Assembly: GCA_015489285.1 (NCBI GenBank)
Contig: WGAA01000230.1
Span: 1 to 35,927, forward strand
Length of the DNA stretch: 35,927 nucleotides
From: Anaerolineae bacterium
GTDB taxonomy: Bacteria; Chloroflexota; Anaerolineae; JAADDB01
Reading direction: 5' to 3'
Positions within the stretch are counted from its first letter, which is position 1. Each line of letters opens with the position of its first letter. Both the position numbers and the translations under genes were made by a program. A model generated the notes under the pieces. That model did no database searches. It was not told the origin of the DNA and worked only from the letters and a program-made list of their open reading frames with translations. Of the stretch, positions 1 to 35,927 are shown piece by piece.

Positions 1-47
1 GGAGCACTTGATATGCTCCCGCCCGTGTGTTCGGCCCTACTTTCCTA

Positions 48-2924
48 TTACCATGCAATGGTGGGCACAAAGGTGTGGCGTGGCAACGGGTAGATGGCAA
101 AGTCCACCCCCAGAGTAACATTTGCGTCTACTCGCACTTCCCGCTCCATGTCGCCCACGATGTAAACCCCGCCGGGATATACTATACGAACGACATACTC
201 ACCCGGCAACACGTTGGTGAACTCATAAGTCCCTGTGTTGTCCGTCGTCACCTGCCATCCCGGACCACCGTCCTTGGGGATGAGTTGTACGGCGATGCCG
301 GGCACCCCGGGTTCGTCACTGTCCCGTTCGCCATCACGGTCCATATCAGACCACACAACTCCCCGCACGATCCCTGTCGTCGGGGTGGGCGTAGGAGAGG
401 GCGTAAACGTAGGGGTCGGAGTCGGTTCTTTCACCAACCCAAAGTGCAGGTTGAGAATGTGATGACACGGGTGGACCAGAGTCACCCGATGCATTGTGGG
501 ATAAAAGACCGTATACCCTGCCGGGGGTTCAATAGTTACTGTATACTCCCCTAAAGGTATGCCCCCAACCTGCCACCAGCCATGCGCGTTAGAAAGAACC
601 GTTCGATCGACGGGGCCGTGGATGTGGATAACAGCACCGGGGATGCCGGGTTCCCTATAGGGTTGATATGTCATATTTCGGTTCAGGTCCTCATAAACGA
701 CACCTCCTAGTGAAGTGAAGCAGCCTGTAGGAGTGGGTGTCGGTGTGTACGTCGCCGTAGGGGTGGGAGTAGCTGCTGGGGTAGCCGTATAAGTTACGGT
801 GGCCGTGGCCGTGCTCGTGGGCAGCGGCGTCAACGTCGACGTGGCCGTGGCTGTGCTTGTGGGCAGTGGCGTCGAGGTCGATGTCGCCGTAGCCGTGCTC
901 GTGGGCAGCGGCGTCAACGTCGACGTGGCCGTGGCCGTGCTCGTGGGCACTGGCGTAGGGGTCCAAGTTGCCGTGGGTGTATTCGTTGCCGTTGGCGTGT
1001 TCGTGGGTGTAGGGGTCCAAGTAAAGGTGGGCGTTGGTGTTGCCGTTCGAGCTAAGACATAGGCTGCACCGGCACGCGAGTTAACAAAAGGAGCCCCTAC
1101 GAGCGTGTTGTACCCGTTGTTATCTATTCCTACGGAGAAACCAAAACGATCTCCGGCCGCGCCATCAGAAGCCGTGAATTTAGCCTCTTGAACCCAAGAG
1201 GTACCGCTCCGGGCAAACACGTAGGCTGCCCCTTGAGAGGAATTCTTCCCCGGGGCGCCGACTATCACCGTGTCCCCATCACCGGAAAGGGTGACAGATT
1301 GGCCGAAGTAGTCGCCTGCTGCCGTGTCACTGGGCAAGAGTTTGGCCTGTTGGGTCCACGTGGAACCACTTCGTACAAAAATGTAAGCGGCACCTGCATT
1401 CGAATTTTTTCCAAGGGCCCCGATGGCTCCCGTATTACCGTCCTGGGAAAGCGCTGCAACCCAACCGAATTTGTCTCCCGCGACACCGTCACTGGCTAAG
1501 AGTTTGACCTGTTGGCTCCACGTGGAACCACTTCGTACAAAAATGTAAGCGGCACCGCGGTTGGAATCTTTGCCGTAAGCTCCGATTAACGCCGTATTGC
1601 CATCACCGGAAAGGGCCACACCGCGACCGAACCAATCCCCCGCTACGCTGTCATTTGCCGTAAGTTTCGCCTGCTGGTACCACGTCGTTCCACTACGCAC
1701 GAAAATGTAGGCAGCATTTCCTTCATAAGCCCCGATAATGGCCGTATTTCCATCGTATGACAATTTCAGTGTATGACCAAACTTCTCGTCGACACTGACA
1801 CTGGATCCTACAAATTTCGCCTGTTGCGTCCACGTCGTCCCACTGCGAACAAACACGTATGCTGCACCGGTACGATTCGAGCCCACATATGCCTGGAACG
1901 CCCCAACAAGTGCCGTGTTACCGTCGGCGGAAAGGGAGACGGCCCACCCGAAGTAAGCGAAATTGCTGGGATCGCTGGCAACCAGCTTTGCCTGTTGCGT
2001 CCACGTCGTCCCGCTGCGGACAAACACATACGCCGCACCGGCGTCTGGTATACTACCAAGATCGGTGAGATGAGCCCCTACGAGGGCCGTACTTCCATTC
2101 TGTGACATCGCAACGGATACACCCAACCAGTTATTCGAAGCTGCATCCGACGCGACCAACTTTGCCTGTTGTACCCACGGATCTATCCGCAACGGGTAAA
2201 CGGCATGAGCATCATCAACAACCAAGCGGACCTGCCGTCCAACAAGTTCCATGTGAGCCGGGAGGCCTCGGCCCAAGGCATCCACGGCCAAAAGCTCCCG
2301 GTACACAACGTCACCAAATCGAACGCCCCCGGGCACACGCGTTCCCACCCGGTCGGCCTCTACCGTCAGAACCAGAGGACCGGCTCCTTGAGGGCGTTCC
2401 GCCACGGTGAACCCGTGTTCGACCCCCACACTCACGTTACGGTACCACTCGGTGAGAGGGCCATAGGTGTATTGCACCTCGTTACCTTGGATATCAGGAG
2501 GGTGCAGGGGAAGAGAAACAAGGGCTGCAGGACGTCCCCAAGAGACTAAATGCAACCGTACGTTCTCGGTGCTCGCGCGAACGAGGAGCCCTTCCTGGTC
2601 CCAACACACCTGCCAATTTTGAGCTACATTCACCCCACACCCTGTGGAAGTATCGATGTGATATTGAGCCGGGGCTTCACGAGCCAGCACATCGTAATAC
2701 GCCATCTGCAGGTCCGGGTGTAAGATGAATTCTGCCGGACGGGCAAGCGGGGCAGCAACCGGGGGTGATTTCAAGGGTACAGGTCTCGCCGTCGGCCAGG
2801 GAATGTGGACGAGGGTGGCAACGCTCCCCACCACTAAGAAAAAGATGAGTGACAGGACAAGGAAAAAAGTGATGGGGTTTATGGCTCTGACTGTTGGCCG
2901 GGCCACTGCACGGGTGTCTATCAT
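48..2924 (-). CDS. Membrane-anchored FG-GAP (integrin-alpha-like) seven-repeat propeller surface protein with Thr/Pro-rich linkers and two C-terminal SdrD-B/Cna-B-like domains
   Basis: ORF 48..2954. I prefer the ATG at 2924, preceded by GAGAGGAGG. N-terminal hydrophobic anchor [22 protein letters not shown]. Seven tandem repeats of the form QQAKLxASDxxxxDxFGxxVxLSxDGNTAxxGA...[13 protein letters not shown] (FG-GAP signature, ~nt 1040-2160). TP-rich low complexity at ~720-1035. Two distal segments with GVVxxDxxRDGxxDxxEPGxPG...G.Y.F..L..G.Y pattern. Confidence 0.8.
799..963. repeat. 42-bp in-frame tandem repeat (~3.9 copies) inside the FG-GAP gene linker
   Basis: Unit GTGGCCGTGGCCGTGCTCGTGGGCAGCGGCGTCAACGTCGAC, with units starting at 799, 841, 883 and 925 (last partial) and few substitutions. 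Encodes 14-aa [14 protein letters not shown] repeats on the minus strand. Confidence 0.85.
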
Positions 2925-3118
2925 GATTACACCTCCTCTCGGTACTCCTCTCAATAGTTAGGGTTATAAACCTGTCATTAGTTAAGGTATCAAACCACGA
3001 TCCCCAGCCTAAAGTGACGCCATTGTGCCCGGTATGAATATTAATTTTCTATAGTTAAAGATATCTTACAATTGACAGTGCCATTCACCCCGCATAGGGG
3101 GCCATATTTAGATACATA

Positions 3119-3147
3119 ATTACACCATTCGTCATTAAAATTGTCAA
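3119..3147 (-). promoter_or_regulatory. Candidate sigma70-type promoter for the FG-GAP gene
   Basis: Minus strand reads TTGACA (3147..3142), 17-nt spacer, TGTAAT (3124..3119). It lies in the AT-rich spacer ~190 nt upstream of the ATG at 2924. Confidence 0.35.
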
Positions 3148-3475
3148 GTCGGGCAATAAGATAACGATATTCCCGATTTCGATACGATTATCAACGCTAC
3201 GCGGGGATATATCGCGATATTTATGCAGATATATACTACGTCCATACATCTACATTTGATTACGGGGCTGTATTCGAAAGCAAACCGCGGAAACGTGACC
3301 TCTCCAGTAGCGGGGATAACGGATTCCAACATGTATCCCTTCGAAGTTGATATGTCCCCAGGAGAAGATAAAAAATCGAGCGAAGCCCGTCCTTCACACG
3401 CTGGAAGGGGAAACTCAAGAGACGTACCGGTAGCCGTGTAACACGAGGAGAGTGGGGGACCGGGCCAACATCGAA

Positions 3476-3503
3476 GGGCCGTAGATGACCGCCCGTACGG
3501 CCC
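3476..3503 (-). terminator. Hairpin just downstream of the small ORF / cobB unit (weak terminator candidate)
   Basis: GGGCCGTA (3476-3483), 12-nt loop, TACGGCCC (3496-3503), 8 nt beyond the stop codon at 3512-3514. There is no clear U-tract on the minus strand. Confidence 0.3.
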
Positions 3504-3511
3504 GAGGCCCT

Positions 3512-3850
3512 TTATTTATCCCCCTGACCCAGCAGAATCCGGGCCAGTTCCTGGGCCTCTTCGAGGAGATCGATATCTTCGGGGAAGTCACACGTGGGAC
3601 GAATGCGCATGAGCATGTGACGCAAAATGCGCCGGGCCGGGTCGGGAAATTCGGGATCTTCGAGAAGTATCGCGCTACGCTGCTGGATGGTCATGCCCGT
3701 GGGAGATATGCCGCGGCGACGCAGCACCTCTCCCAGGACCACATTTGCTGCACGGCGGGCCGCAGCCCGGGCTCGTCGCTCAATCCCTTCCGCTCGGGCC
3801 GTCCGAGCCCTCTCCATCTCCACCGCGAACGCTTCGCGCCAATCGGCCAT
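3512..3850 (-). CDS. Hypothetical small helical protein (112 aa) overlapping the 3' end of cobB
   Basis: ATG at 3850 with upstream GAGAGGGAA. GC3-rich, coding-looking sequence. Arg/Ala-rich N-terminus; contains RRILRH (Rx4H-type spacing). No family recognised. Confidence 0.5.
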   Translation of the reverse strand: MADWREAFAVEMERARTARAEGIERRARAAARRAANVVLGEVLRRRGISPTGMTIQQRSAILLEDPEFPDPARRILRHMLMRIRPTCDFPEDIDLLEEAQELARILLGQGDK

Positions 3851-4631
3851 CTTCTATTCCCTCTCGTACCCTCTGCACTAAGCGAGGGAGGATGTCCACC
3901 ACATCGCCACGGATGAGAACGTCTGCCAGGTGATCGGCCGAGGTGGGGCCCAAGTTGACGATGATCAGCTTCCCCCCACTCCTCCGAGTCAACCGGGGCA
4001 AGTCCGCGGCCGGCATGACCTCCAAAGAGGAGCCGACGACCAGCATGACATCCGCGGCCAGGGAGGCCTCCTGCGCCCGGATGAGCGCCTTGGGAGGGAG
4101 CAACTCGCCGAAGAGGACCACATCCGGCTTCATCAATCCCCCACAGCGGGGACACCTGGGAACCCGGCCCTCTTTTACCTCCTCCCAGAAATCCTCCGTG
4201 CCGGCCTGATATCCGCACGAAAGACAGGTGGCCGTGCGGGTGTGGCCGTGGATCTCCAGGACGCGGCGGCTCCCTGCAGCCTGGTGCAAGGAATCGATGT
4301 TCTGGGTAATGATCCACTTCAGGATACCCAACGCCTCCAACTCGGCCAGCGCGTGATGGGCTGCGTTGGGTTGCGCCTTCTCCATCTTCTCCAACAGGGG
4401 GCGAATCCACGCGTAGAACCGCTCCGGCTGCGTCTTATACCCCCAGATACTCGCCACCTCCGCCGGGTCCACGAACTCCCACAACCCCTTCCCCGGTGTT
4501 CGGAAATCGGGAATCCCACTGGGGGTACTGATGCCCGCCCCGGTTAGGGCCACAGCGCGTTCCGAGGCCAACAAGAGATCCGCGGCCTTACGAATCGCCT
4601 CCTCTTGACGGCTTTTGCGCCACCTCATCAC
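3780..4631 (-). CDS. cobB: NAD-dependent protein deacylase (sirtuin, CobB/Sir2 family)
   Basis: GAGISTPSGIPDFR, QNIDSLH, catalytic LEIHGH, and Zn-ribbon cysteines CLSCG...CPRCGG. Start is GTG 4631 or ATG 4628. Confidence 0.9.
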   Translation of the reverse strand: MMRWRKSRQEEAIRKAADLLLASERAVALTGAGISTPSGIPDFRTPGKGLWEFVDPAEVASIWGYKTQPERFYAWIRPLLEKMEKAQPNAAHHALAELEALGILKWIITQNIDSLHQAAGSRRVLEIHGHTRTATCLSCGYQAGTEDFWEEVKEGRVPRCPRCGGLMKPDVVLFGELLPPKALIRAQEASLAADVMLVVGSSLEVMPAADLPRLTRRSGGKLIIVNLGPTSADHLADVLIRGDVVDILPRLVQRVREGIEDGRLARSVRGGDGEGSDGPSGRD

Positions 4632-4714
4632 CCTGCGTTATACTCCCTTGCGCGTTGAACACCCTCAAGCGTAGCGCAAGAGCCCAATTTTGGCAACCGG
4701 GCGGGAACGGGAGA

Positions 4715-5563
4715 ATGGGTACACTCTTCGTAGTAGGCACCCCCATCGGGAACTTAAGGGACATTACCCTGCGGGCCCTCGATGTGCTCCGCTCGGTCGA
4801 CCTCATCGCGGCCGAAGACACCCGGGTCACCCGGAAACTTCTCGGCCACTACGACATTCACACCCCCCTCACCAGTTACTTCGAACACAACAAGCTCCAA
4901 AAACAGGACGTCATCCTCCGTGCCCTGGAGAAGGGGGATGTGGCTCTGGTCTCCGACGCGGGCATGCCGGGCATCAACGACCCGGGATACGAACTCATCC
5001 GCGCCGTCATACAGGCCGGATATCCCCTCCGGGTCGTCCCGGGCCCCTCCGCGCCCATTGCTGCCCTTGTCATCTCCGGCCTTCCCACGGACGCCTTTCT
5101 CTACCTCGGCTACGTTCCCCGACGACCGGGGGAACGACGACGCCTTTTCCGGGACCTCCTCGAAGACTCGGCCACCCTTATCTTCCTGGAAGTGCCCCAC
5201 CGTCTACGCGAATCCCTACAGGACGCGCTGGACATATTCGGGCCGCAGCGACAAGGAGCGGTCGCCCGCGAACTGACCAAGGCCCACGAGGAAATCGTCA
5301 GGGGAACGCTGGAGGAGATCCACGCCCACTTCCAGGCGACCCCGCCCCGCGGCGAGATCGTCCTCCTCCTGGAAGGTGCACGAAAGCGCGCTTCCCGGGA
5401 GTCGGTCGACGAAAAGACCGTTCGGAGGCTGGTTCAGGCCCTGGTGGAGAACGGGATCCCCCCCTCGCAGGCTGCCCGCATTGCGGCCCGAGCGCTGAAC
5501 GTGCCCAAACGTAAGGCCTACGAACTGCTTGTGGAGACCCCGGAAGAGCAGAACGCGCGATAA
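4715..5563 (+). CDS. rsmI: 16S rRNA (cytidine1402-2'-O)-methyltransferase RsmI
   Basis: MGTLFVVGTPIGNLRDITLRALDVLRSVDLIAAEDTR (tetrapyrrole-methylase-fold N-terminus typical of RsmI). ATG 4715 preceded by GGGAGAA. ORF track start 4655 is probably too long. Confidence 0.9.
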   Translation: MGTLFVVGTPIGNLRDITLRALDVLRSVDLIAAEDTRVTRKLLGHYDIHTPLTSYFEHNKLQKQDVILRALEKGDVALVSDAGMPGINDPGYELIRAVIQAGYPLRVVPGPSAPIAALVISGLPTDAFLYLGYVPRRPGERRRLFRDLLEDSATLIFLEVPHRLRESLQDALDIFGPQRQGAVARELTKAHEEIVRGTLEEIHAHFQATPPRGEIVLLLEGARKRASRESVDEKTVRRLVQALVENGIPPSQAARIAARALNVPKRKAYELLVETPEEQNAR

Positions 5564-5598
5564 TTCCATAACCCGTTCGACAAAGGAGGGAAGGAACA

Positions 5599-6663
5599 AT
5601 GGCCGTTGATCTGGACAATGTAGCCCAACTGCGAGCGATGGACCCCAAAGATATGCTGGGTTGGGTGGAGCGTTTTCCCGAACAATGTGCGGACGCGTGG
5701 GTTCGGGCCGACGCCATTTCGTTGCCCGACACCTTACGGGATAAAAAGCACATCGTCGTGGTGGGGATGGGAGGGTCGGCCATAGGAGGGGACCTGCTAT
5801 CCGCTTACCTGAGCGCCCGCGCTGCGGTCCCCGTCACCGTGGTACGACATTACACCCTGCCCACGTGGGTAAACGAGGACACCTTGATCATCGCATCCAG
5901 CTACTCCGGCAACACAGAGGAGACCTTGAGCGCCTTCCGGCAGGCCCTGGAGAAGGGCCTCAGTCTTGTGGCCCTGACAACGGGGGGGCGACTGGCCCGC
6001 TTGGCCCTGGACCACCAGGTGCCCGTGGTCGTCTTCCCCGGCGGGGGGCAGCCTCGAGCCGCCCTGGGCTACTCCTTCGTCCTCCTTCTGGGAATCGTCC
6101 AGGCGTTGGGGTATTACACCGTCCCCGGGGAAGAGCGGGCCGAGGCCGCGGCCGTGTTGGACGAACTCAATCGCACCTACGGGCCGGACGTTCCCCGGGA
6201 GGAGAACCCGGCCAAACAACACGCAGAGGTCCTGTTCGGGCGCATCCCCTACGTCATGGGCTCGGGTGTTTTGGCGCCGGTCGCCCGCCGCTGGAAAACC
6301 CAGTTCAACGAAAACAGCAAACAATGGGCCGCGTTCGACGAAATGCCCGAGCTGAACCACAACACCGTCATGGGCACTCGCGCCCCGGCCCTCCTGCCGG
6401 ACGTGCTGACCCTCATCAGCCTGGAATCCCCCACGGACCATCCCCGGATTCGCCTCCGTTGGGATATCACCGCGGACATCTTCCGCAAGGCCAAATTGCC
6501 CCATCTGCGCATCCAAGCCCCGGGGGAACACGCCCTGAGTCAAATGCTGGGGCTCATCCACCTCGGCGATTTCATAACCGTCTACCTGGCCTTCCTCAAC
6601 GGCCAAGACCCCTCCTCCATCGACAACATCGACTTCCTGAAGGCGGAGCTGGCAAAACGGTGA
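5599..6663 (+). CDS. Bifunctional phosphoglucose/phosphomannose isomerase (SIS domain)
   Basis: HIVVVGMGGSAIGGDL, SYSGNTEETL, and the PELNHN motif region. RBS AAAGGAGGGAAGG lies before ATG 5599. Confidence 0.8.
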   Translation: MAVDLDNVAQLRAMDPKDMLGWVERFPEQCADAWVRADAISLPDTLRDKKHIVVVGMGGSAIGGDLLSAYLSARAAVPVTVVRHYTLPTWVNEDTLIIASSYSGNTEETLSAFRQALEKGLSLVALTTGGRLARLALDHQVPVVVFPGGGQPRAALGYSFVLLLGIVQALGYYTVPGEERAEAAAVLDELNRTYGPDVPREENPAKQHAEVLFGRIPYVMGSGVLAPVARRWKTQFNENSKQWAAFDEMPELNHNTVMGTRAPALLPDVLTLISLESPTDHPRIRLRWDITADIFRKAKLPHLRIQAPGEHALSQMLGLIHLGDFITVYLAFLNGQDPSSIDNIDFLKAELAKR

Positions 6664-6707
6664 ACGCTCCGGGGCGGCCGCAAGTGACGAGTAACGAGTA
6701 ACTGCCC

Positions 6708-6739
6708 GGCGCGAAGACAGCGTTGTCCCAGCAGCGCCA
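6708..6739 (+). repeat. Conserved-loop element copy 1
   Basis: GGCGCGAAGACAGCGTTGTCCCAGCAGCGCC, related to copies at 7020, 17782(-) and 17942(-). Confidence 0.6.
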
Positions 6740-6879
6740 ACTTGGCCCTACGCCGACTTTTGACGAACGACCAACGACCACCGACGAACGAAAGGTTGGC
6801 CTAACAGCGTCAACGTCGGTAACGAGTAGGCCCGGCGCTACGCCGGGGCTTGGCTAAGCCAAAGGTCAGCGCCCACTCC

Positions 6880-7016
6880 GCCCAAAGGTAAACCTTCGGG
6901 CTACATTAGGGGAAAAGCCCCCTCGAAGGGGGCTCCAATGGCCGGCGAAGAGCCCTTCCAGGCCGCTTCCAGCGGCCTTCGCTTCGATGTAGCACGGGGT
7001 CTTTAGCCCCGTGCGT
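6880..7016. other. Hairpin-dense noncoding element (possible MITE remnant or structured RNA)
   Basis: Perfect stems AGCCCCCT/AGGGGGCT (6916-6934), AGGCCGC/GCGGCCT (6960-6978) and GCACGGGG/CCCCGTGC (6992-7014). Bracketing inverted GCTACAT (6900-6906) / ATGTAGC (6987-6993). Only a poor antisense ORF overlaps. Confidence 0.4.
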
Positions 7017-7019
7017 GCT

Positions 7020-7050
7020 GGCGCGTACACAAGGTTATCCCTGCAGCGCC
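7020..7050 (+). repeat. Conserved-loop element copy 2
   Basis: GGCGCGTACACAAGGTTATCCCTGCAGCGCC. Confidence 0.6.
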
Positions 7051-7064
7051 AACCCGTCTTCAAG

Positions 7065-7141
7065 TTACGCATTACGCATTACGCATCACGCATCACGCAT
7101 TACGTATCACGTCCGGCGCCTGACGCATGACGAGTGACGTA
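7065..7141 (+). repeat. Degenerate heptanucleotide tandem array (11 units)
   Basis: TTACGCA x3, TCACGCA x2, TTACGTA, TCACGTC, CGGCGCC, TGACGCA, TGACGAG, TGACGTA in strict 7-nt register. Confidence 0.85.
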
Positions 7142-7256
7142 ACGGGTACCGTTCCCCCACTTCTCCAACGGGCCCGGATCGGGTATACTTAAAAGGGTCG
7201 TGCCCATCGAGAACGACCGGTCCGGCAACGCGCGGCGGAAGGCGAGAAAGGAACCC

Positions 7257-7892
7257 ATGAGACAGGTGCGGATCGTCCTGGTCGACGACCACCAGATCGT
7301 GCGGGAAGGGTTGCGGAGCATCCTCCAACAGGAGCCGTCCTTCGAAGTGGTGGGAGAAACCGGGGACGGAGCGTACGCGGTGACCCTGATTGCTCACCTC
7401 CAGCCGGACATCGCCCTCGTGGACATCCGCCTGCCGGACATGAGTGGCCTGGACGTCTGTCGCCGGGCCGTCGAACTGAGTCCCCGTACCCGGGTCATCA
7501 TCCTCACGGCGTATCTGGACAGCAACCTGGTCCACCAGGCCTTACAGGCAGGGGCACGGGGATACCTCCTCAAAGATGTGGAGCACATGGCCCTCGTCGA
7601 GCGGATTCACCAAGTACTCCAAGGGGAATACGTCTTCGACCCCCGCGTGACCCACACCCTGGCCGAGTACATCGTGCAACACCCACCGGAAGAAGATGAC
7701 ATCCTCCTCTCCGCGCGGGAGCTCGAGATCTTGCGCCTGGTGGCCCAGGGGCTCACCAACGCGGAAATTGCGGACATCCTTTTCCTCAGCCCGGCCACTG
7801 TGAAGGACCACGTCCGAAACATCACGGCCAAATTGGGCGCGCGCAACCGAGTGGAAGCTGTGACCAAAGCCGTCCGTCAGGGGCTTATATAG
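7257..7892 (+). CDS. NarL/LuxR-family two-component response regulator
   Basis: Receiver VRIVLVDDHQIVREGL ... ALVDIRLPDMSG. C-terminal LuxR HTH LSARELEILRLVAQGLTNAEIADILFLSPATVKDHVRNI. ATG 7257 after AAAGGAA; ORF track start 7200 is less likely. Confidence 0.9.
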   Translation: MRQVRIVLVDDHQIVREGLRSILQQEPSFEVVGETGDGAYAVTLIAHLQPDIALVDIRLPDMSGLDVCRRAVELSPRTRVIILTAYLDSNLVHQALQAGARGYLLKDVEHMALVERIHQVLQGEYVFDPRVTHTLAEYIVQHPPEEDDILLSARELEILRLVAQGLTNAEIADILFLSPATVKDHVRNITAKLGARNRVEAVTKAVRQGLI

Positions 7893-9388
7893 TGACCTTA
7901 CGGGAGCACACCATGAACACGGGTAACGTATCTCCGCCGGATAAGCGTCACCTGGGCTACGCGGAACAAGTCCTCGTCCTGCGTCATCGTATCTGGTCCC
8001 GTCTACGACAACACAAGGGCTTCTCCCCGGCCTCGGTCGAAAGTGTCGCCGCCTGTCTCAACCTCATTATGGACGTGCATCAACTGGAGTACCTGGATAA
8101 GCTGTTAGATCAAGTCAACGGTAAAATCAGCGTCCAGCAATTCATCGACACCGTCCTTCGCATCTCCGCGGAAACGCCCCGTCTTCTCAAGAACATCCAG
8201 TTGCCCCCTTCCCCGTTGACCCCGGAAGCCATCGAGAAACTCCTGGCCGAGGAGGATGTGGAGCAGCTCAGACATTTCCTCCGGCAGACCCTCATTCTCA
8301 TCAGCGAGGGATGCACCCTCCTCACCCTCATCAAACGGGGCGACATCTTACAGCGAACCGTCAACACGGCCTGCCAACTGGTGCAAGGTACCATTGGTCT
8401 CGCCTTAGCCATCGGAGAGGGAACGTGCGTGGACCTCGCCACCTGTGGCACGTCGAATCACGTGGAAATCCCTCCCACCCTCGTCCAGGACCTCCTGCCC
8501 CTTCTCGATACCAAAGGGCCGGCACATGTGAGCCGGCCGGAACGTCTTCCTCAACTCCTGCTGGACATCCTCCGGTACGACGAAACCCAGCAGCTCATCA
8601 GCGTCCCCTTGTGGTACCGGGGGAATCCCCGGGGGTACGTCCTTGTCAACGTTCCTGGGGACATTCCCGTACACGAAGAGGATCTCTACATGCTGGCCGC
8701 GCTGGCCCGCCAGGCCTCCTTTGCCCTGGAAAACCTGACCCTTCACTCCCGGGTCGAGGAGCTGGGGCGGATGGAGGAGCGACAACGCATCGCTCAGGAC
8801 CTCCACGACACCGTCGCCCAGTTGCTTTTCGTCATCGGCATGGAAGCGGAGAGCCTCCTGCACGCCATTCCCGAGGATTCCCCCCTGCACCGGCGGGCAT
8901 TGCGCATCCGGCGCATCACCTCCCGGGCCAGCAATGAGCTCCGCTCCGCCATCGCGGCCCTGCGGTCCTACCCCGTCTCCGGGGAGAACACCCTGGCGGA
9001 CGCGCTCCAGCAGACGGCGGAAGAGTGGGAGCGCCTCTCCAAGCTGGACGTCACCCTCGTGCTCCCCTCCCAATGGCCCACCCTGTCCGGCCGGGCCGCG
9101 AGGGCCATCTACCGTGTGGTCCGGGAAGCCCTCATCAACGTGCAGAAACACGCCCACGCTACAGCCGTCGTCATCAGCGTTACCCCCTTCCCCAACCGGC
9201 TGGTCGTCACCGTCCAGGACAACGGCGTTGGCTTCCCCACACACATCTTCCAACTCCTGGAAAGTGACGTGAACTTCGGCCTGAGGACGATGGAACATCT
9301 GGCCGAGGCCGTAGGGGGATACCTGGAACTTTCCAACGGAGAGGATGGCGGGGCGGTGGTGCGCCTTGTGTTGCCTCTGCCCGCGTGA
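7892..9388 (+). CDS. Cytoplasmic sensor histidine kinase (N-terminal sensory region with possible GAF-like fold, HisKA_3, HATPase_c)
   Basis: H-box EERQRIAQDLHDTVAQ, N-box REALINVQKHAHA, G-box VQDNGVGF. No hydrophobic TM segment seen. GTG 7892 overlaps the regulator stop (TAGTG); alternative ATG at 7913. Confidence 0.85.
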   Translation: MTLREHTMNTGNVSPPDKRHLGYAEQVLVLRHRIWSRLRQHKGFSPASVESVAACLNLIMDVHQLEYLDKLLDQVNGKISVQQFIDTVLRISAETPRLLKNIQLPPSPLTPEAIEKLLAEEDVEQLRHFLRQTLILISEGCTLLTLIKRGDILQRTVNTACQLVQGTIGLALAIGEGTCVDLATCGTSNHVEIPPTLVQDLLPLLDTKGPAHVSRPERLPQLLLDILRYDETQQLISVPLWYRGNPRGYVLVNVPGDIPVHEEDLYMLAALARQASFALENLTLHSRVEELGRMEERQRIAQDLHDTVAQLLFVIGMEAESLLHAIPEDSPLHRRALRIRRITSRASNELRSAIAALRSYPVSGENTLADALQQTAEEWERLSKLDVTLVLPSQWPTLSGRAARAIYRVVREALINVQKHAHATAVVISVTPFPNRLVVTVQDNGVGFPTHIFQLLESDVNFGLRTMEHLAEAVGGYLELSNGEDGGAVVRLVLPLPA

Positions 9389-9417
9389 TATCCTCGTAAG
9401 AACGTACGGAGGTCGCC

Positions 9418-10197
9418 ATGCTTTTGGCCGTTGACATCGGGAACAGCGAAGTGACCCTGGGCGTCCACGACGGGACGCGGTGGATTGCCCGCTGGCGCTT
9501 GCGGTCCGTGGTACACGCCACGGCCGATGAATACGCGCTGTGGATCAAAGGCCTCTTCCGCGAGGCCGACATCCCCCTATCCCGGATACGAGGCGTTAGC
9601 CTGGCCAGCGTCGTCCCACCCCTCACCGACACCCTGGGTGAGGTCCTCGAGACCCACTTCGACGCGCCCATGCTCATCGTCAACGCGCACACCCCCATGC
9701 CCATCCGCATCGCCATTGACAAGCCTGAGGAGGTCGGCGCGGATCTCATCGCCAACGTGGTGGCCGCATATCACCGCCTGCGCGCGGCGCACATTGTCGT
9801 CAGTCTGGGGACGGCCACCGTCCTCACCGCGGTCAACGCGCGAGGGGAATTCCTCGGGGCAGCCATTGCCCCGGGATTGCGCATGGCAGCCGCCATCCTC
9901 GCCGAGCGCACGGCTCAGCTTCCGGGCATCCAACTTCAGGCTCCAAGCGCGGCCATCGGCCGAAACACCGTCCAGGCCATGCAAAGCGGCCTCATCCTCG
10001 GCTATGTGGGCCTTATCGAAGGGCTCGTTGCCCGATTCCGGGAGGAAATGGGGACACCCGCCCCTGTCATTGCTACCGGAGGACTCGCCGGTCTCATCGC
10101 CCCACACACCCTCGTCATCGAGCAAGTGGACCCCTGGCTGACGCTGGAGGGTCTACGCCTTCTCGCCGAATACAACCACCTCATTTCGGACAACTGA
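9418..10197 (+). CDS. coaX: Type III pantothenate kinase
   Basis: MLLAVDIGNSEVTLGV N-terminus, C-terminal ATGGLA, ~259 aa. RBS ACGGAGG. Confidence 0.9.
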   Translation: MLLAVDIGNSEVTLGVHDGTRWIARWRLRSVVHATADEYALWIKGLFREADIPLSRIRGVSLASVVPPLTDTLGEVLETHFDAPMLIVNAHTPMPIRIAIDKPEEVGADLIANVVAAYHRLRAAHIVVSLGTATVLTAVNARGEFLGAAIAPGLRMAAAILAERTAQLPGIQLQAPSAAIGRNTVQAMQSGLILGYVGLIEGLVARFREEMGTPAPVIATGGLAGLIAPHTLVIEQVDPWLTLEGLRLLAEYNHLISDN

Positions 10198-10428
10198 AGA
10201 TCCCCGCCATCTCCCCCGGTTTACTCCGTCCTTCCCCCTTCATAACCTCAGGCGATAATCCCTTATTCCGAACTCCGATAAAGAAGTATGTCCCAAATCA
10301 TATCCACTAATAAGAACCCGGGCTTACACTGGTAACAAAATCCACATGTACAAGACGATTGCCTTCCGGACGAGAAAGGCGCTCTGCCCCTCTCGGCCGG
10401 TTCATTATTCTGACCAAGGAGGTCCACA

Positions 10429-11886
10429 GTGAAGCGACGGCATCTATGGGTGTTCGGAGCTGTACTCTTACTCCTCGTGGTCATCGTTCCCATCGCCTAC
10501 AGCCTTCCTCGCGAACGCCCTCCCGACGATCCTCAACGCTACCTGCAACGTCATCCCGTTCCCCTCAATCACAGCAACCTCATTCAAGGCCCCTTCAAAA
10601 CGCCGCAAGACGTGACCAAGGAATGTCTCCGGTGCCATCCGGACGCGGCAAAGGAGGTCATGCAAACGACCCACTGGACGTGGGAGGGCAAACCGGTGAA
10701 AGTGCCCTGGCGAGACGAACCGGTGACCATCGGCAAGAAGAACCAGATCAACAACTTCTGTATCAGTATCATGGGGAACCAGCACACCTGTACCACGTGC
10801 CACGCGGGGTACGGGTGGAGCGAGGACAAGCCCTTCGACTTCTCCAACCCGTACAATGTGGACTGTCTGGCCTGTCACGCGGACATGAGCGTCTATGCCA
10901 AGGGGTTCTCCGGCCTCCCGGCCAAGGGGGTCGACCTGCTGGCTGCGGCCAAGAGTGTTCACAACCCCAAGCGGGAGAACTGCGGTAAATGCCACTTCAA
11001 CGGCGGAGGCGGCAACAACGTCAAACACGGTGACTTGGACCAAAGCCTGCTCCTCCCGCCGCCGGAGCTGGACGTACACATGGGGCGCCTGGACTTCCAG
11101 TGCACGGACTGCCACAGGACCCAACATCACCGCATCAAGGGCCGTCTCCTCGCCGACAACTACACCATCCCCTATGAGGAGCAGGTCCACTGCACCGATT
11201 GCCACAGCCAGAGACCTCACGAGGACGATCGGTTGAACTTCCACACGAAGAGTGTGGCCTGCCAGACGTGCCACATCCCGGAGATGGCTCCCAAGGACCC
11301 CACGAAAATCTTCTGGGATTGGTCTAAAGCGGGCCAGGATCGTCCCGAGGACCATTACACTTACCTGAAGATCAAGGGCGAATTCATCTACAAGCGCCAC
11401 GTCAAACCGGTTTACCGCTGGTTCAACGGCAACAACAAGTACCGCTACATCCTCGGCGACCGCATCGATCCCACGAAACCGACGATTATCGACGAACCGG
11501 CCGGAAAGATCACCGACCCCACCGCGAAGATCTTCCCCTTCAAGATCCACGTGGCCATCCAGCCCTACGACAAGGAGTACAAGTACTTGCTCGCGCCCAT
11601 CACCTCCGGTCCCGGCGGGTTCTGGCACGATTTCGATTGGGATAAGGCCTTCCGCCTGGCCGAACCCATCACCGGGTTGAAGTACAGCGGCAAGTACGGC
11701 TGGACCGAAACGTGGATGTTCTGGCCAACCACACATATGGTTCGACCCGCGAAAGAGGCCCTACAGTGCGAGGACTGCCACGGCCCCAAGGGACGTCTGG
11801 ATTGGAAGGCTCTGGGATATCCGGGCGACCCGAAGGAGTGGGGGGGCCGTTTCCAGCTGAACTTAGTCCCGGAGGGAGAGAAATAG
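10429..11886 (+). CDS. Octaheme c-type cytochrome, tetrathionate-reductase (Otr) family-like
   Basis: Eight CxxCH motifs (CLRCH, CTTCH, CLACH, CGKCH, CTDCH, CTDCH, CQTCH, CEDCH). N-terminal signal/anchor. CHAGYGW and CGKCHFNGGGGNNVKHGDL resemble the Shewanella Otr family as I recall it. GTG start after AAGGAGG. Confidence 0.75.
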   Translation: MKRRHLWVFGAVLLLLVVIVPIAYSLPRERPPDDPQRYLQRHPVPLNHSNLIQGPFKTPQDVTKECLRCHPDAAKEVMQTTHWTWEGKPVKVPWRDEPVTIGKKNQINNFCISIMGNQHTCTTCHAGYGWSEDKPFDFSNPYNVDCLACHADMSVYAKGFSGLPAKGVDLLAAAKSVHNPKRENCGKCHFNGGGGNNVKHGDLDQSLLLPPPELDVHMGRLDFQCTDCHRTQHHRIKGRLLADNYTIPYEEQVHCTDCHSQRPHEDDRLNFHTKSVACQTCHIPEMAPKDPTKIFWDWSKAGQDRPEDHYTYLKIKGEFIYKRHVKPVYRWFNGNNKYRYILGDRIDPTKPTIIDEPAGKITDPTAKIFPFKIHVAIQPYDKEYKYLLAPITSGPGGFWHDFDWDKAFRLAEPITGLKYSGKYGWTETWMFWPTTHMVRPAKEALQCEDCHGPKGRLDWKALGYPGDPKEWGGRFQLNLVPEGEK

Positions 11887-11889
11887 GCC

Positions 11890-14775
11890 ATGACGAATCT
11901 ACGATCTTTCTCACTGCGCACGGGCATATTCTTGACCATCCTGTCGGCCCTGGTCCTGGGCCTCATCTGGGGATTTCCCTACGTCCGGGCCCAGACGGGG
12001 GTCCCTCCTCTCGAGACGGTGACCATTGAGCTCCCACCCAAAGGTTCACCCATGCACCCGCCGTTCCCCATCCTGGACGCGAACGGCGAGCACGTCCTCA
12101 AAAGCGGTCGACCCATGTCCACCATGCGCACGTGCGGCCAATGTCACGATACAAACTTCATCGCCACCCACAGCTACCATGTGGACATGGGCCTTTCGGA
12201 TATACTGCACCGACGCACACCGGCCTCGGGAGAACCGTGGGATGTCTCCAACGGCCCCTTTGGCCGCTGGGATCCCCTGTTCTACAGGTACCTCTCCCAG
12301 CCCGGGGATGAGCGCCTCGACCTGAGCACGGCCGAGTGGATAATGACCCAGGGGATATACCATCCGGGGGGCGGCCCGGCCGAAATCTCCCGGGAGGGAC
12401 AACTGCTGACCCAACTGGAGCCGGACCCCACCCACCCGGAAACGGCCATCCTGGACGCGACCACAGGCCAGGCCAAGCCCTGGGATTGGCGCCGTTCGGG
12501 CACGGTGGAGGTCAACTGCATCCTCTGCCACACGCCCAACCCCAATAACCAGGCACGCATCCAGGCCCTGAAAGAGGGGGCCTTCGCCTGGGCGAACACG
12601 GCCACACTCCTGGGCACGGGCATCGTGGATAAGACCGCGGACGGCTGGCACTGGAATCCCAACGCCTTTGGTCCCGACGGCAAGCTGAAGAAGGCCTTCG
12701 TGACCATCCAGGAACCGTCGAACAAGAACTGTGCCGCCTGCCACGGTCCGGTGCACACCGACCCCAGCCAACCTGCCGTTGTGACCGAACTCAATCCGCA
12801 AACGGCCACCGTGGGCCAGGTGTTCTCCGGACAACGCATCTCCAAATCGGGCATGAACATCCAGGGGAAGGAAAAGCTCACCCGGCCCTGGGACGTCCAC
12901 ATGGACCGAGGACTTTCCTGTGTGGACTGCCACTTTGCCCTGAACAACCCGGCCCAGGCGTGGGAGAAACGGGAAAATCGGCCGCACACCCTCGTGTACG
13001 ATCCGCGGCGTCTGGACATCGGCGACTACCTCAAAACCCCCGTCCACGACTTCGCCCGGGGCGAGACGGCCCAACACCCCCTCGATCCCAAGAGCAAGGG
13101 GACGATGCGGCGGTGTGAGGATTGCCACGATGCCAAACGGGTCCACACAGGTGTGCTCCCGTACGCCAACCGGCACCTGAGCGTTCTGGCCTGTGAAACG
13201 TGCCACATCCCCAAACTGTACGCCCCGGCCATCGAGGCCTACGACTGGACCGTCCTCATGCCCGACAAATCCCCGCGGGTCGTTTACCGGGGGATGGACG
13301 GCCCGGCCCCCATGCCCGGTGGAGACGTCCCGCCGACGGTGGCCAACCTCGTCACCGGTTACACCCCTGTGACCTTGTTACGGCACAACCGCACGGGGAT
13401 GCCCGAACTGACCACGCCGAACTGGCTCTACACCCTCATCGGCACCACGTCAAAAGGTGAACGCACCACCTCTAAGAGCGGTGGCGACTGGATAGCACCT
13501 TACAACCTGATTACCACCTGGTTCTGGGTGTACACCGATGCCAACGGACGGGTGCGCCCCGTTCGGCGCATCGACCTGGAGAAGGCCTGGTTCGACGGGG
13601 ATACCTACGCGGCGGACGTCGTAGCTCTCTTCGACGCGAACCGGGACGGACAACTGAGCCCCGACGAGCTCGTCCTGGACACCAAGGCAAAACGGGATCT
13701 CATCGCCCAACGCCTGGCTGCATTGGGCCTGAAGAACCCACACATCGAGGGGCGTGTTCGCCCGTACAGCGTAAGCCACGACGTCGCGGAGAAGGGGTGG
13801 GCCCTCGAAGAGTGCACGGCCTGCCATAACACCCAATCCCGTCTCACACGCCCCATGCAATTGGCCCCTTACGTGCCTGCGGGGGTCGAGCCCACCTTCG
13901 TCAAGGACACCAATGTGGTCAAGACGGGGCGCATGGTGAAGAAGGAAGATGGCCTCTACCTCCAACCCGACCCCAAGGACTACGGCCTCTACATCTTCGG
14001 CCATGACCGAATCCCCATCATCGACTGGTTTGGGTTCCTCCTCTTCGTCGGCGTCATTCTGGGCGTGAGCGGCCATGCGGCCCTGCGCATCTACGCGGCA
14101 AAGCGGCGGAAACATGCCCACGCCGGCTCGGTGGAAGAGGTCTACCTCTACACGCCCTTCGAGCGATTCTGGCACTGGCTCCAGGCGACGACCATCGGCT
14201 TACTGCTGGTCACCGGGTTGCTCATCCACCGTCCGGACTTCTGGCCGGCCCTGAGCAACTACCGTTACCTCGTCCCCATTCACAACGTCTCCGCGGCCCT
14301 GCTCATCCTGGATGCCTCCCTCTCCCTCTTCTACCACCTGACCACAGGGGCCATCCGGGAGTTCATCCCCAAGCCGCGGGGCTTCTTCGACCAAGCCATA
14401 CAACAGGTCCGTTATTACACCTACGGCATCTTCCGGGGTGAGCCGCACCCCTTCGAGAAGGTGCCCGGACGCAAATTGAACCCGTTACAGCAGGTCACCT
14501 ACTTTGGGCTCCTCAACGTCCTGCTGCCCTTGCAAATGCTCACCGGTCTCCTCATGTGGGGAGAGCAGTATTGGCCCGACGCCATACAGAAGATCGGCGG
14601 GCTCCACACGCTGGCGCCCATCCACTCCCTGGTGGCGTGGCTCTTCGCCTCCTTCGTCGTGGGCCACGTGTACCTCACAACGACCGGCCTGACACCACTG
14701 GAGGACATCCGGGGAATGATCACCGGTTGGGAACGGATAGAGGTGCCCGAGGGCAAGGGAAGCCATGAAGCGTAA
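11890..14775 (+). CDS. Fusion protein: periplasmic heptaheme cytochrome c domain + extra TM + C-terminal FdnI/HydC-type diheme cytochrome b (CbcL-like putative quinol dehydrogenase)
   Basis: Signal peptide. Seven CxxCH (Cys 82, 210, 281, 344, 409, 435, 642). TM at ~aa 712-735. Then four His-bearing helices (FERFWHWLQATTIGLLLVTGLLIH, VPIHNVSAALLIL..FYH, QQVTYFGLLNVLLPLQMLTGLLMW, APIHSLVAWLFASFVVGHVYL) typical of PF01292-type b cytochromes. Starts 3 nt after the octaheme gene. Confidence 0.8.
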   Translation: MTNLRSFSLRTGIFLTILSALVLGLIWGFPYVRAQTGVPPLETVTIELPPKGSPMHPPFPILDANGEHVLKSGRPMSTMRTCGQCHDTNFIATHSYHVDMGLSDILHRRTPASGEPWDVSNGPFGRWDPLFYRYLSQPGDERLDLSTAEWIMTQGIYHPGGGPAEISREGQLLTQLEPDPTHPETAILDATTGQAKPWDWRRSGTVEVNCILCHTPNPNNQARIQALKEGAFAWANTATLLGTGIVDKTADGWHWNPNAFGPDGKLKKAFVTIQEPSNKNCAACHGPVHTDPSQPAVVTELNPQTATVGQVFSGQRISKSGMNIQGKEKLTRPWDVHMDRGLSCVDCHFALNNPAQAWEKRENRPHTLVYDPRRLDIGDYLKTPVHDFARGETAQHPLDPKSKGTMRRCEDCHDAKRVHTGVLPYANRHLSVLACETCHIPKLYAPAIEAYDWTVLMPDKSPRVVYRGMDGPAPMPGGDVPPTVANLVTGYTPVTLLRHNRTGMPELTTPNWLYTLIGTTSKGERTTSKSGGDWIAPYNLITTWFWVYTDANGRVRPVRRIDLEKAWFDGDTYAADVVALFDANRDGQLSPDELVLDTKAKRDLIAQRLAALGLKNPHIEGRVRPYSVSHDVAEKGWALEECTACHNTQSRLTRPMQLAPYVPAGVEPTFVKDTNVVKTGRMVKKEDGLYLQPDPKDYGLYIFGHDRIPIIDWFGFLLFVGVILGVSGHAALRIYAAKRRKHAHAGSVEEVYLYTPFERFWHWLQATTIGLLLVTGLLIHRPDFWPALSNYRYLVPIHNVSAALLILDASLSLFYHLTTGAIREFIPKPRGFFDQAIQQVRYYTYGIFRGEPHPFEKVPGRKLNPLQQVTYFGLLNVLLPLQMLTGLLMWGEQYWPDAIQKIGGLHTLAPIHSLVAWLFASFVVGHVYLTTTGLTPLEDIRGMITGWERIEVPEGKGSHEA

Positions 14776-14809
14776 CCGAGATACGTCATCAGCCATTGGA
14801 GGTGGTTCA

Positions 14810-15367
14810 ATGAAAGGAGAACAGGCACATCGCGAGGCGCGAGGGTGGTTCAATCGGCCCACGAAACCGTACACATACCCCTACTGGGGTGGGATCTTGC
14901 TGGGGATCGTCCTCTTCCTGGCCTTCCTCATCCCGGGAACGGGGCTGGGAGCGTCGGGGGCTCTGGCCGCGGTGGGCGCGTTCATCGTCGACATCATCGC
15001 TCCGGGCCACGTGGACCGGACGCCCATTTTGGCCCACCTGGCCGGTGGCCACAAGAATCCCTTTTCCAGCTGGCTCATCCCCCTGGTCATTGGGATGATT
15101 ATCGGAGGCTTCGTCTCCGGTGTCATCGGCGGACGGGCCAAGTGGGAGACGACTCGCGGTCCTCGCATTTCCGATAAGACCCGCTGGGTCCTCGCGTTCG
15201 TGGGCGGCTTCATCTTCGTCTACGGGGCTCGGATGGCCCGAGGGTGTACGTCGGGCCAAGCACTGACGGGTGGGGCCGTCCTCTCCGCGGGGAGCTGGGC
15301 GATTATGATGGCCATCTTTGCAGGGGCGTACGCGCTGGCGTACTTCCTGCGCAACGTGTGGAATTAA
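14810..15367 (+). CDS. YeeE/YedE-family sulfur-compound transporter, half-size subunit A
   Basis: ARMARGCTSGQALTGG motif and multiple Gly-rich TM helices. ATG 14810 after GGAGGTGG; alternative ATG at 14765 overlaps the upstream stop. Confidence 0.8.
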   Translation: MKGEQAHREARGWFNRPTKPYTYPYWGGILLGIVLFLAFLIPGTGLGASGALAAVGAFIVDIIAPGHVDRTPILAHLAGGHKNPFSSWLIPLVIGMIIGGFVSGVIGGRAKWETTRGPRISDKTRWVLAFVGGFIFVYGARMARGCTSGQALTGGAVLSAGSWAIMMAIFAGAYALAYFLRNVWN

Positions 15368-15388
15368 CCGGCTCGTGAGGAGGCAGCT

Positions 15389-16618
15389 ATGGCGCCTTTT
15401 CCTTTGACTCTGTCCAAACCTCTTCTGTACGTGGTTCTGCTTATTCTGGGCTTTGGTTTCGGCTTTGCCCTGGAAACGTCCGGGTTCAACTACGCGCCCA
15501 ACCTGGCCGCCCAGTTTTACTTCAAGGACACCCGGGTCCTCAAGGTCATGTTCACGGCCATCATCGTGGCCATGGTCCTCGTGTTCCTGGCCGTGGAGAC
15601 GTTCGTCCTGGATTATTCCCTCATCTGGGTGCCCCCCACCTACTTGTGGCCGGGGATCCTGGGCGGGTTGATTATGGGCGTGGGCTTCATCATCGGAGGA
15701 TACTGTCCGGGGACCTCTATGGTCGCCGCGGTGACGGGCAAGATCGACGGGATCTTCTTCGTCCTCGGCGGCATCGCCGGCTGTATCACCTTTTCCGAAA
15801 CGGAGCGGTTCTTCCATTACTTCTATAACGACAGTTACTACGGCCGCCTGACGCTGATGGACGTGTTCCACCTGCCCATTGGGGTCGTTGTGCTCCTCGT
15901 GCTCTTCATGGCCTTCTTCATGTTCTGGATTTCGGAAAAGCTGGAACAGCGGTTCGGGGGGAAGGACCCGGCTCAGGAATCCCGGTTGCGTTACGCGGTG
16001 GCCCTGGTGATCCTCCTGGCCGGTGTGGGCGTCCTCCTCATCGGTGACCCGACGCCGGAACGGGGTTGGGCCCATATCGCTCCCCAGAAGCAACCGCTCC
16101 TGGAAAACCGCAGCGTCTACATTCACCCCGGCGAGGTTCTGAAGTACATCGACGACGACACGGTCGCGGTGGAGTTGATCGACGTCCGGGATGATGCGGC
16201 CTACAACCTGTTCCACCTCTACTGGGCGAAACACGTGCCCCTCGCACGCATAGACACCATCGTGCCCACCCTGGCGAAGAACCCCTACGCGGATTCCACC
16301 CTCGTGGTGGTCATGAGCAACGACGAGACGTTGGCCACGGAAGCGTGGAAGCACCTCGTGGGGGGTAACGTGCCGAACGTGTATATCATGGACGGGGGCC
16401 TGAACCACTGGCTGGAGGTGTTCGGTGAAGAGGATGGGTTGGAACCCCTTCCCGGGCCCTTCGCGGATGAGGAGCTGCACTTCCGCATCCCTCAAGCCAA
16501 AGGGGACGGATTTGCGGCTTCGCAACCTTGGTGGCATCATTATAAAGACGTGTTACAATTTACCCCTAAAGTGAAGCTCCAACGCAAGAAGGCGCCAACA
16601 GGCGGTGGGTGCGGTTAA
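15389..16618 (+). CDS. YeeE/YedE half-size subunit B fused to a Cys-less rhodanese-like domain, with a C-terminal GGGCG tail
   Basis: GGYCPGTSMVA transporter motif and six hydrophobic helices (aa 12-219). Rhodanese pattern LIDVRDDAAYNLFHLYWAKHVP ... LVVVMSNDETLATEAW ... VYIMDGGLNHW, with Met where the catalytic Cys normally sits. Terminal ...KVKLQRKKAPTGGGCG-stop. Confidence 0.8.
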   Translation: MAPFPLTLSKPLLYVVLLILGFGFGFALETSGFNYAPNLAAQFYFKDTRVLKVMFTAIIVAMVLVFLAVETFVLDYSLIWVPPTYLWPGILGGLIMGVGFIIGGYCPGTSMVAAVTGKIDGIFFVLGGIAGCITFSETERFFHYFYNDSYYGRLTLMDVFHLPIGVVVLLVLFMAFFMFWISEKLEQRFGGKDPAQESRLRYAVALVILLAGVGVLLIGDPTPERGWAHIAPQKQPLLENRSVYIHPGEVLKYIDDDTVAVELIDVRDDAAYNLFHLYWAKHVPLARIDTIVPTLAKNPYADSTLVVVMSNDETLATEAWKHLVGGNVPNVYIMDGGLNHWLEVFGEEDGLEPLPGPFADEELHFRIPQAKGDGFAASQPWWHHYKDVLQFTPKVKLQRKKAPTGGGCG

Positions 16619-16652
16619 GACGAGCCCGCTTCGAAACCGCTCATCTCTGTCC

Positions 16653-16682
16653 TAGAGCCCGACGCCTTGGCGTCGGGCTCTA
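16653..16682 (+). terminator. Rho-independent-type terminator after the cytochrome/YeeE operon
   Basis: Perfect 14-bp inverted repeat TAGAGCCCGACGCC-tt-GGCGTCGGGCTCTA, followed by CTCGTTTAT (short T-run). Confidence 0.55.
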
Positions 16683-16703
16683 CTCGTTTATGGGGGAGGA
16701 CTC

Positions 16704-17645
16704 ATGCTCAAGTTTTGGGAAAGCCTCATCGGCGGTGTGGCCCAGAAATGGCTGGACCGGCTCATTAGCCCGGCTCTGGCCTTCTGGCTGACGGGGGGAC
16801 TCTTGTACGCGTCCCGCGTGGGATGGGATCGGGTGGAGGAGGTGTTCCGCACCTTGCCCGACTTCGTGACGGTCAGTGTCCTCGCGTTGGCCCTGCTCGT
16901 CGTCGTGGGCTCGGCCACCCTGGTCGAGGGATTGCAGGAGAGTTTGCTCCACTTCCTGGAGGGACATTGGCCCGGCTGGCTGGGGTGGCTTCGCGGTCTC
17001 CTGGTTCGGCGTGAACGTCGTCGCTTTACCCGCGCCCAGGCCCGGCTCCGGGAACTGGCCCAACGCTGGTCCGACCTTACCCCGGAGGAGCGGGAGGAGT
17101 TCACCCGCCTCGACCTCCTCGCCCACTCCTATCCACGCATCTTACCCATCCAACCCACCCGGGTGGGCAACATCCTGCGAGCGGCGGAGGAGTACCCCCA
17201 GCGCCGTTACGGCCTGCGCCCCCGGGTGATCTGGCCCCGCCTGTGGCTCATCCTTCCCGACAGGCCTCGGGGGGAAGTGGCCCAGGCGCGAGAACGCCTC
17301 AACTCGGCCCTGCGCATCATGGTCTGGAGCCTGGCCTTTCTCCTCTGGTGCTATCTGACCATCCCCGGCACTCCCATCATTCGCCCGCGTCCCCCGGTGA
17401 CCGCCCCCGTGTGGGTGGTGCTTGGGGCCTACCTGCGCGTGTGTTGGCCGGCGCTCGTCACCCTTGCAGGCCTTTTGTGGGGGTACAGGCGCGTCGTGGC
17501 CGCAGCGGAAACGTACGGGGACATCCTGCGCGCGGTGTTCGACCTGTACCGGGATGAGCTGTATGAGGCCCTCCGCTGGCCCGAAAAGGGGGAGGAGTGG
17601 GAGCGAGGCCGGGACCTATCCCGGTTCCTCTGGCACGGGAAGTAG
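16704..17645 (+). CDS. Hypothetical membrane protein (313 aa), no family recognised
   Basis: ATG after GGGGGAGGA. Hydrophobic helices at aa ~20-40, 55-75, 215-235 and 250-275, around an Arg/Glu-rich soluble segment (PTRVGNILRAAEEYPQRRYGLRPRVIWPRLW). Confidence 0.6.
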   Translation: MLKFWESLIGGVAQKWLDRLISPALAFWLTGGLLYASRVGWDRVEEVFRTLPDFVTVSVLALALLVVVGSATLVEGLQESLLHFLEGHWPGWLGWLRGLLVRRERRRFTRAQARLRELAQRWSDLTPEEREEFTRLDLLAHSYPRILPIQPTRVGNILRAAEEYPQRRYGLRPRVIWPRLWLILPDRPRGEVAQARERLNSALRIMVWSLAFLLWCYLTIPGTPIIRPRPPVTAPVWVVLGAYLRVCWPALVTLAGLLWGYRRVVAAAETYGDILRAVFDLYRDELYEALRWPEKGEEWERGRDLSRFLWHGK

Positions 17646-17781
17646 GGCCGACTTGGGGGACCCTGATGCGTAACGTCACTCGTCATTCGTCATGCGTCAG
17701 GCGCCGGTGAGAACGTCGGCGCGGTTAGCGCAACCTGGCTTAAAATACGTGATGCGTGATTCGTAATGCGTAAGGAGGATT

Positions 17782-17812
17782 GGCGCGATAGGGTCAACCT
17801 TGTCTTCGCGCC
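17782..17812 (-). repeat. Conserved-loop element copy 3
   Basis: Reverse complement reads GGCGCGAAGACAAGGTTGACCCTATCGCGCC (7-bp stem GGCGCGA/TCGCGCC). Confidence 0.6.
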
Positions 17813-17941
17813 ATCCTTTCGTTCGTCGGTGGTCGGTCGTCGGGTGTCATTCGTCATCCGTCATGCGTCAGGCGCCGGTGAGAACGTCGGCGCTGCAGGC
17901 GTAGTTTGGCGTGATGACGTGATGCGTAATTTGGGCGACGA

Positions 17942-17978
17942 GGTTCGCGCTGTGGGGCCAACCTTGTCTTCGTGCCGG
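17942..17978 (-). repeat. Conserved-loop element copy 4 (more diverged)
   Basis: Reverse complement reads CCGGCACGAAGACAAGGTTGGCCCCACAGCGCGAACC. Confidence 0.5.
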
Positions 17979-18113
17979 TCAGTTACTCGTTACTCCGTTA
18001 CTCGTTATTTCCCATGTGTGATATAGTAGGGGTGGAGGTGGGGAGTGCCTCCCGCCTCCTTCACACCGATGTGCGTCCCATCCAAATTTCAGTACACCAC
18101 GAGGAGGTGCGTC

Positions 18114-18692
18114 ATGTCGAAGAAGATCCTCATGTTGGTCGGCGACTACGCGGAAGACTACGAAACCATGGTGCCCTTCCAGGCCCTCCAGATGGTCGGC
18201 TACACCGTCCACGCGGTGTGTCCGGGCAAGAAAGCAGGGGAGTTCGTGCGCACGGCCATCCACGATTTCGAGGGAGATCAGACGTACAGCGAGAAGCGGG
18301 GGCATAATTTCACCCTCAACGCCACATTCGACGAAATCGACCCCGCGGAATACGATGGTCTGGTGCTCCCGGGGGGCCGGGCGCCGGAGTACATCCGCCT
18401 CAACGAACGGGTCCTGGAAATCGTTCGGCACTTTGCCGAGACCAACAAGCCCATCGCGGCCATCTGCCACGGGCCTCTGGTGCTGGCCGCTGCAGGGGTA
18501 CTCAAAGGACGTAAGGCGACGGCCTACCCGGCCGTGGGGCCGGATGTGGCGAACGCGGGGGCGGAATACGTGAGTGTCCCCGTCGACCAGGCCTTTGTGG
18601 ACGGCAACCTGGTCACCGCGCCGGCGTGGCCTGCCCATCCCGTATGGCTAGCCAAGTTCCTGGAAGTCCTCGGCGCCAAGGTGGAAATCTAA
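18114..18692 (+). CDS. DJ-1/PfpI family protein (PfpI-type intracellular protease/glyoxalase-like)
   Basis: [23 protein letters not shown], nucleophile elbow [13 protein letters not shown], ~192 aa. ATG 18114 after GAGGAGGTG. Confidence 0.9.
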
Positions 18693-18718
18693 CCCCTCGT
18701 CGGGGCACCGTCATCGCT

Positions 18719-18762
18719 CCTTAGTACTCGGCGCTTTTCGTCCCAAGCGCCGAGTACTAAGG
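18719..18762. terminator. Bidirectional terminator hairpin between convergent genes
   Basis: 18-bp arms CCTTAGTACTCGGCGCTT / AAGCGCCGAGTACTAAGG with an 8-nt loop, between the DJ-1 stop (18692) and the ABC ATPase stop (18770). Confidence 0.6.
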
Positions 18763-18769
18763 TCCCCCC

Positions 18770-19543
18770 TCACAGAATGTGCCGCAGGAACTCGCGAGTA
18801 CGTTCGTGCTTCGGGTGGGAGAACATCTCCTCGGGAGGGGCTTCCTCCACGAACACCCCCTGATCCATGAAGATAACCCGGTTGGCAGCGTGGCGGGCGA
18901 ACCCCATCTCATGAGTGACCACCAGCATGGTCATGCCCTCCGCGGCCAACTCCTCCATGACCTTCAACACCTCTCCGACCAGCTCCGGGTCCAGGGCCGA
19001 TGTGGGCTCATCGAAGAGCATCACGTCCGGGTGCATGGCCAGCGCGCGGGCAATGGCCACCCGTTGCTGTTGTCCCCCGGAAAGGCGGCTCGGGTACTCA
19101 TCCCGTTTATCCATCAAGCCCACCTTCTCCAGGAAGTACTCGCCGATGCGTATCGCTTCCTCCCGGGGCATCTTCTTCACCGTCACCAACCCTTCGATAA
19201 CGTTCTCCAGCGCGGTCATGTGGGGGAAGAGGTTGAACGACTGGAACACCATGCCCACGTGGGTGCGCAACTCCCGAATGAGACGTTGTTCCCGCCGACC
19301 GTAGTGATGTTTGGCCTTGATGTGATACCCCGCGATGCGAATTTCCCCGATATCGGGCTTCTCCAGGAGGTTCAAACAGCGCAAGAAGGTGCTTTTCCCG
19401 CTCCCGCTGGGGCCGATGATGCACACCACCTCCTGGGGGCGCACCTGTAAGTTCACCCCTCGAAGGACGTGAAGGTTACCGAACCACTTGTGCAAATTGG
19501 ATACATCAACGATATACTCTTCCGATTGCTCCCGTTCTTCCAT
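18770..19543 (-). CDS. Polar amino-acid ABC transporter ATP-binding protein (GlnQ/ArtP-like)
   Basis: Walker [10 protein letters not shown], signature [15 protein letters not shown], Walker [12 protein letters not shown], and the conserved C-terminus ...ERTREFL. Confidence 0.9.
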
Positions 19544-19613
19544 CTACCTCCTCCCCTTCCCTTCCGAACACTTCGGGACCACGTCGTTCCGACGTCCCCA
19601 CCGCCCCTCCGTC

Positions 19614-20468
19614 TCAGTGGAGCACCATCTGGCGTTCGGATTTGCCCAAACGCCGTTCGATCTGGCGCTGGATGTTCTCGAAGATCATGGTGACCATCCA
19701 GTAAAATGCGGCAGCGATGAGCAACGTCTCCATACTGCGGAAGTATTGGCGGCCTACCTTTTGAGCCCGCCAGAAGAGCTCGTGCACCCCCATAAAGGAG
19801 ACGAGCGCGCTATCCTTGAGCATGGCGATGAACTCATTCCCCGTGGGAGGGATGATGACCCGCAGGGCCTGAGGGAGGATAATGCGACGCATCATCTGCC
19901 CATACGTCATGCCCAGGGCCAGCGCGGCCTCTCGCTGCCCGTGGGGGATGGATTGAATGCCCGCCCGGAAGATCTCCGTCATGTAGGCCCCGTAGTTCAC
20001 CCCCAGGGCCAGAATGCCCGACAGGGTCGCCGGCAAGATCAACCAGTGACTCCACGGCTTATCCGGAAAGGTCTGGGCGATTTGGGGCAAGGCCAGGTAG
20101 ACGAAGAAGATTTGCACAATCAGGGGGGTGCCGCGAATGATGGAAATGTAAAACGTGGAAATGCTGTTGAACACCGGATTCGTGGAAATCCGACCCAACG
20201 CGCCCAAAAGGGCCAGCACAATGGCCAGGGAAATGGACGCCGCGGAGACGAACAACGTCATCGGAATACCGCGTGCAATGTAAGGCAACCATTTCCGCTG
20301 AAATGAGGTATCCAGACCCAGGCGACGCAGGACCAGGTACAAGAAGATGAGGATGATGACATACGTGATAGCAAATCGGGCTCGCTGCCCCGAACGGGAA
20401 TGCCACCAACCGGAAAACCCCCGTGCTTGAGGGGGTACAACTTCAGGTGCTGCTTCCGACACAGACAT
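19614..20468 (-). CDS. Polar amino-acid ABC transporter permease (HisM/GlnP family)
   Basis: RGTPLIVQIFFVYLALP... EAALALGMTYGQMMRRIILPQALRVIIPP (EAA loop). ATG 20468 after GGGAGGAGGG. Confidence 0.85.
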   Translation of the reverse strand: MSVSEAAPEVVPPQARGFSGWWHSRSGQRARFAITYVIILIFLYLVLRRLGLDTSFQRKWLPYIARGIPMTLFVSAASISLAIVLALLGALGRISTNPVFNSISTFYISIIRGTPLIVQIFFVYLALPQIAQTFPDKPWSHWLILPATLSGILALGVNYGAYMTEIFRAGIQSIPHGQREAALALGMTYGQMMRRIILPQALRVIIPPTGNEFIAMLKDSALVSFMGVHELFWRAQKVGRQYFRSMETLLIAAAFYWMVTMIFENIQRQIERRLGKSERQMVLH

Positions 20469-20529
20469 CTTACGCCCTCCTCCCAACCGTGGGAGGGGGA
20501 TATCCTCTATCCCCCCTCCCACGGGTCAC

Positions 20530-21474
20530 TCATCGTACAATCCTCGTTCCCGTCTCCCCGCGCAGTGCGCGCGTAATGTTTTCCGGATTCGTGATGATAG
20601 CCTCTTTTCCTCCAGCCTCCAAAAATCGGATACACGCTTCTACCTTCGGCAACATGCTTCCCGGCGCGAAGTGTCCCTCCGCGATATACCGTTTCGCCTC
20701 CTCCACCGTCATCCGGTCCAACCACTTCTGGTTTGGCTTACCGAAGTTAATGGCCACCTTCTCCACCGCGGTGGAGATCAGGAAAAGATCGGCCCGAATT
20801 TCCCGGGCCAGGAGGCTGCTGGCCTTATCCTTGTCGATGACCGCGGCCACCCCTTGCAGGGAACCATCCTCCGTCTCGACCACAGGGATGCCTCCCCCGC
20901 CCGTGGCGATGACGATCCAGCCGTTGCGCACGGCTTGCTCGATGGCCGGACGTTCAACGATGGCCTTGGGCTCGGGAGAAGGGACCACCCGTCGCCACCC
21001 ACGCCCTGCGTCCTCCACCACGGGCCACCCCTCGGCCGCGAACTTCTCGGCCTCCTCCTTGGTGAGGAAACCGCCGATGGGCTTCGTCGGGTGTTGGAAC
21101 GCGGGATCACCCTTGTCGACCAGCACCTGGGTGACCACCGTGTAGGCCAATTTCTGCATCCCGCGGCGCCGGAACTCGTTATCCAGGGCCTGTTGCAACA
21201 TGTAACCGATGGACCCCTGCGTATCGGCCACGATAATGTCCATGGGGGTCATGTGAACCTCGTGCGCGGCCAACTCATTCCGCCGCAGGATGAACCCCAC
21301 CTGCGGGCCGTTGCCGTGGGTGACGACCACATCCCACCCTTCCTCGATCATATCCGCGATGTGGCGACACGTCTCCCGCACCGCTTCCCACTGGTACTTC
21401 ACCTCCACGTGCTGTTTGTCCTTGATGAGGGAATTTCCCCCAATAGCGACTACTGCGACGCGCCTGTTGCTCAT
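20530..21474 (-). CDS. arcC: Carbamate kinase
   Basis: VVAIGGNSL, VVTHGNGPQVG, TKPIGGF, RRVVPSPEP, ATGGGGIPV, AVIDKDKAS, FAPGSMLPKV. ATG 21474 after GAGGTGA; GTG 21483 alternative. Confidence 0.9.
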   Translation of the reverse strand: MSNRRVAVVAIGGNSLIKDKQHVEVKYQWEAVRETCRHIADMIEEGWDVVVTHGNGPQVGFILRRNELAAHEVHMTPMDIIVADTQGSIGYMLQQALDNEFRRRGMQKLAYTVVTQVLVDKGDPAFQHPTKPIGGFLTKEEAEKFAAEGWPVVEDAGRGWRRVVPSPEPKAIVERPAIEQAVRNGWIVIATGGGGIPVVETEDGSLQGVAAVIDKDKASSLLAREIRADLFLISTAVEKVAINFGKPNQKWLDRMTVEEAKRYIAEGHFAPGSMLPKVEACIRFLEAGGKEAIITNPENITRALRGETGTRIVR

Positions 21475-21479
21475 CGATC

Positions 21480-22457
21480 TCACCTCATTGTCAAAGCCAT
21501 GATAGCTTTTTGGACGTGGAGACGATTTTCCGCCTCGTCGAAGACCACGGATTGGGGCCCGTCCAACACCGAGCTCGCCACCTCGATATCCCGGTCCGCG
21601 GGGAGAGGATGCATGTAAATCGCGTCCGGGGCGGCCAGGGCCATGCGCTCATCGGTCACAATCCAATCCTTGTACTTATCCTGCAACTTCTTGCCCTCCT
21701 CGGGATCCGTCGTCGTCAGAAGGGGACCCCAGGATTTGGCATAAACCACATCGGCCCCTTTGAAGCCCTCATCCATGTCGTGGACGATGTCGAAACCGGT
21801 GCCGTGCTTCCGGGCGAGCGCCTTGGCCTCCTCCACGATCTCCGGCATGAGCGGAAATTCCGGGGGATAGGAAAGAACCACGTCCATGCCAAACCGCGGC
21901 ATCAACAGAATCAACGACTGGGGGACGGAAATCGGCTTCAAGTACGAAGCCGCGTAGGCCCAGGACACGACGATGCGTTTGCCCTGAGGATTGCCCTTCT
22001 TCTCCATGATGGTCATCAAATCGGCCAGGATCTGGAAGGGATGGAAGATGTCGCACTGCATGTTGAGGACCGGCACCCGGGAAGCCGAGGCCACGTCCCG
22101 GATGTACTTGTTCCCAATGCCCCAATCCACGTTGCGGATGGCGATGCCGTCGAAATACCGGCCCAGGATCTCGCCGATCTCCTTGGCCGTATCCCCGTGC
22201 GCGATCTGCGTTGTCCGGGACTCGATGAACGCGGCATGTCCCCCCAATTGGGCCATCCCCGCCTCAAAGGAGGACCGGGTCCGCGTGCTCGAGTAGAAGA
22301 ACAGCATCGCCAACGTCTTGTCCCGCAACAGGGGGTGCGGAATACCCAACGCGCGTTCCTGCTTCAAGCGAAACGCGACCTCCAGCGCGGTCTCCAACTC
22401 CTCCTTGGTCCATTCCAAGGTCGTAATCATATCTCGTCCGCGCAAATTCGTCTGCAT
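21480..22457 (-). CDS. Carbamoyltransferase of the OTC/ATC superfamily, YgeW-like (unknown second substrate)
   Basis: STRTR carbamoyl-phosphate motif, TQIAHGDT, MQCDIFHPFQ, WAYAASYLKPISVPQS, RFGMDV, YAKSWGP, YMHPLPAD. These blocks resemble E. coli YgeW as I recall it. ATG 22457 after AGGAGG; the ORF track start 22463 is TTG. Confidence 0.75.
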   Translation of the reverse strand: MQTNLRGRDMITTLEWTKEELETALEVAFRLKQERALGIPHPLLRDKTLAMLFFYSSTRTRSSFEAGMAQLGGHAAFIESRTTQIAHGDTAKEIGEILGRYFDGIAIRNVDWGIGNKYIRDVASASRVPVLNMQCDIFHPFQILADLMTIMEKKGNPQGKRIVVSWAYAASYLKPISVPQSLILLMPRFGMDVVLSYPPEFPLMPEIVEEAKALARKHGTGFDIVHDMDEGFKGADVVYAKSWGPLLTTTDPEEGKKLQDKYKDWIVTDERMALAAPDAIYMHPLPADRDIEVASSVLDGPQSVVFDEAENRLHVQKAIMALTMR

Positions 22458-22584
22458 GGCCAACCTCCTAGAAAGGAATTATCGAGCCCACCCCACACAA
22501 CACCGGCGGGGAAAGGCATCCGCCCGGAACGGAAGGTGCACAGCCGTCCCGGACGGGTAAAAGCACGGTCAAACCGCCGCGAGC

Positions 22585-23808
22585 TCACCGCTCCTTCTCG
22601 ATGTTTCGGATCAACGCGGGCAAAATAGCGTAAAACCCCGTCGCGTCCACCACGTCCTTCAAGGGGACCTGATCCTCCACCGTGTGGGCGTAAATCTCGT
22701 CGCCGGGGCCAAAACCGATGCTGGGGATACCCGCTTTCCCCATCCAGTAAATGCCGTTCGTGCTGAAGTTCCACTTCCCCGTCCGGGTCGGCCGGCCGAA
22801 GTAGAGCTCGTAAGCTTTCAAGCCGGCCTGGACGAGAGGATGATCCTCCTCCAGCGCCCAGGCGGGGAAGTACTTCTCCACGGGGAAGACAAAGCCCGTG
22901 TAGCTCGGCTCCTTGTACTGGAGGATCTCCACCCACACATCCCCCTTCTCCCGGTTCTCAGGAGGAATGAGGGACTCCACCTCTTGCAACGCCCGCTCCT
23001 TTGTCTCGCCAAAGGTTACCCGTCGGTCGATCCAAATGGTGGCCTCGTCGGGAACCGCGTTGATGCTGGGGGTTTTGACCTTCATGTCCGTGACGGTGAT
23101 CTTTCCCTTCCCCAGGAAGGGATGGTCGCCTAATTTGGGGCCCAGATCCCGCACCCCTGCGATGACGGGAAGAATTTTGTAGATCGCGTTATCCCCCAGC
23201 TCATTGCTGGCCGCATGGGCCGAGCGCCCCTTGGCCACGACCTTCATCTCCACCCGCCCTTTGTGCCCGCGGTACACCTGCATCTTCGTGGGCTCGCCGA
23301 TGACCACGAAATCGGGGCGGATGCCCTCCACTTCGACGAGGGCGTTGGGCGCCAGCCCGTCGCACCACTCCTCCATGTTCCCGAAATAGTACGCGGTGAC
23401 CCCCTCCAGCAGGCCCAACATCTTGGCAAAGGCCAGGCCGTACACCATGCCCGGAGTGGAACCCTTCTCATCGCACGCCCCTCGCGCGTAGAGAATGCCG
23501 TTTTCCACCTTTCCCTCGAAGGGGTCCCACTCCCACGCCTCGGGGTCCCCGATCCCTACCGTATCGATGTGACTATCGTAAAGAAGCACCTTCGGTCCGT
23601 TGCCGATGCGCCCCACGATGTTCCCCATGCGGTCGAACCACATGTCATCGAAGCCCAGCTTCTCCATTTCAGCCGCGATGCGCTCTCCCACCTCGCGGAT
23701 CTGGCCGTCCATGCTGGGGATGGCCACGATATCCCGCATGAAGCGGACGATATCCTCCTCCGCGGCCTCCACCGCAGCACGCACGGCCTGAACGGTTTTC
23801 TCGTCCAT
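22585..23808 (-). CDS. M20-family metallohydrolase, YgeY-like
   Basis: DIVAIPS, DSHIDTVG, GACDEKG, EEWCDGL, GIRPDFVVIGEPT..QVYRGHKGRVE, GDNAIYK, KWNFSTNG, GIPSIGFGPG. RBS AAGGAGGAAG. Confidence 0.75.
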   Translation of the reverse strand: MDEKTVQAVRAAVEAAEEDIVRFMRDIVAIPSMDGQIREVGERIAAEMEKLGFDDMWFDRMGNIVGRIGNGPKVLLYDSHIDTVGIGDPEAWEWDPFEGKVENGILYARGACDEKGSTPGMVYGLAFAKMLGLLEGVTAYYFGNMEEWCDGLAPNALVEVEGIRPDFVVIGEPTKMQVYRGHKGRVEMKVVAKGRSAHAASNELGDNAIYKILPVIAGVRDLGPKLGDHPFLGKGKITVTDMKVKTPSINAVPDEATIWIDRRVTFGETKERALQEVESLIPPENREKGDVWVEILQYKEPSYTGFVFPVEKYFPAWALEEDHPLVQAGLKAYELYFGRPTRTGKWNFSTNGIYWMGKAGIPSIGFGPGDEIYAHTVEDQVPLKDVVDATGFYAILPALIRNIEKER

Positions 23809-23828
23809 AGCGACTTCCTCCTTGAACT

Positions 23829-23839
23829 GTAAAGTTTAC
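23829..23839. promoter_or_regulatory. Palindrome GTAAAGTTTAC, candidate GntR-type operator upstream of the M20 gene
   Basis: Perfect 5+1+5 palindrome of GT...AC type, immediately upstream of the RBS of the M20 gene. It is adjacent to the GC hairpin CCCCGGG-cgt-CCCGGGG (23849-23865). Confidence 0.3.
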
Positions 23840-23885
23840 GGCCCCTCCCCCCGGGCGTCCCGGGGCAGAGCCGTTCATCGCGCCC

Positions 23886-24674
23886 TTATTTGCGAATGAC
23901 GTGAAAGCGAACAAGGCCGGGTATGAAATAATGGCGCTCGTAAGCCACCGGAACACTTCTCTCGTCGTACAGCACCTGCTCCAGGAAGAGGAGCGATTGC
24001 CCTTCGGGGACCTCCAACGCCCGGGCCAGGGCCGTATCCGCGTCGACGGCCAGGACATTGGTATAGGCGTAGGAGACGATGGGCTTTCCCCGGCGGCGCA
24101 GCATATCCAACAATGACCCCTGAAAGGTCAATTTTACCTCCTCCAGGGGCACAAGGGCGGCGGGGATGACGTCCAGCATCCAGGCCACCGGAATGTCGTC
24201 GACCAGGCGAGTGCGTGAAATGACGACGACGGATTCTCCCTCGGGGATGCCGAGGCGGGCCGCGGCCTTGGGCAGAGCGGCCTCCAGCCGAATGTGGAGA
24301 TCGCGCGTCCGCACCACCTTGTTACGGCGACGCATGATCTCGTCCAGGCTCTCCAAAACCTCGAGCCCCCCTTCCACGGTGATGGGGGGCACATTGACAA
24401 AGGTTCCCACGCCTCGCCGACGGACGATGATCCCCTGGGATTCCAGCGCCCGCAACACCTCCCGTAGCGTCGCGCGGGAAACTCCCAGCTGTTTAGCCAA
24501 CTCCGGCTCCGGCGGCAACTTGTCCCCCGGGCGATATCCGCCTTTGGCCAACAATTGCGTCAACGCATCCTGGGCCCTCATGTACAAGGGCCGAATGTCC
24601 CGGCCTCCTCTGCCGGATCCTTCCTCCACTTCCTGCTCCACGGTCGACTCCCCTCCCATACTTTGCGCCCACAT
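23886..24674 (-). CDS. GntR-family transcriptional regulator, HutC/UTRA subfamily
   Basis: Winged HTH GDKLPPEPELAKQLGVSRATLREVLRALESQGIIVRRRGVGTFV, plus a UTRA-like C-terminal half. ATG 24674 lies 5 nt after the permease stop. The longer ORF (to 24968) would overlap the permease gene. Confidence 0.85.
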   Translation of the reverse strand: MWAQSMGGESTVEQEVEEGSGRGGRDIRPLYMRAQDALTQLLAKGGYRPGDKLPPEPELAKQLGVSRATLREVLRALESQGIIVRRRGVGTFVNVPPITVEGGLEVLESLDEIMRRRNKVVRTRDLHIRLEAALPKAAARLGIPEGESVVVISRTRLVDDIPVAWMLDVIPAALVPLEEVKLTFQGSLLDMLRRRGKPIVSYAYTNVLAVDADTALARALEVPEGQSLLFLEQVLYDERSVPVAYERHYFIPGLVRFHVIRK

Positions 24675-24679
24675 CACGG

Positions 24680-25609
24680 TCACCGCTCCCCACGGACGTA
24701 CGGGATACCCAACGCCGCGGGAGCGCCAACGCGTCGGCGTACCCGCTCCTGTGTGGCGAAAATGAGAACCAAGATGGTGAAAAGGTACGGCATCATTTGC
24801 AGGAAATAAATGGGGATCGTGACCCCCTTCGTCTGCAAACCAAACTGCAGGGAGTTCACCCCACCGAACAGATACGAACCCAGCGCCGCCCGCAAGGGAT
24901 CCCAGAAGGCGAAAATGACCAGCCCCACCGCGATCCACCCGCGGCCGGCCGTCATCCCCTCGATCCACCCGGGGGTGTACGAAAGGGAAATCGTGGCTCC
25001 CCCCAAACCGGCCAACATCCCCCCGATGAAGGTGTACAGGTAACGCAGCTTGAACACGTTGATACCGGCCGCATCGGCCGTAGCGGGATCCTCCCCCACA
25101 GCCCGCAAGTGCAATCCCGGCCGCGTCTTGAAAATGAAATACCAGGCCAGCGGGAAAAGGAGGAAGGAGAAGTACACCAGCGGATCCCGCTGAAAGAGCA
25201 CCTCCCCCAGGAAAGGAATGCGGGAGAGCAGCGGGATCTTCCAGGCGGTGAAGCGGACACCGGGCACCCCTACGTAGGGTTTCCCCACCAGTGCGCTCAG
25301 CCCGGAGCCGAACAAGGTCAACGCGAGGCCGCTCACCACCTGATCCCCCCGCAAGGTGATGCTGACGAAGGCGTGAATGAGGCTCATCAGCCCCCCTACC
25401 AGCATGGCGGCCAGGGCACCGACCCAGGGGCTCCCCGTCTTCAACCCGACGATGAAACCGGAAACCGCCCCCATCAACATCATTCCTTCCACGCCCAGGT
25501 TGAGCACCCCGGCCCGTTCCGCGAAAATCTCCCCAATCGTCGCGTACAAAATCGGCGTACCGGCCCGGATGGCCGCAATTAGCGTCGCAGAAATGAAGAC
25601 CCAGTCCAT
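24680..25609 (-). CDS. ABC transporter permease (BMP/nucleoside-type system, second permease)
   Basis: Multi-TM protein with FAERAGVLNLGVEGMMLMGA. ATG 25609 after AGAGGGAAA. Confidence 0.85.
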   Translation of the reverse strand: MDWVFISATLIAAIRAGTPILYATIGEIFAERAGVLNLGVEGMMLMGAVSGFIVGLKTGSPWVGALAAMLVGGLMSLIHAFVSITLRGDQVVSGLALTLFGSGLSALVGKPYVGVPGVRFTAWKIPLLSRIPFLGEVLFQRDPLVYFSFLLFPLAWYFIFKTRPGLHLRAVGEDPATADAAGINVFKLRYLYTFIGGMLAGLGGATISLSYTPGWIEGMTAGRGWIAVGLVIFAFWDPLRAALGSYLFGGVNSLQFGLQTKGVTIPIYFLQMMPYLFTILVLIFATQERVRRRVGAPAALGIPYVRGER

Positions 25610-25643
25610 GAGTTTCCCTCTATCCCTCTGGATTGACGTCCCC

Positions 25644-26783
25644 TCAAGAGGACACGCGCTCAATCCGCAATGTGTAATAGCTGAGAATTTCTCCGCCCAG
25701 GACGAAGAACAAAATCAACCCCTGCAAGATGAACGAAACCGCTACCGGAAGCCCCATGCTGATCTGGAGCTGATCCCCGGCCACGAGCAACGCCCCAAAG
25801 AGAAAAGCCACGACCGGCAGAACCAGCGGGTGGAGCTTGGCCAACCACGCGATGATGATGGCCGTATAGCCGTAGCCCGGGGAAATTTGGTGCTGCAAGC
25901 GATGGATAATGCCCATGACTTCGGCCATTCCGGCCACCCCGGCCAGGCCCCCACTGATGGCCATGACGATGAGGACGTTGCGGGCGATGCGCATGCCCGC
26001 GTAGCGGGCGGCCTTCTGGTTGCGGCCGATGACGTCCACCTCGAACCCCCACTTGCTCCGAGTGACGAACACGTACAGGAGGATGGCCGCGATGATGCCG
26101 AACAGGAGTCCCAGGTGAACCCGATGCCGCGGCGTGAGGAAGAACAAGCCGGGGGTCCGAGGCAACCATAACTCCCGGGGAAACACGGCCGTCAGGGGGA
26201 ATCCCAAGCTGGCCGGGTCCTTCCAGGGCACGTTGACCAGGTAATCCACCCAGAGGATGGCCACATAGTTGAGCATCAGGGTGGTGATGATCTCGTTGAC
26301 GTTCAGGTAGGCCTTCAAGGCCCCCGGGATCAGGGCCCAGAGGGCGCCGGCGGCAAATCCGGCCGCGGTGATGATGACCAACCACATCCACGGCTGGATC
26401 TGGGGGAACTTCTGGGGGAGAAAGAGGGCGATTCCTCCCGCGGCAATGGCCCCCATGTGCAATTGTCCCTCCGCGCCGATGTTCCACAACTGCATGCGAA
26501 AAGCCAGGGAGACCCCCAACCCGGCCAGGATCAGGGGAATGGTCTTCACCAGCGTCTCCCCCAGGGCGTACTTGGACCCGAACGCGCCTTTAGCCATGGC
26601 CACATACGCCGCGACCGGATCCACCCCATTCGCCCAAATGAGCAAGGCGCCTGTGAGCAATCCCAACACGATGGACAACACAGGGACGATTGCGCTCACC
26701 CAGCGAGGACGTACCAGCCGCTGTTCGACGCGAATTCTCCAGGGAAATCCTCCCCGCCCCACCTTCATATCCTCCACGGTCAT
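25644..26783 (-). CDS. ABC transporter permease (BMP/nucleoside-type system, first permease)
   Basis: Multi-TM protein with FRMQLWNIGAEGQLHMGAI. ATGA overlap with the ATPase stop. Confidence 0.85.
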   Translation of the reverse strand: MTVEDMKVGRGGFPWRIRVEQRLVRPRWVSAIVPVLSIVLGLLTGALLIWANGVDPVAAYVAMAKGAFGSKYALGETLVKTIPLILAGLGVSLAFRMQLWNIGAEGQLHMGAIAAGGIALFLPQKFPQIQPWMWLVIITAAGFAAGALWALIPGALKAYLNVNEIITTLMLNYVAILWVDYLVNVPWKDPASLGFPLTAVFPRELWLPRTPGLFFLTPRHRVHLGLLFGIIAAILLYVFVTRSKWGFEVDVIGRNQKAARYAGMRIARNVLIVMAISGGLAGVAGMAEVMGIIHRLQHQISPGYGYTAIIIAWLAKLHPLVLPVVAFLFGALLVAGDQLQISMGLPVAVSFILQGLILFFVLGGEILSYYTLRIERVSS

Positions 26784-28303
26784 GCGCCTCTTCCCTCCAG
26801 ACGAGTTCCTGCCATAAGCAGGCCGATTTCCTCCACCGGGGCATCCGGTGGGACCTCACCCATGATCTCGCCTTCGTACATGACAATGATGCGATCGCTC
26901 AACGCCCGCACCTCTTCCAGGTCCTCGGAGATGAGGAGAATAGCCGCCCCCTGGGAACGCTGCTCCAACAACCGCTGGCGGACGGCTTCCGTGGCCCCCA
27001 CGTCCAACCCCTGGGTCGGGTGGACGGCGATGACGACCGCGGGCCGGGAGGAGAATTCCCGGGCCAGAATAAGCTTCTGGATGTTCCCACCGGACAGGGT
27101 ACGGGCCTCCACATCGGGATTGGGAGCCATCACGTCGAAATGGCGGAGGAGTTCCTTGGCCTTCTCCCGCATCTGCTTCCAGTTCAGGAAGAAGCCCGGC
27201 AGGCGACGGTACGCCTTGAGGAACAGGTTGCCCGTGAGGTGCAGAGAGGGAACGATGCCCACGTGCACCCGGTCTTCCGGAATGTGGCTCACACCGGCAT
27301 CGATGAAGGCCCGAGCCCCCGCGTTCGTCAAATCCTGTCCGTTGACCCGCACGCGTCCCCCCGTGCTCTCCCGCAAGCCGGTAATGACCTCGGCCAGCTC
27401 GCTCTGCCCGTTCCCGGAAACACCGGCCACCCCCAGAATCTCCCGCTCCCGCACGTGGAAAGTGACCCCCTTGAGGGCCGGAACCCCGCGATCACTCAAC
27501 GCCCGGAGCCCCTGCACCTCCAACACGGGAGCGCCCGGCTCGACGGGTTCCTTCTCTATGTGGAAGAGGACCTCACGCCCCACCATCATGCGGGCCAGCT
27601 CCTCCTTGGTGGCCATCTGCGCCTCCACCGTCCCCACCACTCGACCTTTGCGCAGGATGGTGATGCGGTCGGCGATGGCCAACACCTCGTCCAGCTTGTG
27701 GGAGATGAAGATGATGGTATGCCCTTCCCGGGCCATCCGTCGCAGGGTGACGAAGAGCTCCTCCACTTCCTGGGGGGTAAGGACGGCCGTGGGTTCGTCC
27801 ATGATGAGGATGCGGGCCCCCCGGTAGAGGGCTTTGAGGATCTCGACTCGCTGTTGCTCGCCCAGGCTGAGCTGCCAGATATACGCCTGGGGGTCGACTT
27901 TGAGGCCGTATTGCTCTTCCAACCGGCGGATCTCTTGCTCCGCCTCGGCCAGGTTGAGGAAGAAACGGGGTTTATCCAGCCCGAGGATGATGTTTTCGGC
28001 CACCGTGTGGGTTTCGACGAGCTTGAAATGCTGGTGGACCATGCCGACACCGTGGGCGATGGCGTCACGCGGGGAGTTGAAGACGACCCGTCGACCGTAA
28101 AGGTAAATTTCCCCTTCGTCAGGACGGTAGAGGCCGCTGAGGATGTTCATCAACGTGGTCTTGCCGGCCCCATTTTCCCCCAAAAGAGCGTGGATTTCCC
28201 CCTCATAGGCACTGAAATTCACGTGATCGTTTGCCAAAACGCCGGGGAAGCGTTTGACAATGTTCCGCATCTCTACGGCAATACGCGCTGTTTCCCCTTC
28301 CAT
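26780..28303 (-). CDS. ABC transporter ATP-binding protein with duplicated cassettes (sugar/nucleoside type)
   Basis: Cassette 1: GENGAGKTTL, LSLGEQQRVEILKAL, LIMDEPT. Cassette 2: GVSGNGQSEL, LSGGNIQKLILAREF. ATG 28303 after GGGAGG. Confidence 0.9.
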   Translation of the reverse strand: MEGETARIAVEMRNIVKRFPGVLANDHVNFSAYEGEIHALLGENGAGKTTLMNILSGLYRPDEGEIYLYGRRVVFNSPRDAIAHGVGMVHQHFKLVETHTVAENIILGLDKPRFFLNLAEAEQEIRRLEEQYGLKVDPQAYIWQLSLGEQQRVEILKALYRGARILIMDEPTAVLTPQEVEELFVTLRRMAREGHTIIFISHKLDEVLAIADRITILRKGRVVGTVEAQMATKEELARMMVGREVLFHIEKEPVEPGAPVLEVQGLRALSDRGVPALKGVTFHVREREILGVAGVSGNGQSELAEVITGLRESTGGRVRVNGQDLTNAGARAFIDAGVSHIPEDRVHVGIVPSLHLTGNLFLKAYRRLPGFFLNWKQMREKAKELLRHFDVMAPNPDVEARTLSGGNIQKLILAREFSSRPAVVIAVHPTQGLDVGATEAVRQRLLEQRSQGAAILLISEDLEEVRALSDRIIVMYEGEIMGEVPPDAPVEEIGLLMAGTRLEGRGA

Positions 28304-28406
28304 GCAATAGCCTCCCGGAAGAATGTAGGGGAATCGGGGTGCCATGTGCGCCGACATGGCACCCCGACGAGCGATCCGTCAGAATGGCATCATCCCACGA
28401 GGCCCA

Positions 28407-30641
28407 TTACTGGGGTATCTCGCCGACGACCCCTTCGACGAACCACTTCATGCTCAACATCTCCTCATCGGAGAGACATTGCCCCTCAGGCACCTTCACG
28501 TTGCCGTTCTGGTCCTTGATGGGGCCGCAGAAGACATCCCAGGACCCGTCGATGATCTTCTGCTTCTCCTGCTCGACCAGGGCCTTCACATCGTCGGGGA
28601 CCATATCGCCGTAGGGGCCCAGGTCGACGACCCCGTCGGCCAGACCACCCCAGTACGGTGTCGGATCGAATTTGCCGGCCTGAATGTCCTTGACGACCTT
28701 GGTGTAGTACACACCCCAGTGCCAGACGGGACCGGTGAGCACGGCCTTGGGGGCGAAAGAGCGCATATCCGAGTTATAGCCGATGCCGTAGGCCCCGTGG
28801 TCCTGGGCGGCCTGCATGGGAGCCGGCGTATCCTGGTGCTGGGCGATTACATCCACGCCCGAGGAAAGGAGCGTCTCCGCGGCCTCCCGCTCCGTGGGCG
28901 GATCGTACCACGTGTTCGTCCACACGACTTGGACGGTCGCGTTGGGATTGACCTTACGCACTCCCAGGGTGAAGGCGTTGATCCCGCGGATGACCTCGGG
29001 AATGGGGAAAGCGGCCACGTAGCCGATCTTGTTGCTCTTCGTCATCTTGCCGGCTACAAGGCCAGAGAGATAGCGCGGTTGATACATGCGGCCGAAGTAG
29101 TTGGTGAAATTCTTGCCGTTGGACTTGTACCCGGAGCAATGCAACCAGTAGACATCGGGATACTCCTCGGCCAGAGCCGCCATCGTGTCCATGTAGCCGA
29201 AGGAGGTCCCGAAGATGACGTCATATCCCTTCTCCGCGAAATCGCGGAAAACGCGCTCGGCATCGGCGCCCTCGGGCACGCTCTCCACATACGCCGTCTC
29301 CACGTTGGGGACGTTCTTCTCCAGCTCCAGACGTCCCTGATCGTGGGCATAGGTCCAACCCGCGTCACCAATGGGGCCCACGTAGACGAACGCGGCCTTG
29401 ATCGGCTTGGCCTCCGCGCCCGACTCGGCAGGGGCTTCTGCCTTCTTCTCCTCCGCCTTGGGAGGTTCCTCGCCGCCGGGGATCTCGCCGATCACGCCCT
29501 TGACGAACCACTTCATGTTCCAAATCTGCTCCCAGGAGAGGCTATCCCCCTCGGCCACGGCGAGCTGTCCGTTCTGGGCGTAGATGGGCCCGGCCCCCAC
29601 ATCGAGTTCGTGAGAGACGATCTTCTTCTTGAGCTCGCTCACCTTTTCCTTGATGGCGTCATCCGCGGCCGGACCGAACTTGAAGTCCACGATGCCGGTA
29701 TCCGCATCCCACCAGGAATCGGGCAGCCCACGCGGCTTGAACGTGCCCTCCTTCACCTCCTTGAGGATCTCCGCGTAAGCAACGCCCCAATTCCAATGAG
29801 GCACACCGATGCACCCGGCGCCCGCGAGCTCACACGCGTTGGGGCTGTCGTAGGCCATGCCCCATTTGCCCTTCTCCGTGGCCGCCTGGACGGGGCCGGG
29901 CGTGTCGGACCCGGTGATGATGACATCCGCGCCTGCGGCCAGCAGGGTTTCCGCGGCCTCACGCTCTGTGGGCGGGTCGTACCAGGAGTTGATCCACACG
30001 ACCTGGACCTGGATGTCGGGGTCTACGCTGTGGGCCCCCAGGGTGACGAAGTTGATATGCCGGATGACCTCAGGAATGGGGAAGGGGGCGACATACCCCA
30101 GCTTCTTGGTTTTCGTCTTCATGGCCGCGGCCACGCCGGCCAGGTACTTCATCTTGTACATGCGGCCGAAGAGGTTGTCGAAATTCGTGTCGTTCCACTT
30201 GTACCCCGAGACGTGAATCCACACGGTGTCGGGATATTCCTGGGCCAGCTTCTCCATCGTGTCCATGTAGCCGAAGGAGGTTCCGAAAATGACATCGTAC
30301 CCCTTCTCCGCGAACTCGCGGAAGACGCGCTCGGCGTCGGCTCCTTCGGGCACGCTCTCCACGTACGTGGTCTCCACATCGGGCATGACCTTTTCCACGT
30401 ACTTGCGTCCCAAATCGTGGGCATAGGTCCACCCCGCATCACCGATGGGGCCGACGTACACCCAGGCGGCTTTGAGCTTCTTCCCCCCCTCTTTTTCGGC
30501 CTGAGCGGGCTGTGTCGGTTGGGTTGCGCCCATGGTCTGGGCCGGGGCGGGTTTCGTGGGCGTCGGGGTGGCTTTGGAACAAGCGCCTACCACCAAAGCG
30601 ATGAGCAGGACGAGCAGTACAACTCCCCACAGACGGCGCAT
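28407..30641 (-). CDS. Lipoprotein with two tandem BMP-family (Med/PnrA-like) substrate-binding domains
   Basis: Signal + lipobox LLIALVVGAC. Two ~330-aa copies (nt ~29477-30479 and ~28410-29402) share VYVGPIGDAGWTYAHD and VESVPEGADAERVFR-FAEKGYDVIFGTSFGYMDTM. They are joined by a PPKAEEKKAEAPAESGAEAKP linker. ATG 30641 after AAGGAGAAGGAGG. Confidence 0.85.
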   Translation of the reverse strand: MRRLWGVVLLVLLIALVVGACSKATPTPTKPAPAQTMGATQPTQPAQAEKEGGKKLKAAWVYVGPIGDAGWTYAHDLGRKYVEKVMPDVETTYVESVPEGADAERVFREFAEKGYDVIFGTSFGYMDTMEKLAQEYPDTVWIHVSGYKWNDTNFDNLFGRMYKMKYLAGVAAAMKTKTKKLGYVAPFPIPEVIRHINFVTLGAHSVDPDIQVQVVWINSWYDPPTEREAAETLLAAGADVIITGSDTPGPVQAATEKGKWGMAYDSPNACELAGAGCIGVPHWNWGVAYAEILKEVKEGTFKPRGLPDSWWDADTGIVDFKFGPAADDAIKEKVSELKKKIVSHELDVGAGPIYAQNGQLAVAEGDSLSWEQIWNMKWFVKGVIGEIPGGEEPPKAEEKKAEAPAESGAEAKPIKAAFVYVGPIGDAGWTYAHDQGRLELEKNVPNVETAYVESVPEGADAERVFRDFAEKGYDVIFGTSFGYMDTMAALAEEYPDVYWLHCSGYKSNGKNFTNYFGRMYQPRYLSGLVAGKMTKSNKIGYVAAFPIPEVIRGINAFTLGVRKVNPNATVQVVWTNTWYDPPTEREAAETLLSSGVDVIAQHQDTPAPMQAAQDHGAYGIGYNSDMRSFAPKAVLTGPVWHWGVYYTKVVKDIQAGKFDPTPYWGGLADGVVDLGPYGDMVPDDVKALVEQEKQKIIDGSWDVFCGPIKDQNGNVKVPEGQCLSDEEMLSMKWFVEGVVGEIPQ

Positions 30642-30852
30642 GGTGACCCTCCTTCTCCTTGGTCGTCCTTCTTTGAACTCGCGTTCCATACCTTGGGTGA
30701 CGTCTCGACATCCTCCGTGTTCGGCAAAAGATCGGCCTCATGTCCCCATCGCGCCGAGATCATCACCCTGTGACCTCGGTCATGAAAAGAGCCCGTCACG
30801 CCCTTTTGACATCGCCGAGGTACACCCAAACACGCGGGGAATCACGAATGTA

Positions 30853-30882
30853 ATAGTACCATCATTCGGGGGAAATTGTCAA
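30853..30882 (-). promoter_or_regulatory. Candidate sigma70-type promoter for the BMP transporter array
   Basis: Minus strand reads TTGACA (30882..30877), 18-nt spacer, TACTAT (30858..30853). This would give a ~200-nt leader. Confidence 0.3.
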
Positions 30883-30886
30883 TCCC

Positions 30887-30899
30887 GTTGTCAGACAAC
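30887..30899. promoter_or_regulatory. Perfect palindrome GTTGTCAGACAAC, candidate GntR/HutC operator
   Basis: 6+1+6 palindrome abutting the candidate -35. A second GT-N6-AC-type site, GTAATAGTAC (30850-30859), overlaps the candidate -10. Confidence 0.3.
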
Positions 30900-31021
30900 C
30901 CTGGATTGGGGAGGACCGTCCCCTTTTACCGTCACACGTTCAATTCCCAAGGGGGAGCGAAATACGTAAGATAAGAAGGGGAAAGCAAGAAACACCTGAC
31001 AGGAGTGCAAAGGCGATTGGC

Positions 31022-32152
31022 ATGACAGAAGGGAGATCGCTGTACGACCTCACGTACGAGGAACTGGAGGACGTCATCAAGGGGTGGGGGCACCCCGCGT
31101 ATCGCGCGCGCCAAATTTGGGAATGGGTGTACGTGAAATTGGCAGGGGATTTCGCCTCGATGACGAACCTGCCCAAAGAGCTACGCCGGCAATTGGCCGA
31201 GACATTTTCCCTGGCGCCGCTCCACCTCCTCACGGAGGCCGTCTCCACCGACAAGCGCACGCGCAAGGGGCTTTTCCGCCTCCGGGGGAACGAGACCGTG
31301 GAAACGGTACTCATGTTCTACGACAAGCGCCGCACGCTCTGCATCTCCAGCCAGGTCGGATGTGGAATGGGATGCCCCTTCTGCGCCACGGGCCTGAGCG
31401 GCTTCCGTCGCAACCTGAGCACGGGGGAAATCGTGGGCCAGGTTCTCTATTACGCCCGATGGCTTGCCGACCCTCTGGCAGGAGGGGAGGAGGCTGCCCC
31501 CGTCCCCCGACCCACCCGGGTGACCAATGTGGTCTTCATGGGCATGGGGGAGCCGATGGCCAACTACGACCGGGGGTGGAAAGCCATCCGCATCCTCACG
31601 GACAAACGGGGCTTCAACCTGGGCGCACGTCGTATTACCGTGAGCACCGTGGGCCTCGTCCCCGGAATCCTGCGGATGGCCGAGGAGGACTTGCAGGTCA
31701 AATTGGCCGTCTCCCTCCACGCGGCAGAGGACGAGCTGCGGAATTGGCTTGTCCCCATTAACCGGCGTTACCCCCTGGCCGAACTGATGGACGCGGTGCG
31801 GACGTACATCCGGCGGACGGGGCGCCGTGTGACCTTTGAGTACGCGCTCATGCGGGACATCAACGACCGTCCGGAGCACGCTCGGGCCCTCATCCGGCGC
31901 TTGAAAGGGGTTCTGGCGCACGTCAACCTCATCCCGCTGAACCCCGTCGAGGGCTCACCGTTTCAACCGAGCACCCGACGGACCACCGTCCGTTTTGCCC
32001 GCATGCTGGAGGACGCGGGCATTCCTGTCACCGTGCGTTTGCGTCGCGGGCTGGACATCAACGCGGGATGCGGCCAACTCCGACGTCACGTTCTTCAGGG
32101 AGGACAAGAGGGGGAAAAGAGAGAGGGAGAAATCACCGGGGTAAGGGGGTGA
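31022..32152 (+). CDS. rlmN: 23S rRNA/tRNA (adenine-C2)-methyltransferase RlmN (radical SAM)
   Basis: [12 protein letters not shown]-terminus, radical-SAM [21 protein letters not shown]-terminal GCGQL. Confidence 0.92.
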
Positions 32153-32203
32153 CGAGACACGGAGGGATGTTCTCCGCACCCCCTTACCCCATCCTTGGCG
32201 GCG

Positions 32204-32386
32204 TTACACCGTCCGGCTCAACGTGCGCAGACAGCGAGTACACACCCGGATGCGCTGCTTACGACCGTTGCGATAAATGGTCACCTTCTGCACGTTCACG
32301 TTCCACCGTCGCTTGGTCGCGCGCATCGAGTGACTGCGATTATGGCCGAATTGAGGTCCCCGTCCGCATATGCTACACTTAGCCAT
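32204..32386 (-). CDS. rpmB: 50S ribosomal protein L28
   Basis: MAKCSICGRGPQFGHNRSHSMRATKRRWNVNVQKV. ATG 32386 after GGGAGAGGAGAAGG. Confidence 0.92.
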   Translation of the reverse strand: MAKCSICGRGPQFGHNRSHSMRATKRRWNVNVQKVTIYRNGRKQRIRVCTRCLRTLSRTV

Positions 32387-32592
32387 CCTTCTCCTCTCCC
32401 TGATAAAAGATGCCACCCGCAAGCGGGTCGTTCTCCACGTTGATCCGGAATTCGGTCCCGTACGCTGTCCGGCACCGTCTCCGGCACATTCGCAATTGGG
32501 GATATTACCTTACCCCTTCCCCCTTTGGCAAATTTGGAGAGGCGGTTGTAAATGACTAAGATTCCTGTGGAGACCCAGCGGAGGAGGTCCAT

Positions 32593-32961
32593 ATGAAGAC
32601 ACGAGAGGATACCGGGACGATACAAATATCCCCCGACGCGGTCGCGCATGTGGCGCGGGACGCGGCCCTCCAATCCTACGGCGTCGTAGGGTTGAGCCCG
32701 CGAAACGTGTGGGAACGCTTATGCGGGCTCCTGCGCGGGGACACATATCCCCAGGGCGTCCGTGTCCGCATCCGTGAAGGACAAATTACTGTCGATCTCT
32801 ACATTATCGTACAATACGGCACCCGTATTTCCGAGGTCGCTCAAGGGGTCATGAGCCAGGTAAAGTACGCCATCGAACAAACACTGGGCATACCGGTCGC
32901 AGCCATCAACGTCCACGTCAAGGGGCTCCGCATCAACCACGACCACCAGGAGGAGGAATAA
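32593..32961 (+). CDS. Asp23/Gls24-family envelope stress protein
   Basis: IQISPDAVAHVARDAALQSYGVVGL and ITVDLYIIVQYGTRISEVAQGV. RBS GGAGGAGG. Confidence 0.85.
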   Translation: MKTREDTGTIQISPDAVAHVARDAALQSYGVVGLSPRNVWERLCGLLRGDTYPQGVRVRIREGQITVDLYIIVQYGTRISEVAQGVMSQVKYAIEQTLGIPVAAINVHVKGLRINHDHQEEE

Positions 32962-32965
32962 AGGC

Positions 32966-34693
32966 GTGAGTCAGGAGATCATTCACCGCATTCCAAACCG
33001 CTACCCTCCCGGTACACCCGTTGAACGCCTGGACGGACAGGACATCCGCGCGCTGTTCTACGCGGCCTACGCCTGGTTGGAACGCCATTACGAGACCGTC
33101 AACCGCATGAACGTCTTCCCCGTGCCCGACGGGGATACGGGGACGAACATGCTCCTCACCGTCAAGCGAGCGTGGGAGGAGATCGAGGATGACCCCGACG
33201 AACACGTGGGCCACATCGTCGGCAAAATAGCCCACGGGGCCCTGATGGGCGCGCGGGGGAACTCCGGCGTCATCCTCTCCCAGGTCTTCCGGGGCATGGC
33301 CCGACGTCTGGAACAGGAAGCCACCATCGGAAGTCAGGAGCTGGCCGAAAGTTTGCAGGAGGGGAGTAAAACCGCCTACCGGGGGGTAGGCAAACCGGTC
33401 GAGGGGACCATCCTTACCGTCGTGCGGGAAACGGCCGAAGCCGCGCTCGCGGCCGCCCGCCTGAAGAAGGACCTGCGCTTCCTCTTCGAGCACACCCTGC
33501 AAGTGGCCTTTCGCGCCCTGGAACGCACCCCGGAGCAGCTCCCCGTGCTGAAGAAAGCCGGCGTCGTCGACTCGGGGGCCCTGGGGTTCTGCTACCTCTG
33601 GGAGGGCATGACCCGGCACCTGCGCGGGGAGATCATCGAGCGCACCGAGGGAGAACTCCGGGAAGGGGAAGCCGACCTCAGCGAACTTCCCGACGAATGG
33701 GGCTATGACATCCAATTCCTCCTCTACGCGGACCACGTGAGCGAGGAACACGTGAGGGAACAACTGGAAGCCCTGGGCGGGGAAAGCATCGTCGTCGGCA
33801 AAATAGGGGACGTCATCAAGGTACACGTGCACGCGCCGGACCCGGGCCCCTTCCTCTCCTATGGGGCCTCCCTGGGGGAACTGGACGACATCGTGGTCGA
33901 GAACATGACCTTGCAGACCCTCCGGCGCAAGGGGAAATTCCGGCCGGCGGCAAGGATAGCCTCGACCGCGTCATCCATCTCCTCCATCGTCCCTGAAGAC
34001 CCACCCATCAACCTCCTCGCCGACGAAGAGCTACAAAACCGGGTGGCCGTTGTCGCCGTCTCCCCGGGCGAGGGCTTCCACCGCGTCTTTCAGAGTTTGG
34101 GGGTGGACCGAATCGTCAACGGGGGACAAACCATGAATCCCAGCACGGCGGACCTCCTGGAGGCCGTCGAAAACGTCCCCCAGGAGGAGGTCATCATCCT
34201 CCCCAACAACAAGAACGTCATCCTGGCGGCGGAACAGGCCGCGGCCATGAGCAAAAAGCGGGTTCACGTCATCCCCACACGAACCGTGCCCCAGGGAATT
34301 GCGGCCATGCTCGCCTTCGACCCCGAAGGGGACGCGGATCAAAACGTCGAGGCCATGAAAGGGGCCATGGAGAACGTGCGCACCGGGAGCGTCACCGTCG
34401 CGGTCAACGACGCGGAATTCGACCACATCCGCGTGCGTCGGGGGGATGTCATCGGACTGGCCGACGGAAAACTCATCACCAAGGGCAACCGTATTCCTGA
34501 AGTGGTCCTCGATCTCCTCAAACGCATGAAAGCCGAGGAATTCGAAATCATTACCCTGTACTACGGCGACGGTATCAAGGAAGAGGAAGCTCAGAACCTG
34601 GCTCAAGAGGTGCAAAACACCTTCCCGGAACAGGAGATCGAGGTCATTTACGGAGGACAACCCCATTATCCCTACATCATCTCCCTGGAATGA
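32966..34693 (+). CDS. DAK2-domain protein (YloV family)
   Basis: NVFPVPDGDTGTNM, GARGNSGVILSQ, C-terminal DegV-like/uncharacterised domain. Conserved position after asp23. GTG start. Confidence 0.9.
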   Translation: MSQEIIHRIPNRYPPGTPVERLDGQDIRALFYAAYAWLERHYETVNRMNVFPVPDGDTGTNMLLTVKRAWEEIEDDPDEHVGHIVGKIAHGALMGARGNSGVILSQVFRGMARRLEQEATIGSQELAESLQEGSKTAYRGVGKPVEGTILTVVRETAEAALAAARLKKDLRFLFEHTLQVAFRALERTPEQLPVLKKAGVVDSGALGFCYLWEGMTRHLRGEIIERTEGELREGEADLSELPDEWGYDIQFLLYADHVSEEHVREQLEALGGESIVVGKIGDVIKVHVHAPDPGPFLSYGASLGELDDIVVENMTLQTLRRKGKFRPAARIASTASSISSIVPEDPPINLLADEELQNRVAVVAVSPGEGFHRVFQSLGVDRIVNGGQTMNPSTADLLEAVENVPQEEVIILPNNKNVILAAEQAAAMSKKRVHVIPTRTVPQGIAAMLAFDPEGDADQNVEAMKGAMENVRTGSVTVAVNDAEFDHIRVRRGDVIGLADGKLITKGNRIPEVVLDLLKRMKAEEFEIITLYYGDGIKEEEAQNLAQEVQNTFPEQEIEVIYGGQPHYPYIISLE

Positions 34694-34726
34694 GGAACGG
34701 GGACAAATCATCAGCCGAGGCGTGCG

Positions 34727-35590
34727 ATGACCGCTCAATTTCACATTGTCACAGATAGTGCAGCCTACTTGCCGAAGAAATTCTTGCAGACGCATCCCAT
34801 CGACGTCATCCCCATGACCGTCGAACTGGAGGGGAAACGGTATCGGGAGGGGGTGGACATCAACCACGTGGAGTTCCTGCGCAAACTTCAACGGTCCAAG
34901 GAGCGGCCCAAGATCATTGCCCCCTCCGTGCGGGATTGGATTCGCCTGTACCAGAAGCTGGTACGCACGTATCCCTACATCCTCGTTCTCGTCCACTCTT
35001 CACGCCTGAGCGAGGCGTACGCCCACGCGCGGGCCGCGGTCAACGAAGTCTTCGGTCGGGCCCGCTTCTGGGTCGTGGACACGCAGACCATCGGCTTCGG
35101 CCAGGGGGTCCTCGTGCGACACGCGATGCAGGCCATCGAGGAGGGACTGGAACCGCCCGAGGTGGTACGGCGGGTGCGGGCGATGATCCCCCACATTTAC
35201 GCCCAGATCCTCATGGACCGTCTCGATTACCTGGAGGCCTACGGACGTGTGGGCCCGGCGCAAGCGCTCCTCGGCACCATGCTCAACATCAAGCCGATCC
35301 TGACCATGGAAGACGGCGAGCTCATCCCCGTGGAAAAGGTCCTGAAATGGGAGCAAGGGGTGGACAAGCTCTTCGACTTCGTCGTCGAATTCCTGAACAT
35401 CGAAGAGCTCGCGGTCATCCAGTACGGCATGGATGACCTCACGGCCGCCCTGTTAGAACGGCTGGAAACGACGTTCGAGGGGAAGGAATTTCCCATCCTT
35501 CCCTATAGCCCCACCCTCGCAGCCCATATCGGCCCCAAGGCATTGGGCGTCATGGTCTACGAGGGACTGGAAGCATATAAGGTCATCTGA
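34727..35590 (+). CDS. DegV-family fatty-acid-binding protein
   Basis: FHIVTDSAAYLP N-terminus, SSRLSEAYAHA, TLAAHIGPKALGVMV. Confidence 0.9.
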   Translation: MTAQFHIVTDSAAYLPKKFLQTHPIDVIPMTVELEGKRYREGVDINHVEFLRKLQRSKERPKIIAPSVRDWIRLYQKLVRTYPYILVLVHSSRLSEAYAHARAAVNEVFGRARFWVVDTQTIGFGQGVLVRHAMQAIEEGLEPPEVVRRVRAMIPHIYAQILMDRLDYLEAYGRVGPAQALLGTMLNIKPILTMEDGELIPVEKVLKWEQGVDKLFDFVVEFLNIEELAVIQYGMDDLTAALLERLETTFEGKEFPILPYSPTLAAHIGPKALGVMVYEGLEAYKVI

Positions 35591-35597
35591 GGAGAAT

Positions 35598-35927
35598 ATG
35601 AGCACATCGGTCGATCCGTATGTCAAGCTGGTCAAGATCCTAAAACTGGAACAACAACAGGGGTATCAGGATCGGGCGGTCATCGGGGGCATGGCTCGGT
35701 TTGCCGCCGAATGGGAAAAGGAGGCCCAGGCCCTGGCGCGCAACAGCCAGCAGGCCGCGCTGGCCCGGGACATCACCGCGCTCCTCATCGGCTACACGGC
35801 CATCCCCGACGCGGAGACCCGCAAAGCCGTCATCGACGAAATCTTCAAACGCCTGCGGGATACCGTGCCCGAGGCCCTGGAACAGGCGGAAACCCGACGG
35901 CCCCGCGGGGGCAAGCCTTCCCCACCC
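35598..35927 (+). CDS. 5' portion of a CDS running off the window, probably ATP-dependent DNA helicase RecG (by synteny)
   Basis: ATG 35598 after TGAGGAG. Open frame to the window end (110 codons). Its position after rpmB-asp23-yloV-degV is where recG usually sits. The N-terminal sequence itself is not diagnostic. Confidence 0.45.
   Translation, partial: MSTSVDPYVKLVKILKLEQQQGYQDRAVIGGMARFAAEWEKEAQALARNSQQAALARDITALLIGYTAIPDAETRKAVIDEIFKRLRDTVPEALEQAETRRPRGGKPSPP

Follow-up and report, generated by a model that had tools for sequence, protein, structure and literature searches.

We analysed a 35,927-nt stretch of DNA from an Anaerolineae bacterium (GCA_015489285.1, WGAA01000230.1:1-35927), referred to below as the window. 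A sequence-only reading of this DNA had pointed to four tightly packed genes closed by a strong hairpin, and the ORF coordinates agree with it: otr, a heptaheme c/cytochrome b fusion gene, yeeA and yeeB all lie on the plus strand and are separated by gaps of 3, 34 and 21 nt (Table 1). Each of the four starts (10429, 11890, 14810 and 15389) is preceded by a Shine-Dalgarno sequence of the GGAGG type. The stem of the terminator-like hairpin is formed by positions 16654-16665 and 16670-16681, and the hairpin region folds with -36.5 kcal/mol (z = -2.4 versus shuffled sequences). Rfam and tRNA scans gave no matches across the window. The earlier reading had proposed profile scans with TIGR04315, PF01292, PF04143 and PF00581, and all four families were matched.

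Table 1. Coordinates of the four genes, their domains and the flanking features in the window
Feature	Position	Strand	Remarks
Non-coding spacer 5' of otr, presumed promoter region	10198..10428	+	Shine-Dalgarno AAGGAGG before GTG 10429
otr, Otr-family octaheme cytochrome c	10429-11886	+	485 aa
Heptaheme c/cytochrome b fusion gene	11890-14775	+	961 aa
Fusion, N-terminal part: signal anchor (about aa 9-37) and extracytoplasmic heptaheme c domain	11890..14001	+	
Fusion, C-terminal part: five-helix membrane cytochrome b, PhsC/FdnI-like	14002..14775	+	PF01292
yeeA	14810-15367	+	185 aa; longer ORF from 14765
YeeA, half-size YeeE/YedE, PmpA-like C-terminal half	14810..15367	+	predicted N-in/C-in
yeeB (YeeE half, rhodanese-like domain, Cys tail)	15389-16618	+	409 aa
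YeeB membrane part, PmpB-like N-terminal half of YeeE	15389..16045	+	predicted N-out
Rhodanese-fold domain of YeeB, predicted extracytoplasmic	16046..16588	+	PF00581, 39.5 bits
Flexible C-terminal tail GGGCG-COOH and stop codon	16589..16618	+	Cys408
Terminator-like hairpin at operon end	16654..16681	+	12-bp GC-rich stem, CUUG loop, weak U tract

The two multiheme proteins

The structure of Otr was solved in 2004. The 485-aa protein, previously noted as Otr-like, falls inside the Otr family. It matches TIGR04315 with 548.5 bits (cutoff 375) over profile positions 2-440 of 440, also matches PF11783, and aligns over its full length with PDB 1SP3 (E = 1.1e-129). Eight CXXCH motifs are present in the window protein and in 79 of 79 orthologues. 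Lys103 and Cys111 of the motif GKKNQINNFC align with GKKNSINNFC of 1SP3 and are thereby the equivalents of Lys56, which we take to be the ligand of the active-site heme, and of the neighbouring Cys64, presumably the active-site cysteine (Mowat et al. 2004). Among the 79 Otr orthologues, conservation of the pattern G-K-x-N-x-x-N-N-F-C is 95% or higher. By sequence, the protein is a genuine Otr-type octaheme enzyme with the motif for a Lys-ligated active-site heme. Its N-terminus has the features of a signal peptide or anchor and may serve as a membrane anchor.

The 961-aa protein had been described as a union of seven c-type hemes with a b-type cytochrome, and both parts were recovered. The outer domain contains seven CXXCH motifs (C82, C210, C281, C344, C409, C435 and C642), which are invariant in the alignment; seven motifs were counted in 78 of 80 orthologues. 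They are accompanied by eight further invariant His residues, so that bis-His ligation is feasible. HHalign related the domain to the Otr profile with a probability of 97.7% (E = 1.5e-12; aa 266-653 to Otr 170-458), and the Lys-heme motif of Otr, GK.N..NNFC, is absent from it. On this comparison, the heptaheme domain is paralogous to Otr and lacks the Lys-heme site. Around aa 581-594 it also has a conserved loop that resembles an EF hand, with a weak match to PF13202. When the fusion protein was compared with PDB sequences, a weak local match to Otr was the only result, and the AlphaFold2 model was poor, with a mean pLDDT of 64 and values below 50 in the heme-rich core.

The membrane part matches PF01292 with 82.3 bits (gathering cutoff 30.1) at aa 754-946. 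Its best NCBIfam match is NF011582 (PhsC), where the score of 141.8 bits stays below the cutoff of 204; the module encodes neither phsA/phsB-type partners nor any other molybdopterin or Fe-S subunit. Five His residues do not vary among 21 sequences and may include the ligands of two b hemes: His762, His798, His816, His912 and His926, the last two of which are 14 residues apart. In loci where the proteins are not fused, the cytochrome b is encoded by a separate gene for 215-226 aa. The architecture is consistent with a wire that would lead from quinol through the b hemes and the c hemes to Otr. The direction of electron flow is not set by the sequence; cytochromes b of the PF01292 family work both ways.

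A split YeeE channel with a cysteine tail

The last two genes had been read as encoding two half-size YeeE/YedE proteins. Both products indeed match PF04143, and they do so with opposite halves of the profile: YeeA (73 bits) covers positions 162-309 and YeeB (60 bits) positions 9-180. A split YeeE pair is known from PmpA and PmpB, which correspond to the C- and N-terminal halves and are proteins of roughly 130 aa (PMC11582611). The ARGCTSG motif of YeeA and the GGFCPxTS motif of YeeB are each at least 95% conserved. The Cys of the former is the equivalent of StYeeE Cys293 on the outer side, and Cys106 in the latter that of StYeeE Cys91 on the inner side. C91 and C293 of StYeeE, located in loops LB and LD, are functionally essential (PMC7449682, PMC11582611). 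The TsuA models scored 33 and 22 bits (cutoffs 400 and 645), and neither the single chain nor the TsuB/YeeD partner that define TsuA was found. The selenium protein YedE/FdhT was among the best NCBIfam matches of both halves, with approximately 31-34 bits against a cutoff of 350.

StYeeE has its N-terminus outside, and its helix H7 reverses the topology (PMC7449682). YeeB contains an H7-equivalent helix (aa 164-182) and an extra helix (aa 200-218), which returns the chain to the outside. The mean number of Lys and Arg residues in successive YeeB loops (0.29, 2.41, 0.03, 1.39 and 4.59 in 69 orthologues) follows the positive-inside pattern. Stand-alone homologues of the C-terminal part have a short basic stretch and a single hydrophobic helix at their start, as is typical of a signal anchor. 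Because of the loop charges, the homology to StYeeE and these signal-anchor-like starts, the rhodanese-like domain and the Cys tail are predicted to be extracytoplasmic, on the same side as Otr.

The rhodanese-like extension proposed for YeeB stood as a fold but not as a catalytic rhodanese. In addition to the PF00581 match, the top Foldseek matches were all rhodanese folds, and the AlphaFold2 model has pLDDT values above 90 for aa 220-400 and of about 56 in the tail. In the alignment, the catalytic Cys of 6MXV pairs with a Met of the YeeB domain, and the active-site loop M-S-N-D-E, which contains no Cys, is invariant across 14 diverse members. A catalytic sulfurtransferase is ruled out by the absence of the active-site Cys in all orthologues. 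The Cys-bearing tail noted earlier was found as the C-terminal GGGCG, and GGCG ends all 69 complete YeeB orthologues, the window protein included. The arm-domain family comprises 167 clusters at 50% identity (E <= 1e-30). An ending in GCG or GCGG was seen in 62 of 72 representatives of stand-alone length and in 37 of 38 of fused length. Rhodanese-fold proteins that lie outside the membrane and end in a GGCG arm apparently form a family not described before.

Since domain and tail lie on the Otr side, the tail is more likely an arm that carries substrate or product than a cytoplasmic acceptor. SoxY carries sulfur on a swinging arm that contains GGC, which is treated as a functional motif (PMC11237559). 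By analogy, Cys408 is a candidate for a sulfur-carrying swinging arm. Homology of the C-terminal YeeB part to SoxY was rejected on account of its rhodanese fold and the missing Pfam match; there was no match to a SoxY or SoxZ family of Pfam.

Conservation and gene neighbourhood

An exact look-up gave no entry identical to the 961-aa protein. Relatives of the fusion protein occur in no fewer than 565 species genomes. Chloroflexota account for all of the best 80 loci, which contain the four genes in identical order wherever the contig is long enough. Among these 80, otr and yeeA were each found in 79, the membrane part of yeeB in 73 and its rhodanese part in 68. A metagenome search anchored on the arm domain, which is the last domain of the module, yielded 26 informative loci, and every one of them contained the complete module. 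The co-occurrence of the four genes is far beyond chance. The sequence-only reading had staked its proposal on membership of the octaheme protein in the Otr family and on co-conservation of the four genes; the former is described above, and the latter extends over hundreds of genomes. It had also supposed the combination to be undescribed, and our literature search likewise turned up no published account of the four-gene module. The cluster listing, in which the window is a complete NCBI MAG contig of 35,927 bp, contained no cultured carrier.

None of the genes that flank the module in the window was found at the same position in the 80 genome loci. The upstream two-component system and coaX were rejected as module members, as they adjoin the module only in a 99%-identical relative (P0001 in MAG GCA_054007475.1, a relative of the 961-aa protein) and are absent there in the 80 loci; the two-component genes had weak, distant matches in 5 of the 80. 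A gene for an ArsR-type regulator with one invariant Cys lies directly upstream of the module in 59-63 of 80 loci, depending on the method. It is absent from the window, where the spacer 5' of otr occupies the place that arsR has in most relatives. In about 20 loci, suf genes lie upstream of the module. This is probably lineage synteny, and a functional partnership is less likely. The conserved neighbours include no gene for a cytoplasmic acceptor such as TusA/YeeD.

In two metagenome loci (L084 and L086) the module parts are encoded by six separate genes, and a third (L091) represents an intermediate state; the truncated locus L088 has the same cluster tail end as L084 and L086. The gene junctions of these unfused versions are tight or overlapping. 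The loci are metagenome contigs. Other lineages encode the parts by five or six separate genes, which speaks for a single complex. A Latescibacterota genome contains the YeeE pair and the arm without a nearby otr, which suggests that Otr is not a strict requirement for the transport sub-module.

Possible function and comparison with known systems

We put the probability at roughly 50% that the four genes encode one membrane-anchored, extracytoplasmic complex for sulfur redox chemistry and import in which Otr works reductively. The cytochrome b would oxidise menaquinol, and the electrons would travel along two b hemes and then seven c hemes until they reach Otr, which would reductively cleave the S-S bond of an oxidised sulfur species (tetrathionate, another polythionate or polysulfide). 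The substrate might be free or attached to the tail Cys as a mixed disulfide or thiosulfonate; such an adduct is chemically plausible, because tetrathionate is a thiol-modifying reagent. The arm would pass the retained sulfur, at the sulfane or thiosulfate level, to the outward-facing Cys of YeeA, and the YeeA/YeeB channel would relay it via the inward-facing Cys of YeeB into the cytoplasm. The fusion of every part with a membrane protein would make sense in a cell that has no outer membrane, and Chloroflexota are generally considered monoderm. In most relatives, the ArsR-type repressor could use its invariant Cys to sense the imported sulfur; a YeeE-like SoxT protein that feeds a repressor is a documented precedent (PMC11582611). 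A sulfur link for Otr is also seen elsewhere: in sediment microcosms, otr was induced 36-fold by tetrathionate (PMC8528874), and lucinid symbionts have soxY/soxZ genes beside otr. We propose only tentatively that Otr-type cytochromes act physiologically on protein-tethered sulfur, with arm-bound polythionate or polysulfide being reduced at the Lys-heme site and the remainder entering YeeE.

The same complex might run oxidatively, which we regard as unlikely. Otr would then conjugate sulfide or thiosulfate to the tail Cys, as SoxXA acts on SoxY, the electrons would flow to menaquinone, and the sulfane would be imported via YeeA/YeeB for assimilation or cytoplasmic oxidation. This would fit an arm that resembles the SoxY carrier, the proposed entry of SoxYZ-bound sulfane into the cytoplasm via the YeeE-like SoxT1A, the soxY/soxZ genes that adjoin otr in the sulfur-oxidising symbionts of lucinids, and the presence of quinone reducers such as FdnI among PF01292 cytochromes b. 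The oxidation of sulfide to sulfane is, moreover, thermodynamically able to reduce menaquinone. The tetrathionate/thiosulfate couple of +198 mV (quoted in PMC8528874), however, lies far above menaquinone, so that electron transfer from thiosulfate to quinone would be uphill. The characterised activities of Otr are reductions, the best match of the cytochrome b is to the quinol-oxidising PhsC, and genes for cytoplasmic sulfur oxidation (sHdr, Dsr, Sox) are missing among the conserved neighbours.

Two further readings concern the substrate. In vitro, the Otr enzyme of S. oneidensis also reduces nitrite and hydroxylamine, its physiological role being stated as unclear (PMC10949509), and surveys place OTR among nitrite reductases. 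The redox half might accordingly be a quinol-dependent nitrite or hydroxylamine reductase for detoxification or respiration, with the YeeE pair as a separate importer that merely shares the operon, as the otr-free sub-module of one Latescibacterota genome would allow. We consider this improbable, given the invariant order and adjacency in all informative loci recovered with two independent anchors, the close junctions of the unfused versions, the lack of nitrogen-metabolism genes among the conserved neighbours and an arm predicted to face the compartment of Otr. That the redox genes are always linked to a sulfur channel and a Cys arm speaks for sulfur substrates rather than for the nitrite and hydroxylamine options that the sequence-only reading had included. 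Selenium or tellurium, whose oxyanion would be reduced outside and whose chalcogen would be imported by the YedE-like channel, is very improbable. Selenium transport by a YedE-like protein is documented for Methanococcus (PMC11582611), and the very weak YedE/FdhT matches of both halves point the same way; these are, however, no better than the TsuA matches, selD, selA and yedF are absent among the conserved neighbours, and a demand for selenium would not account for a 15-heme electron input of respiratory scale.

In metagenomic surveys, otr is counted as a marker of tetrathionate reduction, though the physiological substrate and electron donor of Otr are described as unclear. In the module, Otr has a quinol-linked donor of its own and is invariably paired with a sulfur-trafficking partner; this holds for at least 500 species-level Chloroflexota genomes and makes the question directly testable. 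If Otr does act on arm-bound sulfur, the module would represent a "reduce-and-import" machine not recognised before, analogous to SoxYZ and evolutionarily independent of it, widespread in Chloroflexota and unfused in other lineages. Chloroflexota are abundant in sediments, the subsurface and wastewater, and if the reductive model holds, the annotation of the turnover of sulfur-cycle intermediates would change for Anaerolineae-rich environments. The GGCG-arm family could fill a gap, the outer-side supply of sulfur to channels of the YeeE/PmpAB type, and would be a SoxY-independent example of a carrier arm.

With Shewanella oneidensis Otr (PDB 1SP3), the window protein shares the family, the eight CXXCH motifs and the Lys56/Cys64 equivalents. 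The window otr is, however, always accompanied by the genes for a heptaheme/cytochrome b partner that is itself paralogous to Otr and for a YeeE channel with a Cys arm, whereas the published descriptions of Shewanella Otr that we examined contain no such partners. An otr gene beside a PF01292 cytochrome b is also found in "Otr plus cytochrome b561" clusters such as that of Ignavibacteria Ch128a, and this pairing in MAG surveys has been read as a quinol-linked terminal reductase (PMC7509429). No heptaheme intermediary, YeeE halves or arm domain are mentioned there, whereas the window cytochrome b forms one protein with the seven c hemes. It has the membrane fold and apparently the conserved His pattern of the PhsC/FdnI/HybB family, which links the quinone pool to periplasmic redox enzymes; unlike PhsC, it scores under the PhsC cutoff, has no molybdopterin/Fe-S partner and is fused to a 660-aa multiheme domain.

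The YeeE halves resemble YeeE/TsuA in their PF04143 match and in the two essential Cys positions, but they score far under the TsuA/YedE equivalog cutoffs and have no TsuB/YeeD partner. They share the split architecture and the one conserved channel Cys per half with PmpA/PmpB and are larger than these. The ArsR-type regulator next to the module in most relatives is reminiscent of the soxSRT arrangement of SoxT1A/SoxT1B. Compared with YeeE, PmpA/PmpB and SoxT1, YeeB adds two helices and an external domain, and the genes sit in a respiratory cytochrome operon.

The arm resembles SoxY in that a Cys flanked by glycines stands at its very end (GGCG in YeeB, GGCGG in some of the stand-alone proteins), on a flexible, extracytoplasmic tail that would be presented to a multiheme enzyme. 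The likeness is limited to the last residues, as the scaffold is a rhodanese and not the Ig-like SoxY fold; no soxZ lies in the flanks, and the window arm is tethered to a membrane transporter. Sud is a periplasmic polysulfide-sulfur transferase that feeds the polysulfide reductase of Wolinella succinogenes. It shares with the YeeB domain an extracytoplasmic rhodanese fold and a proposed role in sulfur delivery to a respiratory reductase, the sequence match being weak (PDB 1QXN, E = 0.34). Whereas Sud is soluble and has the canonical Cys in its active-site loop, the YeeB domain lacks the loop Cys and carries its sole conserved Cys in the C-terminal tail.

Gene layout and conservation of the module

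The genes for the octaheme protein (otr), the heptaheme/cytochrome b fusion protein, and the two YeeE halves (yeeA and yeeB) follow one another with gaps of 3, 34, and 21 nt, and a GGAGG-type Shine-Dalgarno sequence stands ahead of all four starts. For yeeA, the start yielding 185 aa was also the gene callers' choice in the 99%-identical relative. The region of the downstream hairpin has a folding energy of -36.5 kcal/mol (z = -2.4 vs shuffles). Thus, the reading frames, the short gaps, and the 12-bp stem bear out the four-gene packing and closing hairpin proposed in the sequence-only reading. The module is flanked upstream by two-component genes and a pantothenate kinase gene and downstream by a 313-aa ORF and a DJ-1/PfpI gene; ABC transporters, carbamate kinase, and ornithine carbamoyltransferase are encoded farther out. 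These are unrelated housekeeping genes. Scans of the window for Rfam RNA families and tRNAs returned none.

Features of the window and of two related loci
Feature	Sequence	Coordinates	Strand	Description
Gene 1, otr	window	10429-11886	+	485 aa, GTG start, ORF
Gene 2, fusion protein	window	11890-14775	+	961 aa, ORF
EF-hand-like loop of gene 2	window	13630-13671	+	aa 581-594, FDANRDGQLSPDEL, in the extracytoplasmic heme domain
Gene 3, yeeA	window	14810-15367	+	185 aa, ORF; longer ORF from 14765
Gene 4, yeeB	window	15389-16618	+	409 aa, ORF
Hairpin	window	16654-16665/16670-16681		12-bp GC-rich stem, loop CUUG; 36 nt past the last stop
Upstream flank	window	7200-10197		LuxR-type response regulator, GAF/HisKA_3 histidine kinase, type III pantothenate kinase
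313-aa ORF	window	16704-17645		directly after the terminator; no Pfam match; not conserved beside the module elsewhere
Overlapping long ORFs	window	28344-30773 and 28407-30689	+ and -	opposite strands, full overlap; no Pfam match for the + strand ORF (809 aa)
Secreted-type protein	window	48-2954	-	968 aa; seven FG-GAP repeats and SdrD B-like/CarboxypepD_reg domains
YeeE halves and stand-alone arm protein	L090 (Ca. Latescibacterota complete genome CP070631)	8942-10657		arm protein ends GGCGG
11-CXXCH cytochrome and molybdopterin oxidoreductase	L084 (locus with stand-alone arm protein)	1-3289		divergent, upstream of otr

The protein collection contained more than 1,400 relatives of the fusion protein, of which the best 120 were 51-99% identical and nearly all full length, apart from a few truncated fragments; organism names were attached to a few of them and read Chloroflexi, Anaerolineae, or Caldilineaceae. 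JGI labels fusion relatives as 'thiosulfate reductase cytochrome b subunit'. When each species was represented by one genome, scanning yielded at least 565 loci, and the best 80 all came from Chloroflexota MAGs. In these 80, tblastn placed otr directly upstream of the fusion gene in 79 and, downstream of it, yeeA in 79, the membrane part of YeeB in 73, and its rhodanese part in 68. The gene order was constant, and absences occurred only at contig ends. None of the 80 loci carried the flanking genes of the window at their window position beside the module; the two-component genes had weak, distant matches in five. Since the regulator/kinase/pantothenate kinase arrangement recurred only at the locus of the 99%-identical relative, these genes probably lie outside the conserved unit.

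The same picture emerged from metagenomes searched with the arm, that is, the rhodanese-fold domain and GGCG tail at the C-terminus of YeeB, for which at least 517 relatives were found. Among the best 80 arm-anchored loci, both YeeE halves stood beside the arm domain in 58/58 and heme proteins accompanied it in 37/37, while otr, heptaheme domain, cytochrome b, yeeA, and yeeB appeared in order at every one of the 26 loci that had 6.5 kb or more of upstream sequence. The co-occurrence of the four families, named as a check in the sequence-only reading, was thus recovered, in the same order, in genomes and metagenomes alike.

Several loci with stand-alone arm proteins showed other states of fusion. 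L084 and L086 have six separate genes with tight or overlapping junctions, encoding in the usual order Otr, a 7-CXXCH cytochrome (597-677 aa), a PF01292 cytochrome b (218-226 aa), the two YeeE halves, and an anchored arm protein. The contig of L088 does not reach the position of otr, since it begins within the gene of the multiheme protein, of which 582 aa with 6 CXXCH are present; the genes for cytochrome b (215 aa), both YeeE halves, and the arm protein come next in the usual order. L091 is intermediate, the heme domain and cytochrome b being fused and the arm separate. Such varied combinations of the same components count as classic evidence for physical and functional association. At L090, where the YeeE halves were called as three short, possibly frameshifted genes, neither otr nor cytochrome b was found within 9 kb; therefore, a transporter-plus-arm sub-module can exist alone.

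In most relatives, an ArsR/SmtB-family gene (~115 aa; PF01022, 68 bits) immediately precedes otr and shares its strand; the product of this gene has one invariant Cys (LEADFCSALSDPTR). Clustering detected it in 59 of the 80 genome loci (58 on the same strand upstream of otr) and a targeted search in 63, with L073 and L014 as examples; it was also present in 20/26 metagenome loci. It is absent from window positions 10198-10428, upstream of otr, and in its place the window and the 99%-identical relative carry coaX and a 230-nt spacer. Genes resembling those for a DUF59/MIP18 Fe-S assembly protein, SufR, and SufC, assigned by eye from the sequences without an HMM scan, lie 1-2.5 kb upstream of otr in ~20 of the 80 genome loci, and 33 have a divergent cupin-XRE regulator. 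Synteny within a lineage may account for these neighbors, as may a connection with the sulfur supply for Fe-S assembly.

Otr and the heptaheme/cytochrome b fusion

In a profile HMM scan, the gene 1 product scored 548.5 bits against TIGR04315 (cutoff 375), and it aligned end to end with Otr, the octaheme tetrathionate reductase of S. oneidensis (1SP3; E = 1.1e-129). Eight CXXCH motifs and a GKKNxINNFC motif are common to all 79 orthologues examined. The latter includes the equivalents of Cys64 and Lys56 of 1SP3, of which Lys56 is the axial ligand of the active-site heme. At the sequence level, the protein is a bona fide Otr; what had been described as an Otr-like octaheme protein falls inside the family by its score and both motifs.

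The gene 2 product starts with a hydrophobic anchor. Its seven CXXCH motifs were invariant in an alignment of 21 sequences, and eight further invariant histidines in the outer domain suffice for bis-His ligation of all seven hemes. The C-terminal domain matched PF01292 cytochrome b with 82 bits, and the membrane part contains invariant histidines, among them a pair spaced 14 residues. The motifs and the Pfam match confirm the earlier assignment as a fusion of heptaheme c with a membrane b-type cytochrome. The closest named relative of the cytochrome b is the thiosulfate-reductase subunit PhsC, although the score of 142 bits lies under the cutoff of 204. Profile-profile comparison revealed that residues 266-653 are homologous to Otr 170-458 (probability 97.7%, E = 1.5e-12). 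Fusion hemes 3-7 pair with Otr hemes 4-8 in the alignment, and the Lys-heme motif is absent from the fusion. Because of this homology without the Lys-heme motif, we regard the heme 'wire' as a degenerate Otr paralogue. Residues D582, L589, E593, and L594 of the EF-hand-like loop are invariant in the family, and the loop may bind Ca2+, as happens in other multiheme enzymes.

The split YeeE pair and its cysteine arm

[quoted passage not shown] PmpA and PmpB, described by Li et al. (PMC11582611), are split in this way. Each half has kept one channel cysteine, within ARGCTSG (gene 3) and GGFCPxTS (gene 4), equivalent to Cys293 and Cys91, both of which are essential in crystallised YeeE (StYeeE).

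More can be learned from the C-terminal extension encoded by gene 4 than from any other part of the module. This extension matched PF00581 (rhodanese) with 39.5 bits, its AlphaFold2 model had a pLDDT > 90, and Foldseek yielded rhodanese folds only. The catalytic cysteine is missing: Met takes the position that Cys has in 6MXV, and the loop sequence, M-S-N-D-E, does not vary across diverse members. Thus, both the rhodanese-like fold and the Cys tail of the sequence-only reading are present, the former lacking its catalytic residue. The penultimate residue, Cys408, is the only conserved Cys besides that of the channel. Every complete orthologue terminates in GGCG-COOH, on a tail whose pLDDT of ~56 predicts flexibility. 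With its glycine-flanked terminal Cys, the tail resembles the swinging arm of the sulfur carrier SoxY; GGC serves as the functional signature of that arm in PMC11237559. Neither the Pfam scan nor Foldseek found a SoxY family match or fold, so the likeness is one of analogy, not membership. An exhaustive HMMER search for the arm domain gave 167 clusters at 50% identity (E ≤ 1e-30); among the best 150 representatives, 62/72 stand-alone-length and 37/38 fused-length proteins ended in GCG or GCGG. The stand-alone proteins found in profile searches with the arm domain comprise ~205-225 aa and end in GGCG or GGCGG.

In StYeeE, the N-terminus lies outside and the C-terminus inside, with H7 flipping the topology between the halves (PMC7449682). 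Besides equivalents of H1-H6, the gene 4 protein contains a helix resembling H7 (aa 164-182) and a further, extra one (aa 200-218). Its loops contain on average 0.29, 2.41, 0.03, 1.39, and 4.59 K+R (69 orthologues), and its C-terminal domain is net acidic; both the alternation and the acidic domain are as expected for a chain that starts outside and has its C-terminal domain there too. Stand-alone arm homologues begin with a short basic stretch, one ~20-residue hydrophobic helix, and G-[QDE]-P-[TS], which has the features of a classical signal anchor and independently supports the outside location. Judging from loop charges and signal anchors, the Cys arm would face the compartment of Otr and the heptaheme domain, all three probably lying on the same side.

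Proposed function and comparison with known systems

The identities of the components, their order, and their fusions can be read directly from the sequences, as can the side of the membrane on which they probably lie; for electron flow and substrate, we infer a reductive direction and a sulfur compound. Menaquinol would be oxidised at the cytochrome b of the fusion protein, which would relay the electrons to Otr over two b hemes and then seven c hemes. Otr would use them to reduce an S-S bond in tetrathionate, in some other polythionate, or in polysulfide, the compound being either free or attached to Cys408 of the arm. The retained sulfur would travel from the arm to the outward Cys of YeeA and through the channel into the cytoplasm, where the ArsR-type repressor of most relatives could sense it.

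Sulfur reduction is favored by the best match of the cytochrome b, the quinol-oxidising PhsC, and by the tetrathionate/thiosulfate potential of +198 mV together with the 36-fold induction of otr by tetrathionate in sediment microcosms (PMC8528874). In view of this evidence, operation in the oxidative, SoxXA-like direction appears unlikely. Further arguments for a reductive sulfur system come from lucinid symbionts, in which soxY/soxZ adjoin otr, and from the YeeE-like SoxT protein (PMC11582611), a precedent for both supply and signaling, which provides the cytoplasm with sulfur and acts on the repressor SoxR as a signal source. A nitrite or hydroxylamine reductase that merely shares its operon with an unrelated importer seems very improbable, and a selenium or tellurium system still more so. 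Sulfur reduction also has a precedent in Sud, a periplasmic rhodanese-like protein that feeds polysulfide reductase in Wolinella; the gene 4 extension matched Sud (1QXN) weakly.

The otr gene has been recorded as a marker in Anaerolineae and many other MAGs, and a single 'Otr plus cytochrome b561' cluster has been noted, in a MAG of the Ignavibacteria (PMC7509429); the physiological role of OTR is called unclear (PMC10949509). We found no description in the searchable literature of the heptaheme/cytochrome b fusion or its Otr paralogy, nor of the link to a split YeeE or the GGCG-tailed, non-catalytic rhodanese family, in line with the earlier view that the gene combination was undescribed. There is a real chance that the module could reveal how Otr-type enzymes work in vivo. 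All its components belong to known families, and its logic is familiar from quinol dehydrogenases that feed multiheme reductases and from sulfur carriers.

Follow-up and report, generated by a model that had tools for sequence, protein, structure and literature searches.

The octahaem cytochrome c OTR of Shewanella oneidensis was crystallized in 2004, and Soares and colleagues are said to have left it out of their 2022 multihaem-cytochrome phylogeny because it is a structural outlier. A 2026 study found OTR to be dispensable for tetrathionate respiration in Shewanella ANA-3, and its physiological role has never been established (PMC12949373). The otr gene has been recorded in Anaerolineae bins (PMC7887784), and a cluster described as 'Otr + cytochrome b561' is known from an Ignavibacteriae genome (PMC7509429). 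Among quinol-linked cytochromes, CbcL of Geobacter sulfurreducens joins a dihaem cytochrome b of the FdnI/HydC family and a multihaem c domain in one polypeptide; it possesses six TM helices, its nine haems are housed in a periplasmic domain of ~29 kDa, and it is regarded as a link between quinol and acceptors in the periplasm (PMC9129911). The tetrahaem quinol dehydrogenases NrfH, CymA and NapC likewise serve as dedicated membrane donors to periplasmic multihaem reductases.

The window analyzed here, a stretch of 35,927 nucleotides from an Anaerolineae bacterium (contig WGAA01000230.1; all features lie on the + strand), encodes a heptahaem c/dihaem b fusion protein directly downstream of an OTR-family gene. 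A full-text literature search turned up no description of such a heptahaem-b fusion. A sequence-only reading of the window had called the protein CbcL-like, which holds as a functional analogy but not as an account of its build. Set against the published description, through which CbcL is known here, the six TM helices, nine densely packed haems and ~29 kDa domain are not those of the fusion, which spreads seven haems over ~670 aa and has five TM helices (PMC9129911). The partner of CbcL is PpcA and extracellular electron transfer rather than a catalytic octahaem enzyme, and the c domain of the fusion is N-terminal. NrfH, CymA and NapC are functional analogues of the fusion, although their single TM helix, their lack of haem b and their unrelated fold set them apart.

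The fusion gene and its membrane domain

The fusion ORF (11890..14775) starts with ATG behind the Shine-Dalgarno sequence GGAGGGAGA and encodes 961 aa, along which motif scanning, hydropathy, Pfam and NCBIfam place, in order, a Sec signal peptide, seven CxxCH motifs, a TM helix and a dihaem cytochrome b in which none of the four haem-b His residues is missing. The motifs are CGQCH (Cys82; 12133..12147), CILCH (Cys210; 12517..12531), CAACH (Cys281; 12730..12744), CVDCH (Cys344; 12919..12933), CEDCH (Cys409; 13114..13128), CETCH (Cys435; 13192..13206) and CTACH (Cys642; 13813..13827). They contain all 14 Cys of the protein, and both their number and their two long gaps, 128 aa between motifs 1 and 2 and 207 aa between motifs 6 and 7, agree exactly with what the sequence-only reading had claimed. 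None of the seven varies among 32 homologues from the database or among 82 full-length ones taken from independent genome loci, which by far rules out chance. We also rejected an assembly or frameshift artefact, since the frame is unbroken in every full-length locus.

The Sec-type signal peptide (aa 1–34; 11890..11991) has R5 and R10 in its n-region, an h-region at aa 11–29 and VRA followed by Q at its end, and Ala34 is kept in 79 of the 82 homologues. By hydropathy, the h-region and aa 708–732 are the hydrophobic stretches ahead of the b core. Together with the positive-inside rule, the signal peptide predicts that the c domain lies outside, and we rejected a cytoplasmic c domain on the same grounds. 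The second stretch, TM0 (14011..14085), runs from outside to inside, carries the invariant His729 and is followed by a loop with five K+R; it brings the chain back to the cytoplasm after the exported c domain. Beyond it, the four-helix dihaem core (aa 754–946; 14149..14727) is recognized by Pfam, by alignment with HyaC and YdhU, and by its FdnI fold. The match to Ni_hydr_CYTB (PF01292) spans model positions 2–179 of 179 with 82.3 bits (gathering threshold 30.1; E 5e-23). The haem-b ligands H762, H798, H912 and H926 are invariant in 82/82 homologues and follow the family's ligand pattern of one His on TM1, one on TM2 and two on TM4 at a spacing of 13–14 residues, here 14 between H912 and H926; all four align with those of E. 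coli HyaC, in a profile alignment, and of YdhU. They are predicted to form the pairs H762/H926 on the cytoplasmic side and H798/H912 on the outer side. The signal peptide, the Ni_hydr_CYTB match and the four His thus bear out the earlier proposal that one chain carries both an exported multihaem c domain and a dihaem b domain. The two outcomes that the sequence-only reading had named as speaking against it, C-terminal helices lacking the haem-b His pattern and a predicted c domain in the cytoplasm, were not seen.

Within this family, the b domain belongs to the PhsC/YdhU type. It shares with E. coli YdhU a TM0 bearing a His, R.WHW, GE.HPF, NPLQQ and H-x13-H; GLHALLR of the fusion aligns with SGHAALR of YdhU, and TM0 is a hydropathy peak in both. 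Further conserved His typical of this family are H729, H780 and H853. The PhsC equivalog NF011582 is the best NCBIfam match, with an alignment that begins at aa 717, inside TM0, but its 141.8 bits fall below the cut-off of 204; triple-fusion and short-form relatives score 105–127 bits. The fusion thus has the five helices of PhsC/YdhU, including an N-out first helix with a His, and the four haem-b His, but it lacks the adjacent PhsA molybdopterin and PhsB FeS genes, its neighbours being OTR and the YeeE/YedE halves, and its outer-face partner is the fused c-haem domain rather than an FeS subunit. The sequence-only reading had rightly noted an extra TM helix ahead of the four-helix b domain and had explained it as an adaptation to the fusion. 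Because this fifth helix, complete with its His, is also present in E. coli YdhU, we attribute it instead to inheritance from the PhsC/YdhU subfamily.

Structure prediction supports the dihaem b fold. An AF2 model of the full-length fusion has a pLDDT of 65, with an unreliable c domain, and Foldseek on that model matched only relatives of the b domain, namely FdnI (1kqf_C; TM-score 0.68) and HyaC (6g94_A). FdnI (1KQF_C) and HyaC (4GD3/6G94) share the four-helix dihaem b fold and the matching His ligands, but they have four helices where the fusion has five and are quinone reductases that sit below FeS subunits. When the isolated b domain served as the query, nearly all matches were pieces of the same fusion on short contigs, which gives no picture of stand-alone relatives.

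The c domain and its relationship to OTR

The exported c domain (aa 35–707; 11992..14010) matches the OTR profile in hhalign with E 4e-13 in its long form and 2e-16 in its short form (probability 97.9–98.7%, the lower value being that of the long form), and a PDB profile search with the fusion also matched 1sp3. The fold search of this domain rests on an AF2 model of the c domain alone (pLDDT 83, pTM 0.86), for which 1SP3 was the sole significant PDB match in Foldseek (E 2e-9), with low global TM-scores of 0.27/0.39. Fold and haem-motif order are shared with OTR (TIGR04315), and haems 2–7 of the fusion correspond to OTR haems 3–8, haems 2 and 3 by profile alignments. Also common to both are the distal-His motifs DVH..,.H...AC..CH and a ..H ahead of the last haem; in the fusion, a conserved WDVH (His337) precedes haem 4 and a conserved YS(V/I)xH (His630) precedes haem 7. 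The c domain has 7–8 invariant non-motif His for its seven haems. As a side observation, it also gives weak, sub-threshold Pfam matches to MtrC/MtrF and c7 domains.

The fusion is nonetheless not an OTR. It scores 38.4 bits on TIGR04315, for which the cut-off is 375, and has seven haem motifs rather than eight. K103 and C111 of the neighbouring OTR, which correspond to the haem ligand Lys56 and to Cys64 of 1SP3, are invariant in 74/74 neighbour OTRs, but this active-site signature is absent from the fusion, where the position aligned to the Lys varies (K in 40, Q in 21 and R in 12 of 82). The fusion differs further in its extra inserts, its EF-hand-like loop and its covalent link to a membrane cytochrome b. 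By these profiles and alignments, the c domain is a diverged, degenerate OTR paralogue that retains 7/8 haem sites, OTR haems 3–8 plus one N-terminal haem. That N-terminal haem corresponds to either haem 1 or haem 2 of OTR. The long-form profile alignment makes haem 2 the missing one, whereas haem 1 is the missing one according to the short-form profile alignment and to BLASTP between the parts of the triple fusion. Alignments of the segment by itself were insignificant, and OTR templates lacking haem 1 or haem 2 score alike (131.0 vs 130.7). BLASTP of the window's fusion against its own OTR was mis-registered in the first half and was left out of the haem mapping.

This ancestry also accounts for the wide haem spacing. 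In OTR itself, 169 aa separate the last two haems, and both proteins have a long beta-rich segment there; the spacing of the fusion follows from this fold together with a lineage-specific insert between haems 1 and 2. The wide spacing pointed out by the sequence-only reading is not anomalous. The insert (aa 98–205; 12181..12504) occurs in the long form only, as a comparison of spacings across representative proteins indicates, the distance between haems 1 and 2 being 20–94 aa in other family members. It is predicted to fold with high confidence in the AF2 model, and this addition of ~100 aa is Chloroflexota-specific. The beta-rich domain between haems 6 and 7 carries an EF-hand-like loop of 12 residues, DANRDGQLSPDE (aa 582–593; 13633..13668), which gives a weak Pfam match to EF-hand_5. 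In the homologue alignment, D582 and E593 are invariant and N/D584, D/N586 and G587 are conserved. Most long forms (80/82) and most short forms (70/83) have the loop, whereas none of the OTRs does (0/74).

The four-gene cassette and its distribution

The fusion is the second gene of a four-gene cassette that comprises OTR, the fusion and the two halves of a split YeeE/YedE channel, the second half with a rhodanese domain. The upstream gene (10429..11886) encodes an OTR-family octahaem cytochrome c of 485 aa with eight CxxCH motifs (TIGR04315, 548 bits vs a cut-off of 375); AAGGAGG precedes its GTG start, and its stop lies 3 nt before the fusion ATG. Pfam identifies both channel halves. The first (Sulf_transp; 14810..15367) was listed as an ORF from 14765, but its true start is likely the ATG at 14810, which has a GGAGGTG site. 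The second half with its rhodanese domain (15389..16618) ends in GGGCG, and a GGCG tail closes every full-length homologue examined. A terminator-like 13-bp hairpin with a weak T tract (16653..16682) follows. With the 3-nt gap between OTR and the fusion, the Shine-Dalgarno sites and the closing hairpin, the four genes probably form an operon.

The cassette is kept in 80/80 genome loci fetched, as far as the contigs extend. OTR lies directly upstream of the fusion in 77 of these, and in the remaining three the contig stops first; the metagenome loci fetched also have OTR upstream of the fusion. At all loci examined, the c domain is accompanied by an OTR, which is either part of the same protein or encoded by the adjacent gene. 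Two single polypeptides combine OTR, the c domain and cytochrome b, namely P0274 (1180 aa, 15 CxxCH) and P0393 from Kiritimatiellae; they score 564–585 bits on TIGR04315 and have a PhsC-like C-terminus. The distribution called for by the sequence-only reading extends beyond Chloroflexota: the cassette is present in other phyla, behind ArsR-type or Rrf2 regulators. Where the fetched records name a host, it mostly belongs to Anaerolineae/Chloroflexota, Anaeromyxobacteraceae or Kiritimatiellae. An OTR with a dedicated quinone-coupled partner occurs in at least 588 species-level genomes from several phyla.

Elsewhere in the same genome, a second octahaem protein adjoins its own NrfH-like gene, and a pentahaem ORF looks, by eye, like ActA, which leaves OTR as the only multihaem enzyme of the genome that still lacks a partner. 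No other large multihaem or conduit proteins were seen in the genome. A CcsA/CcmF-type haem-handling protein is present, and ResB was not detected in this genome, which is 90% complete.

Proposed role and alternatives

Our results support a model in which the fusion serves as the membrane subunit linking its neighbour, the OTR-family octahaem cytochrome, to the quinone pool, a reading to which we assign a probability of about 0.6; most likely, it is OTR's dedicated link to the respiratory chain. Counted in its favour are the domain anatomy and the invariant haem ligands, the linkage to OTR, the OTR fusions, the matches of the b domain and of the c domain, the missing Lys/Cys signature, the position of OTR as the one multihaem enzyme of the genome still lacking a partner, the topology and the operon. 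Under this model, menaquinol would be oxidized at the b domain, and electrons would cross the membrane via haems bC (H762/H926) and bP (H798/H912), pass along the seven c haems and so reach OTR, whose catalytic haem would receive them at the outer face. There a sulfur compound or, with less likelihood, a nitrogen compound would be reduced, and the downstream split YeeE, rhodanese and GGCG-arm proteins may deal with the sulfur compound before or after its conversion. If Salmonella PhsC is taken as a guide, for which the reported source is the 2012 work of Stoffels and colleagues, the quinol site may face the cytoplasm. In that case the membrane potential would help electrons to flow outward, which would fit a low-potential acceptor. 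As a counterpoint to outward flow, the b domain's relatives by structure, FdnI and HyaC, run in the quinone-reducing direction. Also weighed against the model are the dispensability of OTR for tetrathionate respiration in Shewanella ANA-3 and the failure to detect ResB in this genome.

The same complex could also run in reverse. OTR would then oxidize a low-potential sulfur donor outside, such as sulfite or a sulfane/persulfide on the GGCG arm, and the fusion would pass the electrons to the inside, reduce menaquinone at a site on the cytoplasmic side and act as half of an FdnI/HyaC-type redox loop that generates proton-motive force. The nearest solved b-domain folds are indeed quinone reductases fed from the periplasm, and the cassette has several parts characteristic of systems that oxidize or import sulfur: a YeeE/SoxT-like channel (for SoxT, see PMC11582611), a rhodanese and a SoxY-like GGCG tail. 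The ArsR-type regulators in other genomes point the same way. However, the family that the b domain matches best is that of PhsC, which is the quinol-oxidizing subunit of a reductase, and the named hosts are mostly not known sulfur lithotrophs. To our knowledge, moreover, oxidation of thiosulfate to tetrathionate is thermodynamically unable to reduce menaquinone. We consider this direction of flow unlikely, although it retains an appreciable chance.

Two other accounts would loosen the tie between the fusion and OTR. The c domain might be catalytic in its own right instead of a passive wire, an additional OTR-like enzyme anchored to a quinol dehydrogenase of its own, with the upstream OTR parallel or auxiliary. 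The short-form profile and the triple-fusion BLASTP do align fusion haem 1 with the catalytic haem 2 of OTR, with an identical 24-aa spacing to the next haem, and the equal template scores (131.0 vs 130.7) leave room for that register. We nevertheless regard a catalytic c domain as improbable, given that the invariant Lys and Cys of OTR have no conserved counterpart in either alignment, that 7–8 invariant extra His for seven haems would fit haems that are all bis-His, and that an OTR is always encoded in the same or the next gene. Still less credible is a quinol oxidase of the CbcL/ImcH type, which would serve extracellular electron transfer to metal or an electrode independently of OTR. Its general design of dihaem b and multihaem c in one chain is that of CbcL (PMC9129911), and the faint Pfam resemblance to MtrC/MtrF and c7 is in keeping with it. 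The sole fold relative of the c domain is OTR, though, and not c7 or MtrC; linkage to OTR and the sulfur channel is invariable, OTR fusions exist, and the genome showed no other large multihaem or conduit proteins. We therefore give this account very little weight.

Coupling of the quinone pool to OTR remains our preferred reading, and a more specific version of it can be put forward tentatively, as a possibility rather than an expectation. The heptahaem wire, the PhsC-type 'reverse-loop' cytochrome b, OTR and the split YeeE and GGCG-arm proteins might together make up an undescribed respiratory machine, in which membrane-potential-assisted electrons from menaquinol would drive OTR on low-potential sulfur species, possibly bound to the carrier arm. 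If true, this would give OTR a physiological reaction and a set of partners.

Our work also has implications for annotation and experiment. The database names "thiosulfate reductase cytochrome b subunit" and "cytochrome b/b6 domain-containing protein" can be corrected, and better metagenomic calls of sulfur-cycle potential in Anaerolineae are expected. A quinone-coupled partner that is derived from OTR, and sometimes fused to it, offers a route to testing the cellular role of OTR and a defined OTR complex for purification. It also leads to a prediction about energetics, namely PhsC-type, possibly proton-motive-force-assisted electron input to OTR. More generally, the fusion would be an example of an enzyme paralogue that has been reused as an electron wire.

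The heptahaem domain and its kinship with OTR

The ORF at 11890-14775 (+) encodes a 961-aa fusion in which an N-terminal heptahaem c domain is followed by a transmembrane helix (TM0) and a dihaem cytochrome b. A script places the CxxCH motifs at Cys 82, 210, 281, 344, 409, 435 and 642 and finds no cysteine outside these seven motifs in the 961 residues; the gaps between motifs 1 and 2 and motifs 6 and 7 are exactly 128 and 207 aa, matching the seven motifs and approximate gap lengths reported in the sequence-only reading. Two hydrophobic stretches span aa 11-29 and 708-732, and Pfam Ni_hydr_CYTB matches aa 754-946 (E 5e-23). The ATG has a Shine-Dalgarno sequence, GGAGGGAGA, upstream and stands 3 nt past the stop of the preceding gene. 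None of the seven motifs varies in 32 database homologues or in 82 full-length homologues from independent genome loci, and the fusion is a genuine gene under selection, neither a chance pattern nor the product of a frameshift. What the sequence-only reading observed is therefore confirmed, whereas its interpretation is only partly supported.

The upstream gene (10429-11886) encodes an octahaem cytochrome of the octahaem tetrathionate reductase (OTR) family (TIGR04315, 548 bits; cut-off 375), and the c domain is, as judged from profiles and models, an OTR paralogue. Its profile aligned end to end with one built from 74 neighbour OTRs, those encoded beside fusion homologues (hhalign probability 97.9%, E 4e-13), and a PDB profile search matched 1sp3. 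When the c domain was modelled alone (AF2, 76 sequences; pLDDT 83.1, pTM 0.86), 1SP3 was the sole significant match among 350,542 PDB chains (E 2e-9, probability 1.00, 555 columns), with a low global TM-score (0.27/0.39) that we attribute to inserts and sub-domain orientation. Every alignment matches fusion haems 2-7 to OTR haems 3-8 and pairs conserved distal-His motifs of the two proteins: WDVH ahead of haem 4, a His 10 residues past haem 5, and others 6 residues ahead of haem 6 and 11-12 ahead of haem 7.

This register accounts for the 207-aa gap, since fusion haems 6 and 7 correspond to OTR haems 7 and 8, between which OTR has 169 aa occupied by a beta-rich domain. The haem 1-2 spacing ranges from 20 to 128 aa across 50%-identity cluster representatives and is about 24 aa in short forms (700-800 aa); the Chloroflexota forms (900-960 aa), the window's type, carry an insert of about 100 aa there that is confidently folded in the AF2 model. 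The 128-aa gap is, on this comparison, a lineage feature. The wide haem spacing is explained by the OTR fold and, on top of it, by the lineage insert between haems 1 and 2. Between the last two haems also lies a canonical EF-hand-type loop, DANRDGQLSPDE (13633-13668, aa 582-593; pattern D582-x-N/D-x-D/N-G-x-L-x-x-x-E593), found in 80 of 82 long forms (about 900-960 aa), 70 of 83 short forms and none of the 74 OTRs, as well as in triple fusions with OTR; it may serve as a structural Ca2+ site or in docking. Another loop, some 28 aa long at 13393-13476 (aa 502-529), TPNWLYTLIGTTSKGERTTSKSGGDW, is missing from the homologue consensus, has pLDDT <50 in both AF2 models and is probably an insertion particular to the window's genome.

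Mowat et al. reportedly assigned the OTR active site in 2004 to haem 2, with Lys56 as ligand and Cys64 close by. The equivalent residues, K103 and C111, do not vary in any of the 74 neighbour OTRs, whereas the fusion position aligned to the Lys is variable (K in 40, Q in 21 and R in 12 of 82 homologues). Alignments differ on which N-terminal haem was lost: the long form pairs fusion haem 1 with OTR haem 1, leaving OTR haem 2 without a motif, whereas the short form (E 2e-16) and BLASTP within a triple-fusion protein match fusion haem 1 to OTR haem 2 at an identical 24-aa spacing. Segment-only alignments on this point were not significant, and OTR templates with either N-terminal module removed score alike (130.7 versus 131.0). 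Under either pairing, the catalytic signature is gone from the aligned fusion sequences, in which invariant non-motif His number 8 (long form) or 7 (short form) for the seven haems. The five-coordinate OTR haem sits in the N-terminal module (Soares et al. 2022; PMC9250108). The c domain is most plausibly a module for electron transfer.

A PhsC/YdhU-type membrane domain

The top curated family match of the b domain is PhsC (NF011582), the thiosulfate reductase subunit with cytochrome b, at 142 bits, short of the equivalog cut-off of 204; the alignment spans aa 717-949, so that it already takes in the "extra" helix. The PhsC-like protein of E. coli K-12, YdhU, was aligned with the fusion. The two have a common five-helix layout, a His in the N-terminal helix (GLHALLR in YdhU, SGHAALR with H729 in the fusion) followed by a basic loop, the motifs Y-L-Y...R.WHW (H762), a His where TM1 ends on the outer side (H780), H798, GE.HPF (H853) and NPLQQ, and an H-x13-H pair (H912 and H926). 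The haem-b His pattern proposed earlier for the C-terminal helices is present, all four canonical ligands aligning with those of HyaC in the PDB profile search, and in the full-length AF2 model the b part can be superposed on FdnI 1kqf_C (TM-score 0.68, rmsd 3.6 Å) and on HyaC as well. By analogy with FdnI, H762/H926 would bind the cytoplasmic-side haem and H798/H912 the outer one.

The signal peptide (VRA|Q, with Ala34 nearly invariant) and the positive-inside distribution of K+R (5 in the loop at 733-755 and 8 in 820-864; 1 each in 781-790 and 892-904) place the c domain outside, as had been proposed, with TM0 running from out to in and leading into the usual N-in four-helix bundle. The helix and topology of the sequence-only reading stand, but YdhU has the same helix. 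On this alignment, TM0 is a trait of the PhsC/YdhU subfamily, in which the N-terminus is already outside, and no invention for the fusion; such an N-terminus makes an N-terminal periplasmic fusion topologically trivial.

A conserved cassette and its natural fusions

A database search returned >1,600 relatives, of which the best 120 have 51-83% identity (the window's own cluster aside), are almost all full length and carry only the names "thiosulfate reductase cytochrome b subunit" or "cytochrome b/b6 domain-containing protein". Scanning a single genome for each GTDB species gave at least 588 encoding loci. The best 80 of these are all Chloroflexota by record titles (lineages include Anaerolineae, Caldilineaceae, Herpetosiphon, Thermoflexales, Ca. 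Amarolinea and Ca. Villigracilis), and all have, as far as contigs extend, the order OTR, fusion, YeeE/YedE half, second YeeE/YedE half with rhodanese; metagenome loci have the identical order with an ArsR-type regulator in front. Its occurrence within the phylum is uneven: the fusion is present in 20 of 401 sampled genomes, and 18 of the 20 fall in one family, from which 24 were sampled. An exhaustive representative search yielded 1,542 clusters, 399 at E <=1e-30. Seven CxxCH and the R.WHW b-domain motif co-occur in 64 of the best 150 representatives, and a search seeded with one such protein returned names from Deltaproteobacteria, Anaeromyxobacteraceae, Gammaproteobacteria and Kiritimatiellae. 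Among loci from other phyla, L088 encodes an Rrf2 regulator, OTR, an 806-aa fusion and two YeeE halves, and L090 an ArsR regulator, a 1099-aa single protein and two YeeE halves.

Single polypeptides joining OTR, the haem-wire domain and cytochrome b also occur (P0274, of 1180 aa with 15 CxxCH, P0393, P0378 and P0394); in P0274 and P0393 the N-terminus scores 564-585 bits on TIGR04315 and the C-terminus is PhsC-like. These Rosetta-stone sequences speak directly for OTR and the heptahaem-b protein acting as one complex. A class of about 970-1000 aa (P0407, L089:6001-8961; with Deltaproteobacteria and Gammaproteobacteria among the names) links the 8-haem OTR to a 7-haem wire domain without cytochrome b, and the YeeE region downstream in L089 is split into small ORFs. 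P0248 (946 aa) has three more N-terminal CxxCH (10 haems plus cytochrome b), suggesting that the wire can be lengthened as well as shortened.

In the window, a 13-bp hairpin (16653-16682) ends the four-gene unit, and at 16106-16618 the YeeE/YedE-rhodanese protein ends in GGGCG, with a GGCG tail in all full-length homologues examined. The first YeeE half, as listed from 14765, overlaps the fusion stop by 11 nt; a strong GGAGGTG precedes ATG 14810 and alignments with homologues begin only at about residue 19-30, so the true start is probably 14810. Upstream of the cassette (7200-9388) lie genes for a LuxR-type response regulator and a GAF/HisKA_3 histidine kinase, then CoaX; given ArsR-type or Rrf2 regulators in other genomes, cassette regulation may differ here. 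The 968-aa product of 48-2954 (-), with six FG-GAP repeats and SdrD-B/carboxypeptidase-regulatory-like domains, probably sits at the cell surface and has no link to the cassette.

Proposed coupling of OTR to the quinone pool

The best-supported reading of these sequences is that the fusion serves as the quinone-pool coupling subunit of OTR. The b domain would exchange electrons with menaquinone, its two haems would span the membrane, and the seven c haems would form a path over a large extracytoplasmic scaffold, on which electrons reach or leave the OTR catalytic haem. In the window's own genome (2.3 Mb, ~90% complete), the remaining multihaem ORFs are an NrfH-like tetrahaem beside a Hao-like octahaem and an ActA-like pentahaem (names by eye), so that OTR alone among the multihaem enzymes lacks another obvious partner on the quinol side. 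In the tetrahaem-octahaem pair, at G000:C108:42-2033, the NrfH/NapC-like gene is directly followed by the Hao-like one; by eye, a quinol dehydrogenase and an octahaem enzyme are here paired a second time, independently of OTR and the fusion.

As to direction, a serious rival is an FdnI-like redox loop in which a low-potential sulfur donor is oxidised. We favour the reductive direction, from quinol to OTR, because the b domain is nearest PhsC and the named hosts are mostly heterotrophs, not known sulfur lithotrophs. A 2012 study of Salmonella PhsC reportedly placed its quinol site on the cytoplasmic side. If the same holds for the fusion, outward electron flow would be aided by the membrane potential, and the acceptor may be a low-potential one (sulfite, thiosulfate or sulfane sulfur) instead of tetrathionate or nitrite. 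This agrees with work from 2026 in which OTR was not required for tetrathionate respiration and may reduce sulfite (PMC12949373).

As a membrane quinol-coupling module, the fusion resembles CbcL, NrfH/CymA and PhsC in function. The label "CbcL-like" is apt for this role but not for the build, since CbcL has six TM helices and nine haems in ~29 kDa (PMC9129911). At the domain level the fusion belongs to Pfam Ni_hydr_CYTB and the PhsC/YdhU five-helix subfamily, yet it is neither a PhsC equivalog (score below cut-off, different genomic context) nor an OTR (seven haems, no Lys/Cys, 38 bits). We found no curated family covering it and, in a full-text literature search, no description of a heptahaem-b fusion; what comes closest is a cluster described as "Otr and cytochrome b561 protein" from a genome of Ignavibacteriae (PMC7509429). 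That b561 protein may belong to the same family, since Pfam describes PF01292 as "Prokaryotic cytochrome b561". We class the fusion as an enzyme-derived haem wire joined to a PhsC-type cytochrome b.

Follow-up and report, generated by a model that had tools for sequence, protein, structure and literature searches.

The operon and its gene products

The protein under study (the target) is encoded by the last gene of a four-gene operon in the window, the whole stretch of 35,927 nucleotides that was analysed. In order, the operon encodes an OTR-type octaheme cytochrome, a heptaheme cytochrome c fused to a cytochrome b, the C-terminal half of a YeeE/YedE-type channel, and the target itself (Table 1). 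The target combines the N-terminal half of a YeeE/YedE channel with two more transmembrane (TM) helices, a rhodanese domain devoid of cysteines, and a 64-residue extension that ends in TGGGCG directly before the stop codon. The preliminary description dealt with nucleotides 16106-16618, which correspond to residues 240-409 and the stop codon; it names neither the YeeE/YedE half-channel with its upstream partner half nor the OTR-type cytochrome as the obligatory partner enzyme. The very end of the protein reads K400 K401 A402 P403 T404 G405 G406 G407 C408 G409, followed by TAA.

Table 1. Features of the operon and of the target protein, with positions in the window
Feature	Position	Strand	Remarks
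OTR-type octaheme cytochrome c, first operon gene	10429..11886	+	485 aa; N-terminal signal anchor, 8 CxxCH
Heptaheme cytochrome c and PhsC-like cytochrome b fusion	11890..14775	+	961 aa; signal peptide, 7 CxxCH, C-terminal membrane di-heme b
Partner half-channel, YeeE C-half (H8-H13)	14810..15367	+	185 aa from M16; mechanical ORF start 14765
Partner C161 codon (200-aa numbering)	15245-15247	+	corresponds to StYeeE C293, the outer-side cysteine
Target ORF	15389..16618	+	409 aa; ATG start, GAGGAGG ribosome-binding site 5 nt upstream
Membrane part, residues 1-220	15389..16048	+	YeeE N-half (H1-H6 equivalents), H7-like fifth TM helix, extra sixth
C106 codon	15704-15706	+	corresponds to StYeeE C91
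Extra sixth TM helix, residues 200-218	15986-16042	+	AF2
Rhodanese-fold domain without Cys, residues 243-345	16115..16423	+	Pfam, PDB profiles, AF2, Foldseek
Loop V308 M309 S310 N311 D312 E313, after central strand	16310-16327	+	conserved S310-N311-D312-E313 at 16316-16327
Family-specific C-terminal extension, residues 346-400	16424..16588	+	packs on the rhodanese (AF2), conserved
Flexible arm K401-G409 ending GGGCG, with stop	16589..16618	+	AF2 pLDDT, conservation
C408 codon TGC	16610-16612	+	penultimate residue
Terminator-like hairpin closing the operon	16653..16682	+	13-bp stem

The product of the first gene matches Pfam PF11783 (E 1.6e-55) and, in a phmmer comparison, the sequence of PDB 1SP3 (E 1.1e-129 over residues 48-469). 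Its K103 and C111 correspond to Lys56 and Cys64 of the Shewanella OTR, and each has been kept in 59/59 related loci. Judged by sequence, the protein belongs to the OTR class, having the eight CxxCH motifs, the PF11783 domain, and the Lys ligand with a nearby Cys as in 1SP3. The cytochrome b part of the second protein is recognised by Pfam Ni_hydr_CYTB at residues 754-946 (E 4.9e-23) and by the NCBIfam model of the thiosulfate reductase cytochrome B subunit with an E-value of 2.7e-41, which is still under the curated cut-off. The heptaheme and cytochrome b parts are fused in some relatives and separate in others. The membrane di-heme b domain presumably provides the link to the quinone pool.

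The order OTR, multiheme/cytochrome b, C-half, and N-half with the C-terminal domain is collinear in all 57 related genome loci that have at least 5.8 kb of upstream flank. Six further contigs from metagenomes, whose architectures are more distant or have split genes, show it again, and it is maintained across fused, split, and porin-linked variants. Relatives of the C-terminal domain are present in at least 539 species-level genomes, and a tblastn search of a plasmid collection with the domain gave no match. The gene following the operon in the window (16704-17645, 313 aa) is absent from all related loci. In most loci an ArsR-type regulator with one conserved cysteine is encoded upstream of otr. 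It was considered as a sulfane-sulfur sensor, but this claim was dropped because of the single conserved cysteine; SqrR/BigR-type sensors are characterised by a two-Cys signature. DsbD/CcdA and a thioredoxin are encoded upstream in one locus (L006) and were rejected as a dedicated reductant supply because they are present in that single locus only.

A YeeE-type channel split into two genes

Residues 38-203 of the target match the Pfam domain Sulf_transp (PF04143, E 2.9e-16), and the partner half matches positions 162-309 of the 310 profile positions (E 3.1e-20). In profile alignments with the Spirochaeta thermophila YeeE (StYeeE), residues 6-117 of that protein are the counterpart of residues 22-132 in the target, and StYeeE 239-327 that of partner residues 102-195. 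The homologues of the partner half have 183-190 residues. Both halves belong to the YeeE/YedE class, which is defined by the Sulf_transp membrane domain and a conserved cysteine in a re-entrant loop. C106 of the target is conserved in 121/121 homologues and 86/86 loci, and C161 of the partner in 121/121 homologues and 80/80 loci. The position equivalent to C22 of StYeeE is not a cysteine in the aligned target. The halves do not classify as TsuA/YeeE thiosulfate transporters, which are single chains with nine TM helices and three conserved cysteines; the NCBIfam equivalogs of these reach 11.9-33.4 bits, where the cut-offs are 400-645. For both halves the YedE/FdhT selenium models rank first in NCBIfam (E 1.4e-07 and 2.1e-08), again with scores far under the cut-offs. 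When Foldseek was given the half-channel by itself, YeeE was not among the top matches; the YeeE assignment therefore rests on the profile searches.

A rhodanese domain without cysteine and a conserved C-terminal Cys

The rhodanese fold, proposed in the preliminary description, was confirmed. Pfam Rhodanese (PF00581), a fold with the structural motifs DVR... and GG..W, covers residues 247-342 (E 7.8e-10), and a PDB profile search retrieved rhodaneses with a best E-value of 1.9e-12. The AF2 model has pLDDT values of 86-97 in blocks over residues 241-400. With this full model Foldseek retrieved rhodaneses only, the single-domain rhodaneses matching with target-normalised TM-scores of 0.65-0.82. 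The extension following the rhodanese domain (residues 346-400) is covered by no Pfam or NCBIfam model in the profile searches. It is modelled with similar confidence (pLDDT 85-94 for residues 341-400) and closes with a basic strand-like motif, TPK(V/I)KLQxKR. Residues 404-409 have pLDDT values below 50, and the C408 tail is a flexible arm in the predicted model.

The active-site cysteine had been described as missing, and this holds for the family. The target has three cysteines in total, C106, C132, and C408, so that none lies within the rhodanese domain in any alignment register. The loop reads M-S-N-D-E, and the domain does not have the hallmark of an active sulfurtransferase, a cysteine where the active-site loop begins after the central β-strand. 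For more distant relatives, 1.84 billion proteins clustered at 50% identity were searched exhaustively with HMMER, and the best 150 representatives were examined. The column of S310 holds serine in 117 of these, glycine in 18, and cysteine in one. The following columns are occupied by N (133), D or G (109 and 26), and E (136), the S-N-D-E loop standing in for the catalytic loop family-wide.

The C-terminal Gly-flanked cysteine, the other feature pointed out beforehand, is equally widespread. All of the 120 homologues at 52-99% identity to the target terminate in GGCG, and so does the target itself. The preliminary description had named a tail cysteine not conserved in orthologues as the finding that would speak against it; in the collected homologues C408 is invariant throughout the 121-sequence alignment, in which C106 of the channel is the only other invariant cysteine. 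The C-terminal domain contains exactly one cysteine in 105 of the 121 aligned sequences. Among the best 150 representatives a Gly-flanked cysteine is found within the last three residues in 124, and most of the others are visibly fragments, frameshifts, or read-throughs. An assembly- or strain-specific C-terminus had also been feared. However, the translations of 86 of the 89 fetched DNA loci end in GGCG followed by a stop codon, and the C-terminus is therefore no assembly artefact. The tail cysteine and the absent loop cysteine are conserved signatures of the family, and all parts of the preliminary description that were accessible to computation agreed with its predictions. A C-terminal sorting signal of the LPXTG, PEP-CTERM, or GlyGly-CTERM type was considered for the tail and rejected, because a single residue follows the cysteine and there is neither a TM helix nor a basic tail.

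Membrane topology

The rhodanese domain and its 64-residue extension are predicted to sit on the outer face of the membrane, where the preliminary description had placed the domain and its tail. [quoted passage not shown] The helix pattern of the AF2 model of the target matches StYeeE plus the one extra TM helix, which gives six spans. With the N-terminus outside, six spans place the C-terminal domain outside as well. The numbers of lysines and arginines agree with this, with family means of about 10 in the predicted inside loops versus about 1.5 in the outside loops. The free-standing relatives of the domain (205-215 aa) start with a basic n-region followed by a single hydrophobic helix, and in the split-gene loci the anchored domain comes after an N-half gene of 198-215 aa. 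In addition, a subfamily has co-occurring extra cysteines (paired in nine of ten), which was counted as a sign of an outside location. The partner half has K+R counts of 4.8 at the N-terminus, 5.2 in the inner loop, and 2.0 at the C-terminus. Its predicted orientation with both termini inside supports the outside location of the C-terminal domain.

In one locus (L021) the partner and target genes are read through as one chain of 606 aa (P0025). This is probably an indel or assembly artefact, because a 5-residue linker would have to bridge an inside C-terminus and an outside N-terminus.

Comparison with known sulfur carriers and channels

The analogy to SoxY, already drawn in the preliminary description, has gained support from the predicted compartment, from the operon shared with c-type cytochromes, from SoxY's exact GGCGG ending in 14-15 of the best 150 representatives, and from a divergent soxY-soxZ pair that adjoins otr in lucinid symbionts (PMC11237559). 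Both proteins would be extracytoplasmic with a single cysteine, putatively reactive in the target, in a Gly-flanked C-terminal arm, the arm is preceded by a K-V-K-type strand in both, and both are encoded together with c-type cytochromes. The arm of the target and most of its relatives (GGCG) is one residue shorter after the cysteine than the GGCGG of SoxY. However, SoxY is a β-sandwich and the target has a rhodanese fold, there is no sequence relationship, and the SoxY family is not among the Pfam matches of the target up to an E-value of 0.1. In contrast to SoxY the target is membrane-tethered or channel-fused, and it has neither a SoxZ partner nor a soluble Tat-exported form. SoxZ, SoxXA, and SoxB were found neither in the window nor in the metagenome contigs that were inspected by the Pfam annotations of their genes, and the neighbourhood of the target contains no SoxCD genes. 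By this comparison the target is an analogue and not a homologue of SoxY, and the likeness is functional only.

The C-terminus of DsrC is ...PTGCV. DsrC and TusE likewise have a flexible C-terminal arm, whose penultimate cysteine enters the active site of a partner with sulfur, and the target ends in ...PTGGGCG. Those proteins are cytoplasmic, however, and the DsrC fold (PF04358), for which Pfam gives no match in the target, the second arm cysteine, and the partner DsrAB are all missing here. The Cys-Gly-COOH terminus of the arm also resembles the Cys-Gly end of glutathione.

With TsuA/YeeE and TsuB/YeeD the system has in common the YeeE-fold pore, the Cys relay, a single-Cys accessory, and fusions of channel and acceptor. 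In TsuB/YeeD the accessory cysteine lengthens the relay and is converted to a persulfide or thiosulfonate (PMC7449682, PMC11073785). Here, in contrast, the channel is split into two genes as in PmpAB and the C22 equivalent is not a cysteine. Instead of a TusA fold, the putative acceptor has a rhodanese domain free of cysteines and a single cysteine in its tail, with a predicted location on the opposite, outer side of the membrane, and neither Pfam nor NCBIfam gives a TusA/SirA family match in the target. PmpA and PmpB are two homologous halves as well, with one conserved cysteine each corresponding to C91 and C293 of full-length YeeE, and heterodimer assembly has been proposed for them (PMC11582611). 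They have about 130 residues and four TM helices, whereas the N-half described here carries two more TM helices and an outer domain, and both halves are encoded within an operon for cytochromes.

Rhodanese folds at or outside the membrane that take part in sulfur trafficking include Sud of Wolinella, PspE of E. coli, and YgaP, and Sud (1QXN) and YgaP are among the weak PDB profile matches of the target. Wolinella Sud passes polysulfide-sulfur to a respiratory reductase. These proteins carry the sulfur on the canonical loop cysteine, which is absent family-wide here, the thiol being placed on the C-terminal arm instead. Finally, the first gene product is a close homologue of the Shewanella oneidensis OTR (1SP3). 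The otr product of Shewanella is described as soluble (PMC12949373), whereas the OTR here always comes together with a dedicated heme wire that includes cytochrome b, with a split channel, and with the rhodanese-type protein.

A possible sulfur carrier with a tethered Cys arm

The Cys-less rhodanese, the invariant GGCG arm, and the adjacency to OTR point to a SoxY-like sulfur-carrier arm. We give an even chance to the reading that the target serves as the tethered subunit carrying sulfur in a four-gene module for extracytoplasmic sulfur redox chemistry and transport. From conservation, location, and synteny we infer the functional steps, namely that C408 is covalently loaded with sulfur, with which two partners it exchanges this sulfur, and which way electrons and sulfur move. 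According to this model, the first about 190 residues would form the N-half of the split channel with its inner-side Cys106 and pair with the upstream 185-aa C-half with its outer-side Cys161. The rhodanese domain, having lost its catalytic cysteine, would provide a scaffold or a docking site. Cys408 would be the reactive group, as the penultimate residue of a Gly-rich flexible arm of about six to nine residues. The thiolate of Cys408 would gain covalent sulfur as a persulfide, a polysulfide, or an S-thiosulfonate, and one possible loading route would be a nucleophilic attack on tetrathionate or polysulfide. Tetrathionate turns protein cysteines into S-thiosulfonates (PMC4175335).

The small Gly-flanked arm could then enter the active-site channel of OTR, near the Lys-ligated heme and the conserved Cys111, and the adduct would be reduced or oxidised there, while the heptaheme-cytochrome b protein would pass electrons to or from the quinone pool. 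We lean towards the direction from quinol to reduction at OTR, given the PhsC-like character of the cytochrome b and the reductase behaviour of OTR in vitro. The arm might also reach the outer vestibule of its own channel and give sulfur to, or take it from, a relay of Cys161 and Cys106. In this role it would be the outside counterpart of the cytoplasmic "fourth cysteine" in YeeD/TsuB. In YeeD this is Cys17 at the exit of YeeE, where -S-S-, -S-SO3-, and -S-S2O3- adducts have been described (PMC11073785). For the YeeE-like SoxT1A it has been proposed that SoxYZ-bound sulfane sulfur enters through the channel (PMC11582611).

Several observations count against a sulfur carrier. The arm is docked nowhere in the AF2 model of the target. 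A prediction of channel and carrier as one chain (P0025) was poor (pLDDT 63, pTM 0.41, tail below 45) and thus uninformative on docking; in its alignment MAFFT placed the partner homologues correctly only with the target rows reduced to 10, and otherwise on the homologous but wrong half. The carrier model gives no function to the acidic S-N-D-E loop, strong as its conservation is. The single conserved cysteine of the ArsR-type regulator also speaks against the model. In addition, OTR preferred nitrite and hydroxylamine over tetrathionate in vitro, as summarised in PMC12949373, and the module might therefore not act on sulfur at all. Because the best NCBIfam matches of the half-channels are selenium-related, the cargo could also be selenium.

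A further-reaching version of the carrier model is possible but rather doubtful. The physiological substrate of the OTR-type enzymes would here be a sulfur adduct on the arm cysteine and not a free ion, and the module would be an unrecognised Sox-independent extracytoplasmic pathway. An intermediate bound to the protein would be turned over by a quinone-wired multiheme enzyme and then channelled straight into a split YeeE pore, and the SoxY principle would have been invented a second time, convergently, on a rhodanese scaffold.

Alternative explanations

Instead of carrying a substrate, Cys408 could form a reversible disulfide or a mixed di- or trisulfide with Cys161 of the partner, so that the pore would be opened or plugged according to redox or sulfur conditions outside the cytoplasm. 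The two cysteines are invariant and are both predicted on the outer side, the arm is tethered in the AF2 model to the same channel that it would control, and a disulfide between two channel cysteines is present in StYeeE crystals (PMC7449682). We nevertheless consider such a gate unlikely. It leaves unexplained why an OTR-type enzyme with its electron wire is encoded alongside in 57/57 loci and why the anchored, non-fused proteins are equally conserved, and a convergent SoxY-type GGCGG is more typical of arms that enter enzyme active sites.

The synteny would be accounted for if the dead rhodanese and its tail just brought OTR to the channel, with Cys408 as an exchangeable axial heme ligand or as disulfide partner of Cys111 of OTR, tuning or completing its active site without any shuttling of sulfur. 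Among the sulfur cytochromes, SoxXA and TsdA are examples with Cys- or Cys-persulfide-ligated hemes, Lys103 and Cys111 of OTR are conserved, and so is the S-N-D-E surface loop, which has no catalytic role. This explanation appears still less probable to us. A flexible, low-confidence arm would be unusual as a fixed ligand, the channel cysteines get no role, and Shewanella OTR is active alone in vitro, as summarised in PMC12949373.

The same arm could carry selenium or another chalcogen, the module reducing or importing selenite-derived species as Cys-S-Se adducts. This would agree with the YedE/FdhT selenium-metabolism models being the best NCBIfam matches of both half-channels and with a YedE-like protein that transports selenium in Methanococcus (PMC11582611). 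One contig (L089, encoding P0123) has the ending GGC GGC GGC TGA GGA TAG, i.e. GGG-[TGA]-G-stop. However, the NCBIfam scores are far below the family cut-offs, the TsuA models match the half-channels too, the window is free of selenium-utilisation genes, and no SECIS family was found by Rfam at the TGA of L089. We therefore regard a selenium cargo as improbable. The TGA of L089 lies within a strong hairpin, whose fold z-score of -4.8 also takes in the downstream terminator. A second candidate for selenocysteine recoding, L088 (P0163) with the ending ...GGC GGC TGA, was rejected because the near-identical P0361 ends in GGCG and a 6-nt deletion fits best.

Very improbable, finally, is a cytoplasmic domain that takes thiosulfate at the inner exit of the channel like YeeD/TsuB: natural YeeE-YeeD fusions do have a Cys-bearing acceptor after the channel (PMC11073785) and the outside topology rests on prediction, but the count of six TM helices, starting from an N-terminus that homology places outside, the K+R distribution (about 10 versus about 1.5), the signal-anchor N-termini of the free-standing relatives, and the c-type cytochromes as the only conserved non-channel operon partners, which mature outside the cytoplasm, argue against it, and there is neither a TusA fold nor a CPxP motif.

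Implications for OTR and sulfur cycling

Literature searches on the carrier family and on the four-gene module found no published description. OTR was reportedly crystallised in 2004. According to a 2026 study its physiological function and substrate have never been established, and deletion of otr gave no tetrathionate phenotype (PMC12949373). The strict linkage to the putative carrier and to a split YeeE gives this functionally unassigned enzyme a testable partner. If the carrier model were true, the few "swinging-arm" carriers of sulfur (SoxY, DsrC) would be joined by a second, structurally unrelated scaffold, and a rhodanese would have been repurposed by shifting the thiol to the C-terminus. 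The protein would also be the first candidate for a hand-off partner outside the cytoplasm that is joined in one chain to a pore of the YeeE family, and a sulfur-cycling capacity would be widespread in Anaerolineae and other Chloroflexota of sediments, wastewater, and sulfidic habitats. Current annotations of these proteins say no more than "YeeE/YedE family protein" or "rhodanese-related sulfurtransferase".

Domain composition of the protein and its operon

The last gene of a compact operon (see table) encodes a putative sulfur carrier, whose N-terminal part belongs to the YeeE/YedE family and whose C-terminal 170 residues (16106-16618) contain a rhodanese fold. The Pfam YeeE/YedE 'Sulphur transport' domain matches residues 38-203 (E 2.9e-16) with the first half of its profile (positions 9-180 of 310). 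Assignment to the TsuA equivalog was rejected because the scores fall far short of the cut-off, the channel is divided between two genes, and the relay has two cysteines, not three. The Pfam rhodanese domain comprises residues 247-342 (E 7.8e-10), and residues 346-409 are not covered by any model in the Pfam and NCBIfam searches. An AlphaFold2 model built on 74 homologues (mean pLDDT 83.6, pTM 0.77) has block pLDDT values of 86-97 across the rhodanese domain, 85-94 across the extension to about residue 400, and below 50 for the final six residues. In a Foldseek search against the PDB the model matched single-domain rhodaneses with target-normalised TM-scores of 0.65-0.82. The protein thus belongs to the rhodanese fold superfamily but lacks the loop cysteine that defines active rhodaneses. 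Its three cysteines are C106, C132, and C408, none of which is within the rhodanese domain, and the stretch after the central strand, where rhodaneses have their catalytic cysteine, reads V-V-V-M-S-N-D-E-T-L-A. The C-terminus is TPKVKLQRKKAPTGGGCG followed by a TAA stop codon, as read in the preliminary description. Neither fold nor profile places the protein in the SoxY, DsrC, or TusA families, and it resembles SoxY in its probable way of working, not in descent.

Features of the operon and of its surroundings in the window
Feature	Positions	Strand	Remarks
LuxR-type response regulator and GAF histidine kinase	7200-9388		
Gene 1, OTR-type octaheme cytochrome	10429-11886		PF11783 E 1.6e-55; signal anchor; eight CxxCH
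Gene 2	11890-14775		signal peptide; seven CxxCH motifs; PhsC-like cytochrome b domain
Gene 3, other YeeE half (partner)	probably 14810-15367		185 aa; Pfam profile positions 162-309
Carrier gene	15389..16618	+	409 aa; ATG start; GAGGAGG ribosome-binding site 5 nt upstream
Terminator-like hairpin closing the operon	16653-16682		13-bp stem
Predicted membrane protein	16704-17645		313 aa; Arg-rich
Long ORFs overlapping on opposite strands	28344-30773 / 28407-30689	+ / -	809 and 760 aa

The product of gene 1 matches Shewanella OTR (octaheme tetrathionate reductase-type cytochrome, PDB 1SP3) with E 1.1e-129 in phmmer. Its K103 and C111 map to chain positions 56 and 64 of 1SP3, which we take to be the distal lysine ligand of heme 2 and the nearby cysteine of OTR. 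Residues 102-195 of the partner align to residues 239-327 of the Spirochaeta thermophila YeeE (StYeeE), so that its C161 (numbering of the 200-aa mechanical ORF), invariant in 121/121 sequences, is the counterpart of the outer-side StYeeE C293. With its start at 14765, this mechanical ORF overlaps the 3' end of gene 2. Because the homologues have only 183-190 residues and cover 86-93% of it, the true start is probably M16 at 14810.

Conservation of the terminal cysteine and of the altered loop

All of the 120 best homologues, which have about 410 residues and 52-99% identity and come from Chloroflexota MAGs where a source is named, end in GGCG. In the 121-sequence alignment C106 and C408 are the only invariant cysteine columns, and in 105 of these sequences the tail cysteine is the sole cysteine of the C-terminal domain. 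The loop consensus is M/I/V - S(115) - N(121) - D(119) - E(120) - x - A - A(118) - T(120), so that S-N-D-E reads as a family signature and not as decay. A profile of the C-terminal domain only, searched against 1.84 billion proteins each representing one 50%-identity cluster, gave 143 matches at E <=1e-30 and 567 at E <=1e-10. Among the 150 best of these matches, 124 have a glycine-flanked cysteine within the last three residues, the endings being GGCG, in 14-15 cases GGCGG, and in a few GGCS, GGCGA, or GGCGS; the others are mostly visible fragments, frameshifts, and read-throughs. In the same 150 matches the former catalytic column contains 117 serines, 18 glycines, and one cysteine. At the DNA level, 86 of 89 fetched loci translate to ...GGCG-stop, which argues against an assembly- or strain-specific artefact. 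The two outcomes that would have counted against the preliminary description, an unconserved cysteine and an artefactual C-terminus, are thus not seen.

One otherwise typical relative (P0136), known from a single sequence on a 1.8-kb contig, ends in GGGWG with a Trp codon (TGG) replacing that of the arm cysteine. The Trp codon reflects a sequencing error or else a rare loss in nature.

Topology

Four independent lines, all computational, predict that the C-terminal domain is outside the cell, as had been proposed from a simple positive-inside count. First, by the family profile residues 22-132 align to StYeeE 6-117, and C106 falls on StYeeE C91. The crystal structure of StYeeE has the N-terminus outside and the C-terminus inside, the membrane-spanning helices are H1, H3, H4, H6, H7, H8, H10, H11, and H13, of which H7 flips the topology between the two halves, and C22 and C91 are on the cytoplasmic and C293 on the periplasmic side (PMC7449682). 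The AlphaFold2 helices of the carrier protein (TM 10-30, short 36-43, TM 49-70, TM 86-103, short 107-115, long TM 119-146, TM 164-190) match this pattern, and an extra TM helix (200-218) precedes the rhodanese domain. Six spans together with an outside N-terminus would therefore place the C-terminal domain outside. Second, the three predicted inner loops contain on average 2.2 (+1.3), 1.0, and 3.3 (+ about 2) Lys and Arg residues in the 121 sequences, compared to 0.08, 0.01, and 1.0 in the outer segments. The complementary N-in/C-in pattern holds for the partner half, whose N-terminus has 4.8, inner loop 5.2, and C-terminus 2.0 such residues. Third, about one third of the distant representatives are free-standing carriers of 185-235 residues, which typically start with M-K/R-x-K, about 17-20 hydrophobic residues, and G-Q/E-P-T, a predicted signal-anchor arrangement with the domain outside. 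At three loci with split genes (L005, L087, L091) the anchored carrier follows an N-half gene of 198-215 aa, as expected if the fusion were cut in the cytoplasmic loop before TM6. Fourth, a subfamily of 10 of the 121 sequences has two additional cysteines; these co-occur in nine, as an extracytoplasmic structural disulfide would require. A cytoplasmic acceptor comparable to YeeD is contradicted by all of this topology evidence.

Synteny across genomes

In a scan of one genome per GTDB species, the carrier-domain profile detected relatives at 539 loci or more. Nearly all of the best 80 are from Chloroflexota (Anaerolineales, Caldilineales, Ardenticatenaceae, Promineifilaceae), and one is from a Vicinamibacterales MAG. 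Wherever the upstream flank measures at least 5.8 kb (57 loci), tblastn recovers OTR, the multiheme/cytochrome b protein, both YeeE halves (C-half before N-half), and the carrier in the same collinear arrangement, without exception. OTR K103 and C111 are each conserved in 59/59 loci, partner C161 in 80/80, C106 in 86/86, and the tail cysteine in 72/72 where the alignment extends that far. L005 and L091 encode the module as six separate genes with an anchored carrier, in an order identical to that on a JGI contig. L087 (4932-13064) contains a 983-aa OTR fusion, both YeeE halves, and the anchored carrier, followed by an NrfB-like multiheme cytochrome and an MtrB/PioB-type porin; it has no cytochrome b, and a DsrC gene is at the edge of the locus. 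The host looks like a diderm, and this variant suggests coupling to a porin-cytochrome conduit. The genes shared across these distant architectures define OTR, the two YeeE halves, and the Cys-arm carrier as the invariant core.

A possible sulfur relay and its alternatives

The putative scaffold, a rhodanese without cysteine, is predicted to sit outside the membrane, and within the outer domain only its flexible glycine-rich arm bears a conserved thiol. The pore to which the carrier is tethered has an invariant cysteine on its outer and on its inner side. An OTR-type cytochrome, together with a heme wire to a cytochrome b that interacts with quinone, is obligately encoded alongside the carrier. 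We infer that sulfur is bound covalently by C408 and shuttled between the OTR active site and the pore mouth. C408-S- would attack tetrathionate or polysulfide to give C408-S-S-SO3- or C408-S-Sn-, and OTR would reduce the adduct with electrons from quinol via cytochrome b and the heptaheme domain. The thiosulfate or sulfane sulfur, released or transferred, would then enter the cell via C161 and C106. Alternatively, the cycle might run in reverse: sulfide or thiosulfate would be joined to the arm by oxidation, in the manner of SoxXA, and the electrons would pass to quinone. The model is weakest in its direction and its cargo.

Cys-arm sulfur carriers as such are already known. SoxY carries all Sox intermediates on its GGCGG arm, and DsrC has a penultimate cysteine on a C-terminal arm. 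YeeD Cys17 acts as a 'fourth cysteine' at the inner exit of YeeE and was found in -S-S-, -S-SO3-, and -S-S2O3- forms (PMC11073785), and tetrathionate converts cysteines of DsrE3A and TusA into S-thiosulfonates (PMC4175335). Cytoplasmic entry of SoxYZ-bound sulfane sulfur via the YeeE-like SoxT1A has been proposed (PMC11582611). In lucinid symbionts a divergent soxY-soxZ pair adjoins otr (PMC11237559), so that another lineage, too, combines OTR with a bona fide Cys-arm carrier. New here are the scaffold, the tethering to a YeeE-type pore, and the enzyme partner. The literature search in full texts found no description of the domain-plus-tail family or of the OTR-YeeE-carrier module, and public annotations name the relatives 'YeeE/YedE family protein', 'sulfurtransferase', or 'rhodanese-related sulfurtransferase'. 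What role OTR has in the cell has been a question since 2004 (PMC12949373); the module makes this role and the outside loading step of YeeE-family pores directly testable.

The conserved cysteines could also form a redox gate through a C408-C161 disulfide, which fits the geometry but not the synteny with OTR. A docking or heme-ligand function of the carrier agrees with the synteny but leaves the channel cysteines without a role, and OTR is active alone in vitro. Selenium as cargo is hinted at by weak YedE/FdhT matches and by one relative (P0123, L089:2920-2940) ending in ...GTC GTC GGC GGC GGC TGA GGA TAG (GGG-[TGA]-G-stop), in which TGA takes the very position of the arm-cysteine codon. This TGA, on a single contig, lies within a 12-bp hairpin and might encode selenocysteine in a variant arm or result from a TGC-to-TGA error; Rfam gave no SECIS match at this locus, and the window is without selenium-utilisation genes. 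Non-sulfur chemistry is a background possibility since OTR favours nitrite and hydroxylamine in vitro (PMC12949373), but it is hard to reconcile with two YeeE halves and an invariant thiol arm. The interpretation in the preliminary description, a sulfur-carrier arm on a dead rhodanese, is supported as far as computation goes, and is extended by the channel and the OTR context.

Neighbouring genes and unusual loci

The genes flanking the operon have housekeeping or non-sulfur functions (two-component system, pantothenate kinase, DJ-1/PfpI, ABC transporters), the pantothenate kinase being located between the two-component genes and otr. The 313-aa protein directly past the terminator belongs to no Pfam family and is absent beside the module in all related loci, and the 809-aa product of the opposite-strand ORF pair has no Pfam match. 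An ArsR/HTH_20 regulator of about 105-120 aa with a single conserved cysteine (motif LHAxIC(S/Q)AL) is encoded directly upstream of otr in most relatives (about 38 loci, including L002, L003, and L004) and is absent from the window.

At L021:6636-8438 partner and carrier were called as one ORF (P0025, 606 aa) with the five-residue linker TKQVN, and ATT is found where the carrier's ATG is expected. A fusion at this point is topologically implausible because the partner ends inside and the carrier begins outside the cell. An indel or an assembly artefact is the probable cause, and the AlphaFold2 model of the chain is poor. L090 encodes a fused carrier ending in GGCGG, and next to the module (10375-14681) an ArsR-type regulator, a YgaP-like membrane rhodanese, a second rhodanese, and subunits I and II of a cytochrome bd oxidase. 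Upstream of the module in L006 (884-3748) there are an ArsR-type regulator, two thioredoxins, a DsbD_TM-thioredoxin fusion, and small ORFs. This thioredoxin/DsbD-like set, found in no other fetched locus, could supply extracytoplasmic thiol reductant.

Follow-up and report, generated by a model that had tools for sequence, protein, structure and literature searches.

A co-directional array of ten genes is probably a repressor-controlled purine-utilization operon of an Anaerolineae-like Chloroflexota bacterium. The window analyzed here is an entire contig of 35.9 kb, and the ten ORFs were confirmed on its minus strand at positions 18770–30641, in the operon-like layout given by a preliminary description of this DNA. 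Once the starts had been refined by GGAGG-type ribosome-binding sites, the intergenic gaps ranged from −4 to 127 nt, in agreement with the −4 to ~127 nt described earlier, and the BMP gene start coincided with the earlier array end (30641). Most of the earlier family calls also held, namely, a BMP binding protein, an ATPase, two permeases, a HutC-type GntR regulator, a YgeY-family M20 hydrolase, a carbamate kinase, and a polar-amino-acid permease and ATPase. The flanking genes, both on the opposite strand, encode RlmN (31022–32152, divergent from the array) and DJ-1/PfpI (18045–18692, convergent with it). In close relatives, an eight-gene core occurred in the same order between differing flanks, and the association of GntR, M20 (or a paralog), transferase, kinase, and BMP-type ABC genes recurred among the 80 fetched genomes; both recurrences indicate that the array is more than a chance arrangement. 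These eight genes alone make up the conserved core, to which the trailing pair of amino-acid ABC genes is an addition specific to a lineage. This pair consists of a polar-amino-acid-type permease (19614..20468, minus strand; PF00528 [BPD_transp_1] and TIGR01726) and a polar-amino-acid-type (PAAT) ATPase (18770..19543, minus strand), which was TcyN-, GlnQ-, and EhuA-like with all scores below the cut-offs. The pair was found near the transferase in none of the 80 fetched loci, the permease occurred among relatives only in the 96%-identical L090 and L091, and none of the window ORFs included in the Pfam scan encodes a matching binding protein.

A sigma-70-type promoter (30853..30882, minus strand; TTGACA, 18-nt spacer, TG-n-TACTAT) precedes the first gene. 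With 10 of 12 consensus positions matched and an extended −10 element, it was the top promoter-like site in 17800–31400. The palindrome GTTGTCTGACAAC (30887..30899, minus strand) adjoins it and is a probable operator of the HutC-subfamily GntR repressor encoded in the array (23886..24641, minus strand), whose earlier assignment was borne out by its wHTH and UTRA domains (PF00392 and PF07702). The exact motif TTGTCWGACAA was present at a single site in the 36-kb window. In the 80 loci, 39 of its 65 occurrences preceded a cluster gene by no more than 350 nt, mostly the first one (an oxoG-deaminase-like gene in 24 and GntR in 9), and it often adjoined a TTGAC −35 box; 50 of these loci had a GntR homolog ahead of the transferase. 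Both the palindrome and the promoter were retained in L090 and L092. The conserved palindrome at the single promoter is likely to be the GntR operator, and we infer that the ten genes are co-transcribed and repressed from it. The leader of ~200 nt downstream of the promoter was not conserved and had no match in Rfam.

The folding of the intergenic regions bears on whether this is one transcription unit. The preliminary description had placed a terminator only at the end of the array. A 19-bp hairpin is indeed located there (18721..18763, minus strand), common to the array end and the convergent DJ-1/PfpI gene, and the 76-nt stretch that contains it (18700–18775) folded at −41.3 kcal/mol (z = −6.0); however, no T tract follows its stem, and strong hairpins also occur inside the array. 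One of 15 bp lies between the binding-protein and ATPase genes (28333..28368, minus strand), likewise with no T tract after its stem; the whole 103-nt gap (28304–28406) folded at −50 kcal/mol (z = −3.7), which no shuffled sequence out of 200 equaled. Another strong hairpin was found in the gap between the M20 and transferase genes (z = −2.2), and a scan for consensus terminators gave a chance-level result. The internal hairpins could split transcription of the array; the hairpin after the BMP gene may be a partial terminator or an mRNA stabilizer. It is conceivable, but very improbable, that the array consists of several unrelated adjacent units (a purine importer, a regulator with an enzyme module, and a transporter for amino-acid export or import). 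These hairpins, the gaps of 77 and 127 nt, the add-on nature of the amino-acid ABC pair, and a module order that varies by lineage, with the transporter upstream of the enzymes here and downstream in most loci, are consistent with such a division. In contrast, the only promoter-like site and the only operator both precede the first gene, the regulator is encoded mid-array, the eight-gene core travels as a unit, and the transporter was linked to the enzymes in at least 26 of the 80 loci.

The first four genes of the array encode a BMP-type importer. The binding protein (28407..30641, minus strand; 744 aa) is a lipoprotein with two tandem BMP (PnrA-like) domains (PF02608 twice, 400 bits) and a signal peptide that ends in a VVGAC lipobox. 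Its halves are mutually 58% identical, and domain 1 is the ortholog (83%) of the sole BMP protein in L092. The ATPase (26780..28303, minus strand; 507 aa) has two nucleotide-binding domains (PF00005 [ABC_tran] twice), and its refined start has a GGAGG ribosome-binding site and yields a length equal to that of its relatives. Permease 1 (25644..26783, minus strand; PF02653 [BPD_transp_2]) has a 4-nt overlap with the ATPase stop codon, and the start and length of permease 2 (24680..25609, minus strand; PF02653, 309 aa) agree with those of relatives. The importer had been described as of the nucleoside type. Among solved structures, however, each BMP domain matched two purine-base binders best, AtzT at 259 bits and 3S99 at 226 bits, whereas the nucleoside binder TmpC scored only 30 bits. 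At the sequence level, the importer thus resembles purine-base binders, not nucleoside binders. AtzT binds guanine with a Kd of 110 nM and pyrimidines with a Kd of 620 µM or weaker (PMC6834077), and 3S99 is a Brucella BMP protein with an adenine ligand. The window domains are 43–48% identical to AtzT (PDB 6PI5) and 3S99, differing from both in the fusion of two domains into a single lipoprotein. They keep the aromatic sandwich of AtzT (a stacking Trp/Trp pair), Ser97, Phe98, and Glu165, whereas four of the nine ligand-contact positions are altered (Asn220 to Asp, Asn218 to Gly or His, Asn169 to His or Gly, and Thr139 to Lys or Arg). Because of these four differences, a planar heterocycle of another kind could be bound instead.

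The hydrolase, transferase, and kinase of the array share 45%, 36%, and 51% identity with E. coli YgeY, YgeW, and YqeA, respectively, which supports the homology proposed for this triad in the preliminary description. The substrates of the E. coli enzymes, described there as unsettled, have since been established. Two papers from 2025 assigned YgeW, YgeY, YqeA, and YgeX to the breakdown of 2,3-diureidopropionate: phosphorolysis of this compound is the role of YgeW, ATP formation that of YqeA, and hydrolysis of the second ureido group that of YgeY (bioRxiv 10.1101/2025.04.24.650524; PMC12507026). The window M20 hydrolase (22585..23808, minus strand) passed the YgeY model TIGR03526 (508.8 bits versus a cut-off of 321.5), as had been anticipated, and is a predicted N-carbamoyl-diaminopropionate amidohydrolase. 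It scored 157 bits on ArgE/DapE models, with which it might otherwise have been grouped, and its best ArgE/DapE structure match reached only 105 bits. The carbamate kinase (20530..21474, minus strand) passed TIGR00746 (398.7 bits versus 358).

The carbamoyltransferase (21480..22457, minus strand; 325 aa, OTCace_N and OTCace domains) was the exception, in that the earlier assignment to YgeW failed: it scored 201 bits on TIGR03316, for which the cut-off is 500, and fell below every NCBIfam cut-off. From its sequence, it is a distinct, compact 325-aa family of the knotted type that is related to YgeW and passes no curated model. The two proteins have in common the diagnostic YgeW loops QIAHG[DE], N[ML]QCD..HP.Q, [ST]WAY..SY.KP.SVPQ, and Y[AP]KSW, but the window enzyme lacks the insertions of YgeW and has a different 240's loop. 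In a neighbor-joining tree, it was placed as sister to the YgeW group (49% bootstrap at this node) within the knotted clade, apart from the OTCases, a grouping with which would have contradicted the earlier interpretation. At least 595 species genomes, most of them from Chloroflexota, encode a member of this family.

Two arginine-related readings of the triad were weighed. In the first, the array would ferment arginine, citrulline, or agmatine with a catabolic OTC or PTC, the kinase would make ATP, and the substrate would enter through the trailing amino-acid ABC pair downstream of the kinase. The highest raw HMM scores of the transferase were to OTC models (262 and 249 bits), its best PDB sequence match was the Pyrococcus OTCase, and both databases and a paper on Thermoflexus label such genes OTC or ADI pathway. 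This reading is nevertheless very improbable: all OTC and PTC scores were below the cut-offs, the specificity motifs DxxxSMG and HCLP are absent and the enzyme has YAKSWGP and HPLP, it branches outside the OTCase clade, the ABC pair is confined to the closest relatives, and, in the fetched loci, the gene families recurring around the transferase comprised neither a deiminase for arginine or agmatine nor an antiporter. What the array shares with deiminase-type OTC/PTC systems is a carbamoyltransferase and a carbamate kinase that yield ATP at the substrate level; it has no deiminase or antiporter itself, and its genomic context is different. The second reading, an anabolic arginine pair of an N-acetylornithine carbamoyltransferase and an ArgE-like M20 enzyme with the kinase acting as a carbamoyl-phosphate synthase, is also very improbable. 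The AOTCase model came close (257.6 bits versus 288), some sources name relatives N-acetylornithine carbamoyltransferase, and the C-terminal region and YAKSWG motif resemble those of the Xanthomonas AOTCase. However, the extended 80's loop is missing, QCD replaces the substrate-binding Glu144, the M20 enzyme is of the YgeY type, and arg genes were missing from the recurrent families of the fetched loci, whose setting comprises an importer and a catabolic-type HutC repressor along with deaminases and XDH.

The purine-utilization reading is favored by related loci (80 genome loci and relatives from metagenome contigs). As noted earlier, the window has no hydantoinase, diaminopropionate ammonia-lyase, or XDH, nor did we find a reductase or SsnA on this contig. 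Nevertheless, the module is linked to purine enzymes: in related loci, purine genes neighbor the same transferase and kinase. The carbamate kinase was near the transferase in 63 loci, nearly always directly downstream (72 loci had enough downstream sequence). An adenine deaminase (506 bits versus 472) and an 8-oxoguanine deaminase (673 bits versus 532) were encoded upstream in ~30 loci; selenium-dependent XDH was also identified (933 bits versus 830), as were hydantoinases in four loci (L004, L047, L054, and L079). Thermoflexus, a member of Chloroflexota in which an "OTC" gene and a carbamate kinase gene are adjacent, consumed only adenine and adenosine from its medium. The M20 hydrolase alone occurred in 18 loci, a second carbamoyltransferase alone in 37, and both in 5, and this near-exclusive alternation is compatible with a substrate that carries two carbamoyl groups. 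The second enzyme is a paralog of the pseudo-ATCase branch, which includes UGTCase, and is absent from the window. Rubrobacter xylanophilus likewise has a catabolic carbamoyltransferase, UGTCase, adjoining a carbamate kinase in purine degradation, but that enzyme is a pseudo-ATCase acting on allantoate, whereas the window enzyme falls within the knotted YgeW/AOTCase group (PMC4016543).

A different ureido compound from N-heterocycle breakdown, with phosphorolysis and ATP formation kept, is rather unlikely as the substrate. The candidates are N-carbamoyl-beta-alanine (reductive pyrimidine degradation), allantoate or ureidoglycine (the Rubrobacter UGTCase route), 4-ureido-5-imidazolecarboxylate (the clostridial xanthine pathway), and a triazine or hydantoin derivative. 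The separate family and distinct 240's loop of the transferase, the pseudo-ATCase paralog, a linked hydantoinase that passes the dihydropyrimidinase model (543 versus 393), FolD ahead of the cluster in at least 12 loci, and the binding of triazines by AtzT-type pockets (PMC6834077) are compatible with this. On the other hand, the named neighbors (two deaminases, selenium-dependent XDH, SsnA-like, and F420-type reductase) all point to purines and the SsnA route, the recurrent families scanned included no uricase, allantoinase, or dihydropyrimidine dehydrogenase, AtzT binds pyrimidines poorly, and the substrate-contacting loops are conserved with YgeW.

The closest known system is the uricolytic cluster of E. 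coli and Clostridium sporogenes (ygeW-ygeX-ygeY-hyuA-yqeA with ssnA, ygfK, and xdhD), which serves the 2,8-dioxopurine or reductive urate pathway (bioRxiv 10.1101/2025.04.24.650524; PMC12507026). The array has a homologous triad and the same energy logic, from ureido phosphorolysis to carbamoyl phosphate to ATP, which upholds the deiminase-like logic proposed earlier, and related loci link the triad to XDH, SsnA, and hydantoinase genes. It differs in a transferase that is 70 aa shorter and lacks the extra helices of YgeW, in having a HutC-type GntR regulator instead of the sigma-54 activator YgeV and a BMP-type ABC importer instead of NCS2 permeases, in ring-opening genes that are not adjacent in this window, and in the lack of a ygeX homolog, which was found in none of the loci. 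The purine-gene context of the related loci agrees with a Chloroflexota variant of the SsnA cluster that has an F420-dependent luciferase-family reductase (SSN analysis, PMC12507026). In L021, the paralog, a transferase of the window family, the kinase, selenium-dependent XDH, an SsnA-like gene, and an F420-type luciferase-like gene stand in a row. That paper names just "YgeW (PF00185)" within 15 genes of SsnA; it describes neither the family of compact transferases nor the BMP-type importer, the GntR operator, or the exchange between YgeY and a pseudo-ATCase.

From these comparisons, we infer the following substrates and order of steps. One promoter upstream of the BMP gene would drive the array, and the GntR protein would bind TTGTCWGACAA until a purine-derived effector at its UTRA domain caused its release. 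The double-BMP lipoprotein would catch planar purine bases for the ABC importer, and its two pockets differ, probably for different purines. Ring reduction and opening would be performed by XDH, an F420-type reductase, SsnA, and a hydantoinase, presumably encoded elsewhere in the genome; because the contig lacks these genes and the diaminopropionate lyase, the source of the ureido substrate is only predicted for this organism. The product would be a di-ureido acid, most likely 2,3-diureidopropionate, one ureido group of which the compact transferase would phosphorolyse to carbamoyl phosphate. With ADP, the carbamate kinase would convert this to ATP, CO2, and NH3, and the M20 hydrolase would remove the second carbamoyl group to give 2,3-diaminopropionate. 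The operon is probably a compact, mis-annotated variant of the gut-bacterial urate pathway solved in 2025.

The array of ten co-directional minus-strand genes at positions 18770–30641 was confirmed by ORF calls and Pfam/NCBIfam assignments, on a 35.9-kb contig (G+C content, about 61%) whose protein matches place it in an Anaerolineae-like Chloroflexota. It encodes a lipoprotein with two Bmp domains (28407–30641), a double-domain ABC ATPase, two BPD_transp_2 permeases, a GntR/UTRA (HutC-type) regulator (23886–24641), an M20 hydrolase (22585–23808), a carbamoyltransferase of the OTCace fold (21480–22457), a carbamate kinase (20530–21474), and a polar-amino-acid-type ABC permease and ATPase (18770–20468). 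Gene starts were picked by GGAGG-type ribosome-binding sites, and the resulting protein lengths were those of relatives; with these starts, the intergenic gaps ranged from −4 to 127 nt. The neighbors on the opposite strand are RlmN (divergent) and DJ-1/PfpI (convergent), and the remainder of the window consists of genes unrelated to the array. Among these are two adjacent multihaem cytochrome c genes (10429–11886 and 11890–14775, with eight and seven CXXCH motifs), of which the second carries a fused membrane domain of the cytochrome b561 type and which together could serve electron transfer in a Chloroflexota; two adjoining YeeE/YedE-type sulfur-transport ORFs (14765–16618), the second with a fused rhodanese domain; and a 968-aa protein (48–2954) with seven FG-GAP repeats and SdrD-B/carboxypeptidase-regulatory-like domains, probably a surface protein.

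The carbamoyltransferase (325 aa) had been assigned to YgeW, but its scores of 201.2 against TIGR03316 (cut-off 500) and 211.5 against NF005538 (cut-off 453) do not bear this out. It was in fact below all curated cut-offs, including those of the OTC models (262 versus 306 and 249 versus 281) and AOTCase (257.6 versus 288), and other members of its family, which scored 173–196 on the YgeW models, likewise failed the curated cut-offs. The family shares 75–80% identity across the best 120 clusters, is present in at least 595 species genomes, nearly all of them Chloroflexota metagenome-assembled genomes, and is annotated at source as “ornithine” or “N-acetylornithine carbamoyltransferase.” In a pairwise alignment, the transferase shared 36% identity with E. 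coli YgeW; published urate-pathway surveys, which required at least 63% identity to YgeW, would miss the compact family. YgeW is longer (about 390 aa), with additional helices at its termini and two helices inserted in the 240's loop; the transferase has none of these elements, its alignment showing gaps of 11, 24, and 6 residues at the three insertions of YgeW. The loops themselves are alike: TTQIAHGD corresponds to SQIAHGE in YgeW, NMQCDIFHPFQ to NLQCDIDHPTQ, and SWAYAASYLKPISVPQS to TWAYSPSYGKPLSVPQG. The loops of the second-substrate site of YgeW (TTQIAHGD, NMQCDIFHPFQ, SWAYAASYLKPISVPQS, and YAKSWGP) are kept in the transferase. By the sequence criteria of PMC4581275, it carries the knot signature (an extended 120's loop together with the proline-rich loop), and its 80's loop is short and contains Gln; the AlphaFold2 model (38-sequence alignment; mean pLDDT 65, pTM 0.63) was too poor for the putative knot to be checked.

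The same comparison bears on an arginine-biosynthetic or arginine deiminase-like role for the module. Neither OTC motif (DxxxSMG, HCLP) is present, their places being taken by VYAKSWGP and HPLP, and the AOTCase features, namely the 12-residue 80's-loop insertion and Glu144 of NME-T (NMQCD instead of NMET), are missing as well. In a neighbor-joining tree of 84 sequences, the transferase was sister to E. coli YgeW plus two further sequences (P0124, (P0166, Ec_YgeW)) with a bootstrap value of 49, within a knotted clade including AOTCase (bootstrap 87) and outside the OTC clade. Motifs, tree, and gene context all contradict an arginine-related role. The sequence comparisons instead point to a compact YgeW-like carbamoyltransferase, related to YgeW and outside the YgeW family as currently defined, which is predicted to phosphorolyse a ureido group of 2,3-diureidopropionate. 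A published case that may need revisiting is Thermoflexus hugenholtzii, in which an adjacent “ornithine carbamoyltransferase” and carbamate kinase were read as an arginine deiminase pathway (PMC8129789). Adenine and adenosine were the only medium compounds that this organism consumed (PMC8129789), a circumstantial observation that would fit purine use by such a module.

The other two members of the triad matched their curated models. The M20 protein was assigned to YgeY as the preliminary description had proposed (TIGR03526, 508.8 versus a cut-off of 321.5; 45% identity to E. coli YgeY over 382 aa), and the carbamate kinase passed the TIGR00746 cut-off (398.7 versus 358.25) and shared 51% identity with YqeA. 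The substrates of the E. coli triad, earlier called unsettled, have since been assigned by two 2025 studies that reconstituted the anaerobic urate pathway (bioRxiv 10.1101/2025.04.24.650524; PMC12507026). In these studies, XdhD, then YgfK or UacX, and then SsnA and HyuA lead to 2,3-diureidopropionate. Of its two ureido groups, one undergoes phosphorolysis by YgeW, which lets YqeA make ATP, and the other is hydrolysed by YgeY; YgeX turns diaminopropionate into pyruvate. The order in which the ureido groups are removed differs between the two papers. By analogy, the M20 protein of the array is predicted to hydrolyse N-carbamoyl-2,3-diaminopropionate. Unlike the full reductive urate (2,8-dioxopurine) cluster, in which XdhD, the reductase, SsnA, HyuA, and YgeX stand beside the triad, the window contains none of these genes: no XDH, SsnA, hydantoinase, or diaminopropionate lyase was found, and E. 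coli YgeX, SsnA, HyuA, YgfK, and XdhD used as queries gave no match in it.

The reported lack of purine-pathway genes therefore held for the window, but not for related loci, in which such genes are linked to the same transferase. We fetched 80 genome loci around the transferase, clustered their ORFs, and added extra loci with precomputed Pfam labels. The usual co-directional layout in Chloroflexota begins with an 8-oxoguanine-deaminase-like amidohydrolase (673 bits versus 532), adenine deaminase (506 versus 472), and a GntR/UTRA regulator, followed by a YgeY-type M20 hydrolase and/or a second carbamoyltransferase, the transferase, and the carbamate kinase, and then by the BMP protein, ATPase, and two permeases, a ThrC-like PLP enzyme, a GT2 glycosyltransferase, and a CysK-like PLP enzyme. 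In 63 loci, the kinase was close to the transferase, nearly always immediately downstream of it; downstream sequence was sufficient in 72. FolD (methylene-THF dehydrogenase/cyclohydrolase) at times opens the layout; in at least 12 loci (e.g., L043:3673–4563), it immediately precedes the purine cluster, which may be a case of conserved synteny or a connection with one-carbon handling. A subset of loci has a selenium-dependent XDH (933 bits versus 830), and four (L004, L047, L054, and L079) have a hydantoinase/dihydropyrimidinase (543 bits versus 393). In one locus (L021:76–8110), the second carbamoyltransferase, the transferase, the kinase, the selenium-dependent XDH, an SsnA-like gene (439.5 bits, just below the cut-off of 444), and an F420-type luciferase-like reductase stand in one row. 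Loci with such added purine genes are the Chloroflexota uricolytic-cluster variant noted in PMC12507026, and the L021 row ties the transferase family directly to it. The 8-oxoguanine-deaminase-like gene was ruled out as SsnA for most loci (24% identity), a separate SsnA-like subgroup being present. Purine genes thus sit beside the transferase in other loci. The triad module is not an independent pathway.

The second carbamoyltransferase of the related loci (L009:8973–9923; also L016:8836–9858 and L038:8995–9999) is 28% identical to the transferase and lies just upstream of it in most of them. It scores as an ATCase (251 bits versus 237), but it carries HSLP and no RxQ aspartate motif, and we therefore regard it as a pseudo-ATCase. 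Of this paralog and the YgeY-type M20 hydrolase, 37 loci had only the former and 18 only the latter, with both present in 5. Such near-exclusive alternation is to be expected for a substrate with two carbamoyl groups, and it suggests that where the paralog is present, both groups are removed by phosphorolysis; the YgeW/UacY exchange described in PMC12507026 is a parallel. Since none of the loci had a YgeX homolog, the ThrC-like enzyme may stand in for diaminopropionate ammonia-lyase. This enzyme, with an N-terminal zinc ribbon, occurs in about 35 loci, and the GT2 glycosyltransferase and the 490-aa CysK-like enzyme in about 17–24; these genes follow the kinase or the transporter (L081:17092–20847; also L045:8844–10118 and L016:14561–16039). 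Neither PLP enzyme qualified as a YgeX ortholog, similarity being either 27% in a partial alignment or absent.

Relatives with an 89–96% identical transferase share the order BMP protein, ATPase, permease, permease, (GntR), M20 hydrolase, transferase, and kinase, and their flanks all differ. The amino-acid ABC permease and ATPase were found, among relatives, only in the two closest (96%; L090 and L091) and near the transferase in none of the 80 loci, and no matching binding protein was present among the window ORFs scanned against Pfam. The conserved unit therefore comprises eight genes, and the amino-acid ABC pair is a recent addition to it.

The importer of this unit is a BMP/PnrA-type ABC system, with a Bmp binding protein, a double ABC ATPase, and two BPD_transp_2 permeases. 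It had been taken for a nucleoside-type importer, a reading at odds with the scores of its BMP domains: 259 bits with AtzT (PDB 6PI5) and 226 with 3S99 (Brucella), versus about 30 with the nucleoside binder TmpC/PnrA. The affinity of AtzT is 110 nM for guanine and 2.5 µM for adenine, whereas pyrimidines and GTP are bound very poorly, and adenine was modeled in the binding site of 3S99 (PMC6834077). When the AtzT contact residues were mapped, the aromatic sandwich, Ser97, Phe98, and Glu165 were kept in both BMP domains. Of the nine contact positions, four are not as in AtzT: both domains have Asp for Asn220, and at positions 139/169/218, domain 1 has Lys/His/Gly and domain 2 Arg/Gly/His. A close relative has a single BMP protein, to which domain 1 is orthologous (83%), and domain 2 shares 58% identity with domain 1. 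We infer from these similarities that the importer probably takes up purine bases and that the fused second domain may widen or shift the ligand range.

The regulator belongs to the HutC subfamily of GntR, with an N-terminal wHTH domain (PF00392, 77.6 bits) and a C-terminal UTRA domain (PF07702, 94.2 bits). Promoter and terminator consensus scans returned chance-level numbers (4 versus 4.0 and 14 versus 10.9), and only the site at 30882 was retained because it is conserved in relatives. This promoter-like site (minus strand, 30882–30853; TTGACA, 18-nt spacer, TG-n-TACTAT) was the best of the region. Five bases upstream of it, on the same strand, lies the palindrome GTTGTCTGACAAC (30887–30899). 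TTGTCWGACAA has its sole site in the window there, and no extra operator copy occurred within the array with up to two mismatches allowed. In the 80 loci, 39 of the 65 matches to TGTCNGACA were within 350 nt upstream of a cluster gene (24 before the 8-oxoguanine-deaminase-like gene and 9 before GntR), and many abutted a TTGAC −35 box. In an alignment of the window with the close relatives L090 and L092, the operator and promoter could be aligned but the leader could not. There is thus good comparative evidence for one GntR-controlled promoter for the array, with the regulator presumably binding the palindrome and acting as a repressor. The leader of about 200 nt is not conserved in relatives, making a riboswitch unlikely, and an Rfam scan of the window gave no match. 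The claim of a terminator only at the array end stood in part: a strong hairpin is present there, in common with the convergent gene (z = −6.0), but it lacks a T tract, and two hairpins lie inside the array. One is in the M20–transferase gap (z = −2.2); the other, a 15-bp GC-rich hairpin (28333–28368) right after the BMP gene in a 103-nt gap that folds with z = −3.7, may raise expression of the binding protein relative to the membrane components. Internal termination or differential mRNA stability is possible. That the array consists of independent transcription units is also possible but disfavored, given the single promoter with its operator and the movement of the core as a unit.

In the mechanism that we propose, the importer would bring in purine bases, and enzymes encoded off this contig would reduce and open the purine ring to give a di-ureido acid. 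The transferase would release carbamoyl phosphate from it, the carbamate kinase would make ATP, and the YgeY-type hydrolase would take off the second carbamoyl group. Its weak points are the absence of the upstream enzymes from the contig, the weak YgeW node in the tree, and the pocket contacts unlike those of AtzT. A different ureido substrate, derived from a pyrimidine, allantoate, an imidazole, or a triazine, is improbable, at roughly one chance in five. Somewhat less probable still, taken as a whole, is that the operon is a self-contained scavenging unit, and not the last stage of the cell's own purine pathway, importing a partly degraded purine or another N-heterocycle from neighboring cells, with the transferase acting on an undescribed ureido substrate. 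The tandem binding protein would then take a planar, partly degraded compound released nearby; in the sister loci with two transferases, phosphorolysis of each carbamoyl group would yield two ATP per molecule in all; and the abundant Anaerolineae would gain ATP by cross-feeding on the nitrogen-rich waste of others.

For the purine mechanism, the logic of the pathway and the counterparts in E. coli are already published. We found nothing specific on this Chloroflexota module in the literature searched, in which the compact transferase family, its mis-annotation, its linkage to a BMP purine-base importer, the tandem binding protein, the conserved operator, and the YgeY/pseudo-ATCase exchange appear to be undescribed. 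The analysis provides several testable parts: a candidate repressor–operator pair, a fused two-domain predicted purine binding protein, and a natural swap in which the second carbamoyl group would be removed either by hydrolysis (YgeY) or by phosphorolysis (pseudo-ATCase). Digesters, sediments, and hot springs are rich in Anaerolineae and related Chloroflexota, whose energy sources are poorly defined; the analysis links a highly conserved enzyme of these bacteria, annotated as an (N-acetyl)ornithine carbamoyltransferase, to purine fermentation with a substrate-level gain of ATP.
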